Source of the DNA: Octopus sinensis | Taxonomy: Eukaryota | NCBI RefSeq assembly: GCF_006345805.1 | Contig: NC_043000.1 | Coordinates: forward strand, 136,276,001-136,340,000 | Direction of reading: 5' to 3' | Length of the DNA: 64,000 nucleotides | Part shown: piece after piece, positions 1-64,000 of the stretch | How positions within the stretch are numbered: position 1 is the first letter of the stretch | Layout: each line of letters begins with the position of its first letter | Translations under genes and position numbers: made by a program | Notes under the pieces: model-generated | The model's database searches: none | Told to the model about the DNA's origin: nothing | The model's input: the letters and a program-made list of their open reading frames with translations, nothing else

Positions 1-59
1 ATGTTAGGGTGAGCAGTTGACTACTTCAACACTATAAATCGCTTTTCTCCCATTAACAC

Positions 60-1090
60 TTATCCTGAAGTTAGCATTTATGATTTACTTGAATCATTAC
101 TTCTCTACTACCAACTTGATAGAAGCCTACCACCAAATTCCATTCTGTGAAGAGGATTTTCACTTGACAGCTTTTGAAGACTGTAACAAACTGTTTGAAT
201 TTTCTTGCCTATGCTTACCATTCAGGTGTACCAAGACTGTTGTTATATTTCAGCACATTATGGATTCATTCATTTATGATAATTCTCTTCAAAAGACCAA
301 TTCTTACATTGACATCATTTCGGAGGTGAAACAAAAGAAGAATTGAAAGGCAGCAAGCTGGCAGAAACGTTAGCATGCCAGGCGAAATGCGTAGCAGTAT
401 TTTGTCTGTCTTTACATTCTGAGTTCAAATTCCGCCGAGGTTGACTTTGCCTTTCATCCTTTCGGGGTCGATAAATTATGTACCAGTTATGCACTGGGGT
501 CGATGTAATCGACTTAATCTTGTTTGTCCACTCTATGTTTAGCCCCTTGTGGGCAATAAAGAAAAAGAAACAAAAGAACATGGTTATGGTTTACCCAAAT
601 CTCAGCAGGCATCTGGGCAAGCTGGTATGCAATTTAACAAGTCAAAATACCTTGGCGTAAAATCCATCTGCTTCCAAGGGCATGTGATAGAGAAAGTAAT
701 GCCTAAACTAGATGCAGAAAGATATCAGACATTAATGAACTTGAATAATACAACAGGAGTTGAACCATTTAATTGGATTATTTGCATAATAAGCTAAGTG
801 GATTTTGAATTTTTCAGAACCAACCATGCATTTAACAAACAATTTAGTAACTATTGATAAAGTGAGTTTACCTCCAGCGCCCATGGATGCCATATTAAAA
901 CTCAAATAAGAACCTGTGAAATCAAGTCTGGTGGCTCCAGACCTTGGCTGGCCATTCCTTGTAGTGACAGATGCTACTGATGTGGCATTGGGTGGGGTGT
1001 TATCTCAGGATTGAAGGCCAGTGGCATTCTATAGCTGAACACTTCAAAATGCCACCAGACACAAATCAGTCATAGAAAAGGAATCTGAAG
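60..1090 (+). mobile_element. Ty3/gypsy LTR-retrotransposon pol relic (RT + RNase H), interrupted by a SINE
   Basis: RT motifs EAYHQIPFCEEDFHLTAFE..LPF..FQHIMD..SYIDII (about 89-327), then FNKSK..ICFQGHVI (about 630-690). RNase H motif PFLVVTDATDVALGGVLSQD*RPVAFYS*TL..KSVIEKE at 952-1089. In-frame stops and frameshifts show it is dead. Confidence 0.9.
348..566 (+). mobile_element. tRNA-derived SINE family B (Meta-domain-like), inserted in the gypsy RT
   Basis: Head GCTGGCAGAAACGTTAG, B-box GAGTTCAAATTCC, central GCCTTTCATCCTTTCGGGGTCGATAAA. Flanked by GAAACAAAAGAA at 328-339 and 567-578 (likely TSD). Confidence 0.85.
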
Positions 1091-1534
1091 TGTTGCAGAT
1101 GCTGGCAACATCTTATAATTGCCATATCCTCTGCATCCAATGCATACTTTATTTTTAAAGAGAATGGTTTTTTTTTACTTTGACAAAGATTTCTCTTACT
1201 GTTTCTATCAGGTCTGGTCATGCAATCACTTACAGTCTCAATCATTCATTGGTCAATAAGTGTCAATAATTTAAGCATGAGGCCAGCAGATTTGAGGGTA
1301 AGAGTTAGATGATGCTGTCAACCCCCAAGCCTTTTTGTTGAATAGGACAAAAATCTCAAAACTACAAAATGAAAAATATTTTTCTTGAAGATTGTAGCTT
1401 AGTAACCTCTGCTTGACCCTTAAGAATAGATCAGTTTCAAACCACATTCTACAGTTTTGCAAAGTTGCAAAAAAGCGTGTGTGTGTGTGTAAGGGGCGTG
1501 TGAGAGAGAGGGAGTGAGGAAGGGAGAGAAAAAT

Positions 1535-1679
1535 AGAAGAAGAAGAAGAAGAAGAAGAAGAAGAAGAAGAAGAAGAAGAAGAAGAAGAAGAAGAAGAAGA
1601 AGAAGAAGAAGAAGAAGAAGAAGAAGAAGAAGAAGAAGAAGAAGAAGAAGAAGAAGAAGATGATGATGATGATGATGAT
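1535..1679. repeat. (GAA)n microsatellite followed by (GAT)n
   Basis: Near-perfect GAA run to about 1659, then GAT repeats. Confidence 0.98.
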
Positions 1680-1764
1680 ATATTGAAGAATGAGGTTCTA
1701 CACAAAACAACCAAATGGTCATGACTAGAAAGGCTTTCATCATCACAGGTTTGTTCAATCAGGG

Positions 1765-2199
1765 CAGAGGTCACCAAACTATGGCCTGTGGGTTGGATTC
1801 AGTCGACAAGATCAGTTCATCCTGCCTGCTGCCACACTGTACCTTTTGTGTATGTACCTGCAATGAAAGTTCACTTGCCTCTGGTATGGCATCAGTGTTT
1901 GGGAGCAAACATTTTAAAAAATGAATCATGTGAAGTTAGCACATCGTATGAGGTTGCCTGATGAACATTTGAAAGCAATTCTCTTGGTTGGATGCAGCAA
2001 TTCAAAAACAAATATTGATGATATCTTAAAAGATAAACATAAGTTTCACAAATCTCACCAACCATTTTTGCTGCTTAGTTTGTGAGATTCAGATATGTGT
2101 GCACTGGTTGTCTTTATTTTTGTGTATTCACTGTATAGTATTGAACTAAATAGTTATGTGCCCCATGCAATCTGCTATGAACAATGTTGGTGACCCCTG
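1765..2199 (+). mobile_element. hAT (Charlie-like) DNA transposon, internal-deletion derivative
   Basis: TIRs CAGAGGTCACCAA (1765) and TTGGTGACCCCTG (2187-2199). Perfect 8-bp TSD AATCAGGG at 1757-1764 and 2200-2207. Internal hAT C-terminal remnant ASVFGS.. / HRMRLPDEHLKAILL..KFHKSH (about 1880-2060). Confidence 0.92.
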
Positions 2200-2555
2200 A
2201 ATCAGGGCATAACACAACAAAACAAGAAAAGAATATCGTACTGCCTATTATAAAATCCAGATAAATCCTTTCTCTTTTTTTATATAATAGAATAAAAATT
2301 TAAAATCTAGTTCTAACATAAAAGTAATATTTTGTTGCCTTTACGTAGTAATTTGCTAATTAATGTTCAGTCTATGAAATCGGTTACAAAATTCTAAAAT
2401 TAGATTCGTATTTCCTGAATACTTAAAAAGAAACTAACATTAGCAACTGCACTTCATCTTTATGATCTTTATGTATTTGAGTGGAATCAACATTTTATTC
2501 CGGTTACTATTTTTTTTTTGTTTGCTAAAATCTGTAGTTAAACTTGTAGATTAGA

Positions 2556-2947
2556 CTAGCAGTATCGCCCGGCATTGCTCGGGTTTGTAAGGGAAATAAC
2601 TATAAAGCATTTTTAGAGAGTTATAGCCAAAAAATAGCAAAAAATGCATTAAAAATGGAAAAAAAATTATGGTAATTTTTTTTAAAAAATCGTTGACTCA
2701 TCGTAGACATTTTTAGAGAGTTACTTCCCTTTATTTAAAAAATATGCATTAAAATGGAAAAAATGATGATAAAATATTTTTAAAATCGTAGACTCATCGT
2801 AGTCGCGCGCTAATACCCAGAAGGGCTTGATATGAATCACGACTATAAGATACCCGGTTTTGGTTAAACTGCACCGCAAAATGTGGGAGCAGTTAGGAAT
2901 CTAAATCGGAGTAGACAGACACACAACCTTACTTTTATATATAAAGA
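2556..2947 (-). mobile_element. Non-autonomous Helitron-like element
   Basis: On the minus strand it starts TC(TTTATATATAAAAG) and ends CTAG, preceded by a GC hairpin (plus CCCG-GCATTGCT-CGGG, 2568-2583). It sits between A and T with no TSD. CATTTTTAGAGAGTTA is duplicated internally. Confidence 0.8.
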
Positions 2948-5900
2948 TATATCCAATTGTCATTTTATATTTTTACTACAATGCTGTAGTAAAAGAAACA
3001 AACCAATATCTGTATAGATATTAAACCAGTTAGTTATGCCAGTCATACAGGTTAATATATTAATATCTAACCAGTTATCTACATGAAACAATGGCATAGG
3101 TTTAATGATATAGTTATTAAGATATAAACACACACATATGCATACACTCATATAGCTTAGAAGGGTAGTGCCTCATACCTTTGCAGACTGGCTGTGATTG
3201 CTGTGATCAATATGGTCTATGAACAACTTGAAAAACTTTCGCTCCAACAATGTCTTAGTTTATCTGACTTTCTTTTCCTTCTTTGTTCTGAAAATTAGTA
3301 ATGTTATAAAAGTCCTCTCTCTTATCCATTGCTGCTGTTTCTCATAGAATTATTTTGTTGACTCTTATTGAGGAGTAAATCATCACAAAATAGAATAAAG
3401 GACAGTGGAAATGATAAATTAAATGAGAAACATTTCTTATAAATATATATGTTTTAGTAATTTCAGCCAGAAAATGAGGGGCACTGGGGTCATTGGTGCA
3501 GCATAGTATCCAAATGTACCACAAATTTTTAAGCAGATAATCTAAGTTGTTTATGTCAAGCATTTGGAAATTTTGAGAGATATGAAATAATTTGATTCTA
3601 AGTGTGGAACTCAAAGTAGATAAAACTATAAATAACATCATGTAAATATTAGGTAAAAAATTCTTTAGCTTGAAAAAGTTGATGGTTGCCTATGGTACTT
3701 GAACCTACATTTCCAGTAAACATGACAGACTTTCTACCAATGGACCAAAGTAATATTTTGAATTTGTGTGTCCATTTTAGAAACTTCCTTCTTATCAGTA
3801 AGAATTGTAAATTGTTTGGTAATGAAAATTTAGATACTTCCAATGGATTTACAGGAGATGTGGCTTTGAGTTCCATCTGTGGCCTTTGATTTTTTTCTAT
3901 CCAAAGGCTTTCAACCTAAAATCTTCATGCAATTATTTATAGTTTATCTACTCCAGGTTCTAGCACTAAAACCAGACTATATAGTTTAAAGTTTTAGAAA
4001 ATCCATGTCAATACTTCCTTGTCATAAAGAAAGGTGTTATTCATAATATTGGTATGAATAATTACAAAGTAAGAAGTAGTTTTCTATATTTCTATTTTAA
4101 ATCTTTAAAACATTTTTTTTTTATTTTTACAAGTTTCCATGTAAAGTAAGCCAGTAATTTTGTATTTGACTTCTAGTACATCACAAAGTGAAAAAAAACA
4201 AAAAATTAAAATAAAAACCAAACTTTTAAAATCTTTCTAACATTGAGCAGCCCAGGGATAGGAAAAATGCAAGAGTGATAATTTTCCAATGGTTGCATAA
4301 ATTGTAATATCATACTGGTGAAAGAGTGCATGCTTTTTTGGTAGCAGCAAAAGAACAGAAGAATAAAAGCATGCCAAAATTTTTAAAAATTACGAATTTT
4401 ACAGTTCAGCATTACTGGAACCTGATGTATTGTGATGAACAAAAATGTCTTGGAGAAGTGTTCCTAGAAAACTTTCCACATACGTTCACTCATTAGTTTC
4501 TTTATTCTTTAAATTCTATATTTTATTTAATTCCAGCAAGAATAATAAATATCCAGTTTTTTTTTTCTTTTTATGATATGAATATTTTTTTTTTTTCTAG
4601 ATGATATTTTTAAATGTTGATATTTGCCTTAGTCAAGTGCAAAATAGAAATTGTTGTGAATTTTCACTCAAGAATACATTTGCACAAGTAAGATAAATGA
4701 GACTTTACTTAGAAAGCAAATTGTGATGTTGGAGGGTGAAGTGAAAATTTTGTTTATAACTTTCAATCATAAAATGTAACTTGCTTAGATTTTAATAAAT
4801 TTATTAATAATGGGGGAAAAGGTAAAAAAGAAACTCCACTTTTCACCAATATCAGTTATTTACAAGCCAACTGACTATTCATTTAATTTCTTTTTTCAAA
4901 CTGCAAGTATACGTATATGTATATTATATAAACACACACACACACACACACGTGCGCCAGCATGCATATTTATGTATGTATGTATGGAATATATGAATGG
5001 ATGTAGGTATGCTGCATGTGTTTATTTCTTTTGAAAGAAATAAAGAATCTAATTTAATACTGGGTTAATTTCAGACAACAAAAATTACACCTCAATGCAA
5101 GAATATTATATATAGATGTGTGTGTATACATATTTTCATATATATACACAGATTCATACATATGAACACACATACAACTTATATATATATATATAAGTTA
5201 GATTTAATATTCCAAAACACTTCAATTTATTTTTTGTTTTTGTTTTTTAAATAAGAATTTATTGCAAAAGAAATTATTCTCATTCATTTTCTGCTGTACA
5301 CAGTTTTGTTTTGGATTCTTTTATTGTTTACATCATGAATATTTTTACATTTTTGTGAAGGTATATATTAAAAGGAATTTATTAAAAGAAATTTAATTCA
5401 AAATCTATTATACATTTTTCTTCTTTTTTAATAATAGAACATTTAAACTGATTTTGAATAGAAGCCAAATAGCATTCTATATTAGAGAATGCTATAACTT
5501 ACTATTTCTCTATTATTTAACTAATTAAATGAAAGGTTAAATGTAGCTAACATTCCCTAGAAGACTACCTTTAGTGACATTTTCTGACGCTCATAAAAAC
5601 GTTAATGAAATCAACATGTAATATTGTTTTAAAAGCTGCAAATTGTTTTCAATTTTAGCCAAAAGTGAATTCAAATAAATGATTATTTTATATTGGAAAT
5701 ATAATTTAACATAGAAACAGCAGAAAGCTGTAACTAAAATTGTGATAGAACAGAATCTGTATAAAAACAAAAATAATGGTAATCTGAACCAACTTAGAAC
5801 ATGTTGCAAAGGACAAACAAGAATGTAATGATAGTATACTGAAGGCATCTTAATTAAACATAACAATTTATTTTTAGTTTTATGAATGATAAAGATGAGT

Positions 5901-6196
5901 GATGATTGCTGCTGTGTCAGTCTGTTTATTCTTCATAAGCAGAACAATCCAATATAACTTTCTCATTTTAATATTATAAAGAATCATTTAAAAGGAACTT
6001 ATCTGTTCATGACACCAGTCACTCTTGTTGAACTGGAAGGGTATTGGTAGTGTCAGAAATCCCTTTTGGCTGTAGAGAATAGAGGATTTTTATGCCATTG
6101 ATAGGATAAATACAAAGCAGGGAAGTTGGGTGTTTGTGTATTTTACTAAGCAGATAGCACAGATACTTTGATGGAGAATATACTGAGGTTGCAAGA

Positions 6197-6520
6197 TCAT
6201 CATCATCATCATCATCATCATCATTGTCGTTTAACGTCTGCTTTCCATGCTAGCATCGGTTGGACAGTTTGACTGAGGACTGGCGAACCAGATGGCTGTA
6301 CCAGGCTCCAATCTTGATTTGGCAGAGTTTCTACTGCTGGATGCCCTTCTTTAACGCCAACCACTCCAAGAGTGTAGTGGGTGCTTTTACGTGCCACCGG
6401 CATGGGGGCCAGTCAGGCGGTACTGGTAACGGTCACAGAAAATCGTGTTTTTTTTTTTACGTGTTACCTGCACACCGGCACAAGTGCCAGTAGGGCGACG
6501 CTGGTAATGATCACATATGG
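6197..6520 (-). mobile_element. SINE family D, (ATG)n-tailed, with GGCGTTARGAAGGGCATCCAG central block
   Basis: (ATC)n tail at 6197-6224 on plus. Body matches copies at 32090, 57720 and 63170. Confidence 0.8.
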
Positions 6521-7385
6521 GTATTGACATGAATGACTAAAACTTTTGATGGCAGTGCTCCTCTATGGCCACAATCACTATACATGAGTGTGAGACCCAG
6601 TTTTGACCATAGGCTCAGGAACCGGGGGTACAGGGAGTGCAAGTGCACCATCTACAATTCTTATGGGGCAATGTAAACACTTTGAAAGTCTTGGGTTGGA
6701 GCAGGGTTTGCATCCACAAAGCAAATTTCATTCCCACACATATAGCTTTGACTGCCAGATCCAGCAAAACAACATTACAATAAAAGATAGCTTTTATTAT
6801 TATAATCAATTACGTTGGTTGTTAGAGTAATACACAGGTTATTACAGTAACACTCTGAGAAAGAGAGGGAAACGGATATAGCAAACATATGATGTGAAGA
6901 TGTTTAGGAAAAGGTATCTTATCTATCTGGTAGATTGAATGGGAAGTAAAATTACTTATGGATGCTCTCCGTATGATAAATATATAGTTCATCTGTGCTA
7001 AGATATTAAAGGTATTGAACAGAAAAATTATTAATAAGAAAATGTTGTTCACTTCTTAGCAATTTTAGTATCTACCTAATTATCTCATAGTCTCAGATTT
7101 CAGCTGGAAAGATATTCAAGATTGAAGTAAATGTTGATGTCAAAGATGAGTTTAAATCTTTGTGATGCTTTCATGGGAAATTATTGGTGAAGTCCCTTGT
7201 GTGAATCAAGCAATTCAATTAGAATGTGTATCAACATGCTCAGTGTCGTCAGCAAAATACGTAGAAGTAGTGAAAGTGAACCATACCTAATGAACTGGGC
7301 CCATGTAAATTGTTCTAATAACACTGCACAACAGTTTTTAATTCTTGAACTTTTACCAATTCTTAATGTGTATCAGTAAAATAAA

Positions 7386-7804
7386 AGGCGCAGGAGTGGC
7401 TGTGTGGTAAGTAGCTTGCTAACCAACCACATGGTTCCGGGTTCAGTCCCACTGCGTGGCATCTTGGGCAAGTGTCTTCTGCTATAGCCCCGGGCCGACC
7501 AATGCCTTGTGAGTGGATTTGGTAGACGGAAACTGAAAGAAGCCCGTCGTATATATGTATATATATATAAGTGTGTGTGTATATGTTTGTGCGTCTGTGT
7601 TTGTCCCCCTAGCATTGCTTGACAACCGATGCTGGTGTGTTTATGTCCCCGTCACTTAGCGGTTCGGCAAAAGAGACCGATAGAATAAGTACTGGGCTTA
7701 CAAAGAACAAGTCCCGGGGTCAATTTGCTCGACTAAAGGCGGTGCTCCAGCATGGCCACATCAAATGACTGAAACAAGTAAAAGAGTAAAAGAGTAAAAG
7801 AGTA
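7386..7804 (+). mobile_element. tRNA-derived CORE-type SINE family A (octopus OR2-like), full length
   Basis: A-box TGGCTGTGTGG, B-box GGTTCAGTCCC, CORE-like TTGGGCAAGTGTCTT, central (TA)n(TG)n, tail (GTAAAAGA)n. Confidence 0.9.
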
Positions 7805-7989
7805 ATATACTAAGCAAAATTTACTTGTCATTTAAACTGAAACATGCAACATATACTTAATTAATTCATTTATAACTAATTTTATCCTTATTTTTATATC
7901 ATAAATTCAATCAAAACATAGAATTGTAGAATATATTAGACAAATTTATATATAAGTGTTGTAAATTTGATTTTCTCTTACAAACGTGG

Positions 7990-9480
7990 TGTTAGCTGTT
8001 GTGATATTACACGAAGCCAAAGACAGCCTTCATGTTTTCATTCCTATATTCTTGGCACCACATTTCCATTGTATGAAATTCCTTGTTTACTGCATCAAGA
8101 TTCTCTGGTAAGGTATCTAAATGAGAATGCAAGAAATAAATTTTTAGTGATATCCAACGATCCACTTTACCAAAGGCTTCAAAGAGTTCTTCATAGTCAT
8201 CTCTCTTTACAGAGGACTTATTATTCCTCATAAAACTTGTGCATAAGCATTTAAAAGCTTGTCAAGCTTTAAATTTCAATAGCTTGATGACTTGTTTCAG
8301 TTTTTAAAACTTCCCTGATTTGCAGTTCCACAAAAATATTCTCCTTTAATTTTGATACATTGCGAAAGGGTTTCTTAATTTAAAGAGAAATGATGAAATC
8401 ATTTTTAATTGCCTTCATCTGTTACTTACACCTAATTTTCCATAAAGAAGTAATAGAACTCTTTTCTTGGGATTAACTAAAGGGACACATTGGTGCCTGC
8501 TCATTCTTGAAACATATACTCTTTTACTCTTTTACTTGTTTCAGTCATTTGACTGTGGCCATGCTGGAGCACCGCCTTTAGTCGAGAAAATCGACTCCAG
8601 GATTTATTCTTTGGAAACCTAGTACTTATTCTATCGGTCTCTTTTTGCCGAATCACTAAGTTATGGGGACGCAAACACATGAGCATCAGTTGTCAAGTGA
8701 TGTTGGGGGGAACAAACATACACACACATATATATATATATATATAAATACATATATACGACGAGCTTCTTTGAGTTTCCGTGTACCAAATCCACTCACA
8801 AGGCCTTGGTCGGCACGAGGCTATAGCAGAAGACACTTGCCCAAGGTGCCACGCAGTGGGACTGAGCCTGGAACCATGTGGTTGGTAAGAAAGCTACTTA
8901 CCACACAGCCATTCCTGTGCCTATGTTGAACTTTGCTGCTTCTCACGTTGTAGCAGCACAACTGGTTCTAAAGGAAAAAAAGAAACTGCAGTATACTGTA
9001 AATCCTGTTTCAATGCCAACAACTTTGAATTATTTAGAGAGATTTCATTGATGAACAAGATATTGAATGTAATCAAGCAATACATCTGTGTTGTCAATTG
9101 CATTTCTCTTTTAGATGGATAAAGTGGGCAATTTAAAGTGATTCATTTTATATCTTCATTGTGCAGTAGAACATTTTTCAAGCTTCTTTATGATGAATTA
9201 ATGAAGAAATGTCAGACAGATCCTAGATAAACCTCAAAAACAATTTGTGAAGAATTTATCAATGTCATTGCAATAACAGAATGGATAATTTATTATAAAG
9301 CATGTTACCAAATTAAAATTACCACTTTTAATAACAACTTACTTTCACATTTTCATCAACAAAATTGCTCTTCTTCAGCCTTGAGCCAATAAAACTTTTG
9401 TTTTTTGACTTTAGAGAGAAAAGTTTCTTACAAGGTCATCTAAAGTTCTTGAGGAAGTAACTTTGACTCCAAAGTTTCAT
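7990..9480 (-). pseudogene. Chapaev3/CMC-like DNA transposase relic, interrupted by a SINE
   Basis: Collinear decayed motifs on minus: DDLVRN..GSRLK (about 9370-9450); FINSS*RSLKNVLLHN..AHFIHLKE (about 9110-9210); GFTVYCSF (about 8980); PLVNPKK.VLL..KLG (about 8430-8485); SLKIYFLHSHLDTLPENLDAV (about 8090-8155). Superfamily name is from recalled motifs. Confidence 0.8.
8518..8923 (-). mobile_element. SINE family A, full length, inside the transposase relic
   Basis: Reverse complement of the 7386 consensus. Confidence 0.9.
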
Positions 9481-9648
9481 CAGTGATGCACCACATTTCC
9501 AATTGATCATTATAGAAATCCAATTGATCATTATCCAACTTCCATCTCATCATTATAAATGCTAATCTATCATTTTGTGGGTAAGTTAGACTGGCCTCCT
9601 TGTTAAATTACAGATTTGGATAAATAATCATGTGCTTGTTCTTTGTAC

Positions 9649-9960
9649 GTTTGTGTCACCCTTTTCAAGCCTAGCCAGGCTCATAGGCCCGGTTTCCTGG
9701 TTTCTGTGGTGTATGTGTTCCCCCACAGCTGGACAGGATGCCAATCCATCGTAGCATTACTTAAGAAACTGGAAGAGAGAATGAGAGAAAGTTGTGGTGA
9801 AAGAGTACAACAGAGGTCGCCACCACCCCCTGCCAGAGCCTCGTGGGACTTTTAGGTGTTTTTGCTCAATAAACACATGCAACACCCAGACTGGGAATCG
9901 AAACTGCGATCCTCTGACCATGAGTCCGCTGCCCTAACCACTGGGCCATTGCACCTCCAC
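9649..9960 (-). mobile_element. tRNA-derived SINE family C
   Basis: tRNA-like head on minus (CAGTGGTTAGGGCAGCGGACTC..TTTCGATTCCC) and a body shared with 18024, 29580 and 60301. Probable TSD TTGYTCTTTGTA (about 9636-9647 and 9962-9973). Confidence 0.8.
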
Positions 9961-11149
9961 TTTGCTCTTTGTAGAACATCTAATTTTGTAAACTCTGAAA
10001 AAAAAAGCGGTGACTATGATGACCACTTTCTTTTGTGCTCATCTAATAATGAAGAAGCAAAATAGATCTTAATGTGGTGCCTATTGCTTGTCTTAGTGAT
10101 TTATATGACAACCAAAGTATAGTTTCATAAGAACTATTATGATAGTTCATCATTGTATATTATTTGTAAAGGTAAAATGATTGGATCATATTACATTTGT
10201 GATGCATGCTGCTTCAATGACAATGATTTAAACAAATATTCTGAAAAATGTGAAATATTTTCCATGTAACTATAACAAAAAATACACGTGGTGTCTCTAG
10301 AGACAATGAAGAAAATAATTTCTTCATAATATGAGGCAGGATTGGAAATTAGAATTAAAGAATTATAAAGAAAAATATTAATTTTTAATATTTTTTGTTT
10401 ACTTATGAAGTATATAGTTGGTGGTAATGATGCAGGGCACTATTTCAGTCACTTTAAAAATTCTCAGTATGATAAACCAGTTACTTGTTATTAAATATTA
10501 TTTTTTGAAGTGAGACATTTCATTAAAGATGAAAATAATTACAAACAAGAGGCAATTCATGGAATGTATTTTTGCTCTTTTCTTCATAGAACATTGGTGG
10601 TTTGGGAACCGAGAGAAAAGAGAAAATGTTCTTAGTATTATATATATAGAATAATAGCCATCTCCAGAGGAATTCTACTGTGTATTATCATAGTCAAATG
10701 TCTTGTAGTAGCCAATAACTACTGTTTCAGCTACAACATCCACACAAACCATTTTCTGATATAGTCTTTGATGTATAGACAATTGTCTTAAGCTGTTGTT
10801 TCTTATTAGTTATCCATCTCATTTCAAAGAAAACCTATATATCCTACTAAAAACAGACTTGAAATTAACTTCAGTAATTGTCTCTGGTCCATGCAAACTA
10901 ATCTTCAATACAAATCCTTTGTTGACCAGTAACTGGGTCATTACTGTAGCCTTCAAAACATGCATTACTATATTAAATGATAATCCAGAACACGAAAATA
11001 GGTATTGAGAGTAACTAGATTTTCCCATTCAATCCTCCTATATACTTTTTACTAATCAAAATTTATCAGTGACTTGTTGAACCTGGATCAAGACCCAAAA
11101 GTAATTCTGTCATTCTTTAGAATCGTCTATAATGCAGTATCTTTCTACA

Positions 11150-11400
11150 GATCTAAATTTCATTTTGTCTTCTCTCTTTGATCTAATATCTTTTATATCC
11201 CAAGTCTTTCTCATTCTACTTCTTCTATGCATGCTTTCTATTATCTACTCACACTACATTTTTACCCACTCTGAATCGTCCATTCATGTTATATGTTCAT
11301 ACTAGTTATCTATTTATGTCTTTAATGCATATTTATTTTTCTCAAAGCAATTGTCTTCAGCATATCTGGTCAGTTATTCAATGGATGTTCAAAGAGCTCT
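11150..11400 (-). mobile_element. RTE-like LINE 3-prime relic
   Basis: Minus-strand YEHIT*MDDSEWVK and RMRKTW resemble the RTE C-terminal GHV.RMD..WVK..RGRPRKTW block. Heavily decayed. Confidence 0.5.
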
Positions 11401-11757
11401 ATTCAGTTCACTCTACCTTAACCATTATAAATGTTCTACATTCACAGTTCACATTTAGCAACATTCAGTATGTGGTGTTAACATTTCTTACACATGCTTC
11501 ATAAAGTTAGTGTGCTTTTGATGAGAGAGGATCTATTTGTTGTCAACAATATCACCTATAGCTGCAGCAACAAAATGACAACAATAATGGCTAATAGTTT
11601 CTTTATTGTGACAAGGGCAGCACAGGCAAAAACTTTATGATAAAGTACAATTAGTACAATACAACACCATAGAAATGAACAAAGAGATTTACACCCCCAC
11701 CCCCCCACACATATATGAATAAAACTAGAAATTCACAAAAATACAGTTTATATAATA

Positions 11758-12316
11758 CTAGCAGCTAAGCCTGGCTTCACCTGGCTGTTTGGATGATGTG
11801 GCTGTGATCGTTTACGCTTAGGCATATGTGAATGAAAATTAAGTTCAGACTTGTACAATGGTAGCTAGACCTGGTAGAAATAGCAGCCAAATCTCCCTCA
11901 AAACACCCTACTGTCTTAATCTGACAATTCTGCTTATTATGTAGTTTTAATGAGGAACTGTAACTAAAGATTAAGATTATTAATCCTACAAAGAGGTGAA
12001 AGAAAAGAGATAGCATAACGAAAGTTTTGGCTGACTGTCATCCTCTACTCCCCTTGTTGTTAGCGAAATGGTGTATGCCGACTGTATGAGCAACTGTTTT
12101 AATGGCAGAACACACAGGGGAATTCCATTAGAAAACGTTTTAATCGATTTTCTCAGTAAGTAGGGGGGCTACGCAAAAAATACAAACCGTATTCCAATGT
12201 ATGCACCCGTCTGCACATGTGTGCCATTTTTCACACGAATCCACCTGGCCGTTTGGCTGTGAACCTCAAGACAAGAAAGAATACAACTATCGCCCATGTC
12301 CAATTTGTATTATAGA
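11758..12316 (-). mobile_element. Second, older Helitron-like element
   Basis: Plus strand begins CTAGCAGCTAAGCCTGGCTTCACCTGG (decayed terminal hairpin + CTAG) and ends ..TATTATAGA followed by T (minus 5-prime TC after A). Internal CCTGGCCGTTTGGCTGTG block. Confidence 0.55.
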
Positions 12317-13546
12317 TAAATGTAATTCAATAAATAAAATAGGATCCTTAAAGACATGAAACAGCTAATCAGTATGGTGATGCTCTAAAGCATTTCTACT
12401 TGGAACAAACCATAAACTCTCTTCATCTTCTAGGGAAAAGTGAAACCTACTTTTACATGGATACTATTTTCCAGTTACCATGCCAAGTCTTAAGAAATTT
12501 TATGGGTAGCATGGCCAGGTCAAAGATATCTCAATGTTGTTTAGAATCCTAGACTCAAGAGCTTTACTATATTTTCGTCTTTTGTACCTCCAATACTCTG
12601 AAGAATGATTTTGAAGTTATTCATATACACAAATTCCATAGATCATACTAATATAACAACAGAAGTAATTATTCAACTCTTTGGTCAATATTTCAACCAG
12701 GAAACCCTTGGAACAAATAAATTCCTAAACATCTAGCGCAAATATCTAACAAGAGCAAATCACCAAGACAGCTTTGACTAGTGGGAAACTGAACACAAAT
12801 TTTCCTCTAATGGTACCTTACCATCTCAAAAATAGAGTGACATATAGTAAAATGTAATCTTGAATCTAGAGTGTCAGTGAAGACAGGATAGTTATAGGTG
12901 GAATACCTTTGATCATAGCTCTGCTTCATCAAAGAGGTGATCTAGCACGAAACAACAACAGCAGCACCTTTATAAGTACACATGAAGCATTGGCAAAAGA
13001 TTTTTGTATTCTTGTTAGTAAATCAGGGACAACACTGGTCTTATCCATTAGTAGAAGACTCAACTAATTAGTTGTTTTATTACATTTGAGAATACAGAAA
13101 TTTCTCTAAATTACAAAGCTGTGTGTAACATGTCTCTTTATCACAAATAAGATTCTCATACAAACTAATAAGGGTGCCTTTGAGCAGTCGCTTGACCTAG
13201 AAGAAAACACAGCCAATTGCTTTCGACATATTGAGTAATGTAGTTCTAAAAACACAAAAAGACTGGATGACTGGATGATTATAGACTGAATACCTTTGAT
13301 CAAATAATAGGCCTCATAGGTAAAACATAGTTTAACCATTATTACTAGATGCTTGATAAACTAGAGAAAATAAATGTTTTTTAGTAAATGATCACTGAAT
13401 GGTATGACTACATAGAACAATGACTTTGAATGATACCCAGGGACACCTGGTACATGAAAAACAAATAGTAAAGCGGGCACTATCAAACTTTATATAGAGA
13501 ACCAATGAATATTGATAAGGCATAAAGAACCAATGAATATTGATAT

Positions 13547-13950
13547 AGGTGTAGGAGTGGCTGTGTGGTAAGTAGCTTACTTATGAACCACATGGTTCCG
13601 GGTTCAGTCCCACTGTGTGGCACCTTGGGCAAGTGTCTTCTACTATAGCCTCGGGCCGACCAAAGCCTTGTGAGTGGATTTGGGAGATGGAAACTGAAAG
13701 AAGCCCATCGTATATATGTATATATATATATTATATATATATGTGTGTATGTGTTTATATGTTTGTGTGTCTGTGTTTGTCCCCCAACATCTCTTGACAA
13801 CCAATGCTGGTGTGTTTATGTCCCTGTAACTTAGCAGTTCAGCAAAAGAAACTGATAGAATAAGTACTAGGCTTACAAAGAATAAGTCCTGGGGTCGATT
13901 TACTCAACTAAAGGCTGTGCTCCAGCATGAAACAAGTAAAAGAGTAAAAA
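13547..13950 (+). mobile_element. SINE family A, near full length
   Basis: Matches the 7386 consensus, with a short deletion before the tail. Confidence 0.9.
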
Positions 13951-14169
13951 AGTAAAATTTAAATTTTTCCTGTCTTCAGTAGAAAAACACATTAACTTCA
14001 AGACTAATTTTGCTCAAGTAAGTCAAGGGAGACAACTACAGAATTTAAATTACATGTGATTAATCAAATTAGAATGTAACATGGAGTGTATTTGACCTTT
14101 AATGGCAGGGACAAGACAAAGCACCTTTAGTTTTATTAGATGTCAGACACTGATATACAAAACGATATG

Positions 14170-14450
14170 CCAGAATAGGAAACCTTTATGTGGTCATTCC
14201 TTCTACAAGTAGTGACATCCCAAACTTATTCACATCATAAACTACTGTCTTCAAAAAAAAAAAACAGAGACATTGGACGATGTAATCTGAGGTAGACTAT
14301 GCCTAAAGAAAGATGCTGAGAAGTAATGGCTGCAATGCCTCTATTCATAGATCTGCTCAACAACAACAACAACAATAGCATTGTATAGAATGCCTTTGAT
14401 CACAGATCTACTTGATTAGAGTTGATCTAACTCTAAACAATAATAACAAT
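14170..14450 (+). mobile_element. Older SINE-like family with (CAA)n tail; related fragments at about 11865, 12870-12960, 13200-13320 and 59780-59830 (minus)
   Basis: Recurring GAATRCCTTTGATCAYAG.TCT and TAGAAATAGCAGCCAAATCTCCCTC blocks followed by (ACA)n. Confidence 0.55.
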
Positions 14451-14914
14451 ACTCAGTCAAACTGACACCTTTATGGATAAACTAACTTTTATACATGGAT
14501 TATTTTGTAGATTTTGAAAGGAATTGTAACCAGTTGGGCAATGCAATACAAACAACGTCAGGCTTTTGAAAAAATATTTATGATATCATTGCTTAAAAAC
14601 CTCTTTGGAGAGATGTAAATGTATGAAGACGCTTAAATACAGTTACATAACAATATTGAAAGTAATGGATCGGAGAAGCTTATAAATAAATGAACAAAAG
14701 ATATGGCAATATAAATGAAAGCCAAAACAATATAAGAATATTATTGGCACATTAAACTAGTACTAGTGCAGAACTTAACACAAACAATACATTAATAGGA
14801 AGTAATATATTAGTGATACTCATAAAAAAATTATCGCTGGAATGAATTGGAAAATGAATAACATAATCATACTAGTCAACGTAAAAATGTAATTCTAGAA
14901 CACACTAAAACATA

Positions 14915-15032
14915 ACTCTTTTACTCTTTACTCTTTTACTTGTTTCAGTCATTTGATTGCGGCCATGCTGGAGCACCGCCTCTAGTCAAGCAAATTGACC
15001 CCAGGTCTTATTCTTTGTAAGCCCAGTACTTA
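14915..15032 (-). mobile_element. SINE family A, 3-prime fragment
   Basis: Tail and 3-prime body only. Confidence 0.85.
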
Positions 15033-15277
15033 TAAAATGTATTCTAGAAAATCTGGCAGAATTTGGAAGAGACACTCCTCCTCTATTGAAAAAGTGAATT
15101 TGCTGATTCTTTTCTGCTGAATTGCAGTTTCCTACATTATGCATATAATTCCAGAAACAATTTTCAGAAAGTCATGAGTGGAGAAGCAAAATAGGGTGTG
15201 CACACTGAAGCAGAGCAGTGGGAATTAAAGAAACTGAATTTGTTAGACAATTTTTTTACTAAATAATAATCTCATAT

Positions 15278-15690
15278 AGGAGTGGCTGTGTGGTAAGTAG
15301 CTTGCTAACCAACCACATGGTTCCGGGTTCAGTCCCACTGCGTGGCATCTTGGGCAAGTGTCTTCTGCTATAGCCCCGGGTCGACCAATGCCTTGTGAGT
15401 GGATTTGGTAGATGGAAACTGAAAGAAGCCTGTCGTATATATGTGTATATATATGTGTGTGTATATGTTTGTGTGTCTGTGTTTGTCCCCCTAGCATTGC
15501 TTGACAACCGATGCTGGTGTGTTTATGTCCCCGTCACTTAGCGGTTCGGCAAAAGAGACCGATAGAATAAGTACTGGGCTTACAAAGAATAAGTTCCGGG
15601 GACGATTTGCTCGACTAAAGGTGGTGCTCCGGCATGGCCTCAGTCAAATGACTGAAACAAGTAAAAGAGTAAAAGAGAGTAAAAGAGTAT
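15278..15690 (+). mobile_element. SINE family A, full length
   Basis: High similarity to the 7386 copy, many CpGs retained. Confidence 0.9.
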
Positions 15691-15764
15691 AAAACATAAA
15701 ATTCAGAAAAGAATTTTTACAGAAAATGATATTATTGCCAGTTGTATATTCTAATCTCTTTCTC

Positions 15765-15937
15765 TTTTTCTCTTTTTACTTGTTTCAGTCATTTTGTCTG
15801 TGGCCTTGCTGGTGCACCTCCTTTAATCGAGCAACTCGACCCCGGGACTTATTCTTTATAAGCCCAGTACTTATTCTATCGGTCTCTTTTGCTGAACCGC
15901 TAAGTTACGGGGACATAAACACACCAGCATCGGTTGT
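15765..15937 (-). mobile_element. SINE family A, 3-prime half, fused to the mariner left TIR
   Basis: Ends ..CAGCATCGGTTGT directly before TGATCAATAAGTATCC. Confidence 0.85.
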
Positions 15938-15938
15938 T

Positions 15939-16645
15939 TGATCAATAAGTATCCAGACTGTTGCCATAGTAATGAAGCTAAAGCACACAGAATAAAGCTG
16001 CTTGGCACTGATTGATCTTGTCCTCTGCTATACATGTGCACTAAGTTTTAATGTTATAGCTCACAATCAAGGAGATATTGTGCCACTGAAACCCAAGTGA
16101 CATTTTGGTCAGCTGAAGACAGTTTTGGCACAAACTTGGCAGACATGCGTCTCATACCCAAATCTTCAGTGATAATGGACTGAACTGTAACTAATCTGCA
16201 CATCCCCTGATAAATCGCAGATGGGGATTCAGCGATTTCCCCTCACAGTTGCATGCACAGCTGAGATGTTTTTATCAGTTTCAGTGGTTGCAGGTCTCCT
16301 AGAACGTTCGTCAATATCAACCTTTTTCGGCTGTCTTGGAAACGTCCAACCCCCTTGTACAATTGTGTGCTGCTCATATACTCTTCTCCATACACTTTCT
16401 GCAATTTAGGCCTCTGAGCAGGTATTGCCATGACAACTTTGTCTGTCATGGTCAATGTGACAATCATGTGCTACACACCTTCCTACCAAGCACTGCTGTA
16501 AACAGCAGAAGTAAGCCAGAATGCTATAAATTTGTGTGCATGCACAGCAGAGTTCAAGGTCAATCTTTGCTGAGCAGCTTCACTCTAGGTGCTTTAGCTT
16601 CGTTACTATGGCAACAGTTCGGATATTTATTGATCAGACAACGTA
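15939..16645 (-). mobile_element. Mariner (Tc1/mariner) deletion derivative
   Basis: TIRs GATCAATAAGTATCCAGACTGTTGCCATAGTAATGAAGCTAAAGCAC and GTGCTTTAGCTTCGTTACTATGGCAACAGTTCGGATATTTATTGATC, right end ..CGTA. Minus-strand HTH region KLQKVYGEEYMSSTQLYK..RFQ and SIITEDLGMRRMSAKFVPK. No catalytic domain seen. Confidence 0.92.
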
Positions 16646-16854
16646 TATGTATTTTAAAGTTTGTTTTTGCGTTCAGTTATAATAAAAACAATTTTGCATT
16701 AATCTGATGAGTTACTCTATACTTTGGTAGAATACAAATTTATCATTCTTAAATAAGAAACTTGTTGACAGTGACTTTGACATTTCGTCAATGTTGGCTT
16801 AGCTGACCAAAACTTCAATGTCACTGTCAACAACATTCTTGTTTAAGAATAATC

Positions 16855-17180
16855 TATATATGTATGTATGCATGTATGTATGCATGTATGTATGTATGTA
16901 TATATGTATGTATGCATGTATGTATGCATGCATGCATGTATGTATGTATGTATCTATCTATCTATCTATATATATATATGTATGTATGTGTACGTATGTA
17001 TGTATGTATGTATGTGTACGTATGTATGTATGTATGTATGTAAGTATGTATGTATGTATGTATCTATCTATCTATATCTATATGTATGTATGTATGCATC
17101 TATCTATCTATCTATCTATCTATCTACATATATATATATATGTACATATATATGTATATACGCACACGTGTATGTGTGAA
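16855..17180. repeat. Compound (TATG)n/(TATC)n/(TA)n microsatellite
   Basis: Direct reading. Confidence 0.97.
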
Positions 17181-17261
17181 TGATTGTGAATGGACAATGC
17201 AGTCATAAAAATTTTTGTATTCTTTTGTGTCACATAAGTGCTTTATTATTGCCGTTTTTGT

Positions 17262-17368
17262 TATTATCATTATTACTATTATTATTACTATTACTATTAT
17301 TACTACTTCTGCTGCTACTACTACTACTGCTGCTGCTGCTCTTGTTGTTACTGTTGCTGTTACTACTA
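17262..17368. repeat. Mixed (TTA/CTA/CTG/TTG)n trinucleotide tract
   Basis: Direct reading. Confidence 0.9.
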
Positions 17369-17639
17369 AAATATGAATGGAAATGAATAGGAGAAAGATT
17401 TAAGAATAACACTAAGATATTACCAACAAAAGCTCCTAAGCACACTGAGTCTGATACAATTGAGCAAAACAAAAACTGTTCTGTCTGAGAATCACGAAGG
17501 CTGAATTGTTGGTTCCGCCACTTTTTTTTTTTTTTTTTTTTGCTTAAGGCAAAGCTTCCCAATCAGAAACTGCCAAAATAAACATAATGAGTCTGATTAA
17601 AATATATAACCACAAAATCTGTGCTGAACCTAAAAGAGG

Positions 17640-18010
17640 AAAACAGGAAAATATGAAAGAGAGGAAATTGAACTTTGAAGGAAAGAAACTTCACTCAGTG
17701 CTTTACAATAACTCAAAAGAGGGAAGAGATGATAAAGAGAACTGGTTATGGCTAAAGAAAGGAGTATTGAATAAGGAGAGCGAGGTAATGATCTCAGCAG
17801 CACAGTAACAGATATTATTGGTAAACTGGATCAAGAGGATGATAGATCAGCAGGGCTGCATGCACAAATGTTGATGTGCAATGAGGCAGTTGAACCCATA
17901 TTTTATTTCATGTAAGAATGACCTCTGAATGAATACAAGGAATGCAGGCATGATAAGGTTCTTGTAATAATTCACTGGAATTTTTGTAAGAAATTTGGCC
18001 TTGTAGGTGC
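17640..18010 (+). mobile_element. R4/Dong-like non-LTR relic (post-RT, zinc-knuckle and RHD region)
   Basis: KKLHS..WLWLKKGVLNKESEVMISAAQ*Q, then MCNEAVEPIF..EYKECRHDKVLVIIHWNFCKKFGL, typical of REL-endonuclease elements. Confidence 0.85.
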
Positions 18011-18023
18011 AGAAAGAAAAGCT

Positions 18024-18320
18024 GTGGGGGCACATTACCTAGTGGTTAGAGCAGCAGACTCGTGGTCGAGGGATCGCAGGTTCAAATCTCAGACCGGGCG
18101 ATGTGTGCGTTTATGAGTGAAACACATAAGCTCCATGTGGCTCCGACAGAGGGTAACGGTGAACTTCTGCTGACTCTTTCGCCACAACTTTCTCTCACTC
18201 TTTCCTCCTGCATCTTGCAGCTCACCTGCGACGGACCGGTGTCCCATCCAAGTGGGGAACCTATACACCAAGGAAACCGAGAAACTGGCCCTTATGAGCC
18301 AGGCATGGCTCTAGAAGGAA
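18024..18320 (+). mobile_element. SINE family C, full length
   Basis: A-box TAGTGGTTAGAG, B-box GGTTCAAATC, family C body. Confidence 0.85.
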
Positions 18321-18482
18321 CAAAAGAAAAGCTGAAATTATTTTGTGAAAATAGAAAAGCAAGGCTTTGAAAATGATGACTTGAAAGATTGTTGTACACT
18401 TCATTCCTCACAGTGGGCCACAAGTTGTGGTTTGATAGGAAGTTAGTAATTGTGTCTGATTTGAGAACAATATGAAAAATTT

Positions 18483-18895
18483 CAGGGGAGGGCATAAGTT
18501 GATCATATCAACGCCAGTGTTTAAGCGGTACTTATTTTATTGACTCCGGAATGATGAAAGTCAAGGTTGACAATAACAGAATTTTGAACTCAGAAAGTAA
18601 AAATGGATGAAATGCTGCTAAGCATTCTGTCCAGTGGGTTAACGATCATGCCAGCCTACCACCTGAATAATAATGATGATGATGATGATGATACTAATAA
18701 TCCCTTCTACTGAAGGCCCAAGGTCTGAAATTTTAGGGAGGGGACTAGGCAATTCACCGGTACTTGATTTATCAACTCTGAAAGGATGGAAGGCAAAGTT
18801 AACCTCGACAGAATTTGAACTCAGAATATAAAAACAGATTAAAATGCAGCAAAGCATTTTGCCCTGCATGCTAATGGTTTTGCCAACTCATCACC

Positions 18896-18928
<33 letters not shown>

Positions 18929-19010
18929 GTAATCCTTTGTACCATAGGTACAAGGGTAGAAATTTGGGGGAGGGGGATAGTCGATTACATTCACCCCAGT
19001 ACTTACTGCC
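18483..19010 (-). mobile_element. Cluster of three degraded SINE family B copies separated by (AAT/GAT)n
   Basis: Copies at about 18483-18662, 18700-18895 and 18930-19010 carry variants of GAAAGGATGAAAGGCAAAGT..GAATTTGAACTCAG (third is a tail fragment). Confidence 0.75.
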
Positions 19011-19011
19011 T

Positions 19012-19217
<206 letters not shown>

Positions 19218-19404
19218 AAGTGTTCTGATTGTTATGCAGTAGCTCTGAAGGATGGCATGGATTGAATGATTTTTTATTTCAAACTTTTCTTCATTTTTGT
19301 TACTAAGATTGGTTTTTGATCTATTTACAGTTTCAACTCAGACTAAATGCTTGTCAGGAGGTCATATAACCCAGCATATCACCAATATGACTTTATGATG
19401 TATA

Positions 19405-19610
19405 TATTTCTTTATTGCCCACCAGGGGCTAAACAAGGGATTAAGTCGATTAAATCAACCTCAATGTGTAAGTGGTACTTATTTAATTGACCCTGAAAAG
19501 ATGAAAGGCAAAGTCGACCTCGTCAGAATTTGAACTCACAACATAATGGCAGATGAAAAGCTGGTGAGTGTTTCTCCTGGCATGCTAACGTTTCTGCCAG
19601 CTCGTAGCCT
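19405..19610 (-). mobile_element. SINE family B
   Basis: Family B head and central block on minus. Confidence 0.85.
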
Positions 19611-21531
19611 TATGACTTTGTTATCTATAACATGCTAACATGGTCTTTGTCTGTAACTTATTCTCACACCCATTCCATTATGACCAATGAATATAAAAGA
19701 ATGAATGAACTTATTGAAGGGTCACTGGAACTCAGAGATAATGTCAATTTTCTATAAGCATAAGCCTTCTTCATTGCTGTTGTCTTTCATTGTTAACGCT
19801 TTAATTAGAATTGTCTGTGAAACAACCTGGGCAACACTATCTGATTCTTGAATGAGATTTAATGCTTTCCTTCTTTCGTCCTTCCTTCTTTTCTTTCTCT
19901 CTTTCATGCTTTCTTTTTTCTTTTTTTCTTTCTTTTTTTTTCTGTTTCCTTGTTTTAAGACAAAACAAAATTGTTTTCAGCCTACATCTAGATGGAAAAT
20001 ATGTTTTTTTTTTTCATTTGAGTTCTTTGAAAATAACATCCAATAAAAAAAAATTAGAAAAAAAAAGCCCACCTGAATACAGCAGCCAGTTCTTTCTGCT
20101 AGCCTAATAAAGATGGTTAACCTTAAACACTACTGGCTGCCTTCTATCAAGCCACTATCACCTGCAACCATTCACCACTACAACCCCCACCCACCACACA
20201 CCCACCTCTATTACCATCATCATCATCATCAGCTGCAGCTATCTATGTGGTGCATGTTAACATAATTATTAATTCATATCCTGTATCTTCTCACTGTGAG
20301 CTTTAACTTTCTATAAAATTAACCCATCCTATTGAATGAAATGTGTTCAATATTTTGAGTGCAAATAATTTCTGTCTTTTTTTTTTTAATAATAATAAAT
20401 ATAGTTTCCTTACACTTTGGAGACTTTTTGAAAAATAACATTTTAAAAAAATGGCAGTTGATGGTTAGAAAGTTTACACCACATTTCCATAATACAACAT
20501 ACAAAAGACATAGGTGTAAAAAAAAAAAACACACCGTCGCTATCGCCTTCATTATCATTGTCATCACTGGTGTTGTCACCATCACCATCATCATCATTCT
20601 GTATAGAGCCTGTTAACATAGTGATTAATTAATATCATGCATCTATCTCACTATGTGTTCAGGGTTAACCAGTGTATTTTGTGTGTGAATTGTTATAATA
20701 TACTTTTTAACACTTTACATATATTCTTGAAATAAATTAGAAAACGAGTAATTGTTAGCTTGAAGATTTAAACCATATTTTCATAGTATATGATACTTAA
20801 AAATATATAGTTGAAGAACATTGCCGCCATTTTGTTGTTTAAACAACACCTAGGTTCGTTTGTTGTTTGAAAAAATTTTTGACAAAAAGAATTCCAATTA
20901 TGAACATATTATTATTATCTTTTAGCTGAACCATGGCCATGCTGGGGCATCACCTTGAACGGTTTAGTTGAATAAATCAACCCAATCCAGTACAAATTTT
21001 TGAAGCTTGGTTATTATTCTATTGGTCTCTTTTGCTGAAGCACTAAGTTATGGGCCATAAACAAACCAACATCAGTTGTCAAACAGTGACAGAGGACAAA
21101 CACCCGTACAAACCAAGTACAAACACAAGTACAAACAACACACACACACCTGCACACATACATGCACACATGCACAGACACACACATTGTATGGTAACTG
21201 CTTCACCTCCACAGTTAATTACTGTTTCCTTACATTTTCTTATTGGCCAGCAGCATTTCTAACTTTCCATCCATGACCTCTCAGATGACTACACAGTCAT
21301 GTTGCAGATCTGCATGGTCTGGAGCATAGGTGTCAGATGAAAATTGTAACATACTGTGTGGTTCTAACTGGTTGGGTCTGCACATGTCACCACTGTTCCA
21401 TTGCCATAGGACTTTGTGAAGATAAGCAGCCTAGAGGTTAGGATGTTGCACTCATGATCATCAGATTGTATGTTCAATTCCTGAACCAGGTGGTATGTTG
21501 TGTTCTGGAGCAAAACACTTCATTTCATATT

Positions 21532-21747
21532 CTTTTCTACTCTAGGCACAAGGCCCGAAATTTTTTGGGGGATAGGGCCAGTTGATTAGACCGAGCCCAG
21601 TATGCAACTGGTACTTAAATTATCAACCCCGAAAGGATGAAAGGCAAAGTCAACCTCAGTGGAATTTGAACTCAGAACATAAAGACAGACGAAATACCAC
21701 TAGGCATTTCGCCTGGCGTGCTAACCTTTCTGCCAGCTCACTGCCTT
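21532..21747 (-). mobile_element. SINE family B (GGCCTTGTGCCTAGAGTAGAAAAG-tail variant) inserted in an older SINE
   Basis: 17-bp TSD ACACTTCATTTYATATT at 21515-21531 and 21748-21764. Confidence 0.88.
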
Positions 21748-22059
21748 ACACTTCATTTTATATTGTTCAAGTCCTGTGTGGGGATTGGCATGTCAAAGAA
21801 GGCATCCACTGTTTCTTCTGTGTGTTGTAAAAGGTGACTAAAAGAGGTTGAAGTAGGATTTGCACTCCTGCTTCATAGAACCTTCACTAGCATCGACTAC
21901 CCAAATAGACTCATAGGCTGGAGGGTAGTCACCTGAGTGGTGCAGAGTCATCATACACCAGTGTTGGCAATGAATCATCAACAAATGCTGGATGCAGTGA
22001 CATGCTGTTATAGTTCATTCCCCCTTACTACTGCAATTACTATTATTACTACTACTACT

Positions 22060-22645
22060 ACTTCCTTTATAAGACTTTCAATGATCATCAAAAAAAAAAG
22101 TAAAGACCATCTTCAGTCATGAATGACCATGGGATTACACCTAGAAAGTTCTCCTCCAAGGCACAAGTCCAGGTAAGGTTGTTTATGGAAGACCAGCAGT
22201 CACTGATGCATACCAGCCTCCCCTTTCCATGCCACTGATATTATCTGAGGGCACTTCATTTCATATTCTTTTCTACTCTAGGCACAAGGTCCGAAAGTTT
22301 TTGGGGGACAGGGCCAAGTTGATTAGATCAAGCCCAGTATGCAAGTGGTATTTAATTTATCGATCCCGAAAGGATGAAAGGCAAAGTCACCCTCGGTGGA
22401 ATTTGAACTCAAAACATAAAGACAGATGAAACACCACTAGGTATTTTGCCTGGCATGCTAACGTTTCTGCATCCTGTAGTGGCTGATACAGCTTGGCACC
22501 AGTGACTTTGCGACTTATTTCTACAGCTGAGTGAACTGGAGCAACATGAAATAAAGTGACTTGCTCAAGAACACAACACGCAGCCCAGTCTGAGAATTGA
22601 ACTCACTACCTCATGATTGTGAGCCCAATGCTCTAACCACTGAGC
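22060..22645 (-). mobile_element. Older tRNA-head SINE interrupted by a family B segment (22252-22470)
   Basis: tRNA-like head on minus at about 22570-22645. Body CTACAGCTGAGTGAACTGGAGCAAC. Inserted block resembles 21516-21735. Confidence 0.7.
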
Positions 22646-23999
22646 CATATGCCTTTGATCATTAAGATCACCATAAACAGACATGTGTATGTCATTGAAT
22701 TATAGTGATAAACTCTTGTGCAACACAAGTACCATTCTTTGAATCTCCATGATCAGTACCTAGTGACAGGCTGAAGCAAGATGGCTGGTAACCCTGTAAA
22801 ACTGCAGCTTTTACATCAGAGCATCCCACTTTTTGATGGATGCTGTGACAACAGCTAAGGGTCCCTCACTCCTGGTTTTACTGCAGACCCTGACACTAAC
22901 CAAGAGTATTTCTGTGTCACTGCTCTTAGATTGTCATTACATATAACAGTTAACCCATAGCTGTGACCCTGACAGGTGCTACTATTCTGGGTCAGAGTAG
23001 ACCTGAGAACAATGGTAGATAAGACATGGTTCCACATTACTTCATCCTCTGGAACTCTTGAACCAGAGTTCCACTACAGGATGTGGTTTAAAGTCATACC
23101 CAAGACAGACACATATAAATATATACATATATGCATACACACACATGTATATGAATATATATATTTCTATCCACCAAATTCATTCACTGGCTTGGGTGCC
23201 ACATAGTGGGACTGAACCTGAAACCACATGGTTGCCAAACCAGCTTTCTAATCACACAGCCATACCTGCACCCATCCGCAGCTATATATAATATTTAAAC
23301 ATAGAAACTTTTTTATTAACCCTCAAAGAATAAATGGCAACATTAACCATGTCAGGATTTGAACTCAGAGCACAAAGAGTCAGAATAAGTGTAGCTATGT
23401 ACACTCTATCTCACACTCTGATTGTTCTGCTAATTTGCTACCTTTTTTTTTTTAATATTACCATGGAAAATTCCATATGCTTCTGGTGTCTATATGATTT
23501 CCAAACCTGAAAGAAATATACAACCTCTAGAAACTATTTCTACTGACAATTCTAAGATATAAATTAGAATTCCAGAAATTTGAAGAATCTCTGTCGAGTA
23601 TATTGATTATTGGTTCAATAGAAAAACTTCTGACCATAGCTAGTGATGACAGAGAAAACAAAATCTGGGCTACCACACCAGGATTCTCTTCATTTTCCTT
23701 GTCTCATGACCTCATACTTTATAATAAGGGCTGTTGTCACTATTAATAATGTCCAAAATGTTTCTGGATGCACTTGTCAATTGTTGATGTCAAATGGGAA
23801 CATGTTGGCTTCTTGGCTTCTCATTAAATTTTCACTTTCGATAGGTGAAAGAAAAAAAAAGAAAAACCTCTCAAGTATTTGAGAGCGTAGGTGGCAAGAA
23901 AGAAACTAGATGCAGCATTTTACATAGCACCATATATAAAATTGCCATCAACTGACACCTTGCGATTGTCAGCCTTATCAGAAGAAGCAGATGCCATTT

Positions 24000-24480
24000 G
24001 CATATCATCAACATCATCAGCACTATAACCCCCCACCCCCACAACAACCACCACCACCACCACCACCACCATCACCCCCTCATCCTTCTCCATCTCCTCA
24101 TCATCATTGTTCTTGCCATCTTCTTCCTTCTTCTCCTCCTTAACATCCTCCTATTTCTCCACCTTTTCTTCATCATCGTCATCACCATCACCATCATCAT
24201 CATCATCATCATCACTGCCACCAAAAACCTCAACACTAACAAAGAATCCACCACCATCACCATCACCACCACCTCATCCTTCTCCATCTCCTCCTCATCA
24301 TTGTCCTTGCCATCTTCTTCCTTCTTTTCCTCCTTAACATCCTCCTATTTCTTCACCTTCTCTTCATCATCAACATCATCATCACTGCCACCACAAACCT
24401 CATCATTAACAAAGCCACCACCAGCACCAGGACCATCACCACCACCACCACACCACCACCACCACTGTCATCCTCCCTCC
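24000..24480. repeat. (CAC/CAT/CTT) low-complexity tract with a 194-bp internal duplication
   Basis: CTCATCCTTCTCCATCTCC..CTTGCCATCTTCTTCCTTCTT..CCTTAACATCCTCCTATTTCT at 24079 and 24273. Confidence 0.9.
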
Positions 24481-24879
24481 TACACCATGTCTACTCTTCC
24501 CTCCACTCACATCATCCATAGCCAATTTCTGTAATTGTTTGCTCCTTCTAAAATATCAGAACAATGAAAGAATGCCACCAATAAAACAAAGTGGTAAAAG
24601 TAGGTAGTCTTTTGCTATGATTATATTTTATTGAAATACAAGTTCAGAACAGAAAAAAAAAATAGTGACATATTGGGAATCAAAAGCAATATATTTATTT
24701 CATTTAACCAATTCTGGCTTATATTTTTATATATAATATATTGATTAACATGTTACTAATAAATTAATCCTATCACACACACACACACACTCACACACCT
24801 GCACAAGGTTTAGACATATTCATGTAAACACTTATATACATTCATTGCATTATACTTGTTTCCTGTGGTGAATATACAT

Positions 24880-25033
24880 AGATTTACATACATATATATA
24901 TACATACATGCATATATGTATATGTGTGTGTATGTGTGTGTGTGTGTGTGTGTATGTATGTGTGTGTTTGTGTTACCTTATATGTATAAATATATAAAAG
25001 AGTAGTTATTTTTATGTGTATGGTATATATAAT

Positions 25034-25067
<34 letters not shown>

Positions 25068-25135
25068 ATGTATATATATATAGAGAGAGAGAGAAGGAGA
25101 TAGATATAGATTTATATATACAACACACTCATATG

Positions 25136-25175
<40 letters not shown>

Positions 25176-25320
25176 TTATGTATATAAGTATATACATGTG
25201 TGTGTATATATATATATATATAACTGTATTTCGACCCATGCCAACATGGAAAATGGCATTAACTGATGATAATGCTGCTGCTGCTTATGATAATGATGAT
25301 GATGATGACGATGATGATAA
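24880..25320. repeat. (TA)n/(TG)n/(GA)n/(GAT)n microsatellite cluster
   Basis: Direct reading. Confidence 0.9.
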
Positions 25321-27823
25321 CAGTGAGTGTATCTCTGAGTGTGAGTGTGTATCTGTGTCTGTGTGTCTGTAGAACTGAATTTACAAACAACACAAAAAGT
25401 AAACTACTGAGAACAAGTATAGAATGGAAATCGCGATACAGAGATATTGTTTTCAGCTGAGTTGGGGTGCCAGATTCCCTTGTTCGAAAATATAAGGACA
25501 CAGATCGTGTTGTATAGCCAGCTGGAGACGATGTCTCCTGGGGCTAAATTACAGTAACATTCGTCCTAAACCAGTACTGCCATGTTATGTTGGCAAAAAT
25601 CTTTACTCCAAAGCCAAATTTTTTGTACCTTGAGTTTAATTAAACTGATCTAGTTTCATGTTCTACCATTCATGCTACTAAGAAACAAATCAGCCATTTG
25701 AATGTTTAAATGGATTAATTTTTACTCTCTACTGAAAAAAAAAACCCAGCCACATAAAACTAACTACACTAGCTTATCTTAATACTTACAACTTAAAAAC
25801 TAAATCTTCTTGAAAAATATGTTAATCTTCACATGTTTATGACATTTAATCTTGGACTGCTATATCTAACATTTTACTTAAATTATTCAAATAAAAAATG
25901 TAAATTGATATGTAATACTCTGCACTCTGCTATATATAACCATATATGTTTATAGCCCATAATATGCTGAGATTTTGAGGATAGCCAAAAATAAAAAAAA
26001 TTAATGCTGAACTAAAGTCGTAGAAAATAAGTGGTTGTCTTGTAGGAAAAGGAATGCTATATTATTTATTTGTGATATTTGTGGTGTAAGAAATATGACT
26101 AATATATCAAGAACACATACAAACACTTGGAAATATTTGAAACCTGGAAAAACATTAACCTAAGTCTCCCCAACCATCAACTCTGATATATGAAATAATT
26201 TTATGACAACCTTGTTGTATACCAAATATGTTGCCACATAAAACTTATCTTTCTATGGAAGTGCGTTACCTAGCTACTGAGATATTATACAATTTGATAA
26301 AAAAAATATAAAAGCAGCCCAGTCAAATTATTGCCTTTCTGTTCAGTATCAAATCAATCATAATTTATGTGACCTTATGTGCCTGTGGAAGATTCATGTA
26401 ATTTCTGTCCTTCTAAGTTTCCAACATTATTTTCTCTGCAGTCAATAAAATAATTCTCTTCAGTCAGTAAGTTTTTCTTTTAAGCCAATCACAATATATA
26501 TTTATTTCACCCACTGCAGTTAAAACCCCTGTATGTATTCACTTTGAAAGCAAAAGCAAGGTTTAAAGAACACAAGAAATTTAACAATAAAAAGGAAATA
26601 ATTCCACAGAATACCTTGTATCACCAGGAATATTAAAAAAAAAAAATATTGCTATTGTGAATGATTCAAATACAGCTTGACAAGTAACTGCTGCTTAGAA
26701 ATCTTTATTCAGATCATTCTGAGACACATAATGGAAATATATTTCATGGTTTTCACAAAACGAGGCAAAAGAAATAGTTTGAAATCTTTCAGTATAGTTA
26801 GTTTTGTAAAAAGCTGGATTTGCTGATGTTATCATTTGACATAAAATAACAATCTTGGGAAATAATATTGCAACAGTAAATATCCTAACCACTCCCATTC
26901 CTAAAGGAATTTCCTGTAACTCTGTCAGGGCATCATGAAAAGAGTACAAAGAAAGGGCTTCTGGTTACCTTTTCAACATAGAAGTGTATCTGAAATATTT
27001 TACACAATAGAAAAAAGCACATATGGTTGCAAATCTTTTTACTCAGGAATTAAGCACAAATAGTAAATGTTAGCAAGTTTTGAAGCCAAGGAACACTTTT
27101 TACTTATCATCATATGCTTACCTTTTAATAAATGAATCACACGTGCAATTACAGTACTTAACAGAAAATTCTTTTTCTTCGTTTTTTAATGTTTCTTGTA
27201 TATTTCCCTAATACTGAACATGAGGTTAAATTCTTATCATAAAAGTATCAATATTTTCTCAGGTTTCTCAGCTATATCAAGAATTATTTCCTACCATGTG
27301 TAACATTCCATCTAAGACTTCCAGAAAAAAAAAAAAATGTTTGACTTGCTTAATGGTAATTTCTTGAAATATTCATATAAACGAAGAGTCACTTGACAAT
27401 GAAATATCATTAGCTGAATGCTAAACAATAAATTGTTTGGCAAACCCAGGAAAATATGTTTACTTATTTATAAAACGTTTGATGATGTATTTTTTTTTCA
27501 TTGTTCTGGAACATTTTATTGTAAATAGTACATGAGAACAGAGTTTTAAAAGTATTCAGTAGAGTTGTATTTTGAAATTTTAAGAATTGTACCACGAGAA
27601 CATTAAAAGGAAGAATCACAAAAGTTTTCAATATTCTTCTCATGTCACATGGATTTCCCTTGACTGCAGTGCATTACTTTTTATGATTAATTGTTAGAGA
27701 TAGGATAATGATGGCTTCTACACACTGCAAGACATTGACTAACTGTTTTGTTATGTGTGTAGATATTACATTAACTGAATCAAGTCAAGTATCTTGATTT
27801 GAAGAGTACCAATTACTACATCC

Positions 27824-27913
27824 CACATGAAAAGTACTGTGGCATAGATCTCACATGAAAAGTACTGTGGCATGGATCTCACATGAAAAGTACTGTGGCA
27901 TGGATCTCACATG
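27824..27913. repeat. 28-bp minisatellite, about 3.2 copies
   Basis: CACATGAAAAGTACTGTGGCATGGATCT starting at 27824, 27852, 27880 and partial at 27908. Confidence 0.95.
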
Positions 27914-28187
27914 CAATATGTGGCAGTTGTAAATGTACACTAGAGGAATGGAGTTGTAGCAACAAGGAATACATGTTTGCTATTTCAAGAATCTGACAAG
28001 AACAGAAAAATAAACAACCCATTTAAACAACTGCTACATGCTCATAGTACACATGTATTTATAAAGGATTACAAGATAGTTTGATCTATCTTAACACCCC
28101 AACTTCAATTGTACCAGTGATACATGAAAAACATGAAAAAATTGCCAGCTGCAGCTCATCTGACTTTTGAATCAACAGATTCAACAT

Positions 28188-28591
28188 AGGCGCAGGAGTG
28201 GCTGTGTGGTAAGTAGCTTACTAACCAGCCACATGGTTCTGGGTTCAGTCCCACTGCATGGCATCTTGGGCAAGTGTCTTCTGCTATAGCCCCGGGCCGA
28301 CCAATGCCTTGTGAGTGGATTTGGTAGACGGAAACTGAAAGAAGCCTGTCGTATATATGTATATATACATATGTGTGTGTATGTGTGTCTGTGTCTGTCC
28401 CCCCCAACATCGCTTGACAACCGATGCTGGTGTGTTTACGTCCCCGTCACTTAGCGGTTCGGCAAAAGAGACCGATAGAATAAGTACTGGACTTACAAAG
28501 AATAAGTCCCGGGGTCGATTTGCTCGACTAAAGGCGGTGCTCCAGCATGGCCGCAGTCAAATGACTGAAACAAGTAAAAGAGTGAAAGAGA
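28188..28591 (+). mobile_element. SINE family A, full length, young
   Basis: Consensus-like with CpGs retained. Confidence 0.92.
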
Positions 28592-28925
28592 AATAAAGTT
28601 GACATTCAAATGTCAGATCAGGATGAAAATTGAGAAGAGGAAGCAACAAGATAGTATGAAAAGCTAGCAAGAGCTTGATGACCTTGTAACAAATTAGTAT
28701 CTCACTAAATCTTGGTAAAGGGTAGTTGGTATTCAAATTAAAAGAAAGGAATCTACTGGAGGCAAAGGTGGAATTTTCTAAGTAACGAACAAAGTCTGCA
28801 GCTTTGTCTTATTTCCACTTATTGTCTGAGTTGCTGTGCTTCTATACTGATGTAGGAGGCCTGTTTGGAGTGACTGGTTTCAGACACTCCTGTGATTAAT
28901 GGCATTTGTTAATTGATATACCTAT

Positions 28926-29152
28926 TTCTTTATTATCCACAAGGGGCTAAATACAGAGGGGACAAACAAGGACAGACATAGGTATTAAGTCGATTACATC
29001 GACCCCAGTGCCTAACTGGTACTTAATTTATCGACCCCGAAAGGATGAAAGGCAAAGTCGACCTCGGTGGAATTTGAACTCCCAACGTAACGCAGACGAA
29101 GTACCGCTAAGCATTTCGCCCGGCGTGCTAACGTTTCTGCCAAATCGCCGCC
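28926..29152 (-). mobile_element. SINE family B, full length, young
   Basis: Perfect 17-bp TSD TTAATTGATATACCTAT at 28909-28925 and 29153-29169. Confidence 0.93.
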
Positions 29153-29579
29153 TTAATTGATATACCTATGAAAGCTTGAGAACAGTAGTTCTACAAAAGA
29201 GCAACCATCAGTCATCTATCTCTGTTAGGTATTCCATCCACTTGAAAGAAGAGTACAAAAATATTAAAGGGTTGCTCAAATATGATGATTCTAGTGAGAT
29301 GCATGTATTGATTTTAAGCTGCTAGGATTCTTGTTTAGGTTGCATGGTGGATATACAAAGAACACTTGGTTTTTGTGCTTGTAGATTAGCAGAGGTAGGG
29401 AAAACAATTGTGCAAAATGAAAATAATATAAAAGATCAGCCCTGTAGATGGGTACCCAAAATGTATAGCTCAAACTCTTGTATCTGAGGAGAAAATCCTT
29501 CAACCTCTGCGCCATATAAAATTTTGATAAAACAAATTCTTCATAGCCTTAGATTGTAATAGTGAAGTCTAAGCCATCA

Positions 29580-29905
29580 TATGTGTGATGCTTGGAATGT
29601 TGTCTGATGCAAAATTGCTGTTGGTGTTGCTGTTGAGCGAATGGTCTTCGTCCCGGAGCTCACAAGATGGGAGAAGTCCGAATCAGGGTCCTTTGCTATT
29701 CGTAAGACCCGCAGAAGAGAAAGCAGGTCAACCCCCGACACAGAGAGCATCGACGGATGGATGAATGCACATCCAGGCTCAGCGGTTGCGTATGAAGTTG
29801 GGGACAAGAAACAGGAAGAAAGAGAAAATTGGGGTGAAAGAGTACAACAGGGGTCACCACCACCCCCTGCCGGAGCCTCGTGGAGCTTTAGGTGATTTTG
29901 CTGTT
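29580..29905 (-). mobile_element. SINE family C variant, 5-prime truncated, with a different 3-prime module
   Basis: Shares GAAAGAGTACAACAG..CACCACCCCCTGCC.GAGCCTCGTGG with the 9649 copy, but the 3-prime half differs. Confidence 0.7.
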
Positions 29906-29964
29906 GGTGTATTTGTTGGAGTACAGTTGAAGCAGATGCTTACATCCAAAACTCTGGATACAAA

Positions 29965-30590
29965 AATGACAGTGGTGGAAGAGAAAAACTTGAAATCTAT
30001 TCAAGAATATTTTTCAATGGATTTTCTGGCAACAACAAAGAGAAGAATTAAACAGATCTTACTAAAGAACTTATTGAAAGTCACAAAAGCATTGGAATAA
30101 ATGTCACTGAAGTTGCACTATTTGTTCTCTCACTTGGAATTCTTTCTACCAAATCTTTCTACCAAATTTCTACCAATTTCTACAAATCTTTCTAGAAATT
30201 TCTATCAAATCTGAAGAATTAATTGAAAGTCACAAAAGCATTGGAATAAATGTCACTGAAGTTGCACTATTTGTTCTCTCACTGGGAATTCTCTCTACCA
30301 AATCTTTCTACCAAATTTCTACCAATTTCTACAAATCTTTCTACCAAACTTCTACCAATTTCTACAAATCTTTCAAGAAATTTCTACCAAACCTGAAGAA
30401 TTGATTGAAAGTCACAAAAGCATTGGAGTAAATGTCACTGAATTTGCACTATTTGTTCTCTCACTTGCAATTCTTTCTACCAAAGCTTGGAGCTGTATCA
30501 GAAAGGCATAATGAACGATTCCAATACAACAAACAATTCCTGGTGAAGCAATACTGGGGAAGGTGAAATGAAACAATGACGAGGTGATGG
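29965..30590 (+). pseudogene. Second Chapaev3/CMC-like transposase relic (C-terminal) with an internally triplicated segment
   Basis: KMTVVEE..NGFSGNNKEKN*TDLTKELIESHKSIG, then MSLNLHYLFSHLQFFLPKLGAVSERHNERFQ..QYWGR*NETM. Unit GAAAGTCACAAAAGCATTGG starts at 30076, 30225 and 30407. Confidence 0.8.
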
Positions 30591-31100
30591 GCAATTAAGT
30601 TTGGGACCTGCTTTGAGAAGAAAGTAGAGGTTACAAGAGACAACGATGGTCCAATGTTCACTTTGGTGCTTATTGATATTTTTGATCCATTGTACCACTA
30701 CTGCTATGTTGCATTATTCATGATTGCTCGTTATATTATAATTAATCGATTTCTATAATTATATTATATAATGCAGTTGAAATTACAATAAATTGTATTA
30801 CAATAAATATTGTGTTTTCATGATTATTATGCAAATCTTTGTTCATATATAAAAAAAACAACAAACTAATGTGCTTTTCATATTCAGCATGTCAAATTTG
30901 ATAGCAAAAACACAAACATGGGAGTAAACCAGAACGTTCATAAAAACCTGTTATTTGGTGTTATATTCTCAAATGAACACAGGTATGGTTGATTGGTTAA
31001 GAAGTTTGTTTCACAATCATGTTCTTTTGAGTTCAAATTTTCTGCTTTAGTCCCAGGCCCAACAATACTTTGTAAGTGAGTTTGTTTAGACAGAAACTAT

Positions 31101-31511
31101 ACTCTTTACTCTTTTACTTGTTTCAGTCATTTGACTGTGGCCATACTGGAGCACTGCTTTTAGTCGAGCAAATCAACCCCAGGACTTATTCTTTGTAAGC
31201 CTAGTACTTATTCTATCAGTCTCTTTTGCTGAACTGCTAGGTTACGGAGATGTAAACACACCAGCATCAGTTGTCAAGCGATCTTGGGAGGACAAACACA
31301 GGCACGCAAACACACACACATACATATATATACATATACATATATACGACAGGCTTCTTTCAGTTTCTGTCTACCGAATCCACTCACAAGGCTTTGGTCA
31401 GCCCGAGGCTATAGTAGAAGACACTTGCCCAAGGTGCCATGCAGTGGGACTGAACCCAGAACCATGTGGTTGGTAAGCAAGCTACTTACCGCACAGCCAC
31501 TCCTGTGCCTA
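31101..31511 (-). mobile_element. SINE family A, full length (degraded plus-strand SINE head at about 30980-31100 abuts it)
   Basis: Reverse complement of consensus. Confidence 0.9.
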
Positions 31512-32089
31512 TTTTTTAAAATTTAATTTTATCTAGTTTCAGCTCACGCGCTGTGGCCATGCTAGGGCACAGCCATTTGAAAGCTTGTGAAAGCTTGTTG
31601 CATATATGATCGAATGTTTAAAAAGATTGCTTTGAAACTACATGCTCCTGCTTTGATCCATTACATGATATCATGGACAAATGTCATTTTTTTTTTTTAC
31701 AAATTCAACGTGTCCTGTATTTTACGAGCAAAACTTAGTGGACAGAAACTGTATTGAAGTTCATCGGATGGATTGCCCTTGTAATTCAAAGGCAGAGCCT
31801 TGTTACACACAGTGTCATGTTGCTTGTACCTGGAAATTATGATAAATTTATGTGTGTTTGTGAAATACTTGGTTACTTTTACATTAATTCAACGAACAGG
31901 CAATTTAGCAAATAAATCAGCTTGTTAGCAAAACGAACAGAAATTTATCCACATGCACGTGTGTGTGTATGTGCTAGTGTGTTTGTTTGTGTGTGTATGT
32001 GTATGCATCCTTGTGTTTACATTTCTCTGTTTGGTAATCAGTGTTGGTTTGTTTGGATCTTTGTAACTTAGTAGCTTGGCTCAATCACA

Positions 32090-32283
32090 CATGTGCTGGT
32101 GGCATGTAAAAAGCACCTACTACTACACTCACGGAGTGGTTGGCGTTAGGAAGGTCCATCCAGCTGTAGAAACATTGCCAGATCAGACTTGTGCTTGCTG
32201 CAGCCTCCTGGGTTCCCAGACCCCGGTCGAACCGTCCAACCCATGCTAGCATGGAAAACAGACGTTAAACGATGATGATGATG
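32090..32283 (+). mobile_element. SINE family D, 3-prime part
   Basis: GAGTGGTTGGCGTTAGGAAGG..CAGACGTTAAACGATGATGATG. Confidence 0.85.
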
Positions 32284-32428
32284 AAGATAAGTACCTGGCT
32301 TGAAATAAGCATTGTTGTTGATTTGATTGATTAAAAAAGTTCAAAGTGATACCCCAGCATGGCCATAGTTCAATGAATGAAACAAATAAAAAAATAAGGG
32401 AATAACACCATGATGTCTTTTTTTTTTT

Positions 32429-32820
32429 CTTTTTACTTGTTTCAGTCATTTGACTGCGGCCATGCTGGAGCATCACCTTTAGTCGAGCAAATCGACCCTG
32501 GGATTAATTCTTTGTAAGCCCAGTACTTATTCTATCGGTTTCTTTTGCCGAACTGCTAAGTGACGGGGACGTAAACACACCAGCATCGGTTGTCAAGCAA
32601 TGCTAGGGGGACAAACACATACACACAAACACACACACACATATATATATATATACAACAGGCTTCTTTCAGTTTCCATCTACCAAATCCACTCACAAGG
32701 CATTGGTCGACCCGAGTCTATAGCAGAAGACACTTGCCCAAGATGCCACACAGTGGGACTGAACCCGGAACCATGTGGTTGGTTAGCAAGCTACTTACCA
32801 CACAGCCACTCCTGCGCCTA
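32429..32820 (-). mobile_element. SINE family A, full length
   Basis: Reverse complement of consensus. Confidence 0.9.
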
Positions 32821-33777
32821 TAAGTATATATTTTTTTGTTTTTCTTAACATTAATTTCACTGCAAGCCTGTTGGTAGATGCAAAAGCACAGCCACACATG
32901 CGCAATCTTATATACATGCTCAATCTCACATTAAAACATATTTCAAACAATGAAAAGAACTAAATTAAGAAAATAAAGTGATGTGTTGCTTTATTTCCAT
33001 AAGGAAAGAAATAGAAATCCTGATTGTCATTATACATTTCCTTCCACCCAGAATAGCTGGTTATATTTAAGAGGCCTTAAGAGGGCAGCTGTAATTGAAG
33101 AGGATTCCATAGAGAAAACATCAAAATGATAGTTGGGAATTAAGTGGGACTGCCATAGTAATAATAATGCTGAAAACTAAGATCAATGTTGTAGTAGCTA
33201 TTATCCATTGGGGTCATATACAAAAGAGGGAATAACATTAAGGAAATTTTATTTGCTTGGGGGGAATGACTAATTGATAAGGGGAGGAGTGTATAACAGC
33301 TTAATCAATTGAAAAGCGGAGATTGAACAGGAATAGCGGAAAAAAATTGCAGCTTTGCTGAATTTATTGCTATAACTGCAGGCATATCAAAACTGAAAGG
33401 AGGACTGAAAAACTAATTAAATGATGATAATGATGAGGATGATGGCAGAGATTATGATGATGAAAACAACGATAATAGTGATGATTATTTAAATTAACTA
33501 GTAAAAGCTCTCATGGGGTGGTATACGTCAGACTGTAGCTATGCTGAAGTTCAATTTCAAAGTTGCTTAGCAGAGGATGTCACTTCTAGATATGAAGTGA
33601 TGTAAGGAAAGGTCATCATTGTTTGTCTCCGTATTTGTCTTTCTGTTTGATTATTAGCTTATTGTTTATAACAAATAGTGTCAAAAGAACATGGCTTACA
33701 AAGCCTGCTATTTCATTTGATTCCTGATTGGAATGAACTAAGAAGAAAATACATGGTTGTGTTTTGAAAGTTCACGT

Positions 33778-34176
33778 AGGCACAGGAGTGGCTGTGTGGT
33801 AAGTAGCTTGCTTACAAACCATATGGTTCCGGGTTCAGTCCCACTGCATGGCACCTTGGGCAAGTGTCTTCTACTATAGCCTCGGGCCGACCAAAGCCTT
33901 GTGAGTGGATTTGGTAGACGGAAACTGAAAGAAGCCCGTCGCATATATGTATATATATATATGTATATGTGTCCGTGTTTGTCCCCCCCAAGATCGCTTG
34001 ATAACCGATGCTGGTGTGTTCACATCCCCGTAACTTAGCAAAAGATACCGATAGAATAAATACTAGGCTTACAAAGAATAAGTTCTGGGGTCAATTTGCT
34101 CGACTAAAGGCGGTGATCCAGCATGGCTGCAGTCAAATGACTGGAACAAGTATAAGAGTAAAAGAGTAAAAGAGTA
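33778..34176 (+). mobile_element. SINE family A, full length
   Basis: Consensus match with (GTAAAAGA)n tail. Confidence 0.9.
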
Positions 34177-35027
34177 CCATCTTCATCGCTGTCATCGTTG
34201 TCATCGTTGTCGTCATTGCCATTGTTGTCATCGTCGTCGTCGTCATCATCATCCTCATCATCATTTTACATCCACTTTCCATGCTACCATGGATTGAATG
34301 GTTCATCATTGTTAATGTTGATGATTTCTTTTATCAGTTATAAAATCATTCCCAAGATCCTTTGTGATTTACCACAGAGAACACAAACAGTACTCCATTA
34401 ACAGTTACACTTTATTTAAAAGTAGGATTGGAAATTCTCAGAACATTAGTAGATTAATAGATTTTGGAGAGTTAATGTTCCAAACTTAACATTATGGACT
34501 AATGAATAATATAAAAAAAAAATTCATTCTTGAATGTAGTCATTTATTTCAATGTGACACACAGACACACTCACACACATATTATGTGTATGGGCATCTG
34601 TGCATTTCTTTTACTAATACACATCAGTGAAAAATGTAAACATTGGCAAGGAAACAAAACACACACACACACAAACAGATAATAGTGTTTTTCAAATAAG
34701 TCTCTTGAGGTGTTTGTTCAGCATCAAGTTAGGAACTCCTTTGATATTTTGCCATGAGAAATGCATTGAATCTGTGACCGGCCAATCAAAAAACTTGTAT
34801 AACAATAAACTGAATGTATTAAGTTAACAAAGGAAGTGAAAATTTCAGTTCTTCACAAATTATTTATTGTTTATATAATAAAATCAGATACGATGGCTGG
34901 ATAAAGAAAAACAGGAAAATGAGAAGAAAGTTCTTTTCTTAATGGTGGTTGAAACCAAAAGTTTATTTCATGATGTAATTTTGTATGCAGTTATATAGAT
35001 TTAGTTGGTGTTTAGGAGGACAAATAG

Positions 35028-35150
35028 AGATGGGCTTGCCATATCATGCAAATGAAGGACAACAGATGGACTATCAGGGTGACAGAATGGACCACAAGTC
35101 AATGGAAAATATCAAGAGATCAACCAAAGGCAAGATAGCAAGATAATCTC
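35028..35150 (+). mobile_element. RTE-clade LINE C-terminal relic abutting the satellite
   Basis: RWACHIMQMKDNRWTIRVTEWTTSQWKISRDQPKAR*QDNL resembles RTE W.GH..R..DNRWT..VTEW.P....R.RGRP..RW.D. Confidence 0.8.
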
Positions 35151-35164
35151 ACCTGCTATCTGGT

Positions 35165-38100
35165 CCATTCTCCTCTCAAATCCCCCTCTCTGGAATGTTC
35201 AACATTCCTCCCTCCCCTTCCTCCCCTTCTCCTCTAAAATCCCCCTCTCTGGAATGTTCAGCAATCCTTCCTCCCCTTCCTCCCCTTCTCCTCTCAAATC
35301 CCCCTCCCTGGAATGTTCAACATTCCTCCCACCCCTTCCTCCCCTTCTCCTCTAAAATCCCCCTCTCTGGAATGTTCAACATTCCTTTCTCCCCTTCCTC
35401 CCCTTCACCTCTCAAATCTCCCTCTCTGGAATGTTCAACATTCCTCCCTCACCTCCCTCCCATTCTCCTCTCAAATCCCCCTCTCTGGAATGTTCAACAT
35501 TCCTCCCTCCCCTTCCTCCCCTTCACCTCTCAAATCCCCCTCTCTGGAATGTTCAACATTCCTCCCTCCCCTACCTCCCATTCTCCTCTCAAATCCCCCT
35601 CTCTGGAATGTTCAACTTTCCTCCCTCCCCTTCCTCCCCTTCTCCACTAAAATCCCCCTCTCTGGAATGTTGAACATTCCTTTCTCCCCTTCCTCCCCTT
35701 CACCTCTCAAATCTCCCTCTCTGGAATGTTCAACATTCCTCCCTCACATTCCTCCCATTCTCCTCTCAAATCCCCCTCTCTGGAATGTTCAACATTCCTC
35801 CCTCCCCTTCCTCCCCTTCACCTCTCAAATCCCCCTCTCTGGAAAGTTCAACATTCCTCCCTCCCCTACCTCCCATTCTCCTCTCAAATCCCCCTCTCTG
35901 GAATGTTCAACTTTCCTCCCTCCCCTTCCTCCCCTTCTCCTCTAAAATCCCCCTCTCTGGAATGTTGAACATTCCTTTCTCCCCTTCCTCACCTTCACCT
36001 CTCAAATCCCCCTCTCTGGAATGTTCAACAATCCTTCCTCCCCTTCATCCCCTTCTCCTCTAAAATCCCCCTCTCTGGAATGTTGAACAATCCTTCCACC
36101 CCTATCTTCCCTTCTCCTCTAAAATCCCCCTCTCTGGAATGTTCAACATTCCTCCCTCCCCTTCCTCCCATTCTCCTCTCAAATCCCCCTCACTGGAATG
36201 TTCAACATTCCTTTCTCCCCTTCCTCCCCTTCACCTCTCAAATCCCCCTCTCTGGAATGTTCATAATTCCTCCCACCCCTTCCTCCCATTCTCCTCATAA
36301 ATCCTCCTCTCTGGAATGTTCAACATTCCCCCCTCCCCTTCCTCCCCTTCTCCTCTAAAATCCCCCTTTCTGGAATGTTGAAATTCCTTTCACCCCCTTC
36401 CTCCCCTTCACCTCTCAATTCCCCCCTCTGGAATGTTCAACATTCCTCCCTCCCCTTCCTCCCCATCACCTCTCAAATCCCCCACCTCTGGAATGTTCCA
36501 CAATCCTTCCTCCCCTTCCCCTCTAAAATCCCCCTCTCTGGAATGTTGAACATTCCTTTCTCCCCTTCCTCCCCTTCACCTCTCAAATCTCCCTCTCTGG
36601 AATGTTTAACATTCCTCCCTCACCTTCCTCCCATTCTCCTCTCAAATCCCCCTCTCTGGAATGTTCACATTCCTTCCTCCTCCTCCCCTTCCTCCCCTTC
36701 ACCTCTCAAATCCCCCTCTCTGGAATGTTCAACTTTCCTCCCTCCCCTTCCTCCCCTTCTCCTCTAACATCCCCTTCTCTGGAATGTTCAACAATCCTTC
36801 CTCCCCTTCCTCCCCTTCTCCTCTCAAATCCCCCTCTCTGGAATGTTCAACATTCCTCCCTCCCCTCCTCCCCTTCTCCTCTCAAATCCCCCTCTCTGGA
36901 ATGTTCAACAATCCTTCCTCCTTTTCCTCCCCTTCTCCTCTAAAATCCCCCTATCTGGAATGTTCAACAATCCTTCCTCCCCTTCCTCCCCTTCTCCTCT
37001 AAAATCCCCCTCTCTGGAATGTTGAACATTCCTTTCTCCCCTTCCTCCCCTTCACCTCTCAAATCTCCCTCTCTGGAATGTTCAACATTCCTCCCTCACC
37101 TTCCTCCCATTCTCCTCTCAAATCCCCCTCTCTGGAATGTTCAACATTCCTCCCTCCCCTTCCTCCCCTTCACCTCTCAAATCCCCCTCTCTGGAATGTT
37201 CAACATTCCTCCCTCCCGTACCTCCCATTCTCCTCTCAAATCCCCTCTCTGGAATGTTCAACATTCCTCCCACCCCTTCCTTCCCCTTTCCTCTCAAATC
37301 CCCCTCTGGAATGTTCAACATTCCTCCCTCCCCTTCTCCCCTTCTCCTCTAAAATCCCCCTCTCTGGAATGTTCAACATTCCTCCCACACTTCCTCCCAT
37401 TCTCCTCTCAAATCCCCCTCTCTGGAATGTTCAACATTCTTTCTCCCCTTCCTCCCCTTCACCTCTCAAATCCCCTTCTTGGAATGTTCAACATTCTCCC
37501 AACCCATCCTCCCATTCTCCTCTCAAATCCCCCTCTCTGGAATGTTCAACATTCCTCCTCCCCTTCCTCCCCTTCTCCTCTAAAATCCCCCTCTCTGGAA
37601 TGTTCAACAATCCTCCTCCCCTTCCTCCCCTTCTCCTCTCAAATCCCCCTCTCTGGAATGTTCAACATTCCTTTCTCCCCTCCTCCCCTCACTCTCAAAA
37701 TCCCCCTCTCTGGAATGTTCAACATTCCTCACACCCCTTCCTCCATTCTCCTCTCAAATCCCCCTCTCTGGAATGTTCAACATTCATTCCTCCCCTTCCT
37801 CCCATTCTCCTCTCAAATCCCCCTCTCTGGAATGTTCAACATTCCTCCCACCCCTTCCTCCCATTCTCCTCTCAAATCCCCTCTCTGGAATGTTCAACAT
37901 TCCTCCTCCCCTTCCTCCCCTTCTTCTCTAAAATCCCCCTCTCTGGAATGTTCAACATTCCTCCCTCCCCTTCCTCCCCTTCTCCTCTAAAATCCCCCTC
38001 TCTGGAATGTTCAACATTCCTCCTACACCTTCCTCCCATTCTCCTCTCAAATCCCCCTCTCTGGAATGTTCAACATTCCTCCCTCCCCTTCCTCACCTTC

Positions 38101-41100
38101 TCCTCTAAAATCCCCCTCTCTGGAATGTTCAACAATCCTTCCTACCCTTCCTCCCCTTCACCTCTCAAATCCCCCTCTCTGGAATGTTCAAATTCCTTTC
38201 TCCCCTTCCTCCCCTTCACCTCCTCAAATCCCCCTCTCTGGAATGTTCAACATTCCCCCACCCCTTCCTCCCATTCTCCTCTCAAATCCCCCTCTCTGGA
38301 ATGTTCAACATTCCTATCTCCCCTTCCTCCCCTTAACCTCCTCTAAAATCCCCCTCTCTGGAATGTTCAACATTCCTCCCACCCCTTCCTCCCATTCTCC
38401 TCTCAAATCCCCTCTCTGGAATGTTCAACATTTTTTTCCTCCCTCCCTTCCTCCCCTTCCCTCTAAAATCCCCTCTCTGGAATGTTCAACATTCCTCCCT
38501 CACCTTCCTCCATTCTCCTCTCAAATCCCCTCTCTGGAATGTTCAACATTCCTTCTCCTCTTCCTCCCCTTCACCTCTAAAATCCCCCTCTCTGGAATGT
38601 TCAACAATCTTCCTCCCCATCCTCCCCTTCTCCTCTCAATCCCCTCTCTGGAATGTTCAACATTCCTCCATTCCCTTCCTCCCCTTCTCCTCTAAAATCC
38701 CCCCTTCTGGAATGTTGAACAATCATTCCTCCTCTTCCTCTCTTCTCTAAAATCCCCCTATCTGGAATGTTCAACAATCCTCCCCCTTCTCCTCTATAAT
38801 GCCCTCTCTGGAATGTTCAACATTCCTTTCTCCCCTTCCTCCCCTTCACCTCTCAAATCCCCCTCTCTGGAATGTTCAACATTCCTCCCACCCCTTCTCT
38901 CCCATTTCTCCTCTCAAATCCCCCTCTCTGGAATGTTCAACATTCCTCCCTCCCTTCCTCCCCTTTTCTCTAAAATCCCCTCTCTGGAATGTTCAACAAC
39001 TTCCTCCCCTTCCTCCCCTTCTCCTCTCAAATCCCCCTCTCGGGAATGTTCAACATTCCTCCTTCCCCTTCCTCCCTTCTCCTCTAAAATCCCCCTCTCT
39101 GGAATGTTCAACAATCTTCCTCCTCTTCCTCCTCTTCTCTAAAATCCCCCTCTCTGGAATGTTCAACAATCCTCCCCTTCTCTATAATCCCCCTCTCTGG
39201 AATGTTGAACATTCTTTCTCCCCTTCCTCCATTCACCTCTCAAATCCCCCTCTCTGGAATGTTCAACATTCCTCCCTCACCTTCCTCCCATTCTCCTCTC
39301 AAATCCCCCTCTTGGAATGTTCAACATTCCTCCTCCCTTCCTCCCCTTCACCTCTAAAATCCCCCTCTCTGGAATGTTCAACATTCCTCCCTCCGTTCCT
39401 CCCATTCTCCTCTCAAATCCCCCTCCTCTGGAATGTTCAACTTTCCTCCCTACCCTTCCTCCCCTTTCCTCTAAAATCCCCCTCTCTGGAATGTTGAACA
39501 TTCTTTATCCCCTTCCTCCCCTTCTCCTCTCAAATCTCCCTCTCTGGAATGTTCAACATTCCTCCTCCCTTCCTCCCATTCTCCTCTAAAATCCCCCTCT
39601 CTGGAATGTTCAACATTCCTCCTCCCCTTCACCCTCTCATATCCCTCCTCTCTGGAATGTTCAACATTCCTCCTCCCCTTTCTCCATCTTCCTCTCAAAT
39701 CCCCCCTCTGGAATGTTCAACATTCCTCCTCCCCTTCTCCCCTTCTCCTCTCAAATCCCCTCTCTGGAATGTTCAACATTCCTCCTCCCTTCCTCCCCTT
39801 CTCCTTCAAATCCCCTCTCTGGAATGTTCAACATTCCTTCCTCCCCTTCCTCCCCTTATCCTCTCAAACCCCCCTCTCTGGAATGTTCAACATTCCTTTC
39901 TCCCCATCCTCCCCTTCACCTCTCAAATCCCCCTCTCTGGAATGTTCAACATTCCTCCCACACCTTCCTCCCTTCCCATTCACCTCTCAACCCACCTCTC
40001 CGGAATGTTCAACATTCCTTTCTCCCCTTCCTCCCCTTCACCTCTCAAATCCCCCTCTCTGGAATGTTCAACATTCCTCCCACCCCTTCCTCCCATTCTC
40101 CTCTCAAATCCCCTCTCTGGAATTTTCAACATTCCTCCCTCCCCTTCCTCCCCTTCTCCTCTAAAATCCCCCCTCTCTGGAATGTTCAACAATCCTTCCT
40201 CCCCTTCCTCCCCTCTCCTCTCAAATCCCCCTCTCTGGAATGTTCAACATTCCTCCCTCCTCTTCCTCCCCTTCTCTAAAATCCCCCTCTCTGGAATGTT
40301 CAACATTCCTCCTACACCTTCCTCCCATTCTCCTCTCAAATCCCCCTCTCTGGAATGTTCAACATTCCTCTCACACCTTCCTCCCATTCTCCTCACAAAA
40401 CCCCCTCTCTGGAATGTTCAACATTCCTCCCACACCTTCCTCCCATTCTCATCTCAAATCCCCCTCTCTAGAATGTCAACATGCCTTCTTCTTTCTCCTT
40501 CTCTCACTCCCCCTTCCTCCCCTTCACCTCTCAAATCCCCCTCTCTGGAATGTTCAACATTCCTCCCACCCCTTCCTCCCCTTCTCCTCTAAAATCCCCC
40601 TCTCTGGAATGTTCAACAATCCTTCCTCCCCTTCCTCCCCTTCTCCTCTCAAATCCCCCTCTCTGGAATGTTCAACATTCCTCCCTCCCCTTCCTCCCCT
40701 TCTCTTCTAAAATCCCCCTCTCTGGAATGTTCAACATTCCTCCCACACCTTCCTCCCATTCTCCTCTCAAATCCCCCTCTCTGGAATGTTCAACATTCCT
40801 TTCTCCCCTTCCTCCCCTTCACCTCTCAAATCCCCCTCTCTGGAATGTTCAACATTCCTCCCACCCTTCCTCCCATTCTCCTCTCTCAAATCCCCCTCTC
40901 TGGACTGCTCGACATTCCTCCTCCCCTTCCTCCCCTTCTCCACTAAAATCCCCCTCCTGGAATGTTCAACAATCCTCCCACCCCTTCCTCCTCCGCTTCT
41001 CCTCTCAAATCCCCCTCTCTGGAATGTTCAACATCCTCCATTCCCTCCTTCCTCCCCTTCTCCTCTAAATCCCCCTCTCTGGAATGTTCAACAATCCTTC

Positions 41101-44100
41101 CTCCTCTTCCTCCTCCTTTCTCTAAAATCCCCCTATCTGGAATGTTCAACAATCCTCCCCTTCTCTATAATCCCCCTCTCTGGAATGTTGAACATACCTT
41201 TCTCCCCTTCCTCCCCTTCACCTCTCAAATCTCCCTCTCTGGAATGTTCAACTTCCTCCCTCACCTTCCTCCCATTCTCCTCCTCTCAATCCCCCTCTCT
41301 GGAATGTTCAACATTCCTCCCTCCCCTTCCTCCCCTTCACCTCTCAAATCCCCCTCTCTGGAATGTTCAACATTCCTCCCACACCTTCCTCCCATTCTCC
41401 TCTCAAATCCCCCTCTCTGGAATGTTCAACATTCCTTCCTCCCCTTCCTCCCCTTCACCTCTCAAATCCCCCTCTCTGGAATGTTCAACATTCCTCCCAC
41501 CCCTTCCTCCCATTCTCCTCTCAAATCCCCCTCTCTGGAATGTTCAACATTCCTCCCTCCCCTTCCTCCCCTTCTCCTCTAAAATCCCCCTCTCTGGAAT
41601 GTTCAACATTCCTCCCTCCCCTACTTCCCATTCTCCTCTCAAATCCCCCTCTCTGGAATGTTCAACTTTCCTCCCTCACCTTCCTCCCATTCTCCTCTCA
41701 AATCCCCCTCTCTGGAATGTTCAACATTCCTCCCTCCCCTTCCTCCCCTTCACCTCTCAAATTCCCCTCTCTGGAATGTTCAACATTCCTCCCTCCCCTA
41801 CATCCCATTCTCCTCTCAAATCCCCCTCTCTGGAATGTTCAACTTTCCTCCCTCCCCTTCCTCCCCTTCTCCTCTCAAATCCCCCTCTCTGGAATGTTCA
41901 ACATTCCTCCCACACCTTCCTCCCATTCTCCTCTCAAATCCCCCTCTCTGGAATGTTCAACATTCCTTTCTCCCCTTCCTCCCCTTCACCTCTCAAATCC
42001 CCCTCTCTGGAATGTTCAACATTCCTCCCACCCCTTCCTCCCATTCTCCTCTCAAATCCCCCTCTCTGGAATGTTCAACATTCCTCCCTCCCCTTCCTCC
42101 CCTTCTCCCCTAATATCCCCCTCTCTGGAATGTTCAACAATCCTTCCTCCCCTTCCTCCCCTTCCTCCCCTCCTCCCCTTCTCCTCTCAAATCCCCCTCT
42201 CTGGAATGTTCAACATTCCTCCCTCCCCTTCCCCTTCTCCTCTAAAATCCCCCTCTCTGGAATGTTCAACATTCCTCCTACACCTTCCTCCCATTCTCCT
42301 CTCAAATCCCCTCTCTCTGGAATGTTCAACATTCCTTCTCCTTCTCTCTCCCTCCCCTTCCTCCTCCCCTTCACCTCTCCCACCTCCTCAACTCCCCTCT
42401 CTGGAATGTTCAACATTCCTCCCACCCCTTCCTCCCATCTCCTCTCAATCCCCCTCTCTGGAATGTTCAAATTCCTCCCTCCCTTCCTCCCCCTTCTCCT
42501 CTAAATCCCCCTCTCTGGAATGTTCAACATTCCTCCCTCACCTTCCTCCATTCTCCTCTCAAATCCCCCAGTCTGGAATTCAACATTCCTCCCCCCCCTT
42601 CCTCCCCTTCTCCCTTCACCTCTCAAATCCCCCTCTCTGGAATGTTCAACATTCCTTTCTCCCTCCCCTCCTCCCCTTCACCTCTCAATCTCCCTCTCTG
42701 GAATGTTCAACATTCCCCCTCACCTTCCTCCCATTCTCCTCTAAATACCCCTCTCTGGAATGTTCAACATTCCTCCCTCCCTTCCTCCCCTTCACCCCTC
42801 AAATCCCCCTCTCTGGAATGTTCAACATTCCTCCCCCCTCCCGTACCTCCATTCTCCTCTCAAATCCCCCTCTCTGAATGTTCAACATTCCTCCCTCCCC
42901 TCCTCCCCTCCTCCTTCTCCTCTAAAATCCCCTCTCTGGAATGTTGAACATTCCTTTCTCCCCTTCCTCCCCTTCACCTCTCAAACTTCCTCTCTGGAAT
43001 GTTCAACATTCCTCCCTCCACCCTTCCTCCCATTCTCCTCTCAAATCCCCCTCTCTGGAATGTTCAACATTCCTTCCTCCCCTTCCTCCCCTTCAACTCT
43101 CAAATCCCCCTCTCTGGAATGTTCAACATTCCTCCCTCCCCTCCCTACCTCCCATTCTCCTCTCAAATCCCCTCTCTGGATGTTCAACATTCCTCCTCCC
43201 CTTCCTCCCCTTCTCCTCTAAAATCCCCCTCTCTGGAATGTTCACATTTCCCATTCCCCTTCCTCCCATTCTCCTCTCTAATACCCTCTCTTGAATGTTC
43301 AATATTCCTCCTTCCCTTCCTCCCCTTCTCCTCTAAAATCCCCCACTCTCTGGAATGTTCAACATTCCTCCCACACCTTCCTCCCATTCTCCTCTCAAAT
43401 CCCCCTCTCTGGAATGTTCAACATTCCTTTCTCCCCTCCTCCCCTTCCTCCCTTTACCTCTCAAATCCCCCTCTCTGGAATGTTCAACATTCCTCCCTCC
43501 ACCCTCCTCCCATTCTCCTCTCAAATCCCCCTCTCTGGAATGTTCAACATTCCTCCCTCCCCCCCCCCCTTCTCCTCTAAAATCCCCTCTCTGGAATGTT
43601 CAACAATCCTTCCTCCCCTTCCTCCCCCCTTCACCTCTCAAATCCCCCTCTCTGGAATGTTCAACATTCCTTTCTCCCCTTCCTCCACTTCACCTCTCAA
43701 ATCCCCCTCTCTGGATTGTTCAACATTCCTCCAACACCTTCCTCCCCCATTCTCCTCTCAAATCCCCCTCTCTGGAATGTTCAACATTCCTTTCTCCCCT
43801 TCCTCCCATTCACCTCGCAAATCCCCCTCTCTGGAATGTTCAACATTCATCCCACCCCTTCCTCCCCTTCTCCTCTAAAATCCCCCTCTCTGGAATGTTC
43901 AACATTCCTCCCTCCCTTTCCTCCCCTTCTTCTCTAAAATCCCCCTCTCTGGAATGTTCAACAATCGTTCCTCCCCTTCTCCTCTCAAATCCCCCTCTCT
44001 GGAATGTTCAACATTCCTCCCTCGCCTTCCTTCCTCCCCCTTCTCCTCTAAATCCCCCTCTCTGGAATGTTCAACATTCCTCCCACACCTTCCTCCCATT

Positions 44101-47100
44101 CTCCTCTCAAATCCCCTTCTCTGGAATGTTCAAAATTCCTATCTCCCCTTCCTCCACTTAACCTCTCAAATCCCCCTCTCTGGAATGTTCAACATTCCTC
44201 CCACCCCTTCCTCCGATTCTCCTCTCAAATCCCCCTCTCTGGAATGTTCAACATTCCTCCCTCCGCTTCCTCCCATTCTTCTCTAAAATCCCCCTCTCTG
44301 GAATGTTCAACATTCCTGCTACACCTTCCTCCAATTCTCCTCTCAAATCCCCCTCTCTGGAATGTTCAACATTCCTTTCTCCTCTTCCTCCCCTTCACCT
44401 CTAAAATCCCCCTCTCTGGAATGTTCAACAATACTTCCTCCCCATCCTCCCCTTCTCCTCTCAAATCCCCCTCTCTGGAATGTTCAACATTCCTCCATTC
44501 CCTTCCTCCCCTTCTCCTCTAAAATCCCCCCCTCTGGAATGTTCAACAATCCTTCCTCCTCTTCCTCCTCTTCTCTAAAATCCCCCTATCTGGAATGTTC
44601 AACAATCCTCCCCTTCTCCTCTATAATGCCCCTCTCTGGAATGTTGAACATTCCTTTCTCCCCTTCCTCCCCTTCACCTCTCAAATCCCCCTCTCTGGAA
44701 TGTTCAACATTCCTCCCACACCTTCCTCCCATTCTCCTCTCAAATCCCCCTCTCTGGACTGTTCGACATTCCTCCCTCGCCTTCCTCCCCTTCTCCTCTA
44801 AAATCCCCCTCTCTGGAATGTTCAACAATCCTTCCTCCCCTTCCTCCCCTTCTCCTCTCAAATCCCCCTCTCTGGAATGTTCAACATTCCTCCATTCCCT
44901 TCCTCCCCTTCTCCTCTAAAATCCCCCTCTCTGGAATGTTCAACAATCCTTCCTCCTCTTCCTCCTCTTCTCTAAAATCCCCCTATCTGGAATGTTCAAC
45001 AATCCTCCCCTTCTCTATAATCCCCCTCTCTGGAATGTTGAACATTCCTTTCTCCCCTTCCTCCCCTTCACCTCTCAAATCTCCCTCTCTGGAATGTTCA
45101 ACATTCATCCCTCACCTTCCTCCCATTCTCCTCTCAAATCCCCCTCTCTGGAATGTTCAACATTCCTCCCTCCCCTTCACCTCTCATATCCCCCTCTCTG
45201 GAATGTTCAACATTCCTCCCTCCCCTACTTCCCATTCTCCTCTCAAATCCCCCTCTCTGGAATGTTCAACTTTCCTCCCTCCCCTTCCTCCCCTTCTCCT
45301 CTCAAATCCCCCTCTCTGGAATGTTCAACATTCCTCCCTCCCCTTCCTCCCCTTCTCCTCTAAAATCCCCCTCTCTGGAATGTTCAACATCCTTCCTCCC
45401 TCCCCCCCTCCTCCCCTTCACCTCTCAAATCCCCCTCTCTGGAATGTTCAACATTCCTCCCACACCTTCCTCCCATTCACCTCTCAAATCCCCCTCTCTG
45501 GAATGTTCAACATTCCTTTCTCCCCTTCCTCCCCTTCACCTCTCAAATCCCCCTCTCTGGAATGTTTCAATTCCTTCCTCCCACCCCACCTTCCTCCCAT
45601 TCTCCTCTCAAATCCCTCCTCTCTGGAATGTTCAACATTCCTCCCTCCCCTTCCTCCCCTTCTCCTCTAAAATCCCGCCTCTCTGGAATGTTCAACAATC
45701 CTTCCTCCCCTTCCCCCTTCTCTCCTCCCCTCTCGTCTCAAATCCCCCTCTCTGGAATGTTCAACATTCCTCCCTCCTCTTCCTCCCCTTCTCTCAAATC
45801 CCCCTCTCTGGAATGTTCAACATTCCTCCTACACCTTCCTCCCATTCTCCTCTCAAATCCCCCTCTCTGGAATGTTCAACATTCCTCCCACACCTTCCTC
45901 CCATTCTCCTCACAAAACCCCCTCTCTGGAATGTTCAACATTCCTTTCTCCACTTCTTCTCCCCCTTCACCTCTCAAATCCACCTCTCTGGAATGTTCAA
46001 CATTCCTCCCCCACCTTCCTCCCTCCCATCTCATCTCAAATCCCCCTCTCTGGAATGTTCAACATTCCTTCTCCCCTTCCTCCCCTTCACCTCTCAAATC
46101 CCCCTCTCTGGAATGTTCAACATTCCTCCCACCCCTTCCTCCCCTTCTCCTCTAAAATCCCCCTCTCTGGAATGTTCAACAATCCTTCCTCCCCTTCCTC
46201 CCCTTCTCCTCTTAAATCCCCCTCTCTGGAATGTTCAACATTCCTCCCTCCCCTTCCTCCCCTTCTCTTCTAAAATCCCCCTCTCTGGAATGTTCAACAT
46301 TCCTCCTCTCCTCCCCCCCTTCCTCCCATTCTCCTCTAAAATCCCCTCTCTGGAATGTTCAACATTCCTTTCTCCCCTTCCTCCGCTTCTCCTCTCAAAT
46401 CCCCCTCTCTGGAATGTTCAACATTCCTCCATTCCCTTCCTCCCCTTCTCCTCTAAAATCCCCCTCTCTGGAATGTTCAACAATCCTTCCTCCTCTTCCT
46501 CCTCTTCTCTAAAATCCCCCTATCTGGAATGTTCAACAATCCTCCCCTTCTATATAATCCCCCTCTCTGGAATGTTGAACATTCCTTTCTCCCCTTCCTC
46601 CCCTTCACCTCTCAAATCCCCCTCTCTGGAATGTTCAACATTCCTCCCTCCCTTCCTCCCATTCTCCTCTCAAATCCCCCTCTCTGGAATGTTCAACATT
46701 CCTCCCTCCCCTTCCTCCCCTTCACCTCTCAAATCCCCCTCTCTGGAATGTTCAACATTCCTCCCACATCTTCCTCCCATTCTCCTCTCAAATCCCCCTC
46801 TCTGGAATGTTCAACATTCCTTTCTCCCCTTCCTCCCCTTCACCTCTCAAATCCCCCTCTCTGGAATGTTCAACATTCCTCCCACCCCCCCTTCCTCCAT
46901 TCTCCTCTCAAATCCCCCTCTCTGGAATGTTCACATTCCTCCCTCCCCCCCTCCCCTTCCTCCCCTCTCCTCTAAATCCCCCTCTCTGGAATGTTCACAA
47001 CATTCCTCCCTCCCCTACTTCCCATTCTCCCTCAAATCCCCCTCATCCCCTCTCTGGAATGTTCAACATTCCCTCCCTCACCTTCCTTCCCATTCTCCTC

Positions 47101-48825
47101 TCAAATCCCCCTCTCTGGAATGTTCAACATTCCTCCCTCCCCTTCCTCCCTCCTCCCCTTCACCTCTCAAATTCCCCTCTCTCGAATGTTCAACATTCCT
47201 CCTCCCCCTACATCCCATTCTCCTCTCAAATCCCCCTCTCTGGAATGTTCAACTTTCCTCCCTCCCCTTCCTCCCCTTCTCCTCTCAAATCCCCCTCTCT
47301 GGAATGTTCAACATTCCTCCCACACCTTCCTCCCATTCTCCTCTCAAATCCCCCTCTCTGGAATGTTCAACATTCCTCCCTCCGCTTCCTCCCCATTCTT
47401 CTCTAATCCCCCTCTCTGGAATGTTCAACATTCCTGCTACCCTTCCTCCCTTCTCCTCTCAAATCCCCCTCTCTGGAATGTTCAACATTCCTTTCCCTCT
47501 TCCTCCCCTTCACCTCTAAAATCCCCCTCTCTGGAATGTTCAACATCTTCCTCCCCTTCCTCCCCTTCTCCTCTCAAATCCCCCTCTCTGGAATGTTCAA
47601 CATTCCTCCCTTCCTTCCTCCCCTTCTACTCTAAAATCCCCCTCTCTGGAATGTTCAACATTCCTCCTCCTCTTCCCTCCTCTTCTCTAAAATCCCCCTA
47701 TCTGGAATGTTCCACATCCTCCCCTTCTCTATAATCCCCCTCTCTGGAATGTTGAACATTCCTTCCTCCCCTTCCTCCCCTTCACCTCTCAAATCTCCCT
47801 CTCTGGAATGTTCAACATTCCTCCCTCCCCTTCCTCCCCTTCTCCTCTCAAATCCCCCTCTCTGGAATGTTCAACATTCCTTTCTCCCCTTCCTCCCCTT
47901 CACCTCTCAAATCCCCCTCTCTGGAATGTTCAACATTCCTCCCACCCCTTCCTCCCATTCTCCTCTCAAATCCCCCTCTCTGGAATGTTCAACATTCCTC
48001 CCTCCCCTTCCTCCCCTTCTCCTCTAAAATCCCCCTCTCTGGAATGTTCAACATCCTTCCTCCCCTTCCTCCCCTTCTCCTCTCAAATCCCCCTCTCTGG
48101 AATGTTCAACATTCCTCCCTCCCTTCCTCCCCTTCTCCTCTAAAATCCCCCTCTCTGGAATGTTCAACATTCCTCCTACCCCTTCCTCCCATTCTCCTCT
48201 CAAATCCCCCTCTCTGGAATGTTCAACATTCCTCCCCCCTTCCTCCCCCTTCTCCTCTCAAAATCCCCCTCTCTGGAATGTTCAACAATCCTTCCTCCCC
48301 TTCCTCCCCTTCTCCTCTCAAATCCCCCTCTCTGGAATGTTCAACATTCCTTCCTCCTTTCCTCCCCTTCCTCCCCTTCACCTCTCAACCCCCTCCTGGA
48401 ATGTTCAACATTCCTCCCCCCTTACTCCCCCCTTCTCCCTTCTCTCTCAAATCCCCCTCTCTGGAATGTTCAACATTCCTATCCTCCCTTCCTCCCCTTC
48501 TCCTCTCAAATCCCCCTCTCTGGAATGTTCAACATTCCTCCCACCCCTTCCTCCCCTTCTCCTCTCAAATCCCCCACTCTCTGGAATGTTCAACATTCCT
48601 CTCCCTCCCCTTCCTCCATTCTCCTCTAAAATCCCCCTCTCTGGAATGTTCAACATTCCTCCCTCCTCCCCTTCCTCCTCCTCCTCTCCTCTCAAAATCC
48701 CCCTCTCTGGAATGTTCACATTCCTTTCTCCTCTTCCTCCCCTCTTCCTCCCCTTCACCTCTAAAATCCCCCTCTCTGGAATGTTCAACAATCTTCCTCC
48801 CCTTCCTCCCCTTCTCCTCTCAAAT
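35165..48825. repeat. Tandem satellite array, 59-bp monomer, about 230 copies, truncated by an assembly gap
   Basis: Consensus GGAATGTTCAACATTCCTCCCTCCCCTTCCTCCCCTTCTCCTCT(A/C)AAATCCCCCTCTCT. Successive starts are 59 bp apart in clean parts. Copy number is length/59, not an exact count. Confidence 0.99.
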
Positions 48826-48925
48826 NNNNNNNNNNNNNNNNNNNNNNNNNNNNNNNNNNNNNNNNNNNNNNNNNNNNNNNNNNNNNNNNNNNNNNNNNNN
48901 NNNNNNNNNNNNNNNNNNNNNNNNN
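48826..48925. other. Assembly gap (100 N placeholder)
   Basis: Exactly 100 Ns. Confidence 1.
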
Positions 48926-49111
48926 AAGAACCTCTTGTTTAATTGTAAACAAATAAAATTCTCTTAATCCATTTTAAAATAACTGGTTGTTTCAAAATAT
49001 TTTATTTGTCAAGTAACTAGTGTGACTACTTCTGTTGGCTTCTAATTAAACAAAGTAACCTTTGCCACAAATGTAACTGATACAATAATAATGTGAATAA
49101 GTGAATCTTGT

Positions 49112-49303
49112 AAAGATCTGGAAATAGAGATAGCATGAATGTTGGTCCTGAATAGAGACACAACACCTATAATAGTAGATGCTTTGGGAACAATGAAAAA
49201 ATCATGCAGATAAATACATGATGGCAGGACTTAGAAACATGCATAACATGCAGAAAATAGCACTGCTATGCACGGCAAGAATATTACACTGGATAGTTTC
49301 AAT
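49112..49303 (+). mobile_element. R4/Dong-like LINE, C-terminal REL-endonuclease relic
   Basis: KDLEIEIA*M..TPIIVDALGTMKK..NMQKIALLCTARILHWIVSI. Confidence 0.82.
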
Positions 49304-49704
49304 ACTCTTTTACTTGTTTCAGTCATTTGACTGCATTAATGCTGGAGCACCACCTTTAGTTGAATCAAATTGACCCCATGACTTATTCTTTGTAAGCCTG
49401 GTACTTATTCTATCGGTCTCTTTTGCTGAACCGCTAAGTTACGGGGACCTAAACACACCAGCATCGGTTGTCAAGTGATGTTAGGAGGACAAACACAGAT
49501 ACACATCATATACACACACATACATATATATATATATATACATATATACAATGGGCTTCTTTCAGTTTCCATCTACCAAATCCACTCACAAGGCTTTGGT
49601 CGGCCTGAGGCTATAGTAGAAGACACTTACCCAAGGTGCCACGCAGTGGGACTGAACCTGGAACCACGTGGTTGGTAAGTAAGCTACTTGCCGCACAGCC
49701 ACTC
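49304..49704 (-). mobile_element. SINE family A, near full length
   Basis: Reverse complement of consensus. Its tail abuts the end of the LINE relic. Confidence 0.9.
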
Positions 49705-49804
49705 ACACAACAAATCTCCATATATCAAAGGCATATAGTTGGCAGTGCAGTGAAAGAGCACAATAAAATTAAACTTTTGAAAATTAATAATAATAGAAAT
49801 AATG

Positions 49805-49995
49805 GTTTCAAATTTTGGCACAAGGCCAGCAGCTCTTGGAAGGGTACAAGTTGATTACATCAACCGCAATGTCTATCTGGTACTTACTTTATCAACCTTG
49901 TAAGGATGAAAGGCAAAGTCAGTCTCAGTGGAGACAGACGGAATACTTCTAAGCATTTTGTTCAGCATGCTAACTATTCTGTCAGATTACTGCCT
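49805..49995 (-). mobile_element. Degraded SINE family B
   Basis: AAGGATGAAAGGCAAAGTC central block. B-box region deleted. Confidence 0.7.
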
Positions 49996-50284
49996 TGAAT
50001 TATAATATAAATAATGATGATAATAATAATAATAATAATAATAATAATTGACATAAGAATTTATAAACTTACGAAGGAACATAAAATAATTTCTTTTTTT
50101 GAACAGTGGATCTCAAAGCATACAATAAGCTATAAATAATAGTATGTAAACATTGGATTGAAAAAGTCTTTGGAGAGAAAAATTTAAATTTGCTGGAAGG
50201 ACTCAAACCCAGTGAAGCCCCCACCCCACCCCCACCACAACCATATACACACAAACAAACACATGCATATATATATATACATAT

Positions 50285-50325
<41 letters not shown>

Positions 50326-50399
50326 TATTCTGAAAAGATTCAGAGCTTCTTCCTGCATGAATTCTGGTTCAAAACATCTATAGAGTTAGTGATTGTTTA

Positions 50400-50836
50400 A
50401 CTCTTTTACTCTTTTATTTGTTTCAGTCATTTGACTGCGGCCATGCTGGAGCACTGCCTTTAGTCAAGCAAATCGACCCCAAGACTTATTCTTTGTAAGC
50501 CCAGTACTTATTCTATCGGGGTCTTTTTGCCAAACCACTGAGTTATGGGGATGTAAACACACCAGTATCGATTGTCAAGCGATGTTGAGGGGACAAACAC
50601 AGACACACAAACATACACATATATATACATATACATATATACAATGGGTTTCTTTCAGTTTCCATCTACCAAATCCACTCACAAGGCTTTGGTCGGCCCG
50701 AGGCTATAGTAGAAGACACTTGCCCAAGGTGTCACACAGTGAGACTGAACCTGGAAACATGTAGTTGGTAAGCAAGCTACTTACCACACAGCCACTCCTG
50801 TGCCTATACTTACAACACAGCCACTCCTGTGCCTAT
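50400..50836 (-). mobile_element. SINE family A with a tandemly duplicated 29-bp head
   Basis: ACTTACMACACAGCCACTCCTGTGCCTAT at 50779-50807 and 50808-50836. Confidence 0.9.
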
Positions 50837-51979
50837 GGATATATTAACAAAACCTATAAATATATAAAAATCAGAAAGTAAGACTGTGTACCTGGGCTTT
50901 TCAAAATGAGATACCATCAGATGTTTGTTCTCCTCTGAGTTACAGACACTCCACTGGTATTCTTACTATCACAGATACAGTGGCTGAAGCATTGGAAACT
51001 TGTACCTGATAATGTTATTTTTAACCGGTTGTGATTTAAATAAACAAAAAGGAAATGCTCAAACTATAATAAAACAGATGCAGTAAATTGAACACACAAC
51101 TAATACATTGACAGTCTAATAGCTTATCCATGCAACCATTCTGCTTCTACAATAACAATATTACTTGGTAACAAAAGATATTGATTTCAAGCAATTTTAA
51201 TACACTAAGTTCACAAATTTGATAAGTAAAAAAAATCTAATATAAATTACTTTTTGCTAGATTGGTCCCATTTATTACATTTTTAGTACTTACTTCTGAT
51301 TTATATTTTTATTTCATCATAAAGTCAATTTTTTCTTTAACTGATTCAATAAAACAAATAAAAAATACTATAAACTAAGAATTATGTCTTTAGGTATTGT
51401 TGCTGTAATAGTATTTTTTTCCATAATGCTCTTTCATGTCAACACATCTAAGCATTTTAAAAGAATTGAATTTATTATTTTTTGCTTACTTTAACAATTT
51501 CTTTTCACTTTTCACTTCTTATTACATCAGTCCATTGTAAAAAAAAAAAGCAGACATTAAAATCTTGTATGAACAATGATGACGATGACGATGACAACAA
51601 CGGTGATGCCGATAACATAGAATATGTCTATGGTGTCATGGCTGTTGTGTGAATGGTTGCTAATATTTCTCGATGCATTGTGGTAATTAATTGGAAAAAT
51701 CCTCATTGTCATCATTCTCATCACAAAACCCCAGACTTTGAAAATTTGTACAAACACCAAATTATACCAGCAATACCAACATACAGCAACGTATAAATAT
51801 ATATATAAACAATTAGAAACATTAACAATGCCTCAGGAAATGCCTGCCTCACATTCCCAAAATGCTGAGAGAATGTAGTAGAAGACTACTAATGCAAATG
51901 TACTTTTGGACATCTCTTTTACAGAGTTGGTGGCTGGAAAATTATTCCAAACTAGATATACAGCATAATTATATAACGT

Positions 51980-52398
51980 AGGAGGGGCTGTGTGGTAAGT
52001 AGCTTGCTTACCAACCACATGGTTTCGGGTTCAGTCCCACTGCATGATACCTTGGGCAAGTGTCTTCTACTATAGCCTCGGGCTAACCAAAGCCTTGTGA
52101 GTGGATTTGGTAGGCGGAAACTGAAAGAAGCTTGTTGTATATATGTATAGATATTTCAATATATTTCACATTTCAATATGTGACCACGTGTGTACTGTTG
52201 GCGATTTTCTTTCTCAGTCTTCCCTTCCTTGGACCTTCCCCTTTCCTATGTTTCTGATGAAGAGCGCTCCACTCAAAACGTTAAATCTTCCTTCTTTCTT
52301 TCCTTTCCCGAGCATCCAATAACAATACACTTGTTCCACGTCCTTGCGTTGTTGTATGTTCACTTTGTTCATGTTTGGATTAACTATATATGTGTGTG

Positions 52399-52477
<79 letters not shown>

Positions 52478-52680
52478 CTTGTGTTTGTCCCCCCAACATC
52501 ACTTGACAACCGATGCTGGTGTGTTTACGTCCCCCTTAATGTAGTAGTTCGGCAAAAGAGACTGATAGAATTAGTACTAGGCTTACAAAGAATAAATCCT
52601 GGGGTTGATTTGCTCGACTAAAGGATGTGCTCCAGCATGGCCACGGTCAAATGACTGAAACAAGTAAAAGAGTAAAGAGA
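51980..52680 (+). mobile_element. SINE family A interrupted by a foreign insert, with an expanded central (TG)n
   Basis: Head 51980-52145, insert about 52165-52385, (TG)n 52390-52475, 3-prime half to 52680. Confidence 0.88.
52165..52385 (+). mobile_element. Penelope-like element terminal fragment with a decayed minimal hammerhead core
   Basis: CTGATGA-A-GAGC-GCTCC-ACTC-AAAA-CGTT at 52254-52282. Two G-to-A changes away from CTGATGA..GAGC/GCTC..GAAACGT. Confidence 0.55.
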
Positions 52681-53161
52681 GTAACATTATACTGTAATAT
52701 TTAGGTCATACTCACTTAATAAACCTACTCTTCCACACTAGATTAACATGGCTTGGCAGAGAGATGAAGTTCACAGTCATACCCATACTTTGTTAAATTC
52801 TTCGGCATCCAAACATGGGTGAGGAAAAGATCAAGCCATGGTTAGTGGAGAGAACGTGTTGTGGCCTTCATCTAGCAGCTGACTGAACATATGCAAGGAG
52901 GAGGAATGTACATATGAATGTATGTATGTATAACATTATTTAGTTTTATTTCAAAATTTCTTACTAATAGAGAAAGAGCTGGTTTCTAACCTAGATCCAA
53001 GGCTCCTTTATTGGAATTTCAACATCAACAACCGGGTATTTTTGTATGTTTTATATATGTATGTATGTATGTATCTATGTATGTATATGTGCAGATTTGT
53101 GTGTTTTTTATGCTTGTATTCTCATGCATATAGCTGCATGTCAAGACATGTACATATATAC

Positions 53162-53430
53162 TTAAATTATAAACTTCTGGGAAGTTTCACAGATTTTTAC
53201 AGTTCTACTAATGGCTTGGATCTGCAGTCTTTGAATCAGCTTTCTCCTTTCTGCTTTTAAGAAGCCTAATTTCTCCAGATTGATACTTTGGGTGTGTGTT
53301 CCATATCCTGGTACCCCAATAATTACAGGGCACTTGTAATCTGGGCAGAGTAACTGTAGATGTTTCAATAGTTCAGCATAGATATTTTCTTTTTTGCTGT
53401 TATTCAGCTTTATGTTAATATCTGCTGGGC
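53162..53430 (-). mobile_element. REL-endonuclease non-LTR (R4/Dong/CRE-like) C-terminal relic
   Basis: PADINIKLNNSKKENIYAELLKHLQLLCPDYK..PVIIGVPG..NLEKLGF..KLIQRLQIQAISRTVKICETSQKF*. Confidence 0.7.
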
Positions 53431-53431
<1 letters not shown>

Positions 53432-53461
<30 letters not shown>

Positions 53462-53533
53462 TGTATGTATGTATGTATGTATGTATGTATGTATGTATGT
53501 ATGTATGTATGTATGTATGTATGTATGTATGTC
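53432..53533. repeat. Perfect (TATG)n microsatellite
   Basis: Direct reading. Confidence 0.98.
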
Positions 53534-53671
53534 ATTATTCAGTTTAACTTCATGAGGAATGGAAATGATGATGATGAGGAAATGAACAAGAAATAAGGGA
53601 ATTCAAATTTCATTATCTATAACCTTGTAGTTCAATTATAAGCCATATGATATTTATCTATTCAAAAGGTA

Positions 53672-53882
53672 GTGTGCTAGCAGAAACGTTAGCACACTGG
53701 GTGAAATGCTTAGCGCTATTTCGTCTGTCTTTATGTTCTGAGTTCAAACTCCGCAAAGGTCAACTTTGCCTTTCATCCTTTCAGGGTCCATAAAATAAGT
53801 ACCAGTTGTGTACTTGGGTTGATCTAACTGACTGGCTCCTTTCCCAAAAATTTTGGGCCTTGTGCCTAGAGATAGAAAGGGT
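53672..53882 (+). mobile_element. SINE family B (GGCCTTGTGCCTAGAG-tail variant)
   Basis: Head, B-box, central block and tail all present. Confidence 0.87.
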
Positions 53883-55855
53883 ATAGGATTCACAAATAGA
53901 AGCAGGCAAGCCACAGGACTGCTCCAAGTTCCACTATTTGTGTTTGCACAGTTTCTATTACTGGATGCCCTTCTTAATACCATATATGTATATATATGTA
54001 TGTATATAGGCATATTTTTATATATATATACATACATATACATATATTACTTTATTATGCACAGGAGGTGAACATAGAGGGAACAAACAAAGGGATTAAG
54101 TCAATTACATCAACCCCAGTGATTAACTGGAGTCGTTTACCTAACATGCTATTATGGCTTGTTAAATATTTTAGGCATATTCAGAAGTGGAAGTCAACAT
54201 TTTAAATTCTAAGATTTAATGTAAAAAAAATATTTATTTGCTATTTGTACATTTATTCTGATACATTCCTTGATTTCATTTTGACATTTGGCAAGCTTTT
54301 ATAAATTTTACTATGCTCCTATTCCTGAATGGCAAAACTGATATACGATTAAAATTTACAGTTACTTTCTTGACCACAAGTTTGGAGACTTATAGTATAC
54401 ATGGATTAGTTTGGCAGCTAACTTTCATTAAATAAATAGTTACACAGAGCATTTGACAAAGTGAACTTGGCATGCTTCTCGTGTTCATTAGTCCTATTAT
54501 GTATACCAAGATCTGAACTTCCTATGCATTGTCTAGACCAGAAATTTGAAAAAGAAAGGTAAAAGACGCTAATTTGTTGATGTTGAATAAAAACTTATTA
54601 ACCCCGTTACACATTGATAATTTACCAAATGTTTGGGATTATACCAAGTATCATTATATACATTCGTAACTGACGTTAAATTTAAATACAGAACTATTAA
54701 GTTACTGAATAACCTTTGCTTAATATAATCTATACAATTCATTAACTACTAAGTCATCATTTAGCTTTAACATTTTATGTATAAGCTTTGATTAGTTCTA
54801 ATCTTTCAAATGATGTTCTAATTTCTCTCAGTTTTGAGCATGCGGTCTAAGTACCAGAGAATTTCTGTTCATTTATGCTCAGCATTTGGATGTAAGTGCT
54901 ACAGAATTTTATTGATAATACCACGGAAGCACTTGTATCATGTTACACTTCTAAAGAAGCAATTGAATTCAGCACTTCAAGTGAACACAATGCACATAAA
55001 GTGCTCTGAAGATTTACAATAGTAAGAAGTATCAGTTATGATACATAGATTATGTATTATTCATTAGTCTTGCTAAGGAGTTTGTTTGGAAGTAATGAGA
55101 GTATGTAGTTGGGAACAAGGGTAAAGCTACTTCAAGTTTTTTATGTCTTCTGTTTATGTTTTGTGTTTAAGTCAATGTTTTTTGTAGTATAGGCTTTCCA
55201 TAAGATAAAGCAAGACCAAGTATTTAATATCGAGCAGGATGTATACTTCACACAAAATTTTTAAAAAACAGCTTCTAATTGTGTCTGGAAAAACTTGAAC
55301 AAAAAGCTATTATTCATCTCCAAGGAAACCAGTATTGTTGTGAATGCCTAGATAAATAATAGCACTAATTGTTACTATACAAAACTATTAAAGTTTGCAT
55401 TAGACAAGATCAAATGAAAACATGCTTGGTCTCTCATTAAAAAGTAAAGAACTCCATAATGATGATGAAGATGACGGTTTTCTTTCATAAATATGAATAT
55501 CTAAGAGAGAATTAATGTTAATGTATGACAAGTTATATTGCTTAAAAAGAATTAAATGTATTTTAAAACTTATTTACAAAAATTAGATAATAAAAGGGTA
55601 AATTTCAAATAGATATAAATGAACCATAAGAGATGGCTGTTCACTACTTAGAGATAAGACAAAGATAAAGAAGAAGTAAAAGTAAGAGATCGAATTTTAG
55701 CAATTTAGAATGCAATACAAATAATAGTTTATGCAAGCGTAACATTATTGATAAGAAAAAGAAATGACTAAATATGATATAACCCATATAATATGCTTGA
55801 ATATTGTATGTGGTAGAAAATGAGAGAATATATATATATTTATATATATATATAT

Positions 55856-56248
55856 AGGAATGGCTGTGTGGTAAGTAGCTTGCTTACCAACCACATGGTT
55901 CTGCGGTCATTCCCACTGCGTGGCATCTTGGGCAGGTGTCTTCTACTATAGCCTGAGGCCGACCAAAGCCTTGTGAGTGGATTTGATAGATGGAAACTGA
56001 AAGAAGCCCGTCGTATATATATGTATATATATATATGTGTGTGTGTGTCTGTGTTTGTCCCCCCAACATCACTTGACAACCGATGATGGTGTGTTTACAT
56101 CCCCGTAACTTAGCAGTTCGGCAAAAGAGACCAATAGAATAAGTACTAGGCTTACAAAGAATAAGTCTTGGGGTCGATTTGCTCGACTAAAAGCGGTGCT
56201 CCAGCATGGCCACAGTCAAATGTCTGAAACAAGTAAAAGAGTAAAAGT
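55856..56248 (+). mobile_element. SINE family A, full length
   Basis: Consensus match. Confidence 0.9.
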
Positions 56249-57896
56249 GTATCAGGCCATAACCCGTGGCCCCGACGGGGACGTAGTCAGTCCTGTGCAT
56301 ACCTTCCTTCTTGTGACACTTATGAAGACCTGTTGAGGCAAGTGAAAATCAAATCAAATCAAAACAAATCAAAATAGATGAACATCAGTGGAATTGTATT
56401 CTTTGTGGTACCAGTGCCGGTGGCACACAAGAAAACCACCCAAACGTGGCCGTAACCAGTACCGCATCGACTGGCCTCCGTGCTGTGGGCACAACACACA
56501 CCATCCGATCGTGGCCGTTCGCCAGCCTCATCTGGCACCTGTGCCGGTGGCACATAAAGACACCATCCGAAGACCGGCGACGTAGTCAGTCCACCTGTGC
56601 ATACCTTCCCTCTTATGACACTTGTGAAGACCTGTTGAGCAAGTGTGTGACACTTGTGAAGACCTGTTGAGGCAGAGGCAAGTGTGTGACACTTGTGGAG
56701 ACCTGTTGAGGCAAGGTGTGACCTTGTGAAGACCTGTTGAGGCAAGTGAAAATCAAACCAAATCAAAATAGATGAATATCAATGGAATTTGTATCTTTGT
56801 GGTTCCAGTACCGGTGGCACACAAGAAAACATCCGAACGTGGCCGTCGACTGGCCTCCGTGCTGTGGGCACAACAAACACCATCTGATCGTGGCCGTTCG
56901 CCAGCCTCACCTGGCACCTGTGTCAGTGGCACATAAAAACACCACCAATATCCAAAGACCCGGCGACGTAGTCAGTCCACCTGTGCTTACCTTCCCTCTT
57001 ATGACACTTGTGAAGACCTGTTGAGGCAGAGGCAAGTGTGTGACACTTGTGAAGACCTGTTGAGGCAGAGGCAAGTGTGTGACACTTGTGGAGACCTGTT
57101 GAGGCAAGTGTGTGACACGCGTGACACTTGTGAAGACCTGTTGAGGCAAGTGAAATCAAACCAAATCAAAATAGATGAACATCAATGGAATTTGTATCTT
57201 TGTGGTTCCAGTACCGGTGGCACACAAGAAAACCATCCGATCGTGGCCGTTCGCCAGCCACATCTGGCACCTGTGTCGGGGCACATAAAGACACATCCGA
57301 AGACCGGCGACGTAGACAGTCCACCTATGCACACCTTCCTTCTTGTGACACTTGTGAAGACCTGTTGAGGCAAGTGAAAATCAAATCAAATCAAATCAAA
57401 TCAAAACAAATCAAAATAGATGAACATAAATGGAATTTGTATCTTTGTGGTACCAGTGCCGGTGGCACACAAGAAAATCATCCGAACGTGGCCGTAGCCA
57501 GTACCGCATAGACTGGCCTCCGTGCTTTGGGGACGTAACAAACACCATCCGATCGTGGCCGTCCGCCAGCCTCATCTGGCACCTGTGTCGGTGGCACATA
57601 AAAACACATCCGAGCGTGGCCGTCTGCCAGCCTCGTCTGGCACCTGTGTCGGTGGCACATAAAAACACCATCCGAGCGTGGCCGTTCGCCAGCCTCGTCT
57701 GGCACCTGTGTCGGTGGCACATAAAATCACCCACTACACTCTCGGAGTGGTTGGCGTTAGGAAGGGCATCCAGCTGTAGAAACACTGCCAGATCTGACTG
57801 GCCTGGTGCAGCCTTCGGGCTCCCCAGACCCCAGTTGAACCGTCCAACCCATGCTAGCATGGAAAACGGACGCTAAATGATGATGATGATGATGAT
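56249..57896 (+). mobile_element. Composite family D retroposon built from nested tandem repeats
   Basis: Large units anchored at AAAATAGATGAA 56371, 56765, 57168, 57413. Sub-units of 31-37 bp and 61-62 bp. One family D 3-prime end with an (ATG)n tail. Confidence 0.85.
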
Positions 57897-58880
57897 CATG
57901 ATACTTTGTTTATAGTTAGTTTTGAGAAAGAAGCTTCAATTTCTTAGCCTGTTTCACCTGACCATAATGCTATTGATAGTACTGTTTATAACAAACGAGA
58001 TAAATCTCACGTTAGTGCTCTTCATGCTGATGATAATAATAAGGGTTATGAACTGGGTAGTGTTGGTAGTATCTTGTGACAGAGTTATGGATTGTGAGGT
58101 GGAAGTGAGGATATAGATAATATGGATGATGAATACAATTCCGAATTATATCACATTTATCTATAAAAGCCAATTGTCTTATACTATATATTTCCTACTT
58201 TCTTGTTTAGAGAATATAAGGAGACCACATTTTCTTTGCAGCAGGATTCAACATATTTCTGATGTAAGATAGATGTAAATGATGATGAATTCTATGAGAT
58301 TAACCAATAATCTGCTCATTCCAAAGTGGATACATTGATTTTGAAAAGAGAAAACACAAAATGTCAATCAATCATGACAACTGACAGAAACATTTCCCTT
58401 AGTAAGACTTCCATATTTGGTTATCACAAAATAATGAAAGTCAATGAAAAATAATCTATTTTCCTATAGCTAAAACCTTTTACTTATCTGCTTGCTTCAA
58501 TGTTTTTGGAATTTTCTTTTTCCTGTGAACAAATGACTGTAGATATATTGTTTTATATAGTTGTTGTATTTTCTTATAAAATTTCCAGCTTGTTGAAAGG
58601 ACTAAGTAGATCCTGAAAAGGTTACATCTCAGGAAAAGTATTATATAGCACTCAATCTATAGAGTTCATAGACTCTCCTTCAGGCTAGTTTTAGTGTCAA
58701 ATCTGATGAATTGAATAGAAAGCAATCAGGAAAGCAATACGTTGATAACCCAAGCAGAAAGTAAGATCCTGGTACAAATGCAAACCTCTCCGAACTGGTA
58801 GTTTGTATATACTGAAATAAATTCAAGAAATTCAAGTAGCATAAGGAATTGTTTACTGGCTTCACCTTGTATGATTTTCT

Positions 58881-59222
58881 TAGGTTATCAATTGTTACAT
58901 CATTATTATTTTGCCTGGGAATGATGGACTGTGCCTGTAACCTTGGCAGATACTGCCAGAGAGGAGTTTATTTTGAATTTTGTAATTTTATATATGTTTT
59001 AATGGGCTGGTCTAAAGAAATGAGTCCTGTCCACAGCCTCTGTAGATTCTTTAGGTTATCAATTGATACATCATTATCATTTTGTGTGGGAATGATGAAC
59101 AGTGCCTGTAACCTTGGCAGATACTGCCAGAGAGGAATTTATTTTGGATTCTGTAATTTTATATAGGTTTTAATGGGCTTGTCTAAAGAAATGAGTCCTG
59201 TCCACAGCCTCTGTAGATTTTT
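58881..59222. repeat. 171-bp direct tandem duplication
   Basis: TAGGTTATCAATTG..GTCCACAGCCTCTGTAGATT begins at 58881 and 59052, roughly 90% alike by eye. Confidence 0.95.
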
Positions 59223-59224
59223 CA

Positions 59225-59470
59225 AGACTGGTGTGGGATGACTGATGTTCCTCAACCACTGCAATTCAATGATTGTAGGAAAGAACATGGGCAGAGGGAA
59301 AATTCTAGAAGGAGATGACATTTTGAGGAAGAAGGTTTAGATATAGAAATTAGTGCATAGCCTGAGAAGTAGGAGTAGAATAACATGGGTGAAAGGTAGA
59401 GGAGGGAGAAATAAGTTGGGTGAAGGTGGTACAAAACCAGCAAACTTTGAGGAGCAGAGGCCACTAAAGT
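59225..59470 (-). mobile_element. CR1/Jockey-like LINE 3-prime relic
   Basis: Minus SLLVLYHLHP and SRIFPLPMFFPTIIELQWLRNISH resemble the LSL(F)Y.Y / LWNSLP..VFP..YNLQ.FK..I C-terminus. Weak. Confidence 0.4.
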
Positions 59471-59845
59471 TTCAGTAAAAAGAAAAATAAGGCAGACTGA
59501 TGATAAAGTACATTTGTGGGCGGGAGCTATGAATATGTTGATGAGTCAGTCTATTCTACTGAAAAGATAATGCAAGTAAAGAAGAAGTGAGAGAGTGCTG
59601 GAGAAATGATACGAAAAAGCATTTAGTGCAGTATTTTAGAGGTGAAACACAGAAGAGGAAACAGGAAATGGGTGGTGGGTATATTGGGATGGTATGGTAC
59701 TTATTAACACAGAGGAATTGTAATTGTTATTGTAGGCATAGAACAGACAGAATGAGAATAGGACAAATCAGTGTATGCATAGCTACTGCTGTCATTGTTT
59801 AGCCTCTGGTTAGTCCTGATCAAGCAGATCTGTCTATGACCAAAT

Positions 59846-60078
59846 ATATTTCTTTTTCTACCCACAAGGGGCTAAACACAGAGGGGACAAACAAGGACAG
59901 ACAAACGGATTAAGTCAATTGTATCGACCCCAGTGTGTAACTGGTCCTTAATTTATCAACCCTGAAAGGATGAAAGGCAAAGTCGACCTCGGCAAAATTT
60001 GAACTCAGAACGTAACGGCAGATAAAATACGGTGACGCATTTCGCCCGGTGTGCTAACGTTTCTGCCAGCTCGCCACC
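59846..60078 (-). mobile_element. SINE family B, full length
   Basis: Close to the 28926 copy. Confidence 0.9.
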
Positions 60079-60080
60079 TA

Positions 60081-60125
60081 TGAACACCGTAGCATTGAAC
60101 ACCGTAGCATTGAACACCATAACAT
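60081..60125. repeat. 15-bp tandem repeat x3 next to the SINE head
   Basis: TGAACACCGTAGCAT at 60081 and 60096, variant at 60111. Confidence 0.9.
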
Positions 60126-60300
60126 TTCTTTTAATTGTCTATCTAGGCCTACGTTATTGGATAAGCTCACTTTTTAAGATGGCAGGGGATAACTTCAGGG
60201 AAATTTGGTTGCTATTTCTCACATGTTAAGTCTGTTAATGCTCTCTCATTGGTTCAGGTGTATGTTCTTGTAGTGTATTAGCGAGTGAAGGTTTACAATG

Positions 60301-60603
60301 TTTGTTCCTTCTCGAGCCACGCCTGGCTCATAAGGGTCGGTCTCCTGGTTTCCTTGGCATATAGGTTCCCCACCTGGACGGCATGCCAGTCTGTCGCAGG
60401 TGAGCTGCAAGATGCAGGAGGAGAAAAGAGTGAGAGAGAGTTGTGGCGAAAGAGTCAGCAGAAGTTTGCTATTACCTTCTGCCAGAGCCGTGTGGAGCTT
60501 AGGTGTTTCGCTCATAAACACACAGATCACCCGGTCTGAGATTTGAACCAGCGATCTCTCGACCGTGAGTCCACTGCTCTAACCACTGGGCCATGAGCCT
60601 CCA
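60301..60603 (-). mobile_element. SINE family C, full length
   Basis: 19-bp TSD CGAGTGAAGRTTTACAATG at 60282-60300 and 60604-60622. Confidence 0.9.
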
Positions 60604-60909
60604 CGAGTGAAGATTTACAATGGTGCAGTCTAGAATATTCGTTTCTGAAACAACTCCATTCTCTCAGATATCACTTCAGTTATATACATAATCACTTGGG
60701 TCTAGGTTCAATCTCACTGCATGCTACTTTGGGTGAGTGTCCTTCACTATAAACATCAGTTGTCTGGGGTGTTGCGAGAGACAGATAGAAATAGTTTTGA
60801 AATTGGCATGCATTACTGTGTGTTGATAGATGTATATATATTCCTGTATATTTGTTTGTGAAAGGTAGCCTGTTCACTGATGTATATATTTTCGTATTTG
60901 CAAGAATTT

Positions 60910-61234
60910 GTATGTGTGTGTGTAAATGCATCACTTTTTGTGTATGTGTCAGTTTGTGTGTATGTACACTTGAGTTTGTGTGTGTGTGTGTGTGTGTGTG
61001 TGCCTGTGTGTGTGAGTGTGTGTGTGTGTGTGTGAGTGTGTCTGTGTGTGTGTGTTGTCTGTGTGTGTCTGTGTGTGTCTGTGTTGTGTGTGTGTGTGTT
61101 GTCTGTGTGTGTGTGTGTGAGTGTGTGTGTGTGTGTATGTATGTGTGAGTGTGTGTGTGTGTGAGTGTGTGTGTGTGTGTGAGTGTGTGTGTGTGTGTGT
61201 GTTGCTGTGTGTATGTGTGTGTGTGTTGTCTGTG

Positions 61235-61326
<92 letters not shown>

Positions 61327-61357
61327 TGTGTCTGTTGTGTGTGTGTGTGTGTGTGTT
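60910..61357. repeat. Long degenerate (TG)n
   Basis: Direct reading. Confidence 0.97.
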
Positions 61358-61671
61358 TAGAACATAATCTACTGTCAGGTGTATTTGTATATATATGAGT
61401 ATGTTTGCATGTGTGGAATTTAATCTGTTGACTTCACTCCATCATCTTCTCTCACTTTCTTTCTCCTTCATCAATCCTCTTTATCATCCTTTAATTTTCT
61501 CCCCCCCCCCCCCCCCGAAATATATAACACACTTTTCTTCTCTTTCTCCATTATACCCTTTTCTTTCCTTATCTCCATCTCTTTCTTCACCTTTGCCACT
61601 ATGCATTACAAACCATTTCCATTCATTTCCAAAAGGGCACACACAGATCGCTTACAAATTTATAATGCAAA

Positions 61672-62480
61672 GGTATGTAAGAATGTATGCATGCATGTAT
61701 GTATGTATGTATGTATGTATGTATGTATGTATGTATGTATGTATGTATGTATGTATGTATGCATGTCTGTATGTGTGTATGTATGTATGTATGTTGTATG
61801 TATGTATGTATGTATGTATGTATGTATGTATGTATGTATATATGTATCTATGTATGTATGTATGTATGCATGAATGTTTGTATGTATGTATGTATGTATG
61901 CATGCATGAATGTTTGTATGTATATATGCATATTTGTATGCATGTATATATATATATATGTGTATATATATATGTATGTATGAATGTTTGTATGTATGTA
62001 TGTATGCATGTTTGTATGTATGTATATATATGTATGTATGTATGAATGTTTGTATGTATGTATATATGTATGTATGGATGAATATATGAATGTATGTGTG
62101 TATGCATGTATGTATACATGTGTGTATGCATGTATGTATGTATATATGTACGTATATTTGTATGTACGTATGTATATATGCATGCATGAATGCTTGTACA
62201 TATGTATGCATGTATGTATGTATATATATGTATGTATGTATGCATGTATGTATGTGTGTATGTATGTATATGTATGTATGTATGAATGTTTGTATGTATG
62301 TATGCATGTTTGTATATGTGTATATATGCATGGATGGATGACTGTATAAATGTATGTGTGTATGCATGTATGTATGCATATATATATGTGTGTGTATGCA
62401 TGTATGTATGTATGTATGTATGTATGTATGTATGTATATTTGTATGTGCATTTGTACGTATATACGTATGTATATATGCA
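61672..62480. repeat. Long degenerate (TATG)n tract, about 0.8 kb
   Basis: Direct reading. Recurring TGAATGTTTGTATG variant. Confidence 0.97.
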
Positions 62481-63169
62481 TTTCTGTCATGGTATTAAAG
62501 CAGTCGTCTCTCTTGCACACTACATCTGATTTCTCCTTTACACAGTTTTCCTCTTAACTTGTCTGTGCCTTGCCATTAATTCACTCTAATGTTAAAGTGG
62601 GGCATGCTTACTTCAATTCTCTCCAATCTTGTCTTAACACATCTCTCTATTCAATGCTCATATTTCACTGCCATACAATGCTGCACTTTGAGCACAATAA
62701 TATGTACATACATGCATGCATCCAACCATCCGGTCATCCATCTGTACAAACATACATACATACAAATGCATATATGTGAAAGTGTGAGTGTTACCTGTTG
62801 GTCTGGGGGGGTTCGGCTCACAACAGTATTGTCATGGGTTCAATTCCTGAATCAAGCAGCATGTTGCATCTTTGAGTAAAGCATTGCATATTTGCTTCAG
62901 TCTACTCAGCTGTAGGTGTGCACCATTCAAGTGCTGGTGCAATAGTCTCTCTGGTTCCAGTTATCACATCCTGGGACAAATGCAGGATCAAATGGTAGAA
63001 GAGCTGAGGGAGTTTCTATGTGTGATAACATAGGTACCTAAAATTAGTGAAAGGATGCTACATGCTTCCCAAGTCATACATTTTTGTGATCAATACTTCA
63101 CATTCTCTCTTTCTTTTTCTCTGTGTATATATATATGTGTGTGTGTGTGTGTGTATGTATTTATAAATG

Positions 63170-63530
63170 CAGGAGTGGATTTGTGGTGCATGTGCCAGTG
63201 GCACATGGAAAACAACATTCGAGTGTGATTGTTGCCAGTGTTGCCAGACTGGCTCCCGTGCAGGTAGCACGCAAAAACACCTTTTGATCATGAGCATGGT
63301 TGTTGCTAGAACCACCTGACTCGCCCATGTGCTGGTGGCATGTAAAAGGAATCCACTATACTCTCAGAGTGGTTGGCATTAGGAAGGGCATCCAGCTGTA
63401 GAAACTTGCCAGACCAGATTGAGCCTGGTGTAGCCTCTGGCTCACCAGTCCTCAGTCAAACCGTCCAACCCATGCCAGCATGGAAAGCAGACGTTAAACG
63501 ATAATGATGATGCCGATGATGATGATGATG
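63170..63530 (+). mobile_element. SINE family D
   Basis: GTGGCACAT.. units, GAGTGGTTGGCATTAGGAAGGGCATCCAG, (GAT)n tail. Confidence 0.82.
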
Positions 63531-63643
63531 ATGTATGTATGTATGTATATATTATAAACAAAAAGAATTACTGGAGTTGATTCATTTGACTAAAAGTTCA
63601 AGGCATGGCCACAGTCTAATGTCTGAAAATAATACAAGATAAA

Positions 63644-63644
<1 letters not shown>

Positions 63645-63687
<43 letters not shown>

Positions 63688-63688
63688 G

Positions 63689-63723
<35 letters not shown>

Positions 63724-63755
63724 TATATGTATCTATATATACATATATATATATG

Positions 63756-63803
<48 letters not shown>

Positions 63804-63837
63804 CATAAATATAAATGTATATATATGTGTGTGTATA

Positions 63838-63880
<43 letters not shown>

Positions 63881-63893
63881 TATATATATATAT

Positions 63894-63932
<39 letters not shown>
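63645..63932. repeat. (TA)n/(TG)n/(TAGA)n microsatellite
   Basis: Direct reading. Confidence 0.97.
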
Positions 63933-64000
63933 TAGTTTTACATGTACATACACACAAAAGGAAATAAAGCAAGGAATCCGAAGAAACAGAAAAATAAAAA

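What the first reader, a model, noticed from the sequence alone, without database searches (positions are those of the whole stretch)
35165..48825. 13.7-kb array of a 59-bp monomer, each with a perfect 17-bp palindrome in a pyrimidine-only strand
Seen: the monomer is GGAATGTT-C-AACATTCC (8-bp arms, 1-nt centre) plus about 42 bp of C/T with one short A run. The consensus has 28 C and only 3 G per 59 bp on the plus strand. The palindrome, especially its left arm, varies much less than the pyrimidine linker, which absorbs most substitutions and indels. Inference: a conserved dyad at fixed spacing in a variable linker is the layout expected of a protein-binding or structural array (centromeric, heterochromatic or scaffold-like). 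I do not recognise this satellite, but I cannot exclude that it is already described.
Basis: partly seen in the sequence, partly recalled or inferred. Interest (0 to 1): 0.8.

Follow-up and report, generated by a model that had tools for sequence, protein, structure and literature searches.

The report
Ordinary 59-bp octopus satellite repeat
This is a real tandem array of at least 13.7 kb made of a 59-bp C/T-rich unit in transposon-rich octopus DNA, and it behaves like ordinary satellite/minisatellite DNA: the eye-catching 17-bp palindrome is not preserved as a palindrome, only its left half and the bases upstream of it are unusually invariant.

Summary
The array is real. It spans 35165-48825 with about 232 units of 59 bp, and 0 copies occur elsewhere in the window. 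Its right end is a 100-N scaffold gap (48826-48925), so 13.7 kb is a minimum. The host is an octopod: the window shares an abundant SINE with Octopus vulgaris.

An anchor-free wraparound alignment shows that the invariant element is an asymmetric ~26-bp block (AAATCCCCCTCTCTGGAATGTTCAAC). It is not the dyad.
- Left arm: 99.4% match. Right arm: 94.0%. Remaining positions: 91.6%.
- The right arm's indel load equals that of the variable linker.
- The exact palindrome survives in 142 units (61%).
- Of 124 changed arm pairs, 0 are compensated.
- Linker variability sits mostly at 7 amplified biallelic sites and in a slippage-prone internal 9-bp sub-repeat.
- After matching for base, only the left arm keeps a deficit of substitutions. 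For rare variants this is about 2.3-fold (p = 0.025).

Classical non-B-DNA features are weak or absent. The hairpin is -5.4 kcal/mol, the consensus has no canonical G4/i-motif, and there are no mirror repeats.

No relative was found in any accessible database or paper, but no animal genome or repeat library could be searched.

Verdict: a new member of a known kind. Function is undemonstrated.

The parts
35165..48825 (+). Tandem array of about 232 units of a 59-bp C/T-rich monomer (satellite or large minisatellite). The first recognisable partial unit starts at about 35163-35168 and the first full unit at 35190.
   Evidence: TRF period 59, score 9685-18114. Wraparound alignment to the cyclic consensus gives 232 units. 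Mean pairwise unit identity is 0.879.
35192..35208 (.). First copy of the 17-bp palindrome GGAATGTTCAACATTCC, as an example. 142 exact copies occur in the array.
   Evidence: As single-stranded DNA it folds into a 7-bp stem with a 3-nt loop, -5.4 kcal/mol, z = -5.3.
35308..36015 (+). Local higher-order repeat of 5 units (295 bp). Unit types run ...IECOH IECOH...
   Evidence: The lag-5 diagonal 35308-35720 vs 35603-36015 has 97.6% identity. There is no array-wide higher-order periodicity: lag identities are 0.873-0.887.
41137..41947 (+). Copy A of the longest internal multi-unit duplication (14 units). It begins with a 43-bp short unit.
   Evidence: 97.6% identity to 46524-47357. Order-shuffled controls give runs of at most 10 units.
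46524..47357 (+). Copy B of the 14-unit internal duplication.
42142..42181 (+). Local expansion of the linker's internal 9-bp sub-repeat (CCTTCCTCC/CCTCCCCTT type), 4.6 copies. The counterpart is a set of 43-bp units that lack about 13-16 nt of this zone (39154, 41137, 44987, 46524, 47702).
   Evidence: TRF period 9. Sequence and short units are listed. Indels concentrate at positions 12-42.
48826..48925 (.). Run of 100 N, a scaffold gap that truncates the array.
33813..34193 (-). Nearest SINE copy on the left. The family is shared with Octopus vulgaris.
   Evidence: Aligns to O. vulgaris OX597820.1 (L141 2935-3377) at 72.5% over 447 bp. The translated SINE hits only O. vulgaris proteins.
49303..49677 (+). 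Nearest SINE copy on the right, in the opposite orientation to the left one.
   Evidence: 76.3% over 414 bp to L141.

Best explanation
The feature is a satellite (large-minisatellite) DNA family. About 232 or more head-to-tail copies of a 59-bp, strongly strand-asymmetric (C/T-rich) unit sit in SINE- and transposon-rich DNA of an octopod genome, with no recognisable genes nearby.

Shown:
- The array expands and is partly homogenised by unequal exchange and replication slippage.
- Evidence for this is a local 5-unit higher-order repeat, a 14-unit internal duplication, unit lengths of 42-84 bp, and gain or loss of an internal 9-10-bp sub-repeat in the linker.

Inferred:
- The 17-bp palindrome was a property of the founding monomer and is carried along by amplification. 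It is not maintained as a dyad, because its right arm decays like the linker and is never repaired by compensating changes.
- Most of the contrast between core and linker comes from three things. C and T in the polypyrimidine tract change 4-10 times more often than A and G. The sub-repeat slips. A handful of variants have been copied into many units.

What remains unexplained is a modest deficit of substitutions in the left arm and the bases just upstream of it (block AAATCCCCCTCTCTGGAATGTTCAAC). This is the only hint of sequence constraint.
For: - Array anatomy.
- Right end is a gap.
- Asymmetric conservation: left arm 99.35%, right arm 93.97%, rest 91.59%.
- Best-preserved 17-mers start at positions 53-57 with 172-178 copies, against 142 for the palindrome. 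GGAATGTT occurs 221 times and AACATTCC 160 times.
- 0 compensated and 124 broken arm-pair changes.
- Seven biallelic sites (21, 22, 24, 26, 37, 41, 47), each with one dominant alternative base in 32-70 units, carry most of the linker 'variation'.
- Substitution rate per position by base: C 7.2%, T 4.9% and A 1.0% outside the palindrome; G 0.4%, all three G positions lying inside the palindrome. The spectrum is C>A 233, C>T 181, T>A 157.
- Indels per position: left arm 2.0, right arm 14.6, positions 20-42 13.8, positions 43-59 plus 1-2 5.2.
- Sub-repeat CCCTCCCCTT/CCTCCCCTT, with a 9-bp expansion at 42142-42181 and 43-bp contraction units.
- Local higher-order repeat and 14-unit duplication exceeding the shuffle null.
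- No edge-to-centre divergence gradient.
- Context: at least 12 SINE copies, no tRNA, no Rfam family, and no Pfam domain above threshold among the five flanking ORF fragments I selected and scanned.
Against: - Base-matched substitutions in the left arm are 5 observed against 18.4-39 expected. For rare variants (3 units or fewer), which are closer to independent events, it is 5 against 11.7 expected, Poisson p = 0.025. Some constraint on the left half-site, or a local mutational cold spot, is not excluded.
- Only one array of unknown true length was examined. Nothing is known about copy number elsewhere in the genome, chromosomal position or chromatin.
- Some 1-bp length changes in C-runs may be sequencing errors, not biology. 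For example the C5 run reads as C4 in 16 of 198 cases.
Confidence: 0.7

Rival explanations
1. Protein-binding array. A sequence-specific DNA-binding protein recognises the invariant ~26-bp block or its GGAATG half-site, so the array acts as a binding platform or sink. The protein would work like a CENP-B-type satellite binder or a TEAD/Scalloped-type factor. The monomer carries the TEAD M-CAT element CATTCCT at positions 14-20 and an inverted CATTCC in the left arm.
For: - Deficit of substitutions in the left arm after base matching.
- A contiguous, nearly invariant block spans positions 54-59 plus 1-10.
- M-CAT is given as 5'-CATTCCT-3' in PMC7547805. That paper's reference list includes a title reporting cooperative TEF-1 binding to repeated GGAATG-related elements with restricted spacing and orientation.
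Against: - The exact M-CAT 7-mer lies in the right arm, which is the decaying arm (94% match, 160 exact copies against 221 for the left arm).
- Spacing varies, with a standard deviation of 4.3 bp.
- The rare-variant deficit is small (p = 0.025) and G positions could not be base-matched.
- No motif library or binding data were available, so the TEAD match is a short-motif resemblance only.
Confidence: 0.15
2. Structural dyad satellite. The palindrome extrudes as a cruciform or hairpin and marks centromeric or heterochromatic chromatin, as proposed for dyad-rich centromeric satellites.
For: - Hairpin of -5.4 kcal/mol per unit on either strand, z = -5.3 and -4.6.
- Dyad density 0.21 against 0.06 in composition-matched shuffles.
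- The framework is Kasinathan and Henikoff 2018 (PMC5889037).
Against: - 0 of 124 arm changes are compensated, and 37-39% of units have lost the perfect dyad.
- The right arm is no better conserved than the linker.
- Absolute dyad density equals that of the ordinary flanks, 0.23-0.24.
- A 7-bp stem is marginal for extrusion from duplex DNA (general knowledge).
- The assembled array is small for a regional centromere.
Confidence: 0.06
3. Non-B DNA from strand purity. The C-rich strand forms i-motifs, the G-rich strand forms G-quadruplexes, or the polypyrimidine tract forms H-DNA. This would drive instability and expansion as in human G-rich minisatellites such as CEB1.
For: - 105 pure pyrimidine runs of 25 nt or more.
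- Four C-tracts per unit. With loops allowed up to 25 nt, 127 four-tract motifs are found.
- C>A is the commonest change, and it corresponds to G>T on the G-rich strand.
- CEB1 precedent: PMC2673046 and PMC3486850.
Against: - Only 11-12 canonical motifs (loops up to 7-12 nt) in about 232 units. The consensus needs a 14- or 23-nt loop.
- No mirror repeat with arms of 8 nt or more in the consensus, and only one of 10 nt or more in the whole array, so intramolecular triplex formation is unlikely.
Confidence: 0.05
4. Repetitive protein-coding exon. ORFs of up to 788 aa, rich in proline, serine and leucine, run through the array.
For: Long + strand ORFs.
Against: - The period of 59 is not divisible by 3.
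- All three + frames are equally open, with 33-35 stops per 4553 codons, as expected from the low A and G content. The - strand has 179-199 stops.
- Frequent indels are not multiples of three.
- No homologue in two protein searches, including an exhaustive one of 1.84 billion representatives.
Confidence: 0.01
5. Assembly artefact. A collapsed or mis-joined repeat was created by the assembler next to a gap.
For: The array abuts a 100-N gap. Homopolymer-length noise is present.
Against: - 232 units with structured, non-random variation: subfamily markers, a local higher-order repeat and nested duplications.
- A clean unique left junction.
- The existence of the repeat is not in doubt. Only its length and exact internal order are.
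Confidence: 0.03

Closest known systems
Satellite DNA / large GC-rich minisatellites (e.g. human CEB1, CEB25, HRAS1 minisatellites; PMC3486850, PMC2673046)
   Same: - Head-to-tail units of tens of bp in arrays of kilobases to tens of kilobases.
- Strong purine/pyrimidine strand asymmetry with a G-rich strand.
- Internal variant units and length heterogeneity, consistent with unequal exchange and slippage.
   Different: - The consensus lacks a canonical short-loop G4 motif.
- Each unit carries a 17-bp palindrome.
- Subtelomeric location and population hypervariability, typical of the human examples, are unknown here.
- The host is a cephalopod.
Dyad-symmetry-rich centromeric satellites (Kasinathan and Henikoff 2018, PMC5889037)
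   Same: A short dyad (under 10 bp per arm) recurs in every satellite unit. It is enriched over composition-matched shuffles (0.21 vs 0.06).
   Different: - The dyad is not maintained: no compensation, and the right arm decays.
- Density is not above the genomic flanks.
- There is no evidence of centromeric location or CenH3 association.
CENP-B box in alpha satellite (a 17-bp protein-binding motif at monomer spacing)
   Same: A nearly invariant motif of 17-26 bp recurs once per unit within otherwise more variable satellite DNA.
   Different: - The CENP-B box is not a palindrome, and its function is backed by binding data.
- Here no binding protein is known, and the conservation signal is weak after base matching.
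- The comparison is drawn from general knowledge plus PMC5889037.
TEAD/Scalloped M-CAT sites (5'-CATTCCT-3'; PMC7547805)
   Same: Exact CATTCCT at monomer positions 14-20, and an inverted CATTCC (GGAATG) in the left arm.
   Different: - This is a 6-7-bp match with no binding test.
- The exact 7-mer lies in the less conserved arm.
- Known M-CAT elements are single or few sites in enhancers, not kilobase arrays.
Human satellite II/III (GGAAT)n and polypurine/polypyrimidine simple satellites such as Drosophila AAGAG (from memory)
   Same: A GGAAT pentamer is present. One strand is pyrimidine-rich.
   Different: Those are 5-bp simple repeats. This is a complex 59-bp unit with a single GGAAT per arm. 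There is no sequence homology.

Membership tests
Satellite / tandem-repeat DNA | Head-to-tail repetition of a unit, many copies, one orientation | tested here: met
   TRF period 59, about 232 units, all on one strand.
Satellite / tandem-repeat DNA | Signs of concerted evolution: shared variant subfamilies, higher-order or segmental duplication | tested here: met
   7 biallelic marker sites, a local 5-unit higher-order repeat at 97.6%, and a 14-unit duplication at 97.6% against a shuffle maximum of 10.
Satellite / tandem-repeat DNA | High genomic abundance or multiple long arrays | not testable with these tools
   No animal genome or read set is searchable. The only array seen is cut by a gap. 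No other copy occurs in the window.
Minisatellite (GC-rich, strand-asymmetric type) | Unit of about 10-100 bp, array of about 0.5-30 kb, G-rich/C-rich strand asymmetry | tested here: met
   59-bp unit, 13.7 kb assembled, C 45.9% against G 5.3%. The true length is unknown.
Minisatellite (GC-rich, strand-asymmetric type) | Length hypervariability between individuals | not testable with these tools
   Single assembly only.
Centromeric satellite | Association with CenH3/CENP-A, or position at the primary constriction | not testable with these tools
   No chromatin or cytogenetic data. No literature on octopus centromere repeats was found.
Centromeric satellite | Dyad symmetry enriched over the genomic background (Kasinathan-Henikoff criterion) | tested here: inconclusive
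   Enriched over composition-matched shuffles (0.21 vs 0.06) but not over the flanks (0.23-0.24).
Structure-constrained palindrome (cruciform/hairpin element) | Pairing kept by compensating changes; both arms equally conserved | tested here: not met
   0 compensated and 124 broken changes. Left arm 99.35% against right arm 93.97%.
H-DNA (intramolecular triplex) tract | Homopyrimidine mirror repeat, arms of about 10 nt or more | tested here: not met
   No mirror repeat of 8 nt or more in the consensus. One of 10 nt or more in the whole array.
G-quadruplex / i-motif repeat | Four tracts of 3 or more G (or C) with short loops (up to 7-12 nt) in each unit | tested here: not met
   11-12 motifs in about 232 units. 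Only with loops of 15-25 nt do 81-127 appear.
Protein-binding-site array (CENP-B-box-like / TEAD M-CAT) | Motif conserved beyond the neutral expectation | tested here: inconclusive
   Left arm rare variants 5 against 11.7 expected, p = 0.025. The right arm, which holds the exact CATTCCT, is not conserved.
Protein-binding-site array (CENP-B-box-like / TEAD M-CAT) | Demonstrated binding by the protein | not testable with these tools
   Needs EMSA, pull-down or ChIP.
Protein-coding tandem repeat | Period divisible by 3, one open frame, homologues | tested here: not met
   Period 59. All three + frames are equally open. No homologues.

The most novel reading that the evidence does not exclude
The nearly invariant ~26-bp box (AAATCCCCCTCTCTGGAATGTTCAAC), with its GGAATG half-site, is the recognition site of a sequence-specific octopus protein. 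The repeat is abundant at a defined chromosomal compartment, either (peri)centromeric or heterochromatic. It would then be the first sequence-defined candidate centromere- or heterochromatin-associated satellite with a binding box in a cephalopod.
Probability: 0.1. Interest if true: 0.6.

Novelty: new member of a known kind. Interest (0 to 1): 0.25.

Why it matters
I found no published description of cephalopod satellite DNA or centromere sequences in the searchable literature. A well-characterised satellite family with a defined invariant box would therefore be a practical FISH or CUT&Tag probe and a starting point for octopus chromosome biology.

For the genome scan, the lesson is methodological.
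- A striking palindrome in a consensus does not show a conserved dyad.
- Conservation has to be measured without anchoring on the motif.
- It has to be matched for base composition.
- It has to be counted as events, not as cells, because satellite variants are copied many times.

The array also generates spurious ORFs of up to 788 aa that could mislead gene callers.

Tried and rejected
1. Segmentation anchored on CTGGAATGTT. I rejected it for conservation estimates because it forces the left arm to look conserved, and replaced it with wraparound DP.
2. Array-wide higher-order repeat of 3 or 5 units, suggested by higher TRF scores at periods 177 and 295. It is not supported: lag identities are flat at 0.873-0.887, with only local blocks.
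3. BLAST self-comparison of the array failed because of HSP culling. I replaced it with a unit identity matrix.
4. Protein route to relatives.
   - The word-indexed search gave no hit, with the 8000-candidate limit reached.
   - The exhaustive HMMER search gave one spurious lysine-rich repeat protein, P0003.
   - Exact-ORF look-ups of one array ORF and two flank ORFs found nothing.
5. DNA scans.
   - The 21-mer block gave 0 hits in the metagenome, prokaryote-genome and viral collections.
   - The 17-mer gave 68, 70 and 2 single-copy chance hits and no arrays.
   - These collections hold no animal genomes, so absence says nothing about other octopods.
6. Rfam and tRNA scans of the window found nothing.
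7. Literature. No paper contains the 17-mer; the single hit was a 14-mer in a mouse perforin paper. No cephalopod satellite or centromere description was found. The 2015 octopus genome paper is not held.
8. Origin from a neighbouring transposon. The left flank (about 35019-35160) reads like a LINE ORF2 C-terminal tail from memory, but Pfam gives nothing and there is no second copy in the window. This is unverified.
9. A crude regex count of sub-repeat copies per unit correlates only weakly with unit length (r = 0.21). It is not used as evidence.
10. CpG depletion (19 observed against 334 'expected') is not meaningful, because the founding unit simply has no CG.


Full report
**1. What is there**

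Tandem Repeats Finder reports a single array at 35168-48825 with period 59 and scores of 9685-18114. Rows at periods 118, 177 and 295 describe the same array. Reading the sequence confirms it.

- GC content rises to about 0.51 and GC skew falls to about -0.79 across exactly this interval.
- Cutting the array gives 231-232 units. Of these 114 are exactly 59 bp long, and the range is 42-84 bp.
- The consensus is CTGGAATGTTCAACATTCCTCCCTCCCCTTCCTCCCCTTCTCCTCTCAAATCCCCCTCT, with 29 C, 19 T, 8 A and 3 G. It contains GGAATGTT-C-AACATTCC.
- The right end is not a biological boundary. It runs straight into 100 N at 48826-48925. So 13.7 kb is a minimum, and the far junction is unknown.
- The left junction is unique sequence.
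- No monomer, even a degenerate one, occurs in the other 50 kb of the window.

**2. Where it comes from**

The window is AT-rich eukaryotic DNA full of microsatellites. It has no tRNA or Rfam family and no convincing gene.

A SINE of about 420 bp occurs at least 12 times.
- Its translation hits only two 'Hypothetical predicted protein [Octopus vulgaris]' entries, at 76-78% identity.
- The corresponding O. vulgaris DNA (OX597820.1, locus L141) aligns to the window copies at 72-89% identity.

The host is therefore an octopod. I did not fix the species.

**3. Is the palindrome conserved?**

My first segmentation was anchored on the left arm, so it could not be used to judge conservation there. 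I realigned the whole array to the cyclic consensus by wraparound dynamic programming, with no anchor.

| Region | Match to consensus |
|---|---|
| Left arm (positions 3-10) | 99.35% |
| Centre C (position 11) | 93.1% |
| Right arm (positions 12-19) | 93.97% |
| Remaining 42 positions | 91.59% |

The invariant stretch is asymmetric. It runs from about position 48 through 59 and on to position 14, giving AAATCCCCCTCTCTGGAATGTTCAAC.

Counting exact 17-mers in the raw sequence gives the same picture.
- Windows starting at positions 53-57 survive in 172-178 copies.
- The palindrome window survives in 142 copies.
- GGAATGTT occurs 221 times and AACATTCC 160 times.
- 146 of 232 aligned units keep the perfect dyad.
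- Among the 124 arm pairs that differ from the consensus, none is compensated.

**4. Why the linker looks variable**

- Most substitutions sit at seven sites (21, 22, 24, 26, 37, 41, 47). Each has one dominant alternative base, present in 32-70 units. These are variants copied along with their units, and they do not represent many independent events.
- Variability depends on the base. Outside the palindrome, C changes at 7.2% per position, T at 4.9% and A at 1.0%. G changes at 0.4%, but all three G positions lie inside the palindrome. The spectrum is C>A 233, C>T 181, T>A 157. The palindrome holds all the G and most of the A.
- Positions 21-39 are an internal direct repeat (CCCTCCCCTT CCTCCCCTT). 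It is seen expanded at 42142-42181 and contracted in the 43-bp units.
- Indels per position are 2.0 in the left arm, 14.6 in the right arm, 13.8 at positions 20-42, and 5.2 at positions 43-59 plus 1-2.

Matching for base gives the following.

| Region | Observed substitutions | Expected, 7 marker sites excluded | Expected, marker sites included |
|---|---|---|---|
| Left arm | 5 | 18.4 | 39.0 |
| Right arm | 55 | 37.5 | 79.9 |
| Whole palindrome | 76 | 63.0 | 135.5 |

Using only rare variants (3 units or fewer), which are closer to independent events, the left arm shows 5 against 11.7 expected (Poisson p = 0.025).

So the dyad as such is not conserved. Half of the 'linker' is as conserved as the core. 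A modest deficit of change in the left arm and its upstream flank remains.

**5. How the array evolves**

- Mean pairwise unit identity is 0.879.
- There is no array-wide higher-order period.
- There is a local 5-unit repeat at 35308-36015 (97.6%).
- There is a 14-unit duplication, 41137-41947 vs 46524-47357 (97.6%). It exceeds the longest run in order-shuffled controls, which is 10 units.
- No divergence gradient runs from edge to centre.

This is the usual signature of unequal exchange and slippage in satellite DNA.

**6. Structural readings**

- Single-stranded, the palindrome folds into a 7-bp stem with a 3-nt loop at -5.4 kcal/mol, well beyond shuffles.
- Dyad density (arms of 5 or more, spacer under 20) is 0.21 against 0.06 in dinucleotide shuffles. 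The ordinary flanks score 0.23-0.24. The dyad is notable only against the array's own skewed composition.
- Canonical four-tract G4/i-motif patterns with loops up to 12 nt occur only 12 times in about 232 units. The consensus needs a 14- or 23-nt loop.
- There is no homopyrimidine mirror repeat of 8 nt or more in the consensus, so classical H-DNA is unlikely.

**7. Protein-binding reading**

The monomer contains the TEAD M-CAT element CATTCCT (PMC7547805) at positions 14-20, and an inverted CATTCC in the left arm. From memory, GAAnnTTC within GGAATGTTC also resembles a two-unit heat-shock element.

These are short-motif resemblances and were not tested. The exact M-CAT lies in the decaying arm. 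The reading stays open at low probability because of the residual conservation of the left block.

**8. Not coding**

ORFs of up to 788 aa cross the array. Several facts argue against coding.
- The period is not a multiple of 3.
- All three + frames are equally open, with 33-35 stops per 4553 codons. The - strand has 179-199.
- Two protein searches, one of them exhaustive, found no relative.

**9. Is it known?**

- No paper in the library contains the 17-mer.
- Searches for cephalopod or octopus satellite and centromere descriptions found nothing relevant.
- DNA scans of the accessible collections found only chance single copies.
- Neither animal genomes nor Dfam/Repbase could be searched, so prior description cannot be excluded.

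**10. Verdict**

This is a genuine and, as far as I could check, undescribed satellite or large-minisatellite family in an octopod genome. It is a new member of a known kind. The inference from a 'conserved dyad at fixed spacing' is not, because the dyad is not conserved as a dyad and the spacing varies (58.6 +/- 4.3 bp). Function is undemonstrated. The most useful follow-ups are genome-wide abundance and position, cross-array constraint, FISH with CenH3 mapping, and a binding assay on the 26-bp box.

Noticed in passing
window 48826-48925: A run of exactly 100 N (a scaffold gap) directly abuts the array. The assembler could not traverse the repeat, so the length and the right junction are unknown.
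   Followed up: yes
window 7417-7797, 8517-8887, 13586-13832, 15303-15682, 28224-28593, 31100-31475, 32431-32788, 33813-34193, 49303-49677, 50400-50770, 52009-52689, 55885-56245: At least 12 copies of one ~420-bp SINE, in both orientations and often followed by a (TATA/TGTG)n tail. They are 72-89% identical to a copy on Octopus vulgaris chromosome OX597820.1. This makes up roughly 7% of the window.
   Followed up: partly
window 56340-57760: A second complex tandem repeat, GC-rich (about 49%). The unit is about 393 bp in 2.3 copies. Nested inside are 39-bp sub-repeats (TGACACTTGTGAAGACCTGTTGAGGCAGAGGCAAGTGTG, which themselves contain the dyad CAAGTGT-GTG-ACACTTG) and 62-bp sub-repeats (57540-57731). 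Units are separated by (AAATC)n. There is no Rfam match.
   Followed up: partly
window 35195-48967 (+ strand): Spurious proline/serine/leucine-rich ORFs of up to 788 aa (45153-47519) run through the array, because the C/T-rich strand rarely forms stop codons. They are a trap for gene callers.
   Followed up: yes
window 24041-24474: Another strand-asymmetric C-rich tandem repeat (194-bp unit, about 2.2 copies, flanked by CCA/TCA triplet runs). It is unrelated in sequence to the 59-bp satellite.
   Followed up: no
window 30065-30488: A 149/182-bp tandem duplication with nested 11-bp (TCTACCAAATT) and 33-bp sub-repeats.
   Followed up: no
window 1535-1660; 53432-53532; 60977-61356; 61673-62478; 63646-63934: Long microsatellites. 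(AGA)42 and (TATG)25 are both 100% perfect. There are also (TG)~192, (GTAT)~204 and (AT)~145.
   Followed up: no
window 38-343 (+): An ORF fragment with a weak, sub-threshold Pfam RVT_1 match (E = 0.03, 14.5 bits against a cut-off of 29.6). It is probably a decayed retroelement reverse transcriptase.
   Followed up: partly
window ~35019-35160 (+, frame of 34302): Immediately left of the array the translation reads RWACHIMQMKDNRWTIRVTEWT...PKAR*QDNL. From memory this resembles the C-terminal tail of LINE ORF2 proteins, so the array may have arisen in or beside a LINE 3' end. Pfam finds nothing, and there is no second copy in the window.
   Followed up: partly
window 58880-59219: A 171-bp unit repeated twice at 93% identity.
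   Followed up: no
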